Part shown: positions 1-32,000 of the stretch, in pieces
How the letters are laid out: each line of letters begins with the position of its first letter
How positions within the stretch are numbered: position 1 is the stretch's first letter
NCBI GenBank assembly: GCA_964591795.1
Contig: CAZQEL010000001.1
Location: 1 to 32,000, forward strand
Reading direction: 5' to 3'
DNA: 32,000 nt
From: an uncultured archaeon
Lineage (GTDB): Archaea > Iainarchaeota > Iainarchaeia > Iainarchaeales > CSSED10-239
The notes under the pieces: generated by a model
The model's input: the letters and a program-made list of their open reading frames with translations, nothing else
What the model was told of the DNA's origin: nothing
Database searches by the model: none
Made by a program: the position numbers and the translations under genes

Positions 1-37
1 ATAATCAATTTTATTTTTTTATAAAATAAAAAAAATT

Positions 38-1303
38 TTATTTCTTTTTATTTTTAACTTTTGACTTAACATTTTTTTTTCTTACTTTATAAGCAAAAAA
101 TACAATTACACCTAATAAAACTATTAACAGTATATATATAAAAAGACTATTTTTAGATTTAGGCATATTAACAACATCAATTATTATTGAATCATCATCA
201 ATAAAAACAGTGTCATCTGAAACAGATCTAATTTCAACATTTAATTTATATTTTTTAGAAACTGCTGCAGGATTAACATCAAAACTTATAACCGCTTCAC
301 CTTTTTCATTAACTTCAATGTTTCCTATAAAATCAGACTTTTCAACTAAATCAAAGGGATGAGATGAGTCTTTTAAAACTCTAAGTGATACTGATTTAGC
401 TTCTTTTGCACCAATATTTTCAATAAGCATTTTAATTTTAACATTACTACCAGCATAAATTACGTTTTCTTCATTTAAAACTTCTTGTCCTATAATTTTT
501 AAATAAGGTTTTTCTTTTATAGGTATAGTTAAATATAATATTTTAGTTTTGTAATCACTATTATCAGCTTCAGTATCTTTGTAACTAACAGTAACTTTTG
601 CAAGATATTCTTTAGCTATAACTTTTTTATCTATATCTAAATAAATAGTTGCAATTTTACTTTGAGCTGTATTAATTGTACCTAAATTAACTCTATTAGA
701 ATATGCATAGGTAGAATTAAAACCATCTGGAAGTTCAACATCTAAAATTACATTTTCAGAATCGCCTTTACCAATATTTTGTAATTCAATATCTATTTTT
801 GATTCATCAGTTCCACTTAATAATTTTCTTGGAATTGTGATTAAATTTCCAAATACAAAATTAGGTTCTTTTTTTTCATCAACTCTAATAGTAAATTTTT
901 GAACATTCCAAATATTTAAATCATTATAATTATATTTAAGTTCAATTTCATAATCTCCTTTAATTGCATCATCAGAAACTAAAATTTTATAATATAAAGT
1001 ATAATACCAATCATCTCCTGATTGACCTTTAAGTAATGCAAGATTTCTTATAGGTGTATCTGAAGAATCAAAATAAAATGGATGATCTACATTTAATTTA
1101 AATTGTATATTTTCAGCATTTAAATTACCAGTTTTAAAAACATTAAACCTTAATTCTAAATAATCTCCAGGTACTGCAGAATCTGGATTTTGATTTAACA
1201 AATTAGCAGTTAATTTAACAGAGTCAACATTACTTGCTAAAACTGAAGTAACACTTAACAGAATTGCAAACAATGTAAATAAAAACCAAATTTTTGTATT
1301 CAT
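38..1303 (-). CDS. Cell-surface (S-layer-like) protein with three CARDB/COG1361-type beta-sandwich repeats, signal peptide and C-terminal membrane anchor
   Basis: 421-aa ORF. The N-terminus looks like a signal peptide (MNTKIWFLFTLFAILLSVTSVLAS). Three ~110-120-aa segments carry CARDB-like signatures (VPGDYLELRFNVFKTGNLNAENIQFKL; KIDIELQNIGKGDSENVILDVELPDGF; NVKIKMLIENIGAKEAKSVSLRVL). A C-terminal TM helix (LFIYILLIVLLGVIVFFAY) is followed by a Lys-rich tail. A GGTGA SD lies just upstream of the ATG. Confidence 0.6.
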   Translation of the reverse strand: MNTKIWFLFTLFAILLSVTSVLASNVDSVKLTANLLNQNPDSAVPGDYLELRFNVFKTGNLNAENIQFKLNVDHPFYFDSSDTPIRNLALLKGQSGDDWYYTLYYKILVSDDAIKGDYEIELKYNYNDLNIWNVQKFTIRVDEKKEPNFVFGNLITIPRKLLSGTDESKIDIELQNIGKGDSENVILDVELPDGFNSTYAYSNRVNLGTINTAQSKIATIYLDIDKKVIAKEYLAKVTVSYKDTEADNSDYKTKILYLTIPIKEKPYLKIIGQEVLNEENVIYAGSNVKIKMLIENIGAKEAKSVSLRVLKDSSHPFDLVEKSDFIGNIEVNEKGEAVISFDVNPAAVSKKYKLNVEIRSVSDDTVFIDDDSIIIDVVNMPKSKNSLFIYILLIVLLGVIVFFAYKVRKKNVKSKVKNKKK

Positions 1304-1326
1304 AATAATTTCACCTTTTTTTTAAA

Positions 1327-2553
1327 TTATTTTTTATTTTTTATTTTTTTTAAATATAAAATCCATTTTTCAAAAACAACTAATATTGCTGGAACAAAAG
1401 TTATTGCTGCAAGAAAACATGCTGCAACACCATAACTCATAATTGCACCTAAATCTTTTAAAAGAGTTAATTCACCCATACCCATTGCTTTAAAACCAAT
1501 TAAAGTTGCAATGGTAGTAGTTGCCATTGGTATAAAAACATTATATAATGTATTTTCCATAGCTTTTTCAGGAGTCTTATTCTTAATTTCATGTTTAAAT
1601 CTCATAACTGTTTGAATACCAAAATCAATTCCAATTCCCATAATCATTGATATAACACCAGAAGTTATTGAAGAAAGTCCAATTTTTGTAAGTCCAAGAT
1701 ATCCAAAAGTCCAAATAATTCCAATAATTATTGTAGATAATGGAATTAATCCAAATCTCATTGATCCAAATATTTTGATTAATTTAACCTTTAAAACTTC
1801 ATCTTTTCTTTTAAAAGAACTAATCATTTCACCTACAACAAAAATTAAAATTAAAATAACAATTATACCATATATTGAATAACTACTTGTTTTTTGCATA
1901 TCAGGACCAATTTCTCTATCAACTATCGGGCCAGTAGCAACCTCACCTGCAACTTTTACAGTTATACCTATATGTGGTTTATTTACAATATTAATAATTT
2001 CTTCAATATTAAAAACTAATTTTTCAGCATCAGCTTCAATAAAATTATCTGTTAATGATATTCTAATTAAGGACATTGTATAATCATTACTTATATATCT
2101 TTCAAATGAAGAATTATTAAAAATAATTGAATTAATTTCAGTATTTGATTTTGGAATGATATCTTCATTTACTTGCCTTATACCACTTGATAAACTATCT
2201 ACAGTATTAATATAATCATTATTTTTTAGATAATTAGTTAAAATATCCATATACTTAATAGATTCATAGTCTCTTAAATCATAAATTTTATTATATCCTG
2301 AAAAATCATCATCTATTTGTATAGCAATTAATATACTTGATGGATTTCCAAAAGTATCTTCTAAAAGATTAAAAGCTTTAACAACTTCATAATTATCAGG
2401 TATCATTTTTGAAGTATCAAAACTTTCATAAACTATTTTAGTTGAAAAAAATGCAGCAATTAATATAACAATAACAACACCTAAAATAACCCAATAAGGA
2501 TTATGAGAAATAAATTTAGAATATGCCTTAAGAGGTTTATCATACCAACTCAT
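1327..2553 (-). CDS. RND/MMPL-superfamily exporter, half-size subunit (second of two)
   Basis: 408-aa ORF with 1 TM, a ~190-aa extracytoplasmic loop and 5 TM. The TM4-like motif is GIGIDFGIQ (RND proton-relay Asp). Its ATG overlaps the upstream gene's TGA (ATGA at 2550-2553). Confidence 0.7.
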   Translation of the reverse strand: MSWYDKPLKAYSKFISHNPYWVILGVVIVILIAAFFSTKIVYESFDTSKMIPDNYEVVKAFNLLEDTFGNPSSILIAIQIDDDFSGYNKIYDLRDYESIKYMDILTNYLKNNDYINTVDSLSSGIRQVNEDIIPKSNTEINSIIFNNSSFERYISNDYTMSLIRISLTDNFIEADAEKLVFNIEEIINIVNKPHIGITVKVAGEVATGPIVDREIGPDMQKTSSYSIYGIIVILILIFVVGEMISSFKRKDEVLKVKLIKIFGSMRFGLIPLSTIIIGIIWTFGYLGLTKIGLSSITSGVISMIMGIGIDFGIQTVMRFKHEIKNKTPEKAMENTLYNVFIPMATTTIATLIGFKAMGMGELTLLKDLGAIMSYGVAACFLAAITFVPAILVVFEKWILYLKKIKNKK

Positions 2554-3737
2554 TTTGAAAACCTCTCATTTTTTTCATTAACATTTTTATAAGTATCATG
2601 CATTTTTTTAACAAACCAATAATTAAAATCTTCAAATAAAATAATTAAACTTGGAGAAATAAAAACTGCAATAAACAAACTAAATCCAATTCCAATAGCA
2701 AGAGAATTACCTAAATCTTTTAAAACTGGCATAACTGAAAAAGTAAGAGCTAAAAAACCAACAATAGTTGTTAAACCCGATCCTAAGATAGCAGAACCAA
2801 TAGATGGAACAGTTGCTTTTAATGATTCCTCTTGAGTTAAACCTTTTTTTCTTTCTTCTCTATACCTTGCACTCATAAAGACTCCATATTCAACACCAAG
2901 GCCTAAAATCATAGCACCAATACCCACAGTTGCAACAGAAAGCTTAATACCTAGCCATCCCATAGTCCCCATAGTCCAAATTACACCTAAGAAAATAGGT
3001 GAGAAAACTAAAACACCTCTAACAAAAGAAGCTTCAGTAATAAAAAGTAAAAGCAAAATAACAATTATTGCATAAATTAAAGTTTTAATAGCATCTTTAC
3101 CTAAAATATCTAAAACAGTAACACCAACTGGTGCTGAACCAGTAACCATTATATTAATACCAGTAGGTTTGTTTACAAGTTTAATTTTCTCATTAATCAT
3201 TTCAATTAAAGCCATAGTTTTATCTTGGCTACCTGAAAGATCAGAAGTAACATATAAAATAGTTGTTGTATAATCCTTACTGAAAAAATCATTAACACCT
3301 GGAACTAAATTAATAGCATTTTTAACATCATCATCAGTATTTAAACTAAACATACTTAAAAAAGTCGCTGGAGAAAATACAGAATTAACTTGACTTTCCT
3401 CTTTAAATTGCTTTTCAAGATCTTTTAAATAATTTATAACCTCAACATTTCTTATATCATTTTCTGAAAATTTAAAATTAGACTTAGTATCATACTTAAG
3501 AATTATTACAACAACGTCAGAACCACCAAATTTATCAGTAATTTTATCATTAAGTTTAAATATTTCAAGTCCACTAGGAGACATTTTTGAAAAATCAGTT
3601 TCCATTTTTATTTTTGGAACACCAAATACAAAGAATAAAGTTATTAATATAGTAATAATAATTATAAAATATTTATGTCTGTTTTGAAATACAGCAGTAT
3701 TTTCTAAAAAGTTTTCAAAAAAAGTCATACTTAACAC
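2550..3737 (-). CDS. RND/MMPL-superfamily exporter, half-size subunit (first of two)
   Basis: 395-aa ORF with the same 1+loop+5 TM layout. The TM4-like motif is GLGVEYGVF. The ORF-track start at 3737 is a GTG; an in-frame ATG at 3728 (MTFFENF) is an equally plausible start. Confidence 0.7.
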   Translation of the reverse strand: MLSMTFFENFLENTAVFQNRHKYFIIIITILITLFFVFGVPKIKMETDFSKMSPSGLEIFKLNDKITDKFGGSDVVVIILKYDTKSNFKFSENDIRNVEVINYLKDLEKQFKEESQVNSVFSPATFLSMFSLNTDDDVKNAINLVPGVNDFFSKDYTTTILYVTSDLSGSQDKTMALIEMINEKIKLVNKPTGINIMVTGSAPVGVTVLDILGKDAIKTLIYAIIVILLLLFITEASFVRGVLVFSPIFLGVIWTMGTMGWLGIKLSVATVGIGAMILGLGVEYGVFMSARYREERKKGLTQEESLKATVPSIGSAILGSGLTTIVGFLALTFSVMPVLKDLGNSLAIGIGFSLFIAVFISPSLIILFEDFNYWFVKKMHDTYKNVNEKNERFSK

Positions 3738-3767
3738 TACTTACTTTTGTTTATTAAAAAAATAAAA

Positions 3768-4121
3768 TTAAACTGATTTAATTATAATAACTTTCTCAGT
3801 TTTTTCTCTTAATGAATCATAATTTAAATAATGTTCATTAACTTTAATCATTATTTTATTATCACCAGGCTTTATACCTTGGAAAGGATAAATTTCTAAT
3901 TTTTCAGAAATTATTTGATTTGCTTTAATTTCACCAAATCTAAAAGAAATTGATTTTTTAAGTCCGCTTTTATCTAAAGAAATGGAATTATCTAAAACAA
4001 TATCACAACTAATTAATTTTGCCTCAAGACCCATATTTTTAATTTGAATAGTTAATTCAACAGGTTTTTTTTCAGAAATATTTAATCTAAATGGAAATAG
4101 AGAAGTTATAATATTTATCAT
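3768..4121 (-). CDS. Small single-domain CARDB-like beta-sandwich protein with no signal peptide; first gene of the envelope operon
   Basis: 117-aa ORF with a CARDB-like signature (KKPVELTIQIKNMGLEAKLISCDIVLD). A GGTGATG SD lies upstream of the ATG, and a TTTAAATATA box sits ~54 nt upstream. Confidence 0.5.
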   Translation of the reverse strand: MINIITSLFPFRLNISEKKPVELTIQIKNMGLEAKLISCDIVLDNSISLDKSGLKKSISFRFGEIKANQIISEKLEIYPFQGIKPGDNKIMIKVNEHYLNYDSLREKTEKVIIIKSV

Positions 4122-4170
4122 CTAACATCACCTTAATAATATTTTTATATACTATATATATATAGTTAAA

Positions 4171-4180
4171 TATATTTAAA
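4171..4180 (-). promoter_or_regulatory. Archaeal TATA box (TTTAAATATA) for the envelope operon
   Basis: Matches the archaeal box A consensus TTTAWATA. It lies ~54 nt upstream of the ATG at 4121, which leaves room for a short leader carrying the GGTGATG SD. Confidence 0.4.
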
Positions 4181-4227
4181 AAACTATTGGATAATTAACA
4201 TTTATAGACAAAAAAAGAGGGGAAAAC

Positions 4228-5007
4228 ATGAAATTTTTATTAATTAATTCAACTAAAGACATTGCAGCTAATAATTTAACAGAAGAACTATTTAAATCAT
4301 ATAATTTTACTGAAATTAAACCAAATTTATATAAATTACAAATTGATGCTTTAAATGAAATATATTTAAAAAAAATTAATGACATACACATACATACAAA
4401 AAAAGAAAATATATGTAATGATGAAATTGATTTTGACCAAATTATATTTTTATCAAGACATTCAACTTTATCTAAAACAAAATCAAAATGTATGACTGTC
4501 CATGCAATTGGTAATTGGGGAATTGCAGAACTTGGAGGAAATGATTTTACAATTGTAAAAACAGATCCCATATTAATAAGGAGTTTACTTTTAAATTTAA
4601 AAGAAAATAAAAATCCAGAAATAAAACAATACGAAGTAAAACAAGAAGCAACCCATCATGGCCCTTATCTTGAAATACCAACTATTTTTTATGAAATTGG
4701 ATCTATTGATAATGATTGGAAAAATAAGGATGTTTCAAAATATATGATAAGAATTTTAATTGACACTATTAAAAATTATAATAAGAAAAAAATTATACTC
4801 GAACAAAACTGGATTGAAACAGTAGGAGTTGGAGGAAGTCATTATTGTACTAGATTTAATAAACTTACCTTTAATAGAAATAAAAAATATTGTTTTGGAC
4901 ATGTAGTTCCTAGTTATGCAATAAAAAATATTACTCCAGAAATATTAGAAGATGCTAAAAACAAAAGTAATTCTAAAAAAATAATATATGAAGAAGATAT
5001 TATATAA
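4228..5007 (+). CDS. dtdA: D-aminoacyl-tRNA deacylase, archaeal type (DTD2)
   Basis: 259-aa ORF. It is collinear with remembered Pyrococcus DTD2 motifs: SRHS, HAIGNWG..ELGG, EATHHGP, FYEIGS, VGVGGSHY and FGHVVPSYA. A GAGGGG SD lies upstream. Confidence 0.8.
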   Translation: MKFLLINSTKDIAANNLTEELFKSYNFTEIKPNLYKLQIDALNEIYLKKINDIHIHTKKENICNDEIDFDQIIFLSRHSTLSKTKSKCMTVHAIGNWGIAELGGNDFTIVKTDPILIRSLLLNLKENKNPEIKQYEVKQEATHHGPYLEIPTIFYEIGSIDNDWKNKDVSKYMIRILIDTIKNYNKKKIILEQNWIETVGVGGSHYCTRFNKLTFNRNKKYCFGHVVPSYAIKNITPEILEDAKNKSNSKKIIYEEDII

Positions 5008-5021
5008 CTACTTTATATAAT
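4999..5021. terminator. Shared hairpin between the convergent dtdA and DXR-like genes
   Basis: ATTATATAA-CTACT-TTATATAAT is a 9-bp inverted repeat containing both stop codons (TAA at 5005-5007 on the plus strand; TAG at 5008-5010 on the minus strand). Confidence 0.3.
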
Positions 5022-6129
5022 AATCTTCTAAATTACTTTTAATTTTTTGTTCAATTGCACAAACTGAACTTAAATCAGGATATTTATCAAATAAAGATTT
5101 ATCATCTATAATTTTTTTAAGCAAATCATAAATTTTAACCTTTTCTTTAAGTTTTCGATTATATATTAAATTAAGTATAGTTTCAATTGCAATATAATAT
5201 ACAATAGGATAGGAACCACCCTTTTCAATTGCATATAACCCAAGTTCTAAAAATTTTTCTTTACTTAAATCTATTTTTGAAAATGAAATTGAAAATTTTT
5301 TTTGTTTATTAAAAATATCTGATTTTAATTTCATACCAGAATTTAAGAAATAATAATTAAATATACTTTCAAGATTTAAATTTGCTGCAAAAATAACACT
5401 TGTACCATTTATAAAATTAACATCAATATTTGCAAATCTATCTGTTTGTTCATAAAATAAAAAACTATTAGGATGTATATTATAAATATAATTAATTAAA
5501 AATAAATCATTAACAAGCCTGATTTTGTTTAAAGAATAAAATTTTTTAAGATATGACACATAATTTGTATGTTCATTAATACTTATAGCTTTAGAAGTCA
5601 CTTTTTGAGAAAAAAGATTAATTGTATTTATTTTATTAACTGGATTTGATTTTAATAAAAAATCAAGTGAATAAATTGGGTATGAAAATAATTTCAACTT
5701 GATTCCTTTTGATTTTGCTTCATTTACAATTATTTTTCCAGAATATAATAAAGGAGAAGTATTTAATAAAGTAATATCTTTAAATTCATAAATTGCAGAT
5801 AATATTTTTTTAACACTTATAATTCCAGATAATGAAGAAACTACCTCGTCAATCTGATTAGATTTTATAAAATTAGAAAAATTTTCAGCACCACTAAAAA
5901 TATCTACTTTAACTTTTGATTCTATATAGTTAATATCTTTTTTTTCACTTAAAAATATTCTTTTTGGTTTAACCCGATTTACTTGAGTTATAAACAAATC
6001 TAAGTTATCTATTTTAGAATCATAGGATAACCCAAAAATTATAAATTTATTTGAATTATTTAAAAAAAAATCTAAAGCTTCATTACCAAGATCATTATTA
6101 GAACCCAAAATCACTATATTCTTTTTCAT
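5008..6129 (-). CDS. DXR (1-deoxy-D-xylulose-5-phosphate reductoisomerase)-like protein with degenerate cofactor and metal motifs; probably not a functional Dxr
   Basis: 373-aa ORF, collinear with E. coli Dxr as remembered. [20 protein letters not shown] aligns with [55 protein letters not shown] aligns with [59 protein letters not shown] aligns with CLKLAMEAFEQGQ..NAANEITVAAF. The motifs GSTGSIG, LANKES, PVDSEH, GSGGPF, NKGLE and HPQS are all replaced. Confidence 0.5.
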   Translation of the reverse strand: [373 protein letters not shown]

Positions 6130-6154
6130 AACATATATACAAAGAATATTAAAG

Positions 6155-6162
6155 TATTTAAA
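6155..6162 (-). promoter_or_regulatory. TATA box (TTTAAATA) upstream of the DXR-like gene; spacing suggests a leaderless or very short leader mRNA
   Basis: It lies 26-33 nt upstream of the ATG at 6129, and no SD is visible. Confidence 0.3.
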
Positions 6163-6176
6163 TGTATTTTTTTAAT

Positions 6177-6216
6177 AAAAAATAGAAAAAATAAGTCTTA
6201 TTTAAAAAAAGACTTA
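6177..6216 (-). terminator. Hairpin plus T-run downstream of the basic-protein gene
   Basis: An 8-bp stem (TAAGTCTT / AAGACTTA at 6192-6199 and 6209-6216) is followed on the transcribed strand by TTTTTTCTATTTTT. Confidence 0.4.
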
Positions 6217-6241
6217 CTTTACAATTAAGAATTTAACAAAA

Positions 6242-6454
6242 TTATCTTTTCTTTGCAGATGCTTTTTTCTTAATAACTTTTCTAGCAGGTGCTTTTTTCT
6301 TAATAACTTTTCTAGCAGGTGCTTTTTTCTTAACAACTACTTTTCTAGCAGGTGCTTTTCTCTTAACAACTTTTCTAGCAGGTGCTTTTCTCTTAACAAC
6401 TACTTTTCTAGCAGATGTTTTTTTCTTAACAACTACTTTCTTTTTTACAGCCAT
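6242..6454 (-). CDS. Highly basic repeat protein (KKAPARKVV-type repeats); putative histone-H1-tail-like nucleic-acid-binding protein
   Basis: 70 aa counted from the ATG at 6454 (MAVKKK...), which is preceded by GGAGGG (cctcc at 6461-6465). The ORF-track start at 6478 is a TTG. The protein has 26 K and 8 R out of 70 residues and no acidic residues. It contains five or six copies of K(K/R)KAPARKV(V/I)(V). Confidence 0.65.
   Translation of the reverse strand: MAVKKKVVVKKKTSARKVVVKRKAPARKVVKRKAPARKVVVKKKAPARKVIKKKAPARKVIKKKASAKKR
6261..6416 (-). repeat. In-frame tandem repeat, period 30/33 nt, five units inside the basic-protein CDS
   Basis: Units at 6261-6290 and 6291-6320 are identical (gcttttttcttaataacttttctagcaggt). 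The following units at 6321-6353, 6354-6383 and 6384-6416 differ by a 3-nt indel (tac) and a few substitutions. Confidence 0.9.
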
Positions 6455-6520
6455 GTTTTCCCTCCGATTTTTCTGCAAAAGCAGAATAATAAAATATAAT
6501 AAAATAAATATATGTAAACA

Positions 6521-6528
6521 TTTATAAA
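6521..6528 (-). promoter_or_regulatory. TATA box (TTTATAAA) upstream of the basic repeat protein gene
   Basis: It lies ~70 nt upstream of the ATG at 6454. AT-rich context makes this call weak. Confidence 0.25.
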
Positions 6529-6770
6529 TGCTACATATTTAATATTTTGAAGATAAATTTCTTAAAAAAATAATTGTCCAAAAAATAAATCAACCACTTA
6601 CCTCTAAACAATTATAAATTAAGGAGTTAGAACCAGCACACCAAAAAATGAGTTTAAATTAAAGTCAAAAATAATAAATTCAGGTTATATATTAAAAAAT
6701 AAATAAATAAATAAAAAAAGAGTTTTGTTTTTTAGTCCAAGAAATAATGAAACTAAAAAATAAACTTATT

Positions 6771-6806
6771 CGAAAAAAAATAAAGAAAATGGATTAATTA
6801 ATCCAT
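6771..6806 (-). terminator. Stop-codon-embedded palindrome plus T-run after fusA
   Basis: ATGGATTAATTAATCCAT (6789-6806) is a perfect 18-nt palindrome that includes the fusA TAA. It is followed on the transcript by TTTCTTTATTTTTTTT. Confidence 0.4.
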
Positions 6807-8996
6807 AAAATATTCAGCTGGTTTTGGATCTGCATCCATACCTTTTCTTTTTCTAATTTCACTGATAGTATCTTTAAGTAAACTTTTTGGTAAAGTTTCA
6901 TATCCAGAATACTCAGCAGTCCACACAGCTCTACCTTGTGTTTCTCCTCTCATTTCTTGAGAGAACCCTATCATTGACTTAACAGGAATCTTACAAATAA
7001 AGATAGAAGAATCTCCTTCTGTTTTAATATCTTCAATTTGTGCTCTTCTTGAAGATAAAACCTTTGAAACAGAACCCATAAAATCTTGAGGAACTGAAAC
7101 AGTTAAGTTTTGCTTAGGTTCTAAAAGAACATAATTACCAGCTAAAACACAAGCATATATTCCTCTTGTAATTGCAGGTAATACTTGAGCAGGACCTCTG
7201 TGTATAGCATCTTCGTGTAAAGTAGTATCTTCTAATGAAACAATTATACCAGATACTTTTTCTTTAGCAACAGGACCTTCATTTGTAGCATCAACAAAAC
7301 CTTCAATAATAAGTTCTCTTACTTCATTTAAGTTTTGTATTCCTTTTGTTCTGTTAATTAATATTGAATGATTATTAACAGCCCAAACATTCTTTGAATC
7401 ATCATTTAAAAGACCAACTTCTTGTAATTTTTTAATTACATCAAGATCTTTATTAGGTCTAATTTTACCATTAAACTTAAATTTTCTAAAGTTTTCAAGC
7501 ATTTCTTTTTCAATAGGAGCTGCACTTAATTTAAACTTATTATGTTTATTTGGTGTTTTTGCTTCAACTTTTGGTGACTCAGTAGTAATTGTTTCATAAT
7601 ATACAACAATTGGTGAAGATACAGTTATTGGAATATTATTATCTTTTTCAATCTTATATTGAGTAATTTCTAAGTGAAGTTCTCCCATACCAGATAAAAG
7701 ATGTTCACCAGTATCTTGATTTAATTCAGCTTTTATATTTGGATCTTCTTTTGAAATATTATGAATTAATTGTATTAGTCTTGGAAGATCTTTTGAATTT
7801 TTAGCTTCAATTGAAATAGTCATTACAGGTTCAACATCAGTCATGAAATCTTCAAATGGAACAATATCGTGACTTGCAATTGTTTGACCAGAGTAAACTT
7901 CTTTAAGACCAATAATACATGCAATATTACCAGCTTTTACTTCTTCTAAAATAACTCTTTCAGGACCTAAATAAATTCCAACATATTGTACTTTTGTTGT
8001 TCTATCAGTTCCTAAAACTTTAAGATCCATTCCTTTCTTTATAGAACCTGAATAAATTCTTCCAGAAGCAATATCACCAGCATGCTTATCTAATACAATA
8101 TCTGTAACCATCATTGAAACTTCTTCTGATTCAGTATTACATTCAAGCATTGCTTTTCCTTCAGGTGTTTGATGATCACCTTTCCAAATAACTGGAATTC
8201 TATATTTTTGAGAAACTCTTGGATTTGGTAAGTGTTTTGCAACCATTCCTAAAAACACTTCTGAAATAGGAATTCTATCTGAAAGTTCTTTTTGTTGTTC
8301 TTTTTCAGCATAATCAATTACATCTTTAAAAGTTACATTATATTTTTTCATTGCAGGAACTGAAAGTGCCCAATTATGAAAACCAGAACCAAAACAAACA
8401 GAACCATCAGCAATTGAAACTTGCCAATCTTTTTTTAATTCATCTGTTGCATTCTTTACAATTAAATTATTAATATCCATTACAACTTTTACAAATTTCT
8501 TTTGCATATCTTCTGGAGTTACATGCATTTCTGTTATCAATCTATCAACTTTATTAATAAAAAGAACAGGTTTTACTCTTTCTCTTAAAGCCTGTCTTAA
8601 AACTGTTTCTGTTTGTGGCATTACACCTTCAACAGCATCAACAACTAAAACAGCTCCATCAACAGCTCTCATAGCTCTAATAACATCACCAGTAAAATCA
8701 ACGTGACCTGGTGTATCAATAATATTTATTAAATATTTTTCTTTATCTATTTCACATGGAACAGAAACATTTGCAGAATTAATAGTAATTCCTCTTTCTT
8801 GCTCTAAAATATATGAATCCATGAAAACTTGTTTACCAGCTAAATCTTTTGACATTAAACCAGCTGTTGCAACTAAATTATCTGTTAAAGTAGATTTACC
8901 ATGATCAATGTGTGCAATAATTGCAATATTTCTAATATTAGTTGTGTTTGACATTAATTTTTCAGCAAGTTCAGCAACTTGTTCTTTTCTTCCCAT
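6798..8996 (-). CDS. fusA: Translation elongation factor 2 (aEF-2)
   Basis: 732-aa ORF with a G1 motif (AHIDHGKST), DTPGH, NKVDR and the diphthamide-site motif HEDAIHRGPAQ. An AGGTGA SD lies upstream. Confidence 0.97.
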   Translation of the reverse strand: MGRKEQVAELAEKLMSNTTNIRNIAIIAHIDHGKSTLTDNLVATAGLMSKDLAGKQVFMDSYILEQERGITINSANVSVPCEIDKEKYLINIIDTPGHVDFTGDVIRAMRAVDGAVLVVDAVEGVMPQTETVLRQALRERVKPVLFINKVDRLITEMHVTPEDMQKKFVKVVMDINNLIVKNATDELKKDWQVSIADGSVCFGSGFHNWALSVPAMKKYNVTFKDVIDYAEKEQQKELSDRIPISEVFLGMVAKHLPNPRVSQKYRIPVIWKGDHQTPEGKAMLECNTESEEVSMMVTDIVLDKHAGDIASGRIYSGSIKKGMDLKVLGTDRTTKVQYVGIYLGPERVILEEVKAGNIACIIGLKEVYSGQTIASHDIVPFEDFMTDVEPVMTISIEAKNSKDLPRLIQLIHNISKEDPNIKAELNQDTGEHLLSGMGELHLEITQYKIEKDNNIPITVSSPIVVYYETITTESPKVEAKTPNKHNKFKLSAAPIEKEMLENFRKFKFNGKIRPNKDLDVIKKLQEVGLLNDDSKNVWAVNNHSILINRTKGIQNLNEVRELIIEGFVDATNEGPVAKEKVSGIIVSLEDTTLHEDAIHRGPAQVLPAITRGIYACVLAGNYVLLEPKQNLTVSVPQDFMGSVSKVLSSRRAQIEDIKTEGDSSIFICKIPVKSMIGFSQEMRGETQGRAVWTAEYSGYETLPKSLLKDTISEIRKRKGMDADPKPAEYFMD

Positions 8997-9122
8997 TTTA
9001 TATTCACCTTTAGTTATTTATAAATTTAATAAAAATTATCCTTAATAGAAAAACTAAGAAATGTATTTTATTTTTAAGACAATACTTGTAAATAGTATAT
9101 CTAATATATAATATAGTAGAGA

Positions 9123-9132
9123 TTTATTTAAA
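9123..9132 (-). promoter_or_regulatory. TATA box (TTTAAATAAA) upstream of fusA
   Basis: It lies in the 178-nt gap after the methyltransferase stop, ~130 nt upstream of the fusA ATG. It is followed by ACTATAT, as at other promoters in the window. Confidence 0.3.
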
Positions 9133-9174
9133 TACCTTTTCTTATATGTAAAAAATCCTATATTTTGCTAAAAA

Positions 9175-9804
9175 TTATGATTTTTTAGTCATTAAGCAAA
9201 CATAACGTCTTTTGTAGTTATTAGTACCATATCTTAAGGGAATTAGCTTATTAATAATAAAATCCTCTTTAAATGTTTCAATAATTTCTTTCTTTGATAA
9301 AGGATACGAGTACATATTTATTAAAGAATTAAAATAAAATTTTTTATTATTAAAAGTTTTTTCACGCTTATCAAAACAAAAAAGTAAAAATTTACCTTCT
9401 CTATTTAATAATTTAAATAAAGTTTTAGAATATTCTTTTCTTTTTTCAGGTAAGATATTATGAAATAAACCAACATCATATAAAAAATTATATTTATCTT
9501 TTAATAACTCTTTTGAAAAGACATCTGACTGTTTAAAATCCAGATTTTTATTTTTATAAGATTCTTTTGCAAATTTAATAATCTCTTTAGATACATCAAT
9601 TCCAGTTACTTTAAAGCCTTTTTTTGAAAGATAATTAGCAAAATAACCATTTCCACAGCCTAAGTCTAATGTTTTTGAAGAGGTAATCCATTTAGAATCA
9701 ATTATTTCTTTAAACCACTCTGGTATTGTGGTTCTAACCCATGGAAGTTTTTTTAAATTTTTTTTAAAAGAATAAATATCATTCCAATTATTTTCTTTTT
9801 CCAT
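9175..9804 (-). CDS. Class I SAM-dependent methyltransferase
   Basis: 209-aa ORF. Motif I is LDLGCGNGYF, followed by an acidic post-I residue (VTGIDVS). Its ATG lies 2 nt after the stop of the 1276-aa gene, which implies translational coupling. Confidence 0.8.
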   Translation of the reverse strand: MEKENNWNDIYSFKKNLKKLPWVRTTIPEWFKEIIDSKWITSSKTLDLGCGNGYFANYLSKKGFKVTGIDVSKEIIKFAKESYKNKNLDFKQSDVFSKELLKDKYNFLYDVGLFHNILPEKRKEYSKTLFKLLNREGKFLLFCFDKREKTFNNKKFYFNSLINMYSYPLSKKEIIETFKEDFIINKLIPLRYGTNNYKRRYVCLMTKKS

Positions 9805-9806
9805 AT

Positions 9807-12800
9807 TTAATTTAATTTTATAATTTTCACAATACCCTTATTAGCATCAACCTCAATTAAATCTCCATCTTTTAAAACTTTTGTTGCTGTTTTAGTACCA
9901 ATAACACATGGTTTTTTAAGTTCTCTAGAGACAATAGCAGCATGACAAGTTATTCCGCCTTCATCTGTAACAAACGCAGAAGCTTTTTTCATAGCTGGAA
10001 GATAATTAGGCATAGTCATTGCTGCAACCATTATTTCTCCTTTCTTAAAATTACCAATTTGTTTTTGAGAAGTAATTATTCTTACAATACCTTGTACTTT
10101 ACCTTTATAAGCAATTTGTCCACCTATTTCTTTAATATCTAATTTTTGTTTTTCTAAAGTTAAATTTAATTTATCTAATGTATCACTTATATTATCAGTA
10201 TATAGTTTACCTTGATAATAAACAAATCCTTTTTTTCTTTCTTTAATTATATTTAGCATTAATTTTTTATTATTAACAGTTTTAGAAATAATATCATCTG
10301 GAAATACAAATTTGGTATTATTTTTTAAATAAGGAAATTTATTTTCAATGAATTCTTTAAATATAGGTTCTAAACTTTCAGCATATTTTTGAATTTTTTC
10401 TCTTAAAGCTAAAGCTTTTAATTTAATTTTTTTTGAAACATTAAAATTATCTTCAGGCAAAACAAATATTACAGCAACTTCAGCCCAATATGCTCCATAT
10501 AATTTAATTATTTTTTGATATTCAAAAATAGATTTTATTTGTCTACCTTTAAAATATGGCAATAATAAATTAAACTTTTTTAATAAATTAGAAAATATTA
10601 AATATACTAACTTTGGATTACTATTTATATTTGATTCTATAATTTTAAATACAGTAAAAAGCTCTTTATTATCATAATAAACATCCACAAGATCTTTTCC
10701 AGTATAAATAAAAGTTGTATTTTTTAAATCTTTTTTAATTAATTTAATTTTTTTAAAATAATATAAATAACTAAGATACCAAGCATATATTCTAGTTAGA
10801 GAATATTCTCTTGAATGTTCTTTATGTAATTGTGTTTTATATTTATCATCAAAAAATTCCTGTCCACTTAAAGTTATATTTAATTTATTTAAATTTTTAA
10901 AAATATCACCAGTATATAAATTTCCTTGATAATAGACGTACCCTTTTTCTCTTTTAGTAATTAATTTTAATAATTCAATTTTATTATTTACAAGCCCTGA
11001 CCAAATATCATCTGGCAATACAAAATTGCTTTTATTTTTAAGATAAGAATATTTTGATTCAATAAACAAAGATATTGCTTTTTGAATTACAAAATTATAT
11101 TCTTGAGATTCTGCCCGCTTTTTTAATGCAAATTGTTTTAATTTTTCAGAAACTGGTAAAGTTGGAAGAACAGTAACAAGTTGCATATACATCCAATTAT
11201 CAGAACACAAATTTTGAATTTCTTTTAATTCATCTAAATTTTTAATTTTTGAAGTATTTTTTTTAAATCTAATATATAATTGTTTAAATTTATTTAAATT
11301 GGCACTAATTTTTTGTATTACTAATTTAGGGTCTTTAATTGAAAGCTCAATTATTTTTTGAGTAATATTTTGTAATTCAGACAAATCATAATATATTTTT
11401 ACAAGATTTTTATTATCATAAACTGCACAAGTATGATTCATTTTTTCTCCAACAATTGAATAAAATCCATTAGTCATTGAATCTTGAGCAGCACTTAATC
11501 TAAAAAGAGTAAATTCATTAAGTTCTCTTGAAAATAATAACGAAAGATTTTTAATTTTTAATAATGTATTTACTTTATTTATTGTTGTTGTTTTTTTTAA
11601 TTTAGTTATTGATCTTGATTGTGTAATATCTATTTTATTTTTTTCTTTATTTAATATTCTAACAACACCATTATCTGCATCAACTTCTACTAGATCCCCA
11701 TCTTTTAAAATATCAGTAGCTATTTTAGTTCCAATCACACATGGTTTCTTAAGTTCTCTAGAAACAATAGCAGCATGACAAGTAATTCCACCCTCATCAG
11801 TCACAAATGCTGCTGCTTTATACATAGCAGGAAGATAATTAGGCATAGTCATTGCTGTAACTAAAATATCCCCTTTTTTAATTTTATTTAAATCTTTGAT
11901 ATTTAATACAATTTTTACTTTTCCTTTTACCTTTCCATTAAATGCTGATTGTCCTTTAAGTTTATCTTGTTTTTTGATTGTTTTCTCTTCAATTCTTATT
12001 CCTAAATTATCCAAAATTCCCTCAATATTTCCTGTGAAAATTTCACCCCTATAAAAAACAAAACCCTTATTTCTTTCTTTAATTTTTTGTAGCATATTCT
12101 TTTTATTTTTAACTTCTTCAGACCAAACTTCTTCTGGTAAGACAAACTTGGTTTTATCTTTAAGGAATGGATAAAATTTCACTAAAGTTTCTTTGAATAC
12201 ATCCTCTATTGTTTCATTATAATCTTGAATGTCTTTTCTTGCTTTAAGGGCTATATCTTTAATATTTTGTGGTAAAAAGTCCATTCTTGGAACAGCAAAA
12301 ACCATCCCATGAAGTAAATAATATTCTGTATATTTTTCATAAACTTTTTTTAATTCATTCTTTTTCAAAATATGCTTTTTTTCTTTAAAATAAGGAAGAA
12401 GATAATTAAAATCATTATATAATTTTTTTATTAATTTTTCAAAAAATGTTTTGTCTGTTACTTTTTTTGCTATACTTTTAAATAAACCATCCCATGAACT
12501 TTTTGTATAATAAACATTTACCAAATTTCCTCGATAAATTTTGCAAGCATCTTTTACTTTATATCCAAAAATCTTTTCACTTAGCTTCTCATAATTTTCA
12601 TATAAAGAATAAACTCTAAATAAAGAATATTCTCTTGAGTGTTGTTTTATGAAAATTTCTGATATGTTATCTTTTTTATAAATAAATTTGCTTTCTGTTA
12701 AAGTTGTAATTGGTCTACTCTGAGTTATATATATTTTGTTCTTTTCAATAGCCCATTCAATATCTACAGGAAAACCATAATGATTTTCAATTTTCTTAAT

Positions 12801-13637
12801 TAAATTAGAAAGAGATAAAATCTGAGATTTAGAAAGAACTTGTGAACCACCTAATTTTTTAGTTAGTTCCTTCCATTTAGTACCTTTTTTTAAACATCTA
12901 TACATTGCTTTAGATTGTTCACTTATATTTTGCTCCAAGATTTTAAGTGGTTTTTTAGAAACAATATAACTATCAGGTGTTATTGCTCCAGAAACAATTG
13001 CTTCTCCTAACCCATAACCAGCTTCAATAATTAATTGATTATAATCTTCAGTTACTGGATGTACAGAAAAGGCAATTCCAGATTTTTCTGAATTCACCAT
13101 TTTTTGAATAACTACAGCTACTGAAATATATTTATTTTGTAAATTTTTTTCAAATCTATAAAAAATAGCTCTTGAAGTAAATAAAGATCCCCAACATCTC
13201 TTTACATTAAATAATATATTTTTTTCAGTTGTATTAAGATAGGTATCCAACTGTCCAGCCCAAGCAACACTAGCAGAATCTTCTGAAGTGGCTGATGATC
13301 TTACTGCTACAAATTTTGTTTTTAATTTTTTAAAATAAGACAATATATCTTTTGAAAGCTTTTTTGAAATTTCTTTAGAAAGAATTAAATTTTGAATTTC
13401 TTTAGAAGCATTATCAATAGTTTGTACTTTTTTAATATTTACTTTATTTAAAATTAAATTAATTTTTACGTTTAAATTATTTTCTTTAATAAAAATATCA
13501 AAAGCAGAAGATAATATCACAAAACCATTTGGAACAGAAATATCTGAAGAATACATTTCTCCTAAAGAAGCTCCTTTACCACCTGCTTCTTTAACTGAGT
13601 CTTTATTTAAATCTTTAAAAAATTTAATTATAACCAT
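9807..13637 (-). CDS. PEP-utilising-enzyme family multidomain phosphotransferase (PpsA/PPDK N-terminal ATP-grasp plus two swivel phosphohistidine domains plus three helical modules); no PEP/pyruvate TIM-barrel domain
   Basis: 1276-aa ORF. Residues 1-313 resemble the PpsA N-terminal nucleotide-binding domain (GGKGASLGEM, VAVRSSATSEDS, ..YITQSRPIT). Two near-identical mobile His domains carry TDEGGITCHAAIVSRELKKPCVIGT (His621 and His1232). Three paralogous ~225-aa modules occupy residues ~325-555, ~695-925 and ~935-1165. Confidence 0.8.
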   Translation of the reverse strand: MVIIKFFKDLNKDSVKEAGGKGASLGEMYSSDISVPNGFVILSSAFDIFIKENNLNVKINLILNKVNIKKVQTIDNASKEIQNLILSKEISKKLSKDILSYFKKLKTKFVAVRSSATSEDSASVAWAGQLDTYLNTTEKNILFNVKRCWGSLFTSRAIFYRFEKNLQNKYISVAVVIQKMVNSEKSGIAFSVHPVTEDYNQLIIEAGYGLGEAIVSGAITPDSYIVSKKPLKILEQNISEQSKAMYRCLKKGTKWKELTKKLGGSQVLSKSQILSLSNLIKKIENHYGFPVDIEWAIEKNKIYITQSRPITTLTESKFIYKKDNISEIFIKQHSREYSLFRVYSLYENYEKLSEKIFGYKVKDACKIYRGNLVNVYYTKSSWDGLFKSIAKKVTDKTFFEKLIKKLYNDFNYLLPYFKEKKHILKKNELKKVYEKYTEYYLLHGMVFAVPRMDFLPQNIKDIALKARKDIQDYNETIEDVFKETLVKFYPFLKDKTKFVLPEEVWSEEVKNKKNMLQKIKERNKGFVFYRGEIFTGNIEGILDNLGIRIEEKTIKKQDKLKGQSAFNGKVKGKVKIVLNIKDLNKIKKGDILVTAMTMPNYLPAMYKAAAFVTDEGGITCHAAIVSRELKKPCVIGTKIATDILKDGDLVEVDADNGVVRILNKEKNKIDITQSRSITKLKKTTTINKVNTLLKIKNLSLLFSRELNEFTLFRLSAAQDSMTNGFYSIVGEKMNHTCAVYDNKNLVKIYYDLSELQNITQKIIELSIKDPKLVIQKISANLNKFKQLYIRFKKNTSKIKNLDELKEIQNLCSDNWMYMQLVTVLPTLPVSEKLKQFALKKRAESQEYNFVIQKAISLFIESKYSYLKNKSNFVLPDDIWSGLVNNKIELLKLITKREKGYVYYQGNLYTGDIFKNLNKLNITLSGQEFFDDKYKTQLHKEHSREYSLTRIYAWYLSYLYYFKKIKLIKKDLKNTTFIYTGKDLVDVYYDNKELFTVFKIIESNINSNPKLVYLIFSNLLKKFNLLLPYFKGRQIKSIFEYQKIIKLYGAYWAEVAVIFVLPEDNFNVSKKIKLKALALREKIQKYAESLEPIFKEFIENKFPYLKNNTKFVFPDDIISKTVNNKKLMLNIIKERKKGFVYYQGKLYTDNISDTLDKLNLTLEKQKLDIKEIGGQIAYKGKVQGIVRIITSQKQIGNFKKGEIMVAAMTMPNYLPAMKKASAFVTDEGGITCHAAIVSRELKKPCVIGTKTATKVLKDGDLIEVDANKGIVKIIKLN

Positions 13638-13706
13638 ATATTACTTAAACTAAAATAAGTTTAAAAACTATTTGTTTTTCAGCAAAATAATATTTAAAGG
13701 ATTATC

Positions 13707-13844
13707 CTATTTAGCTGTATTATCTTTAATTTTTGCTTTTTTAAAATCCCAAATAACTTTTGTTTTTTCTTTATTTGTAAATTTCCCCGTAAACTTAACA
13801 TTAGAAACTGGTTTTTTTAAAATAGATTTTTTTGGTAATGGCAT
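13707..13844 (-). CDS. Candidate small ORF (45 aa, Lys-rich), not in the supplied track
   Basis: My own translation gives MPLPKKSILKKPVSNVKFTGKFTNKEKTKVIWDFKKAKIKDNTAK followed by TAG. An AGGAG (13856-13860) lies 11 nt upstream of the ATG and 8 nt after the stop of the preceding gene. It sits in an otherwise unexplained 231-nt gap. Confidence 0.3.
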   Translation of the reverse strand: MPLPKKSILKKPVSNVKFTGKFTNKEKTKVIWDFKKAKIKDNTAK

Positions 13845-13868
13845 ATTTATAACATCTCCTTTTTATGA

Positions 13869-14630
13869 CTATCTTAAAATATAATTTTTAATTTTATTAA
13901 TTGAAAACTTTTCCTTTCTAACTTCTTTTACAGTCACATACTTTTTTTTTCGATTACTAGTAGTATGTGAAACATAATCTAGAAAGTTATTTGAAATATA
14001 ACTAACATAATCAAAAACTGGATTTAAATTACTTACTTTTCCATTATTAATTTTTATACTTAAATTTTCATTTTTATTAATTTCATTTAATTTATTAAAA
14101 ACACTAATGAAAAAATTATTTCCTTCAATTACTAATTGATTTTTGTCTTTAGCTATTAATAGTTCATAAAAAATTTCTGAAAATTTTTGAAAATATTTAG
14201 ATTGCATTGTAACTCTTCTACTTTCAATAAACTTAGTTATTGAATCTAAAACTTCAATAGCAAGTACTGGAAATTTAATTTTATAAAATTTATTTTTAAT
14301 TAAATTTATTTCTTTTTTAGATTTATTAGGATATCTTTTAATTAATAAATTATCTGAAATTTTAAAAGAACTAAATAAACTATAAACACCTCTAATTATA
14401 ACCTCTCTTGAATCCTTACCAACTAGTTTTTTATGATTAGATTTTCTAATAATAAATTCTTTATATTTAGGTGATTCAAAAGTACGATAAATATTTCTAA
14501 TTGATTTTGCATATCTTATATCATATTCTTTAATATTATATGATTTTGATATTTTAGATAGTTTTTTTTCTAAAACATATCCTTTACCATATCTAATTCT
14601 ATCTGGAATTAAAGTTTTTAGTCTTTTCAT
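13869..14630 (-). CDS. Hypothetical basic protein (orphan); first gene of the accessory cassette
   Basis: 253-aa uninterrupted ORF in a genome where AT-rich stop codons are frequent. It has an ATG start, a TTTATAAA box ~50 nt upstream, no recognisable motif and no Cys. Confidence 0.55.
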   Translation of the reverse strand: MKRLKTLIPDRIRYGKGYVLEKKLSKISKSYNIKEYDIRYAKSIRNIYRTFESPKYKEFIIRKSNHKKLVGKDSREVIIRGVYSLFSSFKISDNLLIKRYPNKSKKEINLIKNKFYKIKFPVLAIEVLDSITKFIESRRVTMQSKYFQKFSEIFYELLIAKDKNQLVIEGNNFFISVFNKLNEINKNENLSIKINNGKVSNLNPVFDYVSYISNNFLDYVSHTTSNRKKKYVTVKEVRKEKFSINKIKNYILR

Positions 14631-14676
14631 ATATATCTAAATTAATAATCTATATAAAAATATAAAGAACAATAAG

Positions 14677-14684
14677 TTTATAAA
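14677..14684 (-). promoter_or_regulatory. TATA box (TTTATAAA) for the accessory cassette
   Basis: It lies ~50 nt upstream of the ATG at 14630 and downstream of the rps7 hairpin and T-run. Confidence 0.35.
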
Positions 14685-14750
14685 AGAAATTGATATTTAA
14701 AAATTTAAAAATAGAAAAATAAGATTTGCAAAAAATGAAATTATTGCAAA

Positions 14751-14790
14751 TTAAATAAAAATTAAAAAAATAAACTGAAAAAATCAGTTT
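14751..14790 (-). terminator. Stop-codon-embedded hairpin plus T-run after rps7
   Basis: A 7-bp stem (AAACTGA / TCAGTTT at 14772-14778 and 14784-14790) with a 5-nt loop overlaps the TAA. It is followed on the transcript by ATTTTTTTAATTTTTATTT. Confidence 0.4.
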
Positions 14791-15388
14791 ATCTTGAACC
14801 ATGTGCGATTCTTTCAATATCATCTCTTCTTTTTACAGCATAACTTTTTGGATCATTTTTAGATGCTGCAATTAATTCTTCAGCAAGAGTTGATGCCATA
14901 TCTTTTTTTGTCTTAAAAGTTGCCTTGAAAGGAGCAAGAGCTAAATTTTTTAAAGCTTCATCAAGTCTTAAAATTGGAGCAACATCAACAGCTTGGTTAT
15001 AAGTTATTCCACCTCTTTTAAGTCTGATAATATCTTCTCTTGGAGTTGAATGTTCAATAGCTTCAATAAGAACTTGAATAGGATTTCTTTTTGTTGTAGC
15101 ATATATAGAATCAAATGCTTCATCAATAGTTTTAATCATATGTTCTTTTTTTCCACAAGAATTTTTCCCTCTTAAAAATTTACCAGAAAGTTTTTTCTTA
15201 CCCTGTCCTGATCTCATCATTTTATTTATAAGTCTTTCTACTACATGTACTTTTGCTTTATCAGTAGGAGTACTTTTTGCAACACCAAATGTATGAGGTA
15301 TTTCTTTTTCCTTAAAACTTATATATTTTGCAACACCTAAATCTTTACAAACAACCTCATTGGTTGTCCATTTACCTAAAATCATCAT
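14789..15388 (-). CDS. rps7: 30S ribosomal protein S7 (uS7)
   Basis: The N-terminus is archaeal-S7-like (MMILGKWTTNEVVCKDLGVAKYI) and the C-terminus is typical (AVKRRDDIERIAHGSR). The preferred start is the ATG at 15388, preceded by GGTG. The ORF-track start at 15400 is a TTG. Confidence 0.93.
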   Translation of the reverse strand: MMILGKWTTNEVVCKDLGVAKYISFKEKEIPHTFGVAKSTPTDKAKVHVVERLINKMMRSGQGKKKLSGKFLRGKNSCGKKEHMIKTIDEAFDSIYATTKRNPIQVLIEAIEHSTPREDIIRLKRGGITYNQAVDVAPILRLDEALKNLALAPFKATFKTKKDMASTLAEELIAASKNDPKSYAVKRRDDIERIAHGSR

Positions 15389-15409
15389 ATTTAACACCAA
15401 TCTTTATAT

Positions 15410-15835
15410 CTATCTAGTAGATTTCTCTTTTTTACCTGTTCTTAACATTTCAAGGGATTGTCCATTTACTTTTATAACCTTGTATTTAACACCCCAAAGA
15501 TCTCCAACAGGTCCACCCTTACGTCCACCAATACCTTCTACAGTAACTTGATCGTGGATTTCAATAAATTTAATAGCTTTATCCTTAGGAGCTAAAGCTG
15601 TAAGTTCTTTACCATTTTTAATAAGCTTTACTCTTACACATTTTCTAATACCTGAATTTGGCTGTCTTGCTGTAATTCCTTTCTTTTCAAGTACTATACC
15701 TTTTGCTTGAGGAGCTCCTCTTAAAAGACCTTTTTTAGCTTTTACTTTTATACTTCTTTTTTGTCTAGGATCTTTTTTTGCCCATTTAATTCTATCTTTA
15801 ATATTTTTTTTTGCTGCGAATTCACCATTTGCCAT
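15410..15835 (-). CDS. rps12: 30S ribosomal protein S12 (uS12)
   Basis: 141-aa ORF with [24 protein letters not shown] and [32 protein letters not shown] lies upstream. Confidence 0.96.
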
Positions 15836-15861
15836 ATAATTTCACCTTATTTTCTAAAATT

Positions 15862-16119
15862 TTATTTTTTATTTTTTATTTTTTGTCTATATTTTTTTGC
15901 AACAATAGATATTAACTCACCATTAAATTTTGCATCATTATATATCTTTTCTAATACTTTTATTGCAAGTTCTTTATTATTAATATTAATTCCAAAGGTT
16001 TTCAGAGTTGAAATTTCAGGTGTTTCTTTTCCAACTTTTAATTTAACTTCTTTAGAATGTTTTGAAATTTTAATTTTTCTATTTGTAGTTTTAAAAACTT
16101 CTGTTTTTTTTCTTGCCAT
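15862..16119 (-). CDS. Hypothetical small basic protein occupying the position where archaeal nusA is expected
   Basis: 85 aa counted from the ATG (MARKKTEVF...); the ORF-track TTG start is at 16128. It is packed tightly between rpl30e and rps12. No KH-domain GxxG motif is visible. Confidence 0.5.
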   Translation of the reverse strand: MARKKTEVFKTTNRKIKISKHSKEVKLKVGKETPEISTLKTFGININNKELAIKVLEKIYNDAKFNGELISIVAKKYRQKIKNKK

Positions 16120-16129
16120 GTTGTCCAAA

Positions 16130-16621
16130 TTATTTTTTTTTAATTTTTAAAATACCTTTTAAAGCAGCATCTTCTTTAATTGAAGTTTCTTCTTCTTCTT
16201 TTTTAATTTCTTTTAATTTTTTAGCTTTTGTTTTTTCACTTTTCTTTTCTTCTTTAACAGCTCTTTTTTCTGCTTTTAAAGTAGCTTTAGTAACTTTAGT
16301 TTTAATAACTTCTTTTAAATTAATAACATCAAAAATTGATGATTGACCTAAATCTTTAATTACAATTGAAGAAACATTGAAAGATTTACCACAAACAGAG
16401 CTTAATTCAAAACCATTTTCTGGATATTCAATAAATATTACTTTTAAAAGTTTAGCATAATGTTCAATTTGTTTTTTAGTTATACTTTTTATTGTTTTTG
16501 AAACAACAATTAATTTTGGTTCACCAACAAGACATTCTCGTAATGTTTCTTTAGTTCCATAAATTACTTTTCCTGTATCAACAGAGCTTCTAAGTTGTGT
16601 ATTAAATCTATTCCAATCCAT
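16130..16621 (-). CDS. rpl30e: 50S ribosomal protein L30e with a ~60-aa Lys/Glu-rich C-terminal extension
   Basis: The first ~100 aa match the L30e pattern (RSSVDTGKVIYGTKETLR..., EPKLIVVSK, HYAKLLKVIFIEY, ELSSVCGKSFNVSSIVIKDLGQS). The remainder is KEVIKTKVTKATLKAEKRAVKEEKKSEKTKAKKLKEIKKEEEE... Confidence 0.88.
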   Translation of the reverse strand: MDWNRFNTQLRSSVDTGKVIYGTKETLRECLVGEPKLIVVSKTIKSITKKQIEHYAKLLKVIFIEYPENGFELSSVCGKSFNVSSIVIKDLGQSSIFDVINLKEVIKTKVTKATLKAEKRAVKEEKKSEKTKAKKLKEIKKEEEETSIKEDAALKGILKIKKK

Positions 16622-16716
16622 ATTAAATCACTCATTAATTTTTAAAATAAAAAAATCCTTTCTATAATATATATTTATGCTTCACAACATTTAAAAAAGG
16701 AGTATCTTTTTTATAT

Positions 16717-17880
16717 TTAATTTTCGTCCATTTTCTCTTGTTTTTTAATCATTTTTTTTAAATTTTTAGGATCAAGTGTAAGTCTTACTTGACCAGTTCC
16801 TGCAAGTATTGGTTGACCAACAATTAAATTTTCTATAATTCCTTTAAAGTTTTCTCTTTCTCCAGAAAAAGATGCTGCTAAAAGATGTTTTACAGTTTCT
16901 TCAAATGCAGCTCTTGCAAATGGACTTGCTTTTTCACCAGTAATTCCAGTTCTTACAACACCTTTAACTCTTCCGCCAAGGCACATAAGATCTGCTAATA
17001 CTGCAATGTGTCTTTTATTAATATCAATACCATTACTTTCAAAAGTAAATGAAAGTTCTCTTACAATTGATTCTTTTGCAGCTTCAATTCCAAAAACTTT
17101 ATTTATTTCTAAAATATCATTAGTATGAGTTCTATTAGTATCAATTTCAGGTATTTTTAAAACTTCAGATAAATTAGAACCTTTTGTTGTAATATATTTT
17201 TCACCATTTTCTTCAGCAACAACTACAAGTTCAATACGTTTTACACCAAATAATGGAATTTTATTCCATTTAATTATTGCTTTTCTAATATTAAAAAGAG
17301 GTGTATCTTTATCAAATGTGAAATTAACACCATTTTTATTAGGTGTAAATCTTTTAGAAATATAAACATCAGCAATTTTATCATAAATTAATGTCATAGT
17401 TTCTTCTTTATCTAAATTAAGTTCGTTTAATTTATCATGATCTAAAACAAAAGAAACTATTTTTTTTTCAAAATCTTCTTGAAAATCACCAATTGTTGCA
17501 ACTTTAATATCAATTAAGCTTTTTGCAAATTTATTTAATTTTTTATCATTTGCAAAAATATCTTTTTTAAGATAAATTTTCATAGAAGGAAATTTAGATG
17601 AAAGTCTACCATCTACAATCTCAATAACTCTTTGAATTCCTTGACCAACAGAAACTTCTAAAGAACCAGCATAGTGCTTTGTTCTTAAAGTTAACTGAGT
17701 TCCAGGTTCACCAATTGATTGTGCAGCAATAAGTCCAATAGCGTCTCCAGGTGTAACTAATGATTCATTATATCTTCTTGACACAATTTCCATTAACTTT
17801 TTACCCTTAGCATCACTATAACTTTTCTTTTTTGAATAGCTTTTTATTCTTTCAACAACGTTTTTTGGTAAATCTCTCAT
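16717..17880 (-). CDS. rpoA2: DNA-directed RNA polymerase subunit A''
   Basis: 387-aa ORF with GDAIGLIAAQSIGEPGTQLTLRTKHYAG and a conserved C-terminal block (RAAFEETVKHLLAASFSGERE...GQPILAGTG). Confidence 0.96.
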   Translation of the reverse strand: MRDLPKNVVERIKSYSKKKSYSDAKGKKLMEIVSRRYNESLVTPGDAIGLIAAQSIGEPGTQLTLRTKHYAGSLEVSVGQGIQRVIEIVDGRLSSKFPSMKIYLKKDIFANDKKLNKFAKSLIDIKVATIGDFQEDFEKKIVSFVLDHDKLNELNLDKEETMTLIYDKIADVYISKRFTPNKNGVNFTFDKDTPLFNIRKAIIKWNKIPLFGVKRIELVVVAEENGEKYITTKGSNLSEVLKIPEIDTNRTHTNDILEINKVFGIEAAKESIVRELSFTFESNGIDINKRHIAVLADLMCLGGRVKGVVRTGITGEKASPFARAAFEETVKHLLAASFSGERENFKGIIENLIVGQPILAGTGQVRLTLDPKNLKKMIKKQEKMDEN

Positions 17881-17896
17881 AGTCTTTCACATTTTT

Positions 17897-18517
17897 TTAA
17901 ATTACTTTTTTACAAACCTTATTTAATAAATCATTATTTATTAAATTATTGAAATAATCCACTTCTGCTTTAGTTATTCTATATTTATTATAAAACTCAA
18001 TCTCTTCTTCAGTAGCTCCTTCTATATTATTTTTTGAAGGTCTATTTTTATCTTCCTTACAATCATACATCTCTAAAAAGGGACTATCATAACTAATTAT
18101 ATAATTTTCTATAATTGATATTGAACTATTATCATCTTCCCACATACTTTTATATTCTTCATAAGTTAAATTTAAATATCTTGTATTTTTTCCACCAATT
18201 AAACCACCAACATCTATAATATATCCTTGATTTAATTTAAAAGAAGGTAATCTGTACTGTGCATAATTTACTTGCTGATTTAAATTATTATCTTTAGTAT
18301 CTATTGATCCAGGAATAATTACTGGTGAAGAATATGAAGTTATATTATTATCTTTAGTACCTACAGGAATATTTAAAGAATAATCTTTATCTGTTTTAAA
18401 AATAAATGGTCCTGGTTCAGTGACATATGCTTTATTTTGAGATTCTCTTAACAAAAATAAAACAACTACAATTATTACCACTAAAATTATTATTGTTATT
18501 AAACTATTTTTTTTCAT
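17897..18517 (-). CDS. Hypothetical membrane-anchored protein inserted between rpoA1 and rpoA2
   Basis: 206-aa ORF with an N-terminal TM anchor (LITIIILVVIIVVVLFLL). It contains an internal short repeat (GTKDNNITSY / DTKDNNLNQQ). Its stop lies 16 nt before the rpoA2 ATG. Confidence 0.55.
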   Translation of the reverse strand: MKKNSLITIIILVVIIVVVLFLLRESQNKAYVTEPGPFIFKTDKDYSLNIPVGTKDNNITSYSSPVIIPGSIDTKDNNLNQQVNYAQYRLPSFKLNQGYIIDVGGLIGGKNTRYLNLTYEEYKSMWEDDNSSISIIENYIISYDSPFLEMYDCKEDKNRPSKNNIEGATEEEIEFYNKYRITKAEVDYFNNLINNDLLNKVCKKVI

Positions 18518-18630
18518 TATTAATCCTATTTCTAATTTTAAATTATTTCTTTATTTTTTAATTAATCTAAATACCCATTGCATGTCAATTAGACAAACAA
18601 CCATTACGTGTAAATTAAATAAAATAAATT

Positions 18631-21216
18631 CTATTCGTGGAAGAAATTAATATTTTTCCCAAGATATGCTTTATCAGGAGAAAGTCCATCATCACCATAA
18701 ACAAACTGAATAACTTGGCCATCAGCACTTTTAACAGATAAATCATCTTGAACAACAAGATCTTTAAGTGCGTTAGAAAGTCTTCTATAAAGATATCCAG
18801 ATACTTTTGTGGAAACACCAGTATCAATTTCACCTTGTCTTCCACCAATTGAGTGCACAAAATATTCTTTTGGTTGCAAACCATCATAAAAATTACTTTT
18901 AACAAATCCATAATCCATTAATGAATTAGAACCTGCAATACTAGAACTTAAAAGTCTATTTTTAAAACCATTCTTAGCTCTTCCAGCTCTTACAGTTACC
19001 TGTCCCCAAAGACCAATAATATTAACAACATTTAATAATTTTCCTCTAGATCCACCAACACTTGAAAGCATAGTTGTATTATTATTTGAAACTTTACGTT
19101 TATCATACATTTCATTAAATTTTAAAACTAATATCTCATCAGAAACACTATCTTTAACTTTACCAGCTGCAGACATCATTTCAAATTCAAAAGTTTCATT
19201 AAGAGTTTTACCTGAAACTAAAGGTAAAGTTTTATTTTCAAACTTTTTAACTATTGAGTTTGTATTTGATACAAGTTCTTTTATTTTTTTATCAATATCT
19301 TTTTTTAAAAATTCAGGTGTCTTATATTCATCAAGACCAATTGTTAATCCTTTCTTTGAAAGAGTGTAAAAAACTAACTTTGATAATTTATAATAAAAAT
19401 CAGATAAAAAATCCTTAGGATAATGACGAGTAAGAACATCAATTAAGTTCTTAGCTGAAGTTGCTCTTTCATCAAAAACACCAGATAATAGTTTTCCTTT
19501 TTCAATTTTTAAATAACAATCATATTTTTCAATATCTTTTTTAGTAACTTTTCCTTTTATTTTTTTAATAATTGTATACATTTTATTTTCGTATTCAATA
19601 TTTAAATCATTTGGAAGTATTTGACTAAAAATTAATTTACCAGAATATTGACCTCTTCCTCTATCAGCTGATGGAAGTTCAGTAATTCCGATTGAATAAA
19701 GCATTTCCATTGTTTCTTTTTTACTAAATTCAGTATTTTTTAATGTTAATAAAAATGCTCCAGAAATAAGATCTTCACCAGGAATTATTATTGGTTTACC
19801 ATGTCTCATACTAGAAATATGATTAGTTACCATTAAAAGATTTTTAATTTCAGCAATTGATGATTCACTTTGTGGTGCGTGTATTTGCATTTCATCACCA
19901 TCAAAATCCGCATTATAGGGAGGACATGAAATTGGATTTAATCTAAAAGTTTTACCTGGTAAAACTTTTACTTTATGTCCCATAATTGATGCTCTATGCA
20001 AAGTCGGTTGTCTGTTGAATATTACAAGATCTCCATCAACCATTTTTCTTTTTGCAATAAGCCCATCTTCAAGTGCATCAATAATTTCTTGCTTATTTGT
20101 TTCTGTAATTATTTTCTTTCTATTTTTTTTGGTTATTAAATATTTTATTTTATCTTGCAAAATATATTCTTTGATCTTTGACATATTCCAAAGAGTTATT
20201 CTTTCTGAAACTGTTAATGTATCTGCAACTTCTTGAGGAACACCAAGTTCATCAATTGCAATATCTGTAGATGGAGATATGGTTGATCTTGCAGCAGAAT
20301 TTACTCTTTTTCCAATTAAATTATATCTAAATCTTCCTTTTTTACCTTTAAGTCTTTGAGCAAGAGTATTTAATGCTCTTCCTGATCTGTGCTTTGCAGG
20401 TGGAACCCCAGCTGTATTATTATCAAAATATGTAGTTACATTATATTGTAAAAGATCCCATAGGTCTTCAATAATAATTTGTGGAGCACCAGCATTCATA
20501 TTCTCATGAAGTCTGTTATTAATTCTAATAATATTTAAAAGCATATGTGTTAAATCATTTTCAGCAGTAACAACGTTTTCTAAAGACAAAGAAGGTCTCA
20601 TTGATACTGGTGGAACTGGTAAAACATTTAAAATAAACCATTGAGGTCTAAGTTTATCTGAATATCCAAACAAAAATAAATCTGTATCATCAATTTTTAA
20701 AATCCAATCTAAAATATCAGAAGGATAAAGTCTTTCTCCATCAACAAAGAAATTAGTTGGTTTATCAAGTAAAACTTTTACAACATCTGATTTACAATGA
20801 GGACATTTTTTAAGAGTTTTAGATGCATTAATAATAAATTTACTAATCTTATTAGGATTATCAGAATACCTCATAAGTTCAGTTCTATCTTCATCTTCTA
20901 AAAGAAGTTTACCACATTCTTTACAAGTACATTGTAAAATATGGTTAATTTTTTCAGTAAACTTAGGATGCATAACTGGTCTTGTTAATTCAATATGACC
21001 AAAATGACCAGGACAATCTCTCATACCATGACCACAAGTTTTACATCTAAGACCAGGAGAAATAACACCTAAATGCAAATCCATTACTCCTCTTTCTATA
21101 GGATATCCATCTTTATCATAAGTATCTGCTCTAGATAGTTCTACAGCTGACATTTTTCTAATAAGTTCTGGACTTAATACATTAAACTCAATTGATTTTA
21201 TTTTCTTAATACTCAT
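18631..21216 (-). CDS. rpoA1: DNA-directed RNA polymerase subunit A'
   Basis: 861-aa ORF with Zn motifs (CKTCGHGMRDCPGHFGHIEL; CKECG...CPHC) and the catalytic motif NADFDGDEMQIH. Confidence 0.98.
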   Translation of the reverse strand: MSIKKIKSIEFNVLSPELIRKMSAVELSRADTYDKDGYPIERGVMDLHLGVISPGLRCKTCGHGMRDCPGHFGHIELTRPVMHPKFTEKINHILQCTCKECGKLLLEDEDRTELMRYSDNPNKISKFIINASKTLKKCPHCKSDVVKVLLDKPTNFFVDGERLYPSDILDWILKIDDTDLFLFGYSDKLRPQWFILNVLPVPPVSMRPSLSLENVVTAENDLTHMLLNIIRINNRLHENMNAGAPQIIIEDLWDLLQYNVTTYFDNNTAGVPPAKHRSGRALNTLAQRLKGKKGRFRYNLIGKRVNSAARSTISPSTDIAIDELGVPQEVADTLTVSERITLWNMSKIKEYILQDKIKYLITKKNRKKIITETNKQEIIDALEDGLIAKRKMVDGDLVIFNRQPTLHRASIMGHKVKVLPGKTFRLNPISCPPYNADFDGDEMQIHAPQSESSIAEIKNLLMVTNHISSMRHGKPIIIPGEDLISGAFLLTLKNTEFSKKETMEMLYSIGITELPSADRGRGQYSGKLIFSQILPNDLNIEYENKMYTIIKKIKGKVTKKDIEKYDCYLKIEKGKLLSGVFDERATSAKNLIDVLTRHYPKDFLSDFYYKLSKLVFYTLSKKGLTIGLDEYKTPEFLKKDIDKKIKELVSNTNSIVKKFENKTLPLVSGKTLNETFEFEMMSAAGKVKDSVSDEILVLKFNEMYDKRKVSNNNTTMLSSVGGSRGKLLNVVNIIGLWGQVTVRAGRAKNGFKNRLLSSSIAGSNSLMDYGFVKSNFYDGLQPKEYFVHSIGGRQGEIDTGVSTKVSGYLYRRLSNALKDLVVQDDLSVKSADGQVIQFVYGDDGLSPDKAYLGKNINFFHE

Positions 21217-21250
21217 AATTAATCATCTTATATTAGTTTTTTTTAAAAAC

Positions 21251-23068
21251 TTAATCAATTTTATCTCCAATCTCAAGTTTTGGATAAATACCTAAGGCTT
21301 TAATCTCATCTAAAAGAAGTTTAAAACCATAACTGATTTTAATTTTTTCAATAGTTCCGTTTGTACAAATTGGACAATATTTTCTATTTCTAATTTTATC
21401 ATTAATTGCAATCATTCCACAATCAGAACAAACATATACTTCTAGTTCATCAGCTGAATCAATTAATTTTTCATGTAAAAGCATAGCTGAACCGTGAGCA
21501 ATTAAAGCATCTCCTTCCATCTCACCAAATCTTAGTCCACCACCTTTTTCTTTACCTTCAGTTGGTTGTCTTGTTAAAAGTTGGATTGAACCTGTATCTC
21601 TTGATTGTATTTTATTAGTTACAACGTGGTATAATCTTTTAAAAGAAACTGGTCCTACAAAAATAGGCATTTCTATTTTTTCACCAGTAATTCCATCATA
21701 AAATGTTTCCTTACCATCTTCTCTAAAACCATATGATTTTAAAGTTTCAAGTAAATTGTCTTTATTAATATTAAATGGAGTACCATCAATAATTTCACCA
21801 GTTAAAGAACTTACCTTTCCACCAATTGTTTCAAGTAAATGACCCACAGTCATTCTTGATGGAATTGAATGGGGATTAAGTAAAAAATCTGGTTTCATAC
21901 CATTTGATGTAAAAGGCATATCTTGCTCATTAATTACAGCACCAATAACACCTTTTTGTCCATGATTAGAACAAAATTTATCTCCTACTTGAGGAATAAG
22001 TTCTGATCTTACTTTTACTTTACAAAGTTTTATTCCGCCAACAGTTTGAGATAACATTACTTTATCAACATAACCTCTTAAATGTCTTCTAGAGGTTACT
22101 GATGCTTCACGTCTTTCTTCAGAAACAACACCATATTCTGATATTTCTTCAACAAATCTAGGAGGAGAAGATATTCCAATAACAACTCCACCTTCTTCAA
22201 TAAATGATTCAATATTACAAATTCCGTCTTCACCTAAATTCATATAGGCTTCGTCGCCTCTAAATCCAACAATATCTTCTGTAGGAACAATAAATTCATC
22301 AGCTTGTCCTGAAGGATATCTGTTTTGTTGAGCAGAATAAGTTCTATAATATGAAGATCTTGCCATTCCTCTTTCAATAGCACCTTTATTAATAATAATT
22401 GCATCTGTCATATTAAAACCTTTAAAAGGCATAATAGCAACAACTGCATTTTGAGACATTGGTCTTTTATCAGCTTCAATAATTTGTTCAGTTCTTGTAG
22501 TTACAAGTGTTTTTTGAGGATAATATAAAACGTGCATTTCAGTATCAAATCTATTTCTATAATTAACTGCAGGAATACCAACACCTTGTTTAAAAACTTT
22601 AGCACCGTGTATTGCTTTACCAGCCATATTATGATTTATAAAAGGAATCATTGATGAAATTACACTAAAAATAGCAGTTCCTGAAATTTCTAAGTGAGTA
22701 TGCTTTAAAGTTATTTCTGTTTCATCAAGAGCAACAAGAGCATTTTCTTCTTCTTCAGAATCTAAATATTCTAAAACTCCTTCTTTAACAAGATCTGACC
22801 AAGAAAGTTTTTGATCTTTAATTTCTTGTAACATTTCTTTTGTAAGTTTTGATTTTCCATTTTCAAGAACAATTAATGGTCTTTGTACTCTTCCACTATC
22901 TGTACTAATATAAACTTCATTTGTACCTTGATTATAAGCTATATTAATTTGATCATCAACTTCTCCCTTACGTCTTTTATTTAAAAGATCTTCTTTAAGT
23001 TTTACAGGATTATTATGAAAACCCACTAAACTTCCATTTATATAAATTTTACTTTTAGTAATTGGCAT
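21251..23068 (-). CDS. rpoB1: DNA-directed RNA polymerase subunit B' (C-terminal part of split B)
   Basis: 605-aa ORF with GDKFCSNHGQKGV, PSRMTVGHL, GGLRFGEMEGDALIAHG and a C-terminal Zn ribbon (CSDCG...CPIC). Confidence 0.97.
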   Translation of the reverse strand: MPITKSKIYINGSLVGFHNNPVKLKEDLLNKRRKGEVDDQINIAYNQGTNEVYISTDSGRVQRPLIVLENGKSKLTKEMLQEIKDQKLSWSDLVKEGVLEYLDSEEEENALVALDETEITLKHTHLEISGTAIFSVISSMIPFINHNMAGKAIHGAKVFKQGVGIPAVNYRNRFDTEMHVLYYPQKTLVTTRTEQIIEADKRPMSQNAVVAIMPFKGFNMTDAIIINKGAIERGMARSSYYRTYSAQQNRYPSGQADEFIVPTEDIVGFRGDEAYMNLGEDGICNIESFIEEGGVVIGISSPPRFVEEISEYGVVSEERREASVTSRRHLRGYVDKVMLSQTVGGIKLCKVKVRSELIPQVGDKFCSNHGQKGVIGAVINEQDMPFTSNGMKPDFLLNPHSIPSRMTVGHLLETIGGKVSSLTGEIIDGTPFNINKDNLLETLKSYGFREDGKETFYDGITGEKIEMPIFVGPVSFKRLYHVVTNKIQSRDTGSIQLLTRQPTEGKEKGGGLRFGEMEGDALIAHGSAMLLHEKLIDSADELEVYVCSDCGMIAINDKIRNRKYCPICTNGTIEKIKISYGFKLLLDEIKALGIYPKLEIGDKID

Positions 23069-23074
23069 ATATTT

Positions 23075-24529
23075 TCACAATTTAATTTCTTCAATTTCAA
23101 TTGATTTTAAAATACTTTCAGTTCTTACATCAGTTGTTATTCTTGCAAGAATAGATAAATTTTTAGAAAGTCCACAGTTAGGACCATCAGGAGTTTCAAC
23201 AGGACATAATCTACCCCAGTGAGTTCCGTGAACATCTCTTGCTTCATAAAGTTCTCTTTGTGAATCAAGAGTAGATTTTACTTTTCTTAAATTAGTTAAT
23301 GGTGCAATATAATTAACCCTATCTAAAAAAGTACACACACCAGTTACATTAGCAACCCATGTTCCTGTACTTACAGCAAATTTAATTCTTTCTGAAATTG
23401 CATCAGGTCTAATTACAGTTGTAATATTTAATTTTCTATGTCTTGAAATAGTTCTATCGATTTGGAATTTTAAATCATTTACAAAATGTTTAAAGGAATA
23501 TCTAAAAAGATTTTCCATTAATTTACCTGAAAGTTCAAGTCTTTTGTTTGAGTAATGATCCTTATCTTCATCTTCTCTTAATTTATAAACTTTTTCAATA
23601 ATTTTTGTTGTCATTGTAACCAAATAGAAAGCCTTAGCAGCTCTATCTTTTTTACTTTGACCAATATGTGGTAAAAGAAATGAATCAATAACCTCTTGTG
23701 CTCTTCTAAGTCGATAATTTTCAGTTTGAGAAGGAGCAACAGCTTTACCAATTTTATCAAGTGCATCTTTTTCAGTAGAACACCCTATTTTATCAATATT
23801 TAATAAAATTTCATTTTTAACTACTTTTTCATCAGAGAAAAGATCTAAGATATCTTTTTCTTTAATAACACCTAATGCATTTAAAAGTTCAACTAAAGCT
23901 AATTTTCTAGGTGATGACGGAAATGAGATATACATTAATCCTTCTGCATTTCTTTCAATTTTAACTTTACCTTTAAAAGCACCTTTAACTGAGATAATTT
24001 GTGCTTTTACAATTTTAGCAGTTTCACTAATTAATATTCTATCAAGAGCTAAAACTTCTTGAGTGATTAATGCTTTTTCGGAACCATTAATAATAAAGTA
24101 ACCACCAAAATCTAATGGATCTTCTCCTTGTTCAATTAAATCATCTCTTGAAAGTCCATGTAAATTACAATATTTAGATTTTACTAAAATTGGAACTTCT
24201 CCAACATATGTTCTTTTTTCATCAATTAAAACTTCTTTTCTAAAAAGTTTAATATCAAGATAAATAGATCCAGCATAATTAATGTTTCTTTGTCTTGCTT
24301 CCATAGGAGTTAATCTAACTCTTGCACTTCTATCGGCTTCAACAATTTCTGGTTTAAAAACTTCTACATTTTCTATTTTTATACGTACATTGTTGTTACA
24401 TTCAATATCTGAATATTCTTCAACAATTTCAGGAATTTTCTCCTCAATAAATTGATCAAAAGATTTTAATATTTGATCTATAGGTCCGGCAGATTTATAA
24501 TAAGACTCAATTAATGGCCAATTATCCAT
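23075..24529 (-). CDS. rpoB2: DNA-directed RNA polymerase subunit B'' (N-terminal part of split B)
   Basis: 484-aa ORF with GGYFIINGSEKALITQE and the C-terminal block HGTHWGRLCPVETPDGPNCGL. It lies 6 nt upstream of rpoB1. Confidence 0.96.
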   Translation of the reverse strand: MDNWPLIESYYKSAGPIDQILKSFDQFIEEKIPEIVEEYSDIECNNNVRIKIENVEVFKPEIVEADRSARVRLTPMEARQRNINYAGSIYLDIKLFRKEVLIDEKRTYVGEVPILVKSKYCNLHGLSRDDLIEQGEDPLDFGGYFIINGSEKALITQEVLALDRILISETAKIVKAQIISVKGAFKGKVKIERNAEGLMYISFPSSPRKLALVELLNALGVIKEKDILDLFSDEKVVKNEILLNIDKIGCSTEKDALDKIGKAVAPSQTENYRLRRAQEVIDSFLLPHIGQSKKDRAAKAFYLVTMTTKIIEKVYKLREDEDKDHYSNKRLELSGKLMENLFRYSFKHFVNDLKFQIDRTISRHRKLNITTVIRPDAISERIKFAVSTGTWVANVTGVCTFLDRVNYIAPLTNLRKVKSTLDSQRELYEARDVHGTHWGRLCPVETPDGPNCGLSKNLSILARITTDVRTESILKSIEIEEIKL

Positions 24530-24603
24530 TTATAATCACATTTTTATATATTTTTTTTATTAATTTAAACATTTTTTTAAGAAACTCTTTTTAAAAAATG
24601 AAA

Positions 24604-24945
24604 CTACTCGTCACTAATTACTTTTCTATAATAGTAAATATCCCCAATTATTTCATTTTTTCTTTTAATTTTAATAACAGCACCTGGTTTAATTTCTAAA
24701 TGTCTTATTGCAGGGTCTGAAATAGATAATAATGGTAATTTATCAATAGTTATGTTTTTTAAAGAAAGTTCAGCTAGATCCTGTTCTGTTGCAACAGTAT
24801 GAATAGGAATTAAATTATGCTTAATTTCATCTTTAAGTCTTCTTTGTCTTCTATTCTTTCTAACTTTTTTTGTTTTAGAACTTGATTTTTTTTTATCTTT
24901 AATAGGTTTTTTAATTTTCACATCTATTTTAGAATTGTCATCCAT
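24604..24945 (-). CDS. rpoH: DNA-directed RNA polymerase subunit H (Rpb5 C-terminal homologue) with a Lys-rich N-terminal extension
   Basis: The C-terminal ~75 aa fit RpoH (HNLIPIHTV..., DKLPLLSISDPAIRHLEIKPGAVIKIKRK...YYRKV). The first ~38 aa are low-complexity K/R/S. It occupies the canonical position upstream of rpoB. Confidence 0.85.
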   Translation of the reverse strand: MDDNSKIDVKIKKPIKDKKKSSSKTKKVRKNRRQRRLKDEIKHNLIPIHTVATEQDLAELSLKNITIDKLPLLSISDPAIRHLEIKPGAVIKIKRKNEIIGDIYYYRKVISDE

Positions 24946-25219
24946 GATTAAACACCTGTTTTAAAATAACTATATTGATAAATGCTTTTGATTTAAGTTA
25001 AAATTAAGTAAAAAGATTGATAAGTATAATATGTATTTCTTAGATACATTTAACGGTACAGATAAATAGAGAGATGATAATAAAAGCATATACTAATTAG
25101 CTAACAAAAACTTTATAAAGGGATGTGTTTTTTTCCTCAAAAATAGGGTTATTTTTATTTTTAAATAATTATATAGTTAAAGGTAATTAACTATATATTT
25201 ATTAATATAACTAAATACT

Positions 25220-25227
25220 TTTAAATA
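25220..25227 (+). promoter_or_regulatory. TATA box (TTTAAATA) for the KaiC-like gene
   Basis: It lies ~57 nt upstream of the ATG at 25282, with an AAGGTG SD in the predicted leader. Confidence 0.35.
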
Positions 25228-25281
25228 ACTTACTATTCATATATATTAATATTATATTTTATATAAGAAGGTGTTTAAAAA

Positions 25282-25992
25282 ATGGAAAGAGTACCAACAG
25301 GCGTTTTAGGCTTTGATGAATTAATAGATGGGGGAATCCCAAAAGGAGCAACTGTTCTTGTATCAGGTGGAGCAGGTTCAGCCAAAACTATTTTTGCAAC
25401 CACATATATTTACGAAGGTGCTAGAAAGTATGGAGAACCCGGACTTTTTGTAACTGTAGAAGATAATTTAAAGAATATCGTATGGAACATGGAAAGTTTT
25501 GGATGGGATATTAAATCTTTAGAACAAAGAAATCTAATGAAAATATACAGAATGCATATCGATCCAAGAAAACCAGTTGAACCACAAATTGATAAAGAAC
25601 TTGATATAATTACTTCAATGGTTAAAGATATTGGAGCTAAAAGACTTGCAGTAGATTCAACAACCGCTTTTAGTGCATGGATAAATGATGCAGGTAAACT
25701 TAGAAATCTTTTATTTAGATTTTCAGATTATTTAAAAGATTTAGATTGTACAACCTTATTAACATCAGAAACTGCTGGTGGCCCTCACGATTTTTCAGCA
25801 TTTGGTGTTGAAGAATTCGTTGTGGATGGAATTTTCATGCTTTATTTTATACCACCACACAGATCAATTTTTATTAGAAAGTTAAGAGGTACAAAACATT
25901 CTCAAAAAGTACATCCTTGTTTTATAACTCCAAAAGGAATTGAAATTAACCCACATGATGAAATAATGTGGTCTTCTATTAAACAATATTAA
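25282..25992 (+). CDS. Single-domain KaiC-like RecA-superfamily ATPase
   Basis: 236-aa ORF with a KaiC-family N-terminus (RVPTGVLGFDELIDGGIPKGATVLVSGGAGSAKTIFATTYIYEGARKYGEPGLFVTVED...SFGWDI) and a Walker-B-like motif (RLAVDS). An AAGGTG SD lies upstream. Confidence 0.8.
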   Translation: MERVPTGVLGFDELIDGGIPKGATVLVSGGAGSAKTIFATTYIYEGARKYGEPGLFVTVEDNLKNIVWNMESFGWDIKSLEQRNLMKIYRMHIDPRKPVEPQIDKELDIITSMVKDIGAKRLAVDSTTAFSAWINDAGKLRNLLFRFSDYLKDLDCTTLLTSETAGGPHDFSAFGVEEFVVDGIFMLYFIPPHRSIFIRKLRGTKHSQKVHPCFITPKGIEINPHDEIMWSSIKQY

Positions 25993-26024
25993 ATATTTAA
26001 TATTGTTTTTCTTTTTTTTATTTT
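25981..26024 (+). terminator. Stop-codon-embedded perfect palindrome plus T-run after the KaiC-like gene
   Basis: A 28-nt perfect palindrome (AAACAATATTAAATATTTAATATTGTTT, 25981-26008) contains the TAA at 25990-25992. It is followed by TTCTTTTTTTTATTTT. Confidence 0.45.
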
Positions 26025-26197
26025 CAAATATATTTAAACAATAAAATTCTAATAATTTATATGTATCCTGATATCTAAAATAATAATAGTTTTGTATTAA
26101 AAAGTGTAACAGAACACTTAAATAAACATGAAAAAAACTATAATGTACTTGATTTTTATAAAATTAATTAAAATTAAAAAAAGAAGTTATTAATCAA

Positions 26198-27937
26198 TTA
26201 AACGGATTTTTGTAAATTATAAAATCTTGACATTTCTTCAAGACTAGTTGTTTCTTTTTCTTGTTTATCAACTCTATATTTTACAAATCTAGGAAATCTT
26301 AATGCCAAGGTTTCATTTGAATTTAATAAAGGAGTAGTGTGCACTGAACTTATTGTAATATCATCAAAATTAATCTCAACTATAATCTTTGGAATAACAT
26401 AAAAATCAGGTTCTGTATTTGTAACAAGATCACTTGGTTTTTCAACAATAGTTAAATTCTTTAAAGTTTCTGATAATTCTTTTAAAACTTCGTCTTTAAG
26501 ACCACTACCTAATTTAGCAAGTGTATAGTATTTATTAGTAGCATTATCATATATTCCTACTAAAAGAGCTCCAATACCAGTGATGGTTCGTTTACCTTGT
26601 CCATAAAATGCACCTAAAACAACAGCATCTATAGTATCCATAGAACCATTATAGGATTTTTTAAATTTAATCCAATTAAACCCACGTGATCCTGCACTAT
26701 ATCCAGAGTGTAAGTCTTTTGCAATTATTCCTTCAAAACCATTATTTATTGATTCATTAAAGAAATTTTCTAAATCACCAAGATTATCTGTAGTAATACA
26801 TTTTGTAGGAGTAACAACTGGAGGATAATTAAAATTTTCTTCAATTAGTTTTCTACGTTCACTAAATGGTTTAAAAAGAACTGTTTCTTTTTTAAAATAA
26901 ATAATATCAAATACTTTTAAATGAAGTGGTAATTCTTTTGATTTCTCTAAAATATCATATTTTCTTTTTCTTTGCATTGTTATTTGAAAAGCATAATATT
27001 TATTATTTTTTGAATCAAATGCAATTGCTTCAGAGTCAATTATAAAATCATGTGGTATACTTAAGGCATTTGAAACAATATCTGGAAACATAGAAGTCAT
27101 ATCTTCTTCGTTTCTTGAAAAAATTTTTACTTTCTCTTTAGATTTATGAACCTGCATTCTAAATCCATCAATTTTATAATCAACTAAAAAAGAATTTTCT
27201 TTTCCTAATCTATCATAAATGTCAACTAAACTTTTACATCTTTCACAAAGTGCAGGCTTAACTGGAATAAATAGTTCAACTGATAAATTTTTAATACTAC
27301 TAAGCCCTTTTTCTTTAAATTTATGTGCTAATAGTCCAAGATCTGAAATTAAATTATATTTTTCTAATAATAATGATCTTGCTTCTTTTTGTTCTTCTTC
27401 TTTTAAAAAAAGAGAAAGGGCATCAATTAAGGTTGCATCTGAAAAACCAAGTCTTAATGAAATAGGAAATCTAACAATATATTTTGCAGATCTTAAATCT
27501 GAATTATAAAGAATTGATTCAAAAAGTTTTATTTTAGTATCAATTGCACCCTTACCATCAATTAAAGTCATTCTTTCAAAAGTAGAATAAATTTCTCTAA
27601 ATGATTGTTTTTTTGAAAATAAAGTTTGTTGTGTTTTTTTTGATTTTAAAGTATCAATAACAAGACCTAAATCTCCGAGTTTTTTAAAGTTTTCAGAAAT
27701 AGTACTTTCAGTATGTCCAAGATATCTAGAAATTACTGAAATTAAAGTAGAAAGCCCAATATTTATTTCTTTACCTTGATATTTAGGTCCAATCTTACCC
27801 TGACAAAAATAAACTAAACTTGCTATGTCTTCAGAATTACATCTTAAAAAAAGCTCAGAAAGAATTGAAGCCATTTCAAGACGACTTGATGTTTTTTCAA
27901 GTCTTTCAAAATATCTTGTAATTAAACTAAAATCCAT
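26198..27937 (-). CDS. lig: ATP-dependent DNA ligase
   Basis: 579-aa ORF with adenylation motif I (DYKIDGFRMQVH), later motifs EGIIAK and NWIKFKK, and an OB-domain C-terminus (LRFPRFVKYRVDK). Confidence 0.95.
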   Translation of the reverse strand: MDFSLITRYFERLEKTSSRLEMASILSELFLRCNSEDIASLVYFCQGKIGPKYQGKEINIGLSTLISVISRYLGHTESTISENFKKLGDLGLVIDTLKSKKTQQTLFSKKQSFREIYSTFERMTLIDGKGAIDTKIKLFESILYNSDLRSAKYIVRFPISLRLGFSDATLIDALSLFLKEEEQKEARSLLLEKYNLISDLGLLAHKFKEKGLSSIKNLSVELFIPVKPALCERCKSLVDIYDRLGKENSFLVDYKIDGFRMQVHKSKEKVKIFSRNEEDMTSMFPDIVSNALSIPHDFIIDSEAIAFDSKNNKYYAFQITMQRKRKYDILEKSKELPLHLKVFDIIYFKKETVLFKPFSERRKLIEENFNYPPVVTPTKCITTDNLGDLENFFNESINNGFEGIIAKDLHSGYSAGSRGFNWIKFKKSYNGSMDTIDAVVLGAFYGQGKRTITGIGALLVGIYDNATNKYYTLAKLGSGLKDEVLKELSETLKNLTIVEKPSDLVTNTEPDFYVIPKIIVEINFDDITISSVHTTPLLNSNETLALRFPRFVKYRVDKQEKETTSLEEMSRFYNLQKSV

Positions 27938-27957
27938 TATTTTTACCTTTTTAAAAA

Positions 27958-29421
27958 TTAATAAGTTCTACCTACATAAACTATGCTTTTAGCTTTATTT
28001 TTACAAATAATACAAACATCAGATTCATCAGCTTCTTCTTTATAATCCATTCTAACTCCTCTAATATCTCCACCCTTTGTTTGTGCTTTAAGTTCTTCAA
28101 AGCAAGACTTACCATCCATTTTAATTGAACAAAAAGGCACTCTAGCAACTTTATTTTCATCTAAAACTTCATTAAGATCTTCCATTGTTGAAACAGATAA
28201 TATTTTATTATCAAATGCACTATCTGCTTGTTCTCTTAAATTACCTAAAAACTCATTTTCAATAATTTTAATTTCATCAAAGATATCAGCAACATATACT
28301 TTTTTCTTTTCATTTAAATCTCTTCTAAAAAGTACAACAGATCCTGCAAAAATATCTTTTGGACCTACTTCAATTCTTATAGGTACACCTTTCATTTCAT
28401 AATGTGTAAATCTTTCTCTTGGTGTTTTTTCAGTTTGATCATCTATCTTAACTCTATAACCAAGTTTATCTAAATCTTTAGCAATTTCAATACAAAATGA
28501 TTCTAATTTTTGATTATCAAAATCACTAAAATATAATGGAGTTATAATTATCTGTATTGGTACTAAATCAAAAGGAATTCTTAAACCTAAACTATCACCA
28601 TGAACACAAATCATTCCACCATATATTCTCGAAATTGCTGGACCATAACATGTTCCAAAAGGATGTTTTAAAGAATCATCTTTATCTTTAAACTTAACAT
28701 CAAAAGTTTCAGTAAATTTAGTTCCTAAAAGATGAGTTGATGGAAGTTGTAATATCTTACCATTATTTAAAATTACATCTGCTGCAAAAGTATCCATTGC
28801 TCCAGGAAATTTATCCCATTGTGGTCTTTTAAAAAATATGAATGGAACAGCAAATTCTCCATGAATAATATCTTCAGTAATTTGCATATCTTCATACACT
28901 TGTTTAACAGCATCTTCTAAAGTTTCAAAAATATTATGAGATTCATACCAATAAAATTCTCTACCTCTTAAAAAAGGTTTTGTGGCTTTTGAATCATATC
29001 TAAAAACATTCGCTCGTTGATATGTCTTAAGTGGTAAATCTCTATAACTTTGTATCCAATATTTAAACATATAATAAAAAGCAGTTTCAGAAGTTGGTCT
29101 TAATGCATACTTTTGTTCAAAGTCTTCATCACCATGTTTTGTAACCCAAAATACTTCTGGACTAAAACCTTCAATATGTTCTGATTCTTTTAAAAAATTT
29201 TCTTCAGGTATTAATGTTGGCATAATCACTTGTTGATGACCAGTTTCATTAAATTTATCTTCATATATTCTAAACATTTTACTTATTGAAAAAACTGACC
29301 AAGGACGAAATACAGTAAACCCTTTTAAGTTATATCTTATATCAATAAGCTCAGCTTTAAAGATAATATCATTAAACCATTCGTTTAAATCTTCTATTTT
29401 ATATTTTTCTGATGAAGGCAT
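27958..29421 (-). CDS. proS: Prolyl-tRNA synthetase, archaeal/eukaryotic type
   Basis: 487-aa ORF with class II motifs (FRPWS..., LRPTSET, NVFRYDSKATKPFLRGREF) and a C-terminal Zn-binding domain ending in ...CIICKNKAKSIVYVGRTY. A GTGAT SD and a TTTAAATATA box lie upstream. Confidence 0.93.
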   Translation of the reverse strand: MPSSEKYKIEDLNEWFNDIIFKAELIDIRYNLKGFTVFRPWSVFSISKMFRIYEDKFNETGHQQVIMPTLIPEENFLKESEHIEGFSPEVFWVTKHGDEDFEQKYALRPTSETAFYYMFKYWIQSYRDLPLKTYQRANVFRYDSKATKPFLRGREFYWYESHNIFETLEDAVKQVYEDMQITEDIIHGEFAVPFIFFKRPQWDKFPGAMDTFAADVILNNGKILQLPSTHLLGTKFTETFDVKFKDKDDSLKHPFGTCYGPAISRIYGGMICVHGDSLGLRIPFDLVPIQIIITPLYFSDFDNQKLESFCIEIAKDLDKLGYRVKIDDQTEKTPRERFTHYEMKGVPIRIEVGPKDIFAGSVVLFRRDLNEKKKVYVADIFDEIKIIENEFLGNLREQADSAFDNKILSVSTMEDLNEVLDENKVARVPFCSIKMDGKSCFEELKAQTKGGDIRGVRMDYKEEADESDVCIICKNKAKSIVYVGRTY

Positions 29422-29460
29422 AGTTAATCACATATATTTGCAATATATTATATAGTTCAA

Positions 29461-29470
29461 TATATTTAAA
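29461..29470 (-). promoter_or_regulatory. TATA box (TTTAAATATA) for the proS-lig operon
   Basis: It lies ~44 nt upstream of the ATG at 29421. The 10-mer and its flanks match those at 4171-4180. Confidence 0.4.
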
Positions 29471-29620
29471 AAAGAAACTGTTCTATAAATAAATATTATG
29501 TTTTTTTAATAAAAATTATCTTTTTCTATGTAAGTATAAAAAATTACAACTAAAATTTTTAAGACTTTAATTATTTTTAATTTTATATATTTAAATTATT
29601 TTTAATAGCATTAATATTTT

Positions 29621-30256
29621 TTACTTAACATTTAATTTTTGTTTAATCAAATCAATATTATTTGCAAAAATAGTAAATTTAGTAAGATAATCAGTATGTT
29701 GGTTTAAAATTTTATTTTTTAAATTTCTCTTTTTTTCATGATAATAATTAAGATTATCAGTTACATTTCCTGCAGCATCTTTATCACCTGCTTTAAGATA
29801 ACTTCTTTTTAAATATTCTGCATTTTTACTTAATAGCTTATAATCTACATCTACATGAATATAATTATCAATTAATTTAATTATTTGCTTAGAAGAAGTA
29901 TTTAATTTTTCTAAATATAAAAAATAAGCTTTATGTCCACTACTCATATGTTTAGAATTATTTTTTAATTTAAAAGATGCAAGTTCACCTTCAATTAATT
30001 TAAGTCTATTTTTAATATAGTCTTTAGATAATTTTAATTTATTTTTATCAAAATTACCATAACTTTTTTTCAATAATTTAATTGTTTTTTCTTTAATAGT
30101 ATAGAAATCTAATTCTGCATATATTTTTTTTAATTCAGAATGCAAAACAGAATTATAAGTTTTATTTTTAATAATAGATTTTTTTAATTTAATTTTAGAA
30201 TTACTAAATAAATTTAGTTCTAATTGCTTTATATTAACTTTTTTTTTAGCAACCAT
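29621..30256 (-). CDS. Hypothetical Lys-rich, probably helical or coiled-coil protein
   Basis: 211 aa counted from the ATG (MVAKKKV...); the ORF-track TTG start is at 30265. No recognisable motif. It lies between tRNA-Pro and proS. Confidence 0.5.
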   Translation of the reverse strand: MVAKKKVNIKQLELNLFSNSKIKLKKSIIKNKTYNSVLHSELKKIYAELDFYTIKEKTIKLLKKSYGNFDKNKLKLSKDYIKNRLKLIEGELASFKLKNNSKHMSSGHKAYFLYLEKLNTSSKQIIKLIDNYIHVDVDYKLLSKNAEYLKRSYLKAGDKDAAGNVTDNLNYYHEKKRNLKNKILNQHTDYLTKFTIFANNIDLIKQKLNVK

Positions 30257-30286
30257 ATAAATCAAATTTTATTGAAAATGAAAAAG

Positions 30287-30360
30287 TGGGACTGCCCCGA
30301 TTTGAACGGGGGTCGTAAGCTCCCAAAGCTTAAATGCTAACCAGGCTACACCACAGCCCC
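30287..30360 (-). tRNA. tRNA-Pro (anticodon UGG)
   Basis: The reverse complement GGGGCTGTGGTGTAGCCTGGTTAGCATTTAAGCTTTGGGAGCTTACGACCCCCGTTCAAATCGGGGCAGTCCCA folds as a cloverleaf. The acceptor stem has 7 bp (GGGGCTG/CAGTCCC, one G-U). The anticodon stem is TAAGC/GCTTA with loop TT-TGG-GA. The T arm is CCCCG-TTCAAAT-CGGGG. The discriminator is A and no CCA is encoded. It is the only GC-rich island nearby. Confidence 0.9.
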
Positions 30361-30466
30361 AATATTTTCTGTAGTATAAATATATAGAAACAATAGGTTT
30401 ATAAATAAATATATTTTTATTCAAAATACATTACAAAATTAAAGTTTAATAAAATTAATTTGTACT

Positions 30467-31600
30467 TTAATTTAAATACCATAAATTCCAATATTTATTA
30501 AAATAAGTTGAATATTTATTAGCAACATCTTTATCATAAACAATAACTAATGATTCATCATTGTTACTCACACCATTATTTGATAAGTTCATAGACCCAG
30601 TAATAATTATTGAATTATCAATAACACAAAACTTATTATGCATACTATTTGGATTTTTATCTAAAATAACTGGAATGTTGTTATTTATAAAATTATTATA
30701 CTGAGAATAAGTATTAATATTTCTTTTTTCTAAAATATATTTTTGATCTATTTTTTTATTTTTAATAATATCAAAAAATTCATTTAAGGTAAAACTAAAA
30801 TACATGCATTCAAGTGAATAATTTGCATCATCAATAATATCTAACAAATGATATAAACAATTATCTTCAGGACAAAAATAACTTTCAACATTTCCAAAAG
30901 TTTTAATATCAATTGAATTAATTAATTCTGGAGAAAAAATCCCATTGAAAAAAGAATCTATCTTTTTGGTATAATCTTTAGCAAGTTCTTTATCTTGGAA
31001 AACAATTACATTATTATTGTTTTTATAATTTCCATTTAAAGTAAAATTCATGGACCCAACCCAAACTATTTTTTCATCAAAAACACAAAATTTATTATGC
31101 ATATATGATGATTCTGAATCGTTTGTAATTACAGATACATTTGAGTCTTTTAAAACACCAATCATTGATTCTTTTGCTTGTAGTCTTCCATAGTCAGAAA
31201 CAAATCTAACCTTTAAACCTTCTTGTGATTTTAAAATTAAAGAATCAGTTACAGTTTGTAAAGAAAGATCGTAAACCGCACAATCAATTGTTTTTTTAGA
31301 ACTATCAATTAAAGTTATTAATTCATCCAGACAATTATCTTCAGGACAAAAGTAAACCTGGGAAGAAATATTTCTATCAGATGAACCATATAAAACTCTT
31401 GATTTAATTGAATCATAGGAATTTAAAGTACCATTTACAAAGTTACCATCTGTAACACTTTCATAGGTATTGTCTAACTTATCAACAGTTTTATCAGCAA
31501 GTCCATCAAGTCCAAGTTTATCTGTTGAAAAATAGGATGTTGCAACTAAAAATATTACAACTCCAATTAAAATTAAAGTAATTATTTTTGTAAAATTCAT
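30467..31600 (-). CDS. Membrane-anchored phospholipase-D-superfamily protein with two Nuc-like HKD domains
   Basis: 377-aa ORF with an N-terminal TM anchor (IITLILIGVVIFLVATSYF). Two modules each begin with YFCPEDNCL and carry an HKD motif (YMHNKFCVFDEKIVWVGSMNFTLNG; SMHNKFCVIDNSIIITGSMNLSNNG). An AGGTG SD lies upstream. Confidence 0.8.
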   Translation of the reverse strand: MNFTKIITLILIGVVIFLVATSYFSTDKLGLDGLADKTVDKLDNTYESVTDGNFVNGTLNSYDSIKSRVLYGSSDRNISSQVYFCPEDNCLDELITLIDSSKKTIDCAVYDLSLQTVTDSLILKSQEGLKVRFVSDYGRLQAKESMIGVLKDSNVSVITNDSESSYMHNKFCVFDEKIVWVGSMNFTLNGNYKNNNNVIVFQDKELAKDYTKKIDSFFNGIFSPELINSIDIKTFGNVESYFCPEDNCLYHLLDIIDDANYSLECMYFSFTLNEFFDIIKNKKIDQKYILEKRNINTYSQYNNFINNNIPVILDKNPNSMHNKFCVIDNSIIITGSMNLSNNGVSNNDESLVIVYDKDVANKYSTYFNKYWNLWYLN

Positions 31601-31623
31601 ATTATTTATAGCACCTAATATTT

Positions 31624-32000
31624 TTAATTAATTTTACCTTGAAAAAGGAAATTTCCTCCACCCTTAATTGTTTTTTTAAGTTTTTGCTCAAGTTCTTTTT
31701 TTACATCATCAATTGTTTTCAGTGAATTTTCACCCTTGAAAATAAACACATTACCATTATTATTATATATTGCAATAGTTTTGTCTTTTACTTTTTCAAC
31801 AGTTTGTAATTTTTTAAATATTTTTAATATTTCTTGAGAATCTAAATTAAACTTAGCAATAACAACCTTATCATGAGTATTAATAATATGATTACTTTCA
31901 TAGTCAGCAATTCTTTCTCTTAAAGAATTAATTTCTTTTCTTTGTTCTTTCCATTCTTTAAAAAAGTTATTTGCAGTTTTAAAAAGTTCAACTTTTGAAA
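31624..32000 (-). CDS. 3' end of a CDS running off the window; probably the alanyl-tRNA synthetase C-terminal (DHHA1-like) region
   Basis: My own translation of the minus strand gives ...EWKEQRKEINSLRERIADYE...VVIAKFNLDSQEILKIFKKLQ...TIAIYNNNGNVFIFKGENS...KKTIKGGGNFLFQGKIN followed by TAA at 31624-31626. A coiled-coil segment, then a domain ending in GGG..(A/F)QG, resembles the AlaRS C-terminus. Confidence 0.45.
   Translation of the reverse strand, partial: SKVELFKTANNFFKEWKEQRKEINSLRERIADYESNHIINTHDKVVIAKFNLDSQEILKIFKKLQTVEKVKDKTIAIYNNNGNVFIFKGENSLKTIDDVKKELEQKLKKTIKGGGNFLFQGKIN

Follow-up and report, generated by a model that had tools for sequence, protein, structure and literature searches.

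A DXR-derived protein of Iainarchaeota, held under purifying selection, that is almost certainly not a DXR

The window analysed here is a 32-kb stretch of DNA, and the gene under study, which resembles DXR (the reductoisomerase of 1-deoxy-D-xylulose 5-phosphate) and which we call the DXR-like or 'pseudo-DXR' gene, lies between the genes for elongation factor EF-2 and, convergent with it at zero spacing, dtdA (Table 1). It occupies this position in all loci, and dtdA adjoins it wherever the locus extends far enough to tell. The block of EF-2, Lys-rich ORF, DXR-like gene, dtdA and 117-residue protein can be called universal across loci, save that the last of these, which adjoins dtdA in most loci and has no Pfam or PDB match, is missing from one lineage (L005/L006/L013). 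The true start of the Lys-rich protein is likely to be the ATG at 6454, which is preceded by GGAGG at 6461–6465; a terminator-like hairpin after this ORF (6188–6220) scores no better than shuffled sequences (z = −1.44).

Table 1 Features of the DXR-like gene and its neighbourhood (positions in the window).
Feature	Position	Strand	Description or basis
117-residue conserved protein (hyp117)	3768..4121	−	
dtdA, archaeal D-aminoacyl-tRNA deacylase	4228..5007	+	PF04414, E = 2.9e-50
DXR-like ('pseudo-DXR') gene	5008..6129	−	373 residues plus stop codon; ATG start
C-terminal helical domain	5011..5268	−	Residues 288–373; weak PF13288 (E = 3e-4) and AF2 helices
Central, formerly catalytic domain	5374..5682	−	Residues 150–252; no PF08436 match
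Remodelled helix S199-LNKIR204-LVN-D208	5506..5535	−	Equivalent to E. coli S222...N227-K228...E231; three hhalign alignments
S149-Y-P-I-Y-S154 in place of D150-S-E-H-N-A	5668..5685	−	Profile alignments
N-terminal Rossmann-type domain	5683..6129	−	Residues 1–149 = E. coli Dxr 1–150; limits taken from homology to E. coli Dxr
LLNTSP in place of LANKES	5752..5769	−	Residues 121–126; profile alignment
Degenerate glycine-rich loop G9-S-N-N-D-L-G15 in place of GSTGSIG	6085..6105	−	hhalign residue map
Small Lys-rich tandem-repeat protein	6242..6478	−	ORF directly upstream of the DXR-like gene
EF-2, invariant upstream neighbour	6798..8996	−	End of RNAP/S12/S7/EF-2 backbone

A function read from this context was rejected. 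No metabolic partner emerges from the block, and the synteny reflects a single vertically inherited lineage and thus provides no independent functional link. A basic isoelectric point was likewise rejected as a hint of nucleic-acid binding: the family has a median of 8.8 and DXRs one of 6.2, yet dtdA and the 117-residue protein, encoded in the same AT-rich genome, are just as basic, which makes the value uninformative.

The 373-residue ORF is homologous to class I DXR (IspC) along its entire length, well beyond chance. Its N-terminal part matches PF02670 (residues 5–131; E = 1.7e-14), a domain found in 33/33 family members, and its C-terminal part matches PF13288 weakly (E = 3e-4; 18/33 members), whereas the catalytic middle domain, PF08436, has no Pfam match in the ORF or in any member (0/33). 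Profile–profile alignment of the family with canonical DXR using hhalign gave E-values of 4.7e-27, 4.7e-43 and 5.4e-50 in three set-ups that aligned 353–363 columns, the best of them 363. The AlphaFold (AF2) model of the protein has a pLDDT of 90.7, and the top 50 Foldseek matches for it are DXR structures only (TM 0.82, E = 1.6e-24); the most divergent branch (P0204) is predicted to have the same fold (pLDDT 86.8, TM 0.83 to DXR). Collinearity with bacterial DXR, which a reading made from the sequence alone had proposed, is therefore borne out by profile and structural matches alike. The three-domain architecture of DXR is kept: the N-domain is of the Rossmann type, the central domain is α/β, and the C-terminal domain is a bundle of helices (292–303, 307–323, 333–341 and 353–371 in the AF2 model). 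Conservation within the family is highest in the N-domain, above all at residues 101–160. Scores against the NCBIfam Dxr equivalog models are low: 71–73 bits overall against cut-offs of 316–515, with 71 bits for TIGR00243 (cut-off 315.7) and 73 bits for NF009114 (cut-off 461).

The family is small: a set of 1.84 billion representatives contains about 10 clusters of it at 50% identity. It is also sharply bounded, as members score 245–556 bits and the next sequences 105 bits or less. In a neighbour-joining tree it is monophyletic (34/34) on a stem about ten times as long as the median internal branch. It is found only in Forterrea-like Iainarchaeota (DPANN), including a member 58% identical to the protein described here in the closed Ca. 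Forterrea genome. Neither a degenerate DXR-I family nor a DXR-I-derived pseudoenzyme was found described in the searchable literature, and the function of the family appears to be previously undescribed.

The sequence-only reading had proposed that the hallmark motifs of DXR are replaced in this ORF, and the strings that it named are located there (GSNNDLG at residues 9–15, LLNTSP at 121–126, YPIYSLD at 150–156, FSQKVT at 173–178, VNDLF at 206–210 and YEQT at 226–229). The replacement extends across the family: hallmark motifs are found in 0/34 members, compared with 114–131 of 135 canonical-side sequences. For the residue mapping that follows, E. coli numbering was confirmed by the 100% identity of the E. 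coli Dxr sequence used to PDB 1K5H_A. In the glycine-rich loop, T10 has become N11 (N27 D5 Q1 across 33 members) and G11 has become N12 (N18 T9 S5 R1), so that GxxGxxG, present in 131/135 canonical-side sequences, occurs in 0/34 family members. The loop glycines G8 and G14 and residue N38 (E. coli numbering) are kept. In distant members the loop carries an Asp (GSDTxxG) or is devoid of glycine (LASQRKKS), which argues against canonical dinucleotide binding. At the end of β2, G36 is replaced by D37 in 27/33 members. An Asp at this position in classical Rossmann enzymes favours binding of NAD(H) or adenosine, and some nucleotide binding is therefore possible. Within the former LANKES motif, K125 is replaced by Thr or Ser and E126 by Ser, Ala or Asp throughout the family alignment, while N124 stays Asn or Asp.

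At the metal site, two of the three ligands are gone. Profile alignments pair PVDSEH with L147-F-S-Y-P-I152, that is, D150 with S149 and E152 with P151. Position D150 is Ser or Thr in 33/33 members, and E152 has become Pro, Gln, Thr, Ser and the like, being acidic in 0/33. The loss of both ligands had been anticipated correctly from sequence; the register given for it (YPIYSLD, 150–156) was off by two to three residues. A new set of residues is conserved here (S/T149 in 33/33 members, Y153 in 29/33 and S154 in 30/33), and in the AF2 model a helix begins at residue 150, as in DXR. The third ligand, E231, had been taken to be lost through a change of NKGLE to VNDLF. The alignments contradict this: E231 pairs with D208 in all three, and the position is Asp or Glu in 29/33 members, so the third metal ligand is probably kept as an acidic residue. 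The D150/E152/E231 triad by which a DXR is recognized is thus incomplete. The helix that carries D208 is remodelled (in the model, helix 190–200, a turn and helix 203–216). Just upstream of S199, a residue present in 28/33 members, the region of the active-site flap (H209, W212 and M214) is about 10 residues shorter; the register upstream of residue 199 (E. coli 186–222) varies between alignments, and S222 may be kept as S199.

Other parts of the pocket are altered too. The phosphate loop of the SGGPF type, represented by FSQKVT in the ORF, is variable and Lys-rich family-wide, its equivalent (residues 175–179) being among the least conserved stretches of the profile, as is the equivalent of the flap. 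HPQS has given way to YEQT, and H257 is replaced by Asn or Ser throughout the family; Q228 is present in 30/33 members. Overall, only 15 of 109 near-invariant columns of canonical DXR are retained in at least 80% of the family. Residues that the family keeps include G8, G14, N38, N124, G131, the acidic E231 position and many core hydrophobic residues. Taken together, the columns of the former functional sites do not exceed background in conservation (p = 0.15; for the substrate pocket, p = 0.51), values that come from a test of low power (33 sequences, 30–41 columns) and that neither prove nor exclude a new active site. A relaxed cleft of this kind is as expected for a pseudoenzyme. SDR-like S-Y-K and SGNH-like GDS readings of the new motifs were dropped on inspection as the spacing does not fit.

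The gene itself is under selection. The ratio dN/dS is 0.13 at dS 0.36, and 0.12–0.24 among orthologues overall; the ORF is intact (370–398 residues) in about 30 loci, over divergences down to 72% identity of EF-2, and many positions are invariant. These observations all but exclude a pseudogene. The genomes that keep the gene are 0.7–0.85 Mb in size and have shed most metabolism. It diverges somewhat faster than dtdA (37–61% compared with 47–65% identity). In its homology to an enzyme family, absence of essential residues and purifying selection, the protein fits an operational definition of a pseudoenzyme; the remodelled cleft may still have a new activity.

No MEP-pathway or mevalonate genes are present in the window or in the approximately 20-kb flanks of at least 10 relatives, in agreement with the earlier observation that no other MEP gene lies nearby. 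The closed Ca. Forterrea genome has been described as being without lipid, nucleotide and vitamin synthesis (PMC5905446). The accompanying generalization, that archaea normally lack the MEP pathway, does not hold universally for DPANN, as Woesearchaeota have a genuine, bacterially derived pathway (PMC8421398). Because of the distribution of DXR and the bacterial nearest neighbours of the family, we infer that its ancestor was a bacterial-type dxr gained by horizontal transfer. Among canonical sequences, those nearest to the family come from scattered bacteria (a Lachnospiraceae MAG, an Aerophobetes MAG and a Staphylococcus structure); as no specific sister emerges from the neighbour-joining tree, and sequences of low GC are likely to attract one another through composition, we name no donor.

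Comparison with known systems sets the family apart. It shares the three-domain fold of canonical DXR (E. coli 1K5H and Staphylococcus schleiferi 6MH4) and is collinear with it over its full length (TM 0.82, hhalign E = 5e-50). Unlike the solved DXRs, to which it is about 14–18% identical, it is archaeal, has no MEP pathway context in the stretches covered and lacks the middle Gly of the loop, K125/E126, D150, E152, the SGGPF/S186 loop, the H209–M214 flap, N227/K228 and H257. DXR-II, or DRL (Brucella-type, PDB 3UPY), is related to homoserine dehydrogenase and active in MEP synthesis (PMC3847144). DRL has the 'DXR-like' name and a Rossmann N-domain in common with the protein described here but is an analogue, whose homology to DXR-I is limited to the Rossmann fold; our protein is the reverse, a true DXR-I homologue without the catalytic residues. 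No match to the DRL or homoserine-dehydrogenase families was found in Pfam, NCBIfam or the PDB, all significant matches being to DXR-I. Closer in setting are the canonical dxr genes of Woesearchaeota and other DPANN, which are reported as bacterially acquired, Firmicutes-related and accompanied by dxs, ispD/F, ispE, ispG and ispH (Castelle and Banfield 2018 as cited in PMC8421398; PMC6107057). These too are DPANN genes of the DXR family and set a precedent for transfer from bacteria to DPANN, whereas the family here belongs to a different phylum, Iainarchaeota, and is, as far as its surroundings show, an orphan with eroded motifs.

Other degenerate DXR homologues exist: P0113 (Bacteroidota MAG), P0145 (Edaphocola sp.), P0127 (marine), P0195, P0077, P0114, P0159 and P0064. 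Like the archaeal family, they are full-length and lack several catalytic motifs, but in the tree they lie apart from the archaeal clade, and their substitutions follow other patterns; most are of uncertain source and none is characterized. Such proteins suggest that erosion or repurposing of DXR took place on more than one occasion. A conceptual parallel is provided by NmrA/HSCARG, Rossmann-fold pseudoenzymes or sensors in which SDR-like dehydrogenase scaffolds serve binding or regulation instead of catalysis, with NAD(P) binding preserved. The likeness ends there, since these proteins belong to an unrelated SDR-like family, and no sequence or structural link to them was found among our matches.

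What, then, is the protein? JGI annotates several family members as DXR, and a genuine but highly divergent enzyme still making MEP would account for the full-length fold and the acidic residue at the E231 position; some DPANN, the Woesearchaeota, do have a real MEP pathway. We consider this very unlikely and reject it on the residue mapping and the curated cut-offs: D150 and E152 are replaced in 33/33 members, K125, H209/W212/M214, S186 and H257 are lost, the flap is deleted, PF08436 is undetectable and the equivalog scores fall far short, no MEP genes lie nearby, and the closed Forterrea genome reportedly has no lipid synthesis. The JGI annotation is misleading. Less credible still is a decaying relic of a once-acquired dxr, a functionless pseudogene in progress. 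The eroded catalytic motifs and the evolutionary rate, faster than that of dtdA, could be read in this way, but the low dN/dS, the invariant positions, the intact reading frame in some 30 loci and retention of the gene in such reduced genomes speak strongly against it. It is thus very probable that the protein derives from DXR and is under selection, yet is not itself a DXR, in line with the original suggestion of a repurposed or pseudo-enzyme: the fold is kept, the motifs are replaced family-wide and the gene is under purifying selection. Judged from its residues, the protein almost certainly is not a DXR and has a new role.

The serious competitor is a repurposed enzyme, whose remodelled cleft would bind a nucleotide cofactor or phosphorylated substrate and carry out a different reaction, metal-independent or with differently coordinated metal, for example on a sugar phosphate from these organisms' nucleotide-salvage/RuBisCO metabolism. 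The conserved new cleft residues (S/T149, Y150, Y153, S154, S199, R/K204, D/E208 and Q228) favour it, as do the retention of G9, G15 and N42, D37 at the end of β2, the strong purifying selection and the location of the most conserved block, 101–160, which corresponds to the DXR loops lining the nicotinamide/substrate side of the N-domain. Against it stand the background-level conservation of the cleft positions as a set, the variable or deleted catalytic-domain half of the pocket (SGGPF loop and flap), the Asn, Thr, Ser or Arg in the middle of the glycine loop together with the distant members that have a loop Asp or no glycines, and the lack of a neighbouring metabolic gene pointing to a pathway. 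We regard this reading as tentative, with odds clearly below even.

Our preferred explanation, to which we assign a probability of roughly 0.55 as a whole, is a DXR-derived, non-catalytic binding protein. The acquired protein would have kept its fold and ceased to turn DXP into MEP, a loss of chemistry suggested by the missing residues; with the rest of the pathway lost or absent, it would have been retained for another job and inherited vertically at its fixed position between EF-2 and dtdA. Such a 'pseudo-DXR' would be non-redox, probably non-catalytic, and act through binding, in a housekeeping setting, either of a partner protein or of a small ligand that is phosphorylated or of nucleotide type. 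The binding surface would comprise the conserved N-domain face (residues 101–160) and the lidless, remodelled cleft with the new residues listed above. Counting against the non-catalytic part is that several positions of the former cleft have settled on new residues rather than drifting, which is also compatible with a rebuilt active site; as far as the sequences indicate, a non-catalytic binder and a new enzyme appear evenly balanced. A bolder version, which we consider improbable, is that the DXR scaffold has been rebuilt for a new activity in these host-dependent Iainarchaeota, as an enzyme or as a metabolite sensor working through the lidless cleft. Its target might, no less speculatively, be a nucleotide or phosphosugar; alternatively, it might serve in housekeeping, linked to the translation and tRNA-proofreading genes on either side of it (EF-2 and dtdA). 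If true, this would be the first characterized non-MEP function of the DXR fold.

Counting the DXR-like gene as an MEP enzyme would lead to a wrong call of isoprenoid-precursor synthesis in DPANN whose lipids appear to come from their hosts. The family offers a case in which the fold of a central-metabolism enzyme has apparently lost its chemistry yet is held under selection, and its persistence in genomes shed of almost all metabolism implies a useful role. The family is in keeping with the entry of bacterial MEP genes into DPANN lineages, a picture that it extends, and, alongside the degenerate homologues from bacteria, it suggests repeated repurposing of DXR.

The DXR-like protein is a homologue of the class I reductoisomerase of 1-deoxy-D-xylulose 5-phosphate (DXR-I, IspC) along its entire length. 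It is encoded in DNA of clearly archaeal source (G+C of the window ~24%), within an archaeal gene set that includes a split RpoB, RpoA′/A″ and RpoH, together with genes for ribosomal proteins L30e/L7Ae, S12 and S7, EF-2, an archaeal-type ProRS, an ATP-dependent DNA ligase, a KaiC-like ATPase and the archaeal D-aminoacyl-tRNA deacylase (dtdA). The ORF exists as the sequence-only reading described it, and the six peptide strings quoted there all lie at their assigned residues. In Pfam, the N-terminal DXR domain PF02670 matches residues 5–131 (E = 1.7e-14) and the C-terminal domain PF13288 matches weakly, under the gathering score (E = 3e-4); the catalytic middle domain PF08436 gives no match, even at E up to 10. 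NCBIfam Dxr equivalog models score 57–73 bits (cut-offs 316–515), and a comparison with PDB sequences ranked the DXR of Staphylococcus schleiferi first (6MH4; E = 1.4e-11, residues 3–326). Profile–profile comparison of the family, that is, the protein and its Forterrea-like Iainarchaeota relatives, with canonical DXRs gave probabilities of 99.7–100% (E = 4.7e-27 to 5.4e-50, 353–363 columns). An AlphaFold2 model built from the family alignment (pLDDT 90.7, pTM 0.89) has DXRs as all 50 of its best PDB structure matches (TM 0.82, 14–18% identity), and the most divergent family branch, P0204 (37% identical, without a precomputed Pfam match), also models as a DXR (pLDDT 86.8, TM 0.83). The full-length profile match and the DXR-only structural matches thus bear out the homology first proposed from the sequence.

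Features of the window and of related loci (L numbers)
Feature	Locus	Position	Strand	Remarks
hyp117	window	3768–4121	minus	conserved 117-aa protein
dtdA	window	4228–5007	plus	D-aminoacyl-tRNA deacylase
DXR-like ORF	window	5008–6129	minus	373 aa, ATG start
Hairpin + U-run	window	6188–6220	minus	12-bp hairpin directly after Lys-rich ORF
Lys-rich tandem-repeat ORF	window	6242–6478	minus	between EF-2 and DXR-like gene
EF-2	window	6798–8996	minus	
1276-aa protein	window	9807–13637	minus	PPDK_N ATP-grasp domain, residues 16–317; C-terminal PEP-utilizer swivel matches, 1197–1268
206-aa ORF	window	17897–18517	minus	between rpoA′ (18631–21216) and rpoA″ (16717–17880); without Pfam match
DXR-like/dtdA 3′ junction	window	5007/5008		
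DXR-like/dtdA 3′ junction	L001	11125–11128		
DXR-like/dtdA 3′ junction	L030	11100–11113		
DXR-like/dtdA 3′ junction	L031	1292–1297		
dTMP-synthesis/salvage cluster	L002	12467–16834		
dTMP-synthesis/salvage cluster	L003	6915–10080		
dTMP-synthesis/salvage cluster	L014	12417–13707		
dTMP-synthesis/salvage cluster	L030	12424–14198		

Residues were mapped by aligning two profiles, one built from 33 family members and the other from canonical sequences with E. coli Dxr placed first. The numbering was verified against PDB 1K5H_A, which is identical to the E. coli Dxr sequence used; roles are assigned to E. coli residues according to published DXR structures. Of 109 canonical columns that are near-invariant, just 15 are retained by 80% or more of the family members. 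In a motif count, GxxGxxG was present in 131, ANKE in 123, DSEH in 114, SGG in 129 and NK[GAV]xE in 124 of 135 canonical-side sequences, and each in 0 of 34 family members; in more distant members the glycine-rich loop reads GSDTxxG, or even LASQRKKS. The metal ligands Asp150 and Glu152 are lost, as had been noted from the sequence, the former to S/T and the latter to residues that are acidic in none of 33 members. The loss of Glu231 claimed alongside does not hold: E231 aligns to D208 in all three alignments, and D or E stands there in 29 of 33 members. The segment holding the flap (H209–M214) is ~10 residues shorter and is modelled as a helix (190–200), a two-residue turn and a second helix (203–216). 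The register across E. coli 186–222 varies among alignment runs, and our claims there are therefore limited to non-conservation of the flap and the SGGPF loop.

E. coli Dxr positions and their family equivalents (counts are for n = 33)
E. coli	Window	Family
G8	G9	kept
T10	N11	N27 D5 Q1
G11	N12	N18 T9 S5 R1
G14	G15	G28 S5
G36	D37	D27
N38	N42	kept
N124	N123	N/D
K125	T124	T/S in 25
E126	S125	mostly S
D150	S149	S22 T11
S151	Y150	Y26 H2 L2 + others
E152	P151	P20 Q5 + others
H153	I152	hydrophobic
S186/SGGPF	Q175 region	variable, Lys-rich
H257	N234	N/S
M276	L253	I/L

A DXR depends on NADPH and on a divalent metal with D150/E152/E231 as its ligands, as well as on a pocket for the phosphate and a flap that closes. 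No family member retains the metal ligands D150 and E152, the flap, the SGGPF loop, K125 or H257, and the pyrophosphate-contacting glycine position bears a side chain; MEP synthesis by this protein would therefore be extremely improbable, and we regard it as excluded. The DXR-like protein would instead be a pseudo-DXR, which acts by binding, performs no redox chemistry and is probably not catalytic (probability about 0.5–0.55), although the evidence pulls in two directions. In favour of a binder, conservation of the former functional-site columns as a set does not exceed that of the remaining protein (p = 0.15), nor does that of the substrate pocket (p = 0.51). The half of the pocket contributed by the catalytic domain ranks with the least conserved stretches, and conservation is highest across residues 101–160 of the N-domain. 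The same values weigh against a repurposed enzyme, which we rank second and consider a tentative alternative. Such an enzyme could use a rebuilt small-molecule site, given that cleft positions S/T149, Y153, S154, S199, Q228 and D/E208 are fixed to new residues and that D37 lies at the end of β2, which we take to be the classical NAD/adenosine-ribose ligand position. Basic pI was rejected as a discriminator between binder and enzyme; neighbouring proteins are equally basic.

The gene is functional, as follows from an ORF that is intact (370–398 aa) in ~30 loci and from low dN/dS (Nei–Gojobori): 0.13 for the unsaturated pair L001 and L008 (dS 0.36) and 0.12–0.24 for more distant pairs. Identity to the window protein falls from 61% to 37%, where EF-2 spans 90–72% and dtdA 65–47%.

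The gene is located in a stable chromosome core. All sufficiently long loci share the order RNAP genes, L30e, S12, S7, EF-2, Lys-rich repeat ORF, DXR-like gene and dtdA, usually followed by a conserved family of 117–123-aa proteins (hyp117 in the window). These loci represent one vertically inherited lineage, and synteny therefore says little about function. No MEP or mevalonate genes occur in the 32-kb window or in the relatives' flanks, in agreement with the sequence-only reading, which had seen no other MEP gene nearby. dtdA is convergent with the DXR-like gene, at a spacing of 0–30 bp or an overlap of 4–14 bp. Where the 3′ ends abut (zero spacer, as in the window) or overlap, the two transcripts must overlap or end within the partner gene. 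hyp117, which has no Pfam match and no PDB sequence match, always adjoins dtdA except in the L005/L006/L013 lineage. In several lineages the dtdA/hyp117 pair is followed by a dTMP-synthesis/salvage cluster (nucleoside deoxyribosyltransferase, Tmk, SHMT, ThyA, DHFR, dCMP deaminase and dCTP deaminase/dUTPase); MMPL-family transporter genes take its place in the window and L001.

The Lys-rich ORF likely starts at the ATG at 6454, with GGAGG at 6461–6465. Its small, extremely basic product (pI 12, KKAPARKVV repeats; weak Pfam HC2/histone-H1-like match, E = 5e-4) could be a nucleoid- or ribosome-associated polycation. Counterparts at the same place vary greatly in repeat number, from ~100 aa (L018) through 79 aa (L001/L005) and 56–61 aa (L003/L030) to only ~10–12 aa in L014/L026 (MVAKKKAAKKKK, MVKKKAKKKK). 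L014 also carries a ~300-bp direct duplication upstream of the DXR-like gene (about 9230–9530 and 9640–9930), taking in the Lys-rich micro-ORF and the AT-rich upstream region. The hairpin resembles a terminator but was rejected as one, being no better than shuffles of this AT-rich DNA (z = −1.44). The 1276-aa PPDK_N protein gave no match to a PEP/pyruvate-binding domain, and ~880 residues between its domains are unassigned; relatives conserve this protein, at a length of 1110 aa in L002. The 206-aa ORF looks like an insertion, because rpoA′ and rpoA″ are adjacent in L001 and L030 (20–48 bp apart).

A word-indexed search returned 26 close relatives (41–99% identity, PF02670 only), then a gap, then canonical DXRs. 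When 1.84 billion representatives were searched exhaustively with a profile, ~10 full-length 50%-identity clusters (245–556 bits) plus fragments emerged, below which scores fall to ≤105 bits. In a neighbour-joining tree of 169 sequences the family is a clean clade (34/34, no intruders) on a stem ~10 times the median internal branch, with no specific canonical sister. Hosts among GTDB species representatives are only Ca. Iainarchaeum/'ainarchaeum' MAGs, unclassified 'archaeon' MAGs and Ca. Forterrea multitransposorum, a member of Iainarchaeota (formerly Diapherotrites) whose closed genome (839,632 bp, CP045477.1) carries the gene. Family members are labelled hypothetical proteins at NCBI and, for several, DXR at JGI. 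DXR-I is, to our knowledge, essentially bacterial. Bacterial dxr genes have entered other DPANN lineages (PMC8421398, PMC6107057). Given this precedent, a single archaeal clade and bacterial nearest canonical relatives, the parsimonious reading is that the gene was acquired horizontally and that catalysis was then lost; neither the nearest canonical relatives nor the tree singles out a donor.

The family differs from DXR-II/DRL, an active analogue without sequence relation to DXR-I (PMC3847144), and from the canonical dxr of Woesearchaeota. Our literature search found no description of a catalytically eroded DXR-I family; the present one, real and conserved, would be a pseudoenzyme or a neofunctionalised paralogue. 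Outside the window, P0113 (Bacteroidota MAG, annotated hypothetical), P0145 (Edaphocola sp., annotated DXR), P0127 (from a 12-member metagenome cluster with Tara marine sources among them), P0195 (from a 33-member metagenome cluster), P0077, P0114, P0159 and P0064 are full-length DXR homologues without several catalytic motifs. In the exhaustive search and the tree, such degenerate homologues from bacteria (the Bacteroidota MAG, Edaphocola sp., marine lineages) fall outside the archaeal clade, and their substitution patterns are unlike those of the archaeal family, which suggests independent erosion. Erosion or repurposing of the DXR fold may therefore be recurrent.

Follow-up and report, generated by a model that had tools for sequence, protein, structure and literature searches.

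A probable lineage-specific gene island, carrying a dikinase-like gene, at the rps7/fusA junction of Forterrea-like Iainarchaeota

Introduction

In the typical archaeal str/L30e order, rps7 (ribosomal protein S7) and fusA (elongation factor EF-2) are neighbours, although S7, fusA and tuf are not contiguous in every archaeon (PMC10833476). In prokaryotic pangenomes, core-gene-flanked integration hot spots, or genomic islets, hold variable, lineage-dependent cargo and gene remnants at a fixed slot between core genes.

The rifampin phosphotransferase RPH-Lm (5hv1, 5fbs) has an N-terminal ATP-grasp domain, a middle domain that binds rifampin and a C-terminal His-swivel domain. PEP synthase (PpsA; 8a8e, 2ols) and PPDK have a swivel His domain and a C-terminal PEP/pyruvate-binding TIM barrel (PEP-utilizers_C, PF02896). 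Alpha-glucan, water dikinase (GWD) is a large multidomain enzyme with tandem non-catalytic CBM45 domains and one copy each of the His and ATP-grasp domains. The Rhodococcus enzyme HpeHI (9goj) consists of a stand-alone ATP-grasp subunit and a separate swivel/acceptor subunit (PMC12167813).

Here we analysed the rps7/fusA junction in a stretch of 32,000 nucleotides (the window) and compared it with about 30 related Iainarchaeota/Forterrea-like loci, mostly MAG contigs. The host is a tiny DPANN archaeon, a Forterrea-like member of the Iainarchaeota.

Layout of the junction

The 5.5-kb stretch between rps7 and fusA holds three intact genes (orf253 of the X family, the gene of a 1276-aa enzyme and MT209) and one decayed gene, orf45. 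Features are listed below from upstream to downstream; all lie on the minus strand.

15410-15835, minus: S12 (ORF call)
14789-15400, minus: rps7 (S7), upstream conserved flank (Pfam Ribosomal_S7, E 5.5e-34)
14750-14795, minus: terminator-like hairpin over the S7 stop codon, then U-runs (folding energy)
14652-14690, minus: conserved promoter-like block ATTTCTTTTATAAACTTATTGTTCTTTATATTTTTATAT, about 20-60 nt 5' of the orf253 ATG, including the TTTATAAA box
13869-14630, minus: orf253, X family, a lineage-specific basic orphan of pI 10.1 (no profile match)
13707-13844, minus: orf45, truncated N-terminal remnant of a Y-family gene (identity to L031_orf200)
9807-13637, minus: 1276-aa multi-module His-swivel dikinase-like protein, in the order ATP-grasp, M1, swivel 1, M2, M3, swivel 2
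12684-13637, minus: its ATP-grasp nucleotide-binding domain, aa 1-318 (PPDK_N at aa 16-317, E 6e-95)
12003-12668, minus: M1 domain, aa 324-545, novel alpha/beta-helical fold (AF2 model)
11658-11975, minus: swivel phospho-histidine domain 1, aa 555-660 (Pfam PEP-utilizers and motif scan)
10902-11567, minus: M2 domain, aa 691-912 (M-domain HMM, E 4e-106; 31% identical to M1)
10188-10892, minus: M3 domain, aa 916-1150 (M-domain HMM, E 1e-104; 48% identical to M1)
9822-10145, minus: swivel phospho-histidine domain 2, aa 1165-1272 (Pfam PEP-utilizers at aa 1197-1268 and motif scan)
9175-9804, minus: MT209, class I SAM-dependent methyltransferase, 209 aa (Pfam TPMT 42.4 bits, cut-off 26)
9101-9143, minus: conserved promoter-like block AAGAAAAGGTATTTAAATAAATCTCTACTATATTATATAT, about 105-145 nt 5' of the fusA ATG, including the TTTAAATAAA box
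6798-8996, minus: fusA (EF-2), downstream conserved flank (complete EF-G/EF-2 domain set)

S7 is 58-83% identical across about 20 related loci, and EF-2 is 72-90% identical in related loci. Much of a preliminary description of this DNA is borne out here. Four same-strand ORFs do lie between rps7 and fusA, with the coordinates and strand given there. The methyltransferase ATG stands 2 nt past the stop codon of the large gene. A dxr-like gene, and not tuf, follows fusA, in the window and in the whole clade. The large gene, described as phosphotransferase-like, encodes PPDK_N and two PEP-utilizers domains (Pfam), and the last gene, described as a SAM methyltransferase, scores well above the TPMT cut-off. 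The hairpin and T-run reported at the end of rps7 and the T-runs reported after the methyltransferase stop were likewise found, as detailed below.

Transcription signals

The hairpin over the S7 stop codon has 12 bp and an MFE of -11.4 kcal/mol (z = -4.3), and none of 200 shuffles was equally stable. A comparable hairpin is present in L032, with T-runs in all relatives. Together, hairpin and U-runs resemble a terminator, a function we infer from their form. Runs of T5 and T6 lie 3' of the MT209 stop.

Block ATTTCTTTTATAAACTTATTGTTCTTTATATTTTTATAT is the sole well-conserved part of the S7-X intergenic region (window, L031, L004, L023 and L032). Block AAGAAAAGGTATTTAAATAAATCTCTACTATATTATATAT hardly differs between the window, L004, L023, L003 and L033 and can still be recognised in L025, regardless of the upstream gene, and an AGGTGA Shine-Dalgarno-like motif stands 5' of the fusA ATG. 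The TTTATAAA and TTTAAATAAA boxes of the preliminary description each fall within the best-conserved block of their own intergenic region (4-6 relatives); TTTATAAA alone is not above chance in this 24% GC window (14 seen, 12 +/- 3 expected). Both the conserved blocks and the hairpin speak for separate transcription signals. The island would probably be transcribed from its own promoter, downstream of the rps7 hairpin and U-run, and fusA would probably have a separate, conserved promoter that gives its transcript a leader of about 100 nt. Read-through is frequent at archaeal U-runs, so the island may also be co-transcribed with rps7.

The 1276-aa dikinase-like protein

The large protein contains internal repeats, with a 215-aa M domain in three copies and two swivel domains that are 81% identical in nucleotide sequence across 237 nt. 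M2 has no swivel domain of its own behind it. The predicted catalytic residue of swivel 1, His621, lies within GGITCHAAIVSRE and is invariant across 29 sequences; His1232 is predicted for swivel 2 from the motif scan. All family-invariant ATP-grasp residues are kept (K21, R113, E119/D120, E294, Q306, R308), and the best PDB matches of this domain are PEP synthase, RPH and HpeI. An AF2 model of aa 1-665 (pLDDT 85.5) has RPH as its best Foldseek PDB match (E 1e-35), with HpeI also among the best. Foldseek finds nothing similar to the M1 model (pLDDT 94.5, pTM 0.90) in PDB or BFVD (best E about 1), and the M1 sequence matches nothing in Pfam or PDB. Conserved M-domain residues include R335, R467, R522 and G525. 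Among 7254 homologues, those with a named source come from CPR or DPANN, bar one Flavobacteriaceae-labelled MAG, and the top 120 contain one to five swivel domains each; we found no published description of this large CPR/DPANN family. The M1-swivel1 module is 69% identical to one in a protein that shares just 60% identity in the ATP-grasp domain, which shows that modules are exchanged laterally.

The protein resembles RPH-Lm in its N-terminal ATP-grasp, middle and C-terminal His-swivel domains, and neither has the TIM barrel. However, the M domain bears no relation to the rifampin-binding domain, there are three M and two swivel domains, and the NCBIfam RPH score is 386 against a cut-off of 999. 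In sequence, the ATP-grasp domain is closest to PpsA/PPDK (E 2e-90 to 8a8e), and the swivel His domain is homologous, with the GGxT(S/C)HAAI motif. The large protein differs from these enzymes in having no PF02896 (Pfam search), in its extra M and swivel modules and in scoring under the equivalog cut-offs. Two-component small-molecule dikinases (HpeHI and phenylphosphate synthase) are paralleled by intact stand-alone ATP-grasp genes of 314-318 aa, with all invariant residues, in the same slot of L031, L023, L003 and L011, the last with an additional stand-alone swivel gene of 102 aa. In the window, by contrast, the protein is a single fused chain, its acceptor-side domains are not RPH- or HpeH-like, and there is no aromatic-catabolism context.

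By homology, the 1276-aa protein appears to share the His-swivel dikinase mechanism of PEP synthase, PPDK and rifampin phosphotransferase. As in RPH-Lm, ATP would presumably be converted to AMP, Pi and a phospho-acceptor by way of phospho-His. A pyrophosphoryl group would first pass from ATP at the N-terminal ATP-grasp domain to His621 or His1232 of a swivel, AMP and then Pi would leave, and the phospho-His would swing to an acceptor held by the M domains, with their conserved R335, R467 and R522. This acceptor would probably be an anionic small molecule or a polymer. A mechanism with one ATP-grasp and several swivels is extrapolated from single-swivel enzymes. Because the tandem M2 lacks a swivel, the M domains may serve for binding or as a scaffold and not as acceptor sites, and by analogy with GWD they possibly bind a polymer. 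GWD, however, has the opposite domain order, with a C-terminal ATP-grasp, its binding modules are not related to the M domains, and its His domain is single.

The methyltransferase and the small basic proteins

MT209 has an N-terminal W..Y...LPW motif and the motif I sequence LDLGCGNG. Besides TPMT, it matches generic methyltransferase domains in Pfam; in PDB sequence searches it is closest to the Methanosarcina methyltransferase 6mro, thiol methyltransferase and methyl chloride transferase. Profiles of PrmA and of tRNA and rRNA methyltransferases match weakly. From sequence, MT209 is best classed as a small-molecule-type methyltransferase of the TPMT/HOL/TehB-like group, from which it differs in falling under every NCBIfam equivalog cut-off and in its setting. 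All inspected orthologue loci (at least 56% identity) lie in the island, 3' of S7 and followed by EF-2 if the contig reaches that far, and the methyltransferase gene is immediately 5' of fusA in four genomes.

The X protein orf253 has no match in Pfam, NCBIfam, PADLOC or PHROG. Its family comprises only 4 clusters among 5.8 billion proteins and 5 representatives among 1.84 billion, and X is immediately 3' of S7 wherever it was found among the sampled loci (L031, L004, L023, L032 and L033). The 45-aa ORF of the preliminary description is present but is not a true small gene. It is 72% identical to aa 1-33 of L031_orf200, a Y-family protein, and is a decayed island gene; Y proteins are 150-200 aa long in relatives (L031, L003, L032, L028, L008, L025 and L035). 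Both X and Y are strongly basic (pI about 10, K+R 21-25%).

The junction in related genomes

S7 and EF-2 are adjacent, with a gap of about 60-140 bp, in five related genomes (L009, L012, L013, L014 and L015). In other relatives the slot is occupied in the following orders (BIG, dikinase-like gene; MT, methyltransferase):

Window: X-y-BIG-MT
L031: X-Y-ATPgrasp-MT-SSF
L004: X-MT
L023: X-ATPgrasp-MT
L003: Y-ATPgrasp-MT
L032: X-Y-MT
L033: X-141-W-MT-R-122-BIG-235
L028: Y-BIG-S8 peptidase
L025: R-BIG-Y-Z
L008: Y-Z
L035: W-Y-MT-further genes

The recurring families are X, Y, Z, W, R, MT, dikinase and orf235, in varying combinations and orders. L004, L032 and L035 have the methyltransferase but no kinase, and L025, L028 and L011 the kinase but no methyltransferase; in L033 the methyltransferase is 5' of the kinase. 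MT209 is an independent member of the island and not a partner that the dikinase requires. L011, L017 and L018 carry unrelated cargo at the S7/EF-2 junction.

In a neighbour-joining tree of EF-2, clades A and B each have a bootstrap of 100 and A+B has 66, while L011 is nested at 100% support among island-less genomes. Clades with an EF-2 identity of only about 80% share these slot families, and the ATP-grasp domains of slot genes form one cluster, apart from other family members. GC3 spans 0.05-0.14 within the island and 0.04-0.15 elsewhere in the window, with no anomaly in codon use. No flanking repeats, tRNA or structured RNA were found at the island borders, and Pfam and NCBIfam give no transposase or integrase match for the four island ORFs.

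Discussion

These comparisons make it probable that the 5.5 kb between rps7 and fusA represent one local version of a gene island at this junction in Forterrea-like Iainarchaeota, an island that is old, lineage-specific and highly plastic. The preliminary description instead saw a self-contained cassette, inserted as one unit into a conserved gene string and encoding a kinase-methyltransferase modification module. A recent mobile or horizontally transferred unit of this kind would agree with the uninterrupted junction in the five relatives, which does bear out a split, even if the contiguity claimed for archaea at large was overstated. The promoter-like and terminator-like signals, the 2-nt gap between the large gene and MT209 and the lateral exchange of dikinase modules also fit. 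Yet synteny largely refutes it: slot content varies across clades as a shuffled pool of the same families, kinase and methyltransferase each occur without the other, orf45 is decayed and the slot ATP-grasp domains form one clade. The suggested comparison of codon use and GC3 with the flanks gave no deviation, and no terminal repeats, tRNA target or mobility genes (Pfam and NCBIfam, four island ORFs) were found. The large gene, the methyltransferase and the 253-aa protein were not co-localised outside the rps7/fusA locus and this lineage, so there is no independent evidence of a functional kinase-methyltransferase module, and we consider the cassette quite unlikely. A role in translation is unlikely as well. 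Here the island would belong to the str/L30e operon and be co-transcribed with rps12-rps7-fusA, with X and Y as ribosomal or RNA-binding proteins peculiar to the lineage, and with ribosomal proteins, rRNA/tRNA or EF-2 as targets of modification by MT209 or the dikinase. Co-oriented genes persist inside the operon in many genomes, X and Y are as basic as the neighbouring ribosomal proteins, and MT209 has both its place beside fusA and its weak PrmA, tRNA and rRNA methyltransferase matches. But co-orientation is uninformative, since it holds across the whole window, and nearly all proteins of this 24% GC genome are basic (pI about 9.6 for dikinase and methyltransferase). X, Y, MT and dikinase are each dispensable in at least one close relative, and all four families are missing where S7 and EF-2 are adjacent. 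In addition, the best matches of MT209 are of TPMT, thiol methyltransferase and methyl-halide transferase type, and the island lies between conserved signals of terminator-like and promoter-like form.

For the large gene, a conventional identity as PEP synthase/pyruvate, water dikinase (gluconeogenesis) or rifampin phosphotransferase (antibiotic resistance) was considered and rejected as very improbable. In source annotations, homologues do carry the names "phosphoenolpyruvate synthase/pyruvate phosphate dikinase" or "rifampicin phosphotransferase", the top NCBIfam matches are PEP synthase (563 bits) and RPH, and RPH leads the Foldseek matches. These NCBIfam scores are under all curated cut-offs (598 for PEP synthase), however, and the matches are confined to aa 3-395 or the swivel domains; the TIM barrel is missing, and M domains unlike RPH or anything in the PDB, three of them with two swivels, replace the rifampin-binding domain. 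On the related contig L026, moreover, a bona fide PEP synthase with PF02896 stands alongside a separate member of the large-gene family. The chance that unrelated DNA was joined between rps7 and fusA in a chimeric contig, through faulty assembly or binning, is close to negligible. The genome is metagenome-derived, and one ENA assembly has the region in three contigs, with breaks within orf253 and at the MT-fusA border. Against this, JGI contig L042, from another sample, covers S12-S7-orf253-orf45-BIG-MT-EF2 with identical proteins, ENA and Logan contigs match parts of the arrangement, and both island junctions are seen again in independent assemblies. Relatives also show both (S7-X in L031 and L032; MT-EF2 in L003, L004 and L023), and composition is uniform.

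The plastic island resembles genomic islets in its variable cargo and gene remnants at a fixed slot. It differs in having no integrase, tRNA or att repeats, in drawing on a recurring lineage-specific pool rather than typical mobile cargo, and in its position inside the archaeal RNAP/str superoperon. In the ancestral state, S7 would have been followed directly by EF-2. The island would then have been founded in the ancestor of EF-2 clades A and B with a dikinase-like gene, small basic orphans and a methyltransferase, so dating occupation of the slot to at least that common ancestor, a node with a bootstrap of 66. As A+B monophyly has just this NJ support, the island may alternatively be older still, with repeated clean losses in clade C. 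From its founding in the A and B ancestor, the island would have changed one gene at a time, as genes were lost, truncated, reordered or joined by unrelated cargo, and other lineages would have acquired independent insertions into the same junction. Conserved rps7 and fusA could plausibly serve as anchors for homologous recombination, which would make this slot a hot spot of gene exchange.

Gene order and border signals of the S7–EF-2 interval

The window has a GC content of about 24%, and its minus strand holds almost all genes. In its 5′ to 3′ direction the gene order runs rpoH, split rpoB, rpoA′, an additional gene (orf206), rpoA″, L30e, a short NusA-like ORF, S12, S7, the variable island, EF-2 and a dxr-like gene. 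ORF and Pfam assignments give the rpo/L30e/S12/S7 order save for orf206 between rpoA′ and rpoA″; the order S7, fusA, tuf, S10 is not kept, as a 5.8-kb island splits S7 from fusA. Every element listed in the preliminary description was recovered in place by the ORF and Pfam re-check, and the island consists of the following:

13869-14630, minus strand: orf253, of family X
13707-13844, minus strand: orf45
9807-13637, minus strand: 1276-aa gene, with PPDK_N (E 6e-95) and two PEP-utilizers mobile domains
9175-9804, minus strand: MT209, a 209-aa class I methyltransferase with its ATG 2 nt past the stop of the 1276-aa gene

The arrangement is not an assembly artefact, since an independent JGI contig (L042) covers S12, S7, orf253, orf45, the 1276-aa gene, the methyltransferase and EF-2, and parts of it are also seen in ENA and Logan contigs.

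A hairpin does follow rps7 and is stronger than first described: its 12-bp stem overlaps the stop codon, has a folding energy of -11.4 kcal/mol (z = -4.3) and is followed by U-runs. The TTTATAAA box, which had been read as opening the island, occurs as a bare motif at chance frequency in this AT-rich window (14 found, 12 expected) and was rejected as a stand-alone signal. In an alignment of five genomes the box lies inside the sole well-conserved block of the S7–X intergenic region. The TTTAAATAAA box 5′ of fusA is present as described and sits in a block that is near-identical across six genomes, regardless of the preceding gene. These phylogenetic footprints are the actual evidence for promoters, and on that basis both blocks are putative promoters. 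Scans for sigma-70 promoters and intrinsic terminators returned chance-level counts, and this model set is uninformative for an archaeon.

Gene content of the junction in related genomes

An EF-2 protein scan of GTDB genomes identified 22 loci. The closest EF-2 is that of ‘Candidatus Forterrea multitransposorum’ (CP045477, 90% identical), and several Iainarchaeum/ainarchaeum MAGs are also among the nearest relatives, which places the window genome as Forterrea-like within the DPANN phylum Iainarchaeota. We compared the S7–EF-2 interval in about 30 related loci (denoted L0nn), with families assigned by all-against-all BLAST and HMM searches. The adjacency of rps7 and fusA on which the preliminary description relied is found in five genomes (L009, L012, L013, L014 and L015), where the gap between S7 and EF-2 is 60–140 bp. 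Within the window’s clade the interval is never empty and the gene set is never repeated.

Table. Gene content of the S7–EF-2 interval. Numbers are lengths in aa. X, family of orf253; Y, a 150–200-aa family; BIG, dikinase-like gene; MT, methyltransferase related to MT209; R, W and Z, further families.
Window: X253, Y remnant (orf45), BIG1276, MT
L031 (closest; X 81%, MT 87%): X, Y200, ATP-grasp317, MT, SSF transporter
L004 (Forterrea): X, MT
L023: X, ATP-grasp316, MT
L003: Y187, ATP-grasp318, MT
L032: X, Y179, MT
L033: X225, orf141, W150, MT, R93 (weak winged-helix match), orf122, BIG1143, orf235
L006: (contig start) BIG, orf235
L028: Y162, BIG900, S8 peptidase
L025: R93, BIG1110, Y175, Z281
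L008: Y151, Z298
L035-37: W150, Y190, MT, orf117, large secreted proteins

In other lineages the junction is filled with unrelated genes. L018 encodes a Bro-N domain protein (8187-9817), of a kind typical of viruses and mobile elements. L017 (6767-9742) has opposite-strand genes, including a LigT-like 2′-5′ RNA ligase/phosphoesterase and a protein with a MarR-like winged-helix domain. L011 (3430-9858, CAYXAY010000007.1) encodes two radical-SAM enzymes (one with SPASM), an acetolactate-synthase-like TPP enzyme, a 102-aa stand-alone swivel (the phospho-histidine domain), orf340 and a 314-aa stand-alone ATP-grasp protein; this set looks like a three-component dikinase within a small-molecule or peptide modification cluster.

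The 93-aa protein R93 is encoded just upstream of the full-length dikinase gene in L025 (5295-5576) and L033 (9715-9996), with 72% identity between the two, and is absent from the window. Its TBPIP-like winged-helix Pfam match is weak and below the curated cut-off. R93 may be a dedicated regulator.

History of the island

A neighbor-joining EF-2 tree was built from full-length sequences with bootstrapping; partial sequences were left out. Clade A (the window, L031, L004, L003, L006, L033 and L005) and clade B (L025, L008 and L007) each have a bootstrap of 100, and A plus B has 66. L011 is nested at 100% support among island-free genomes. The ATP-grasp domains of all genes at the junction form one cluster, separate from other members of the family. 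In the most economical history, S7–EF-2 adjacency would be ancestral, the ancestor of A and B would have gained an island, and gene-by-gene loss, truncation, reordering and gain would have followed; elsewhere, independent insertions would have hit the same junction. The conserved rps7 and fusA genes on either side may have served as anchors for homologous recombination, making the junction a hot spot. Direct evidence of decay comes from orf45, which matches residues 1–33 of the 200-aa Y protein of L031 at 72% identity; it had been listed as a possible ORF and is instead a remnant of Y.

No feature that we checked marks the island as mobile. Pfam and NCBIfam searches of the four island ORFs found no transposase or integrase, and neither did a PADLOC and PHROGs scan of the three larger ones. 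Searches for flanking direct or inverted repeats returned only AT-rich chance matches at the island borders, and the strong repeats lie inside the 1276-aa gene. The borders are also free of tRNA genes and structured RNA; the sole tRNA in the window is at 30286-30360. GC, GC3 and synonymous-codon distance of the island genes fall within the range of other window genes, so the comparison of codon usage and GC3 with the flanks did not set the island apart. What is seen across the roughly 30 loci is variable presence and content at a fixed site, as in a mobile island.

The proposal of an insertion into a conserved gene string holds in the evolutionary sense, with S7–EF-2 adjacency probably ancestral, and fails as a discrete or recent event. 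Nor do the varying gene sets of related loci bear out a self-contained cassette. From these comparisons the island appears to be old and plastic, neither self-contained nor recent. Even in the RNAP/str superoperon of a genome-reduced DPANN archaeon, a junction can be one of long-lived turnover, and interruptions of the superoperon need not be single recent insertions. The rps7–fusA junction also offers a defined locus for the study of gene flux in DPANN populations.

Other unusual genes in the superoperon

The superoperon has a second interruption, specific to this genome, between rpoA′ and rpoA″:

17897-18517, minus strand: orf206, orphan with an N-terminal membrane anchor and no family match

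The rpoA′–rpoA″ gap is only 23–165 bp in 20 of 20 related loci spanning this junction, including the closest relative L031, and none has an orf206 homolog there. The insertion was confirmed on an independent ENA contig (L041).

The absence of tuf after fusA is confirmed, with a dxr-like gene in its place in the window and the whole clade. Clade-wide, a divergent DXP-reductoisomerase-like gene (window 5008-6129) comes after fusA, together with a convergent D-aminoacyl-tRNA-deacylase-like gene (PF04414; window 4228-5007) in place of tuf–rps10; both are in the same position in L003-L021, L025 and L033. Only the N-terminal NADPH-binding domain of the dxr-like product matches, with 55 bits in Pfam and with scores far below the Dxr cut-offs of NCBIfam. 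A Dxr-like protein is odd for an archaeon with minimal metabolism.

The methyltransferase and the orphan families

MT209 matches Pfam TPMT (PF05724, 42.4 against a cut-off of 26) and Methyltransf_25 (E 4e-14), has motif I (LDLGCGNG) at aa 47-54, and falls below every NCBIfam equivalog cut-off. Among proteins of solved structure, it is closest to the Methanosarcina methyltransferase 6mro, thiol methyltransferase, methyl chloride transferase, phosphoethanolamine N-methyltransferase and TehB. Based on its homology to thiol and methyl-halide methyltransferases, we treat it as a putative small-molecule methyltransferase. A defense role was also considered, as MT209 matches PADLOC mad2 of the MADS defense system (E 3.5e-17). 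That match covers the methyltransferase domain only and is probably generic class I similarity; no other defense components are near MT209, PADLOC has no match for the dikinase, X, Y or Z, and PHROGs gave just a ‘kinase’ match on the swivel region.

Pairing of a kinase-like gene with a methyltransferase had suggested a modification module. MT209 orthologs (≥56% identity) form about 18 clusters, and at nine of the nine loci inspected the gene is directly downstream of S7, with EF-2 next wherever the contig reaches. L004, L032 and L035 have the methyltransferase but no dikinase, and L025, L028 and L011 have the dikinase but no methyltransferase. In L033 the methyltransferase is upstream of the dikinase, with two ORFs between. 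Co-occurrence is thus inconsistent at the junction, and distant methyltransferase homologs (≤40%) and other members of the dikinase family are found in unrelated contexts without the partner. Their co-localization therefore reflects common ancestry at a single locus and does not count as independent evidence of coupling; the pair does not form a conserved functional module.

Family X is very narrow, with 4 clusters among 5.8 billion proteins and 5 representatives among 1.84 billion. A distant relationship between X and Y was rejected (hhalign probability 0.2%). Their basic pI was likewise set aside as evidence for ribosomal proteins because nearly all proteins of the window are basic.

Architecture and class of the 1276-aa protein

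The dikinase family, rather than the interruption itself, is the most interesting content of the island. The domains of the 1276-aa protein, with M1–M3 denoting its middle domains, are:

aa 1-318: ATP-grasp
aa 324-545: M1
swivel 1 (His621)
aa 691-912: M2
aa 916-1150: M3
swivel 2 (His1232)

PPDK_N (PF01326) matches at aa 16-317 (E 5.9e-95), and the two PEP-utilizers domains (PF00391) carry GGITCHAAIVSRE at His621 and His1232. Across 29 family members K21, R113, E119/D120, E294, Q306, R308 and H621 do not vary, the invariant ATP-grasp residues are intact in all ATP-grasp genes at the junction, and both swivel histidines are intact in the 1276-aa protein. With these residues it is predicted to be a His-swivel dikinase, converting ATP to AMP and Pi with phosphorylation of an acceptor. 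By analogy with the dikinase class, ATP would pyrophosphorylate the swivel His, Pi would leave, and the phosphoryl group would then be delivered to an acceptor on the M domains.

The database names for such proteins are PEP synthase and rifampin phosphotransferase (RPH). The NCBIfam PEP synthase models do score (NF005057, 563.5 against a cut-off of 598; TIGR01418, 532.8 against 739.75), with both scores below the equivalog cut-offs and the best stretch limited to aa 3-396. The PEP/pyruvate TIM barrel (PF02896) has no match at E ≤ 0.01 in the protein, which ends in a swivel, and PEP synthase is ruled out on these two counts. RPH is closer in layout, sharing an ATP-grasp domain, a middle domain and a C-terminal His swivel without a TIM barrel, and RPH is the first Foldseek match of the model of aa 1-665 (5hv1, E 9.7e-36). 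Scores against the NCBIfam RPH models are nevertheless far under their cut-offs (NF041857, 386 against 999; NF000283, 266 against 1700). The M domain is not homologous to the rifampin-binding domain of RPH-Lm, and RPH identity is ruled out on the M domain’s lack of an RPH match despite the top match of the whole model. HpeI, the ATP-grasp subunit of the two-component dikinase HpeHI, is also among the structural matches of the aa 1-665 model. HpeHI is a precedent for separately encoded parts (PMC12167813), whereas in the window the ATP-grasp and swivel/acceptor parts are fused in one chain.

Many homologs are listed with Epimerase_2 (PF02350) and PF01989 fusions. These were rejected as evidence for a link to sugar nucleotides; on rescanning, the Epimerase_2 matches are sub-threshold or marginal and overlap the swivel domains.

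The M domain

Modeled alone, the M domain is predicted with very high confidence both locally and overall (pLDDT 94.5, pTM 0.90). Searches of the model against PDB and BFVD gave no match (best E about 1, TM-scores < 0.3), and no RPH entry is in the top 50 from PDB. An M-domain profile found nothing below E 0.1 among PDB sequences and had no Pfam match. On these results, the RPH rifampin-binding domain, the EI helical domain and other known folds were rejected. R335, R467, R522 and G525 are conserved and common to the M domains, which hints at an anionic ligand. Since M2 and M3 are in tandem and M2 has no swivel of its own, a binding or scaffold role is possible, which may be comparable to that of the carbohydrate-binding modules of glucan, water dikinase.

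Size, spread and modular exchange of the family

A word-indexed search with the 1276-aa protein returned at least 7254 matches. Among those listed, the matches with a named source are almost all from Patescibacteria/CPR or DPANN. In the best 120 of the at least 7254, a single N-terminal ATP-grasp is combined with one to five swivels, with a variable middle domain before each swivel. Parts of this layout are also encoded separately. The stand-alone ATP-grasp genes of L031, L023, L003 and L011 (314–318 aa) end exactly at the domain boundary and keep all invariant residues, and L011 has the 102-aa swivel gene. In L026/L027, the context of the homolog P0007, the gene for a 1246-aa family member has a separate 365-aa gene after it, which encodes a middle domain and a swivel. 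This middle domain is not M-type; neither L011_orf340 nor L026_orf365 matched in the M-domain search, and both were rejected as M-type.

Neighboring genes in L026/L027 encode a LMW phosphatase, a HAD hydrolase and a VapBC pair. A true PEP synthase, complete with PF02896, is encoded on the same contig, so the family coexists with PEP synthase and is distinct from it.

M1–swivel 1 (window 11643-12680, aa 319-665) is 69% identical to aa 312-660 of the homolog P0004. The ATP-grasp domains of the two proteins are only 60% identical, and that of P0004 falls outside the clade found at the junction. Paralogous modules within the 1276-aa protein and in orthologs are only 47% identical. The M2–M3–swivel 2 part is collinear with the homologs P0003 and P0002 at 63–65%. 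Taken together, these identities point to whole modules having been shuffled laterally between family members.

Literature searches found no published description of this dikinase family in CPR/DPANN. What is new here is a predicted His-swivel dikinase whose acceptor-side domain is novel and whose layout has more than one swivel, in a variable island flanked by core genes. The family joins a known phosphotransfer engine to a confidently predicted domain of novel fold, with one ATP-grasp and many swivels. The names PEP synthase and rifampin phosphotransferase are mislabels for this very large, mainly CPR/DPANN family, and could lead to false gluconeogenesis in metabolic reconstructions and to false rifampin resistance in resistome surveys. 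As a speculative reading, which we consider rather improbable as a whole, these proteins may be an undescribed class of multi-headed His-swivel dikinases, mainly of ultra-small CPR/DPANN organisms. A single ATP-grasp would act as the ‘charging’ domain, and each swivel would have novel-fold acceptor or binding domains, fused or separate. In Forterrea-like archaea such an enzyme, together with a pool of orphan partners, would be kept and exchanged at a recombination hot spot with rps7 and fusA as its anchors. If this is true, metabolically dependent symbionts could use such enzymes to phosphorylate a polymer or several metabolites that they scavenge, spending ATP to AMP.

What the first reader, a model, noticed from the sequence alone, without database searches (positions are those of the whole stretch)
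9807..13637. 1276-aa PpsA/rifampin-phosphotransferase-like protein with two phosphohistidine swivel domains, three helical modules and no TIM-barrel domain
The N-terminal ~313 aa look like the ATP-grasp nucleotide-binding domain of PEP synthase/PPDK (GGKGASLGEM, VRSSATSED). The ORF never reaches a PEP/pyruvate TIM-barrel domain.

Instead the order is: helical module A (~325-555), His domain 1 (TDEGGITCH621AAIVSRELKKPCVIGT), module B (~695-925), module C (~935-1165) and His domain 2 (the same 25-aa motif, His1232). Modules A, B and C are clear paralogues. Each starts with (H)SRE(Y/L)..(F/T)R.. and ends with KFV(L/F)P(E/D)(E/D)(V/I).S..V.NK...L..I..R.KG(F/Y)V(F/Y)Y.G..(F/Y)TG/D.

The ATP-grasp domain ends in ITQSRPITTL (304-313). 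A relic, ITQSRSITKL (671-680), follows His domain 1. This reads like a seam where a second paralogue lost its ATP-grasp domain and was fused on.

The order ATP-grasp, substrate-binding helical domain, swivel His domain is the architecture of rifampin phosphotransferases. This suggests an ATP-dependent small-molecule phosphotransferase with two acceptor or carrier stations. I do not recognise this arrangement as described, and the gene is a large investment for a compact genome.
Basis: partly seen in the sequence, partly recalled or inferred. Interest (0 to 1): 0.8.

Follow-up and report, generated by a model that had tools for sequence, protein, structure and literature searches.

The report
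Two-station PEP-synthase-like dikinase, no TIM barrel
This 1276-residue archaeal protein joins one ATP-binding domain to two phosphate-carrying histidine domains and three copies of a previously unnamed module, and it belongs to a large, apparently undescribed family in tiny symbiotic microbes that databases routinely mislabel as PEP synthase.

Summary
ORF 9807-13637 (-) encodes one PPDK_N ATP-grasp domain, two PEP-utilizers swivel domains (His621, His1232), three paralogous ~230-aa modules (A, B, C) and no PEP/pyruvate TIM barrel. The repeats are only ~72% identical in DNA, and an independent assembly encodes the identical protein, so this is not an artefact.

The 16-aa relic after His domain 1 is a true fusion seam. 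A 900-aa syntenic relative (N-B-C-H) aligns collinearly from the tail of its ATP-grasp domain through to the end.

The protein is not unique. Relatives in DPANN archaea and Patescibacteria carry one ATP-grasp domain plus one to five or six "spacer + His" cassettes. Fully split operons also exist.

Module M has no Pfam or PDB sequence match. It is linked to the rifampin-binding domain of rifampin phosphotransferase only indirectly, through profile-profile steps, motif order and spacing, and top Foldseek hits.

Best reading: a multi-station dikinase (ATP + acceptor to AMP + Pi + phospho-acceptor) with unknown acceptors. It is a new variant of a known kind. Function is inferred, not shown.

The parts
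9807..13637 (-). Whole gene: 1276-aa multi-cassette dikinase-like protein, with layout N-A-H1-relic-B-C-H2
   Evidence: Intact ORF. Pfam finds PPDK_N plus 2x PEP-utilizers and no PEP-utilizers_C. An identical protein occurs in an independent assembly.
12699..13637 (-). N: ATP-grasp nucleotide-binding domain (residues 1-313), ending in ITQSRPITTL
   Evidence: PPDK_N 16-317, E 5.9e-95. Best PDB sequence match is archaeal PEP synthase 8a8e, E 1.8e-90. GGKGASLGEM, VRSSAT-ED and QSRPITTL are invariant in 20 homologues. pLDDT is mostly 85-94.
11973..12668 (-). Module A (residues 324-555): putative acceptor-binding module of the M family. Conserved residues are R335, R467, E503, R522 and G525.
   Evidence: Paralogous to B and C. 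No Pfam hit. AF2 pLDDT ~85-96, mixed strand-plus-helix fold. 69% identical to the first module of P0004.
11649..11963 (-). H1: phosphohistidine swivel domain 1 (residues 559-663). Catalytic His621 is encoded at 11775-11777.
   Evidence: PEP-utilizers. TDEGGITCHAAIVSREL motif. 69% identical to H2. Aligns to the PEP synthase 8a8e swivel domain.
11598..11645 (-). Fusion seam: relic of the last ~16 residues of a lost second ATP-grasp domain (residues 665-680, EKNKIDITQSRSITKL). It is now a predicted disordered linker.
   Evidence: 81% identical to residues 298-313. Collinear with the ATP-grasp tail of syntenic P0003. pLDDT <50 for 666-694.
10863..11549 (-). Module B (residues 697-925): M-family module. 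It retains R704, R841 and R896.
   Evidence: 63% identical to the first module of P0003.
10140..10823 (-). Module C (residues 939-1166): M-family module. It retains R943, the R1079-E1080 pair and R1134.
   Evidence: 60% identical to the second module of P0003.
9816..10130 (-). H2: phosphohistidine swivel domain 2 (residues 1170-1274). Catalytic His1232 is encoded at 9942-9944.
   Evidence: PEP-utilizers best stretch 1197-1268. 82% identical to the His domain of P0003.
9175..9804 (-). Downstream SAM-dependent methyltransferase (209 aa), 2 nt after the dikinase stop and probably co-transcribed. Not a conserved partner.
   Evidence: Methyltransf_25/11/31 and TPMT hits. Same pairing in the independent contig. 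Absent from the syntenic P0002 and P0003 loci.

Best explanation
The gene encodes a multi-station dikinase of the PEP-synthase / rifampin-phosphotransferase superfamily.

Proposed mechanism:
1. The single N-terminal ATP-grasp domain binds ATP.
2. A swivel domain docks on it, and its histidine (His621 or His1232) attacks the beta-phosphate. The gamma-phosphate is released as Pi and AMP leaves.
3. The phospho-His domain swings back onto the module(s) just upstream of it: A for H1, and B+C for H2.
4. There, a conserved set of arginines (R335, R467 and R522 in A, with equivalents in B and C) holds the phosphoryl group while it passes to a bound acceptor.

The two cassettes would therefore be two parallel acceptor stations with different specificities, fed by one ATP site. 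The acceptors are unknown. By analogy with characterised relatives they are probably hydroxyl groups of small molecules.

This particular gene arose by cassette fusion. An N-A-H type unit and the resident N-B-C-H gene were joined, and all but 16 residues of one ATP-grasp domain were lost.

Shown: the domain anatomy, the paralogy, the seam, the family-wide 'one N, many cassettes' rule and the split operons. Inferred: the chemistry, the parallel (rather than serial) use of the two His domains, and the role of M as an acceptor site.
For: Anatomy and catalytic motifs are intact in N, H1 and H2.

Family rule. In all 120 closest homologues there is exactly one N-terminal ATP-grasp domain, followed by cassettes of 'spacer module(s) + His domain'. 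By my own HMMs, 8, 17, 76, 16 and 2 proteins carry 1, 2, 3, 4 and 5 His domains, and one partial record shows none.

Split forms:
- L053 (Nanoarchaeota): a PPDK_N gene followed by three PEP-utilizers genes.
- L052: one PPDK_N gene plus five PEP-utilizers genes.
- P0007 and P0009 are each followed, with a 4-nt overlap, by an extra free cassette gene.
- Among the 139 M-bearing representatives classified, 76 are free-standing M-H proteins (~340 aa) and 13 are M-M-H.
This mirrors the characterised two-component dikinases HpeHI, PpsAB and CreHI, in which the ATP-grasp subunit charges a separate 'substrate domain + swivel' subunit, and HpeH alone can pass phosphate between substrates (PMC12167813).

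RPH link:
- RPH is the top Foldseek hit for residues 1-690 (5hv1, E 9e-37) and for residues 681-1276, which lack the ATP-grasp domain (5fbu, E 4e-9, 672 columns).
- The spacer classes form one superfamily: M~X2 99.9%, M+X2~X1 93-97% at both ends, X1~X3 97.8%, X1~X4 98%.
- X1 matches an RPH central-domain profile at 89% probability, E 2e-6, over 259 columns, with its conserved Arg on RPH Arg666.
- Motif order and spacing agree. SRPITTL to Q337 is 27 aa in RPH and SRPITTL to R335 is 28 aa here. R666->E709->R728->H825 is 43/19/97, against R467->E502->R522->H621 at 35/20/99.
- In RPH, Gln337 and Arg666 hold the transferred phosphate, and distant clades keep only the block-9 Arg-Glu and Lys residues (PMC4844700).
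- In M the only invariant or near-invariant residues are three Arg and one Gly. That pattern fits a conserved phosphoryl site inside a variable pocket.

Seam.
Against: No biochemical data exist for any member.

Direct M-versus-RPH central-domain comparisons are not significant. HHalign gives 0.3-10% probability. HMM searches against PDB sequences reach only the His domain, or nothing credible.

The precomputed Pfam family of the RPH central region (PF27448) is absent from all 120 family members.

The Foldseek E-values for the B-C-H2 model are barely better than those for pyruvate kinase, which shares only the swivel-like domain. Most of the score therefore comes from the His domain.

The Glu that follows the invariant Arg is present in module C but not in A (R-K-D) or B (R-A-E).

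Inter-domain geometry is uncertain (pTM 0.51 and 0.56). I could not inspect coordinates to see whether His621 faces the conserved arginines.

Nothing shows that both His domains can reach the single ATP site. B+C before one His domain is unexplained.

Gene neighbourhoods are variable and give no pathway clue.
Confidence: 0.6

Rival explanations
1. Serial phosphorelay or protein-directed phosphotransfer. The His domains pass phosphate from one to the next, or to a partner protein, as in the PTS chain EI -> HPr -> EIIA. The M modules would be docking or regulatory domains rather than small-molecule sites.
For: Several phospho-His carriers sit on one chain. The RPH authors noted weak structural similarity of RPH central subdomains to HPr and EIIA (PMC4844700). 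Foldseek also lists the Enzyme I N-terminal domain among the hits. Both His domains keep the Thr two residues before His, which is a regulatory phosphorylation site in PEP synthase and PPDK.
Against: In split operons every cassette gene carries its own spacer module plus His domain, and only one ATP-grasp gene is present. That fits parallel stations better than a chain. The number and order of cassettes vary freely, which is unlike a fixed relay. The Enzyme I matches are explained by the shared swivel domain.
Confidence: 0.15
2. Single-function enzyme. Only one cassette is catalytic, most plausibly the resident B-C-H2. The recently fused A-H1 unit would be redundant, regulatory or on its way to decay.
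For: The fusion is lineage-specific. The syntenic relatives P0003 and P0002 manage with one His domain, and P0002 carries a truncated 206-aa A-like remnant at the same position.
Against: A and H1 keep every conserved residue, including R335, R467, E503, R522 and the full TDEGGITCHAAIVSREL motif. They are predicted with high confidence. Multi-His architecture is the norm in the family: 94 of 120 relatives have three or more His domains.
Confidence: 0.15
3. It is a real PEP synthase. Either the PEP/pyruvate TIM-barrel domain is supplied in trans, or the gene is a decayed ppsA.
For: The N and His domains are closer in sequence to archaeal PEP synthase (8a8e, E 1.8e-90; NF005057, 563 bits) than to RPH. 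One database source names a near-identical protein 'phosphoenolpyruvate synthase/pyruvate phosphate dikinase'.
Against: There is no PEP-utilizers_C in the ORF or in any window ORF scanned. The NCBIfam scores fall below both PEP-synthase cut-offs: 563.5 < 598 and 532.8 < 739.75. The relative P0007 shares a contig with a canonical 796-aa ppsA that has its own TIM barrel. The ORF is intact and the architecture is conserved in hundreds of lineages.
Confidence: 0.04
4. The duplication is an assembly artefact.
For: Internal repeats can cause misassembly.
Against: The repeats are only 71-74% identical in DNA. The identical protein was recovered from an independent assembly. A second cluster member of the same length exists. 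P0007 has the same layout at 43% identity.
Confidence: 0.01

Closest known systems
Rifampin phosphotransferase (RPH; PDB 5FBS/5HV1; NCBIfam NF041857)
   Same: The order is the same: ATP-grasp, central acceptor-binding domain, C-terminal swivel His domain, and no TIM barrel. RPH is the top structural match. The order and spacing of the phosphate-site motifs are shared. The dikinase chemistry is presumably shared too.
   Different: RPH has one cassette and this protein has two His domains and three modules. The RPH central domain is ~430 aa with three subdomains, while M is ~230 aa and lacks ~200 residues in the middle. Direct sequence or profile homology of M to it is not significant, and PF27448 is absent. 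The N and His domains are only 36-37% identical to RPH-Lm. The residue two before the catalytic His is Thr here and Met in RPH.
Two-component small-molecule dikinases (HpeHI, phenylphosphate synthase PpsAB, CreHI)
   Same: The ATP-grasp unit and the 'substrate domain + swivel His' unit are separable. Relatives of the window protein exist as exactly such split genes.
   Different: The characterised systems have one H-type subunit per ATP-grasp subunit, with a ~470-aa RPH-like substrate domain. Here several different cassettes share one ATP-grasp unit, either fused or in one operon. The hosts are DPANN archaea and Patescibacteria rather than aromatic-degrading bacteria.
PEP synthase (PpsA) / pyruvate phosphate dikinase
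   Same: These are the closest sequence relatives of the N and His domains. The GGxT(S/C)H motif with Thr is shared.
   Different: There is no PEP/pyruvate TIM-barrel domain. M modules and a second His domain are present instead. Scores fall below the curated cut-offs.
Prodigiosin-condensing enzymes PigC/RedH/HapC and glucan water dikinase
   Same: These are other non-TIM-barrel users of the ATP-grasp plus swivel His pair. The NCBIfam PigC model hits the N domain.
   Different: The match is to the N domain only, at 360 bits against a cut-off of 1300. They have a single His domain and different acceptor domains.

Membership tests
PEP synthase (TIGR01418 / NF005057) | N-terminal PPDK_N ATP-grasp domain | tested here: met
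   PF01326 at residues 16-317, E 5.9e-95.
PEP synthase (TIGR01418 / NF005057) | Central swivel phosphohistidine domain | tested here: met
   PF00391 occurs twice, with His621 and His1232.
PEP synthase (TIGR01418 / NF005057) | C-terminal PEP/pyruvate-binding TIM barrel (PEP-utilizers_C) | tested here: not met
   No PF02896 hit at E<=1. None in the neighbouring ORFs either.
PEP synthase (TIGR01418 / NF005057) | Score above the curated equivalog cut-off | tested here: not met
   563.5 bits against a cut-off of 598, and 532.8 against 739.75. Matches cover only model positions ~1-412 plus the His domains.
Rifampin phosphotransferase (NF041857; central domain PF27448) | ATP-grasp, then central acceptor domain, then C-terminal swivel His, with no TIM barrel | tested here: met
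   Domain order. RPH is the top Foldseek hit.
Rifampin phosphotransferase (NF041857; central domain PF27448) | RPH-type central (rifampin-binding) domain recognisable by sequence | tested here: not met
   PF27448 is listed for all 120 homologues of the RPH central region and for none of the 120 window-family proteins. The M profile finds nothing in RPH. HHalign of M against an RPH central profile gives 0.3-10%. NF041857 scores 386 against a cut-off of 999, on the N domain only.
Rifampin phosphotransferase (NF041857; central domain PF27448) | Remote homology of the central domain, with conserved phosphate-site residues (Gln337; Arg666-Glu667-Lys670) | tested here: inconclusive
   Only a transitive link exists: M~X1 at 93-97%, and X1~RPH central domain at 89%, E 2e-6, with Arg aligned on Arg666. 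Motif order and spacing match. The invariant Arg is present in A, B and C, but the following Glu is present only in C.
Rifampin phosphotransferase (NF041857; central domain PF27448) | Rifamycin-contacting residues and rifampin inactivation | not testable with these tools
   No residue-level structural alignment or assay was available. The missing ~200 residues include much of the RPH apex and arm 2 subdomains.
Two-component small-molecule dikinases (HpeHI type) | ATP-grasp subunit and substrate+swivel subunit encoded as separate genes | tested here: not met
   The window gene is fused. Split relatives do exist: L052, L053, and 76 of the 139 M-bearing representatives classified are free M-H proteins.
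Multi-cassette dikinase family of DPANN/Patescibacteria (defined here) | One N-terminal PPDK_N followed by two or more 'spacer + PEP-utilizers' cassettes, with no PEP-utilizers_C | tested here: met
   The window protein is N-A-H1-B-C-H2. 111 of 120 closest homologues have two or more His domains.

The most novel reading that the evidence does not exclude
One ATP-grasp 'charging' domain serves a freely shuffled set of acceptor cassettes, each with its own swivel histidine and its own specificity. On this reading, DPANN archaea and Patescibacteria carry combinatorial multi-tool dikinases of two to six stations, fused or as operons. These would phosphorylate several different scavenged metabolites or host-derived toxins at the cost of ATP -> AMP. 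That would be a modular logic for phosphorylation not known from any characterised enzyme.
Probability: 0.4. Interest if true: 0.8.

Novelty: new variant of a known kind. Interest (0 to 1): 0.62.

Why it matters
1. Annotation. These proteins are named 'phosphoenolpyruvate synthase/pyruvate phosphate dikinase' or 'rifampicin phosphotransferase' in source databases. That can create false gluconeogenesis or antibiotic-resistance calls in metabolic reconstructions of DPANN and CPR genomes. One survey of CPR genomes reported rifampin phosphotransferase (rph) genes (PMC8651080); I did not check whether those hits belong to this family.

2. Enzymology. Several swivel phospho-histidine domains sharing one ATP site is, as far as my literature searches reach, undescribed. 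It would extend the swivelling-domain mechanism from one shuttle to several.

3. Biology. Genome-reduced symbionts spend 3-7 kb on these genes. The window gene sits between the S7 and EF-2 genes of the ribosomal-protein/RNA-polymerase cluster. The function is therefore probably important to the episymbiotic lifestyle, and it is currently a blank.

4. Module M is a compact, rare domain (767 representative clusters out of 1.84 billion). It is a tractable target for structure determination and substrate screening.

Tried and rejected
- **Epimerase_2 and AcnX-swivel as extra catalytic domains.** I took the precomputed PF02350 and PF01989 hits in relatives as possible real domains. This was rejected for PF02350: the hits lie inside His domains, fall below the cut-off and have no significant stretch of their own. 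PF01989 did not reappear in my own scan at E<=0.01. Foldseek shows that the swivel domain resembles the aconitase-X swivel protein, which would explain faint hits.
- **Pfam on modules A, B and C separately at E<=10.** Only noise was returned.
- **M-M-H and M-only profiles against PDB sequences.** They reached only His-domain matches, or nothing credible.
- **Local Pfam as a test for PF27448.** This is invalid, because RPH itself does not hit it in the local copy. I used the precomputed annotations instead.
- **Gene-neighbourhood inference of the substrate.** Neighbours vary: toxin-antitoxin genes, a transposase, a reverse transcriptase, a peptidase, a methyltransferase. The methyltransferase next to the window gene is not conserved.
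- **Defence-system library.** No hit for the dikinase.
- **My earlier statement that the window N domain is only 50% identical to P0003's N.** That figure spanned N plus the first module. Per domain it is 69%, so which parent contributed the surviving ATP-grasp domain is unresolved.
- **P0007 as an orthologue with the same layout.** Rejected: all three window modules best match P0007's third module, so the shared layout arose independently.

Full report
**1. The observation**

The ORF at 9807-13637 on the minus strand is intact: 1276 aa, ATG start, TAA stop. Pfam finds one PPDK_N ATP-grasp domain (residues 16-317, E 5.9e-95) and two PEP-utilizers swivel domains. It finds no PEP-utilizers_C TIM barrel even at E<=1. 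The catalytic motif TDEGGITCH occurs twice, giving His621 and His1232.

Segment-wise BLASTP confirms the internal paralogy:

| Pair | Identity | E-value |
|---|---|---|
| A / B | 30% | 1.6e-28 |
| A / C | 39% | 7e-36 |
| B / C | 43% | 1e-34 |
| H1 / H2 | 69% | 7e-55 |
| relic / end of N | 81% over 16 aa | 1e-4 |

The repeated DNA is only 71-74% identical. An independent metagenome assembly encodes the identical protein next to the same methyltransferase. A misassembly is therefore excluded.

The window itself is archaeal and about 24% GC. It carries rpoH, rpoB, rpoA', rpoA'', L30e, S12, S7 and aEF-2. The closest named genomes are Candidatus ainarchaeum, which are DPANN archaea, at 65-72% identity.

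**2. What it is not**

It is not a PEP synthase. The TIM barrel is missing from the ORF and from every window ORF I scanned. The NCBIfam PEP-synthase models score below their cut-offs and match only the N and His parts. A relative (P0007) shares a contig with a canonical 796-aa ppsA that has its own TIM barrel.

It is not a catalogued RPH either. NF041857 scores 386 bits against a cut-off of 999, on the N domain only. The Pfam family that marks the RPH central region (PF27448) is listed for all 120 RPH-central homologues and for none of the 120 relatives of the window protein.

The Epimerase_2 hits attached to many relatives fall inside His domains and are sub-threshold noise. The AcnX-swivel hits did not reappear in my own scan.

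**3. The family**

The full-length search returned giant relatives of 900-2200 aa. The few that carry source names are from Woesearchaeota, Nanoarchaeota, ainarchaeum and Patescibacteria. I mapped them with HMMs built from the window's own N, M and H segments.

Every one of the 120 has a single N-terminal ATP-grasp domain followed by cassettes of 'spacer module(s) + His domain'. By those HMMs the His-domain counts are:

| His domains | 1 | 2 | 3 | 4 | 5 |
|---|---|---|---|---|---|
| Proteins | 8 | 17 | 76 | 16 | 2 |

One partial record shows none.

Spacers that are not M fall into a few recurrent classes: X1 (~376 aa), X2 (~240), X3 (~249), X4 (~341) and X5 (~265). HHalign ties them into one superfamily: M~X2 99.9%, M~X1 95%, X1~X3 97.8%, X1~X4 98%. 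With a broader M+X2 profile, the N half of M matches X1 residues 43-155 (96%) and the C half matches X1 304-395 (93%). X1 is therefore essentially M with a ~150-aa insertion.

M is rare. An exhaustive profile search of 1.84 billion representatives found 767 proteins at E<=1e-3. Of the 139 new representatives among the best 150 that I classified, 76 are free-standing M-H proteins of about 340 aa and 13 are M-M-H. One carries N plus five His domains, and another carries N plus six.

Fully split operons exist:
- In a Nanoarchaeota genome (L053), a 316-aa PPDK_N gene is followed directly by three PEP-utilizers genes of 471, 452 and 338 aa.
- In L052, one PPDK_N gene sits among five PEP-utilizers genes.
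- P0007 and P0009 are each followed, with a 4-nt overlap, by an extra free cassette gene.

The design 'one ATP-grasp unit, several cassettes' is therefore conserved whether the parts are fused or separate.

**4. The seam**

Two close relatives sit in exactly the same genomic slot as the window gene, between S7 and EF-2. P0003 (900 aa) is N-B-C-H. P0002 (1110 aa) is N-(206-aa truncated A-like remnant)-B-C-H.

P0003 residues 297-899 align collinearly with window residues 665-1274 at 63% identity. In the models it is a low-confidence linker (pLDDT <50 for 666-694).

Module A and H1 are closest to a different protein, P0004 (69% and 73% identity). B, C and H2 are closest to P0003 (63%, 60% and 82%). 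The surviving N domain is 69% identical to P0003's N and 61% to P0004's, so which parent supplied it is unresolved.

P0007 has the same N-M-H-M-M-H layout but no relic, and all three window modules best match its third module. That layout arose independently. Cassette shuffling appears to be frequent.

**5. What module M is**

M has no Pfam hit. Its profile has no credible match among PDB sequences.

AlphaFold models built on family alignments are confident: residues 1-690 have mean pLDDT 83.4, and residues 681-1276 have 86.9. M is mostly above 85. Each M starts with a strand, a long helix and a hairpin, continues as a helical bundle, and ends in a hairpin, a helix and a strand that lead into the His domain.

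Foldseek against the PDB ranks RPH first for both models: 5hv1 at E 9e-37, and 5fbu at E 4e-9 over 672 columns for the model without the ATP-grasp domain. For the second model most of the score is attributable to the His domain. Pyruvate kinase, which shares only that domain, scores almost as well.

The sequence-level link is indirect. X1 matches a profile of the RPH central domain at 89% probability (E 2e-6, 259 columns). In that alignment its conserved Arg sits on RPH Arg666, its 'LT.EEI' on RPH 'FLYFEEL', and its 'I..R' on 'INARK'. M aligns directly only at 4-10%, although the alignment is collinear.

M carries the same motifs in the same order with matching spacing:

| Interval | RPH | Module A |
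|---|---|---|
| End-of-N motif to Q337 / R335 | 27 | 28 |
| R666 / R467 to 'EE' | 43 | 35 |
| 'EE' to next Arg | 19 | 20 |
| That Arg to catalytic His | 97 | 99 |
| Q337 / R335 to R666 / R467 | 329 | 132 |

M therefore looks like an RPH central domain lacking about 200 residues in the middle, roughly arm 2 and part of the apex.

In RPH, Gln337 and Arg666 contact the phosphate of rifampin-phosphate and Glu667 hydrogen-bonds to the catalytic His825, within a network that includes Lys670. Distant clades keep only the block-9 Arg-Glu and Lys residues (PMC4844700).

In M the only invariant or near-invariant positions are three arginines and a glycine. A, B and C retain all of them. The Glu after the invariant Arg is present only in C.

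**6. Mechanism**

Established knowledge of this superfamily comes from PEP synthase, PPDK, RPH, phenylphosphate synthase and HpeHI (PMC4844700, PMC12167813). On that basis the most likely chemistry is as follows:
1. The ATP-grasp domain presents ATP.
2. A swivel histidine is pyrophosphorylated at the beta-phosphate, and Pi and AMP are released.
3. The phospho-His domain returns to its neighbouring acceptor domain and phosphorylates a bound substrate.

Here there are two such shuttles, and I infer two parallel stations: A with H1, and B+C with H2. The split operons and the free M-H proteins argue that each cassette is an autonomous unit charged by a shared ATP-grasp partner, in cis or in trans.

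Both His domains keep the Thr two residues before the His. In PEP synthase and PPDK this is a regulatory phosphorylation site, whereas RPH and the phenol kinases have Met there. The N and His parts are closer to PEP synthase than to RPH.

The acceptors are unknown. Neighbourhoods are variable and uninformative, and there is no defence-system signature. Two speculative roles fit the biology of episymbionts. One is trapping of scavenged metabolites by phosphorylation, as the HpeHI authors suggest for their enzyme. The other is RPH-like inactivation of host-derived compounds.

**7. Novelty and verdict**

Five literature searches, covering 7.7 million PMC papers plus bioRxiv, found descriptions of single-cassette RPH, of two-component dikinases and of glucan water dikinase. 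None describes multi-swivel, multi-cassette dikinases or this family in DPANN or CPR organisms. The library does not cover all journals, so this is not proof of absence.

I rate the finding as a new variant of a known kind. The catalytic toolkit is that of the PEP-synthase/RPH superfamily. The multi-station architecture, the compact M module and the fused-to-split continuum appear undescribed.

The functional reading is the best available but remains an inference.

Noticed in passing
window 5008-6129 (-): A 373-aa ORF hits the DXP reductoisomerase N-terminal domain (E 1.7e-14) and, weakly, the C-terminal domain. A DXR-like gene is unexpected in an archaeon, since archaea normally use the mevalonate route. 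A 384-aa counterpart sits in the syntenic P0002 locus (L002).
   Followed up: partly
window 17897-18517 (-): A 206-aa ORF with no Pfam or PADLOC hit lies between rpoA' (18631-21216) and rpoA'' (16717-17880). The syntenic loci L002 and L005 have no gene there.
   Followed up: partly
window 9175-9804 (-): A SAM methyltransferase lies 2 nt downstream of the dikinase. It hits TPMT and TehB, and also the PADLOC model mad2 (E 3.5e-17). The pairing recurs in an independent contig but not in the related loci.
   Followed up: partly
window 13869-14630 (-): A 253-aa ORF with no family match lies between the S7 gene and the dikinase. Relatives carry unrelated-length small ORFs (93 aa and 162 aa) at that position. 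The S7/EF-2 gap looks like a hot spot for lineage-specific insertions; in P0003's genome it also holds a 1404-aa S8 peptidase.
   Followed up: partly
L053 2276-7017 and L052 3295-12035: Fully split versions of the system exist. In L053, one PPDK_N gene is followed by three PEP-utilizers cassette genes (Nanoarchaeota GCA_042571125.1). In L052, one PPDK_N gene sits among five PEP-utilizers genes (GCA_964609765.1).
   Followed up: partly
L003 1821-8376 and L051 593-4558: A low-molecular-weight phosphatase (LMWPc) and a HAD hydrolase flank the dikinase or cassette genes in two contigs. They could be product phosphatases. The two contigs may come from related organisms, so the recurrence is not independent evidence.
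   Followed up: no
P0121 (1832 aa) and P0233 (2648 aa): These are extreme family members. By my HMMs one has the layout N-M-H-M-H-H-M-H-M-H, and the other has N followed by six His domains.
   Followed up: no
window residues 616-621 and 1227-1232 of the ORF (nt 11775-11792 and 9942-9959): Both swivel domains read GGITCH, with Thr two residues before the catalytic His. In PEP synthase and PPDK this is the target of regulatory phosphorylation, and RPH and the phenol kinases have Met there. No DUF299-type regulator was looked for.
   Followed up: no
window 15761-16150 (+): A 129-aa low-complexity ORF runs antisense to the S12 and small-ORF genes. It is almost certainly a spurious reading frame in AT-rich DNA.
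   Followed up: no
window 1327-3737 (-) and 38-1303 (-): Two adjacent MMPL/SecDF-like half-size genes (408 aa and 395 aa, overlapping by 4 nt) are followed by a CARDB/DUF11-repeat surface-type protein.
   Followed up: no
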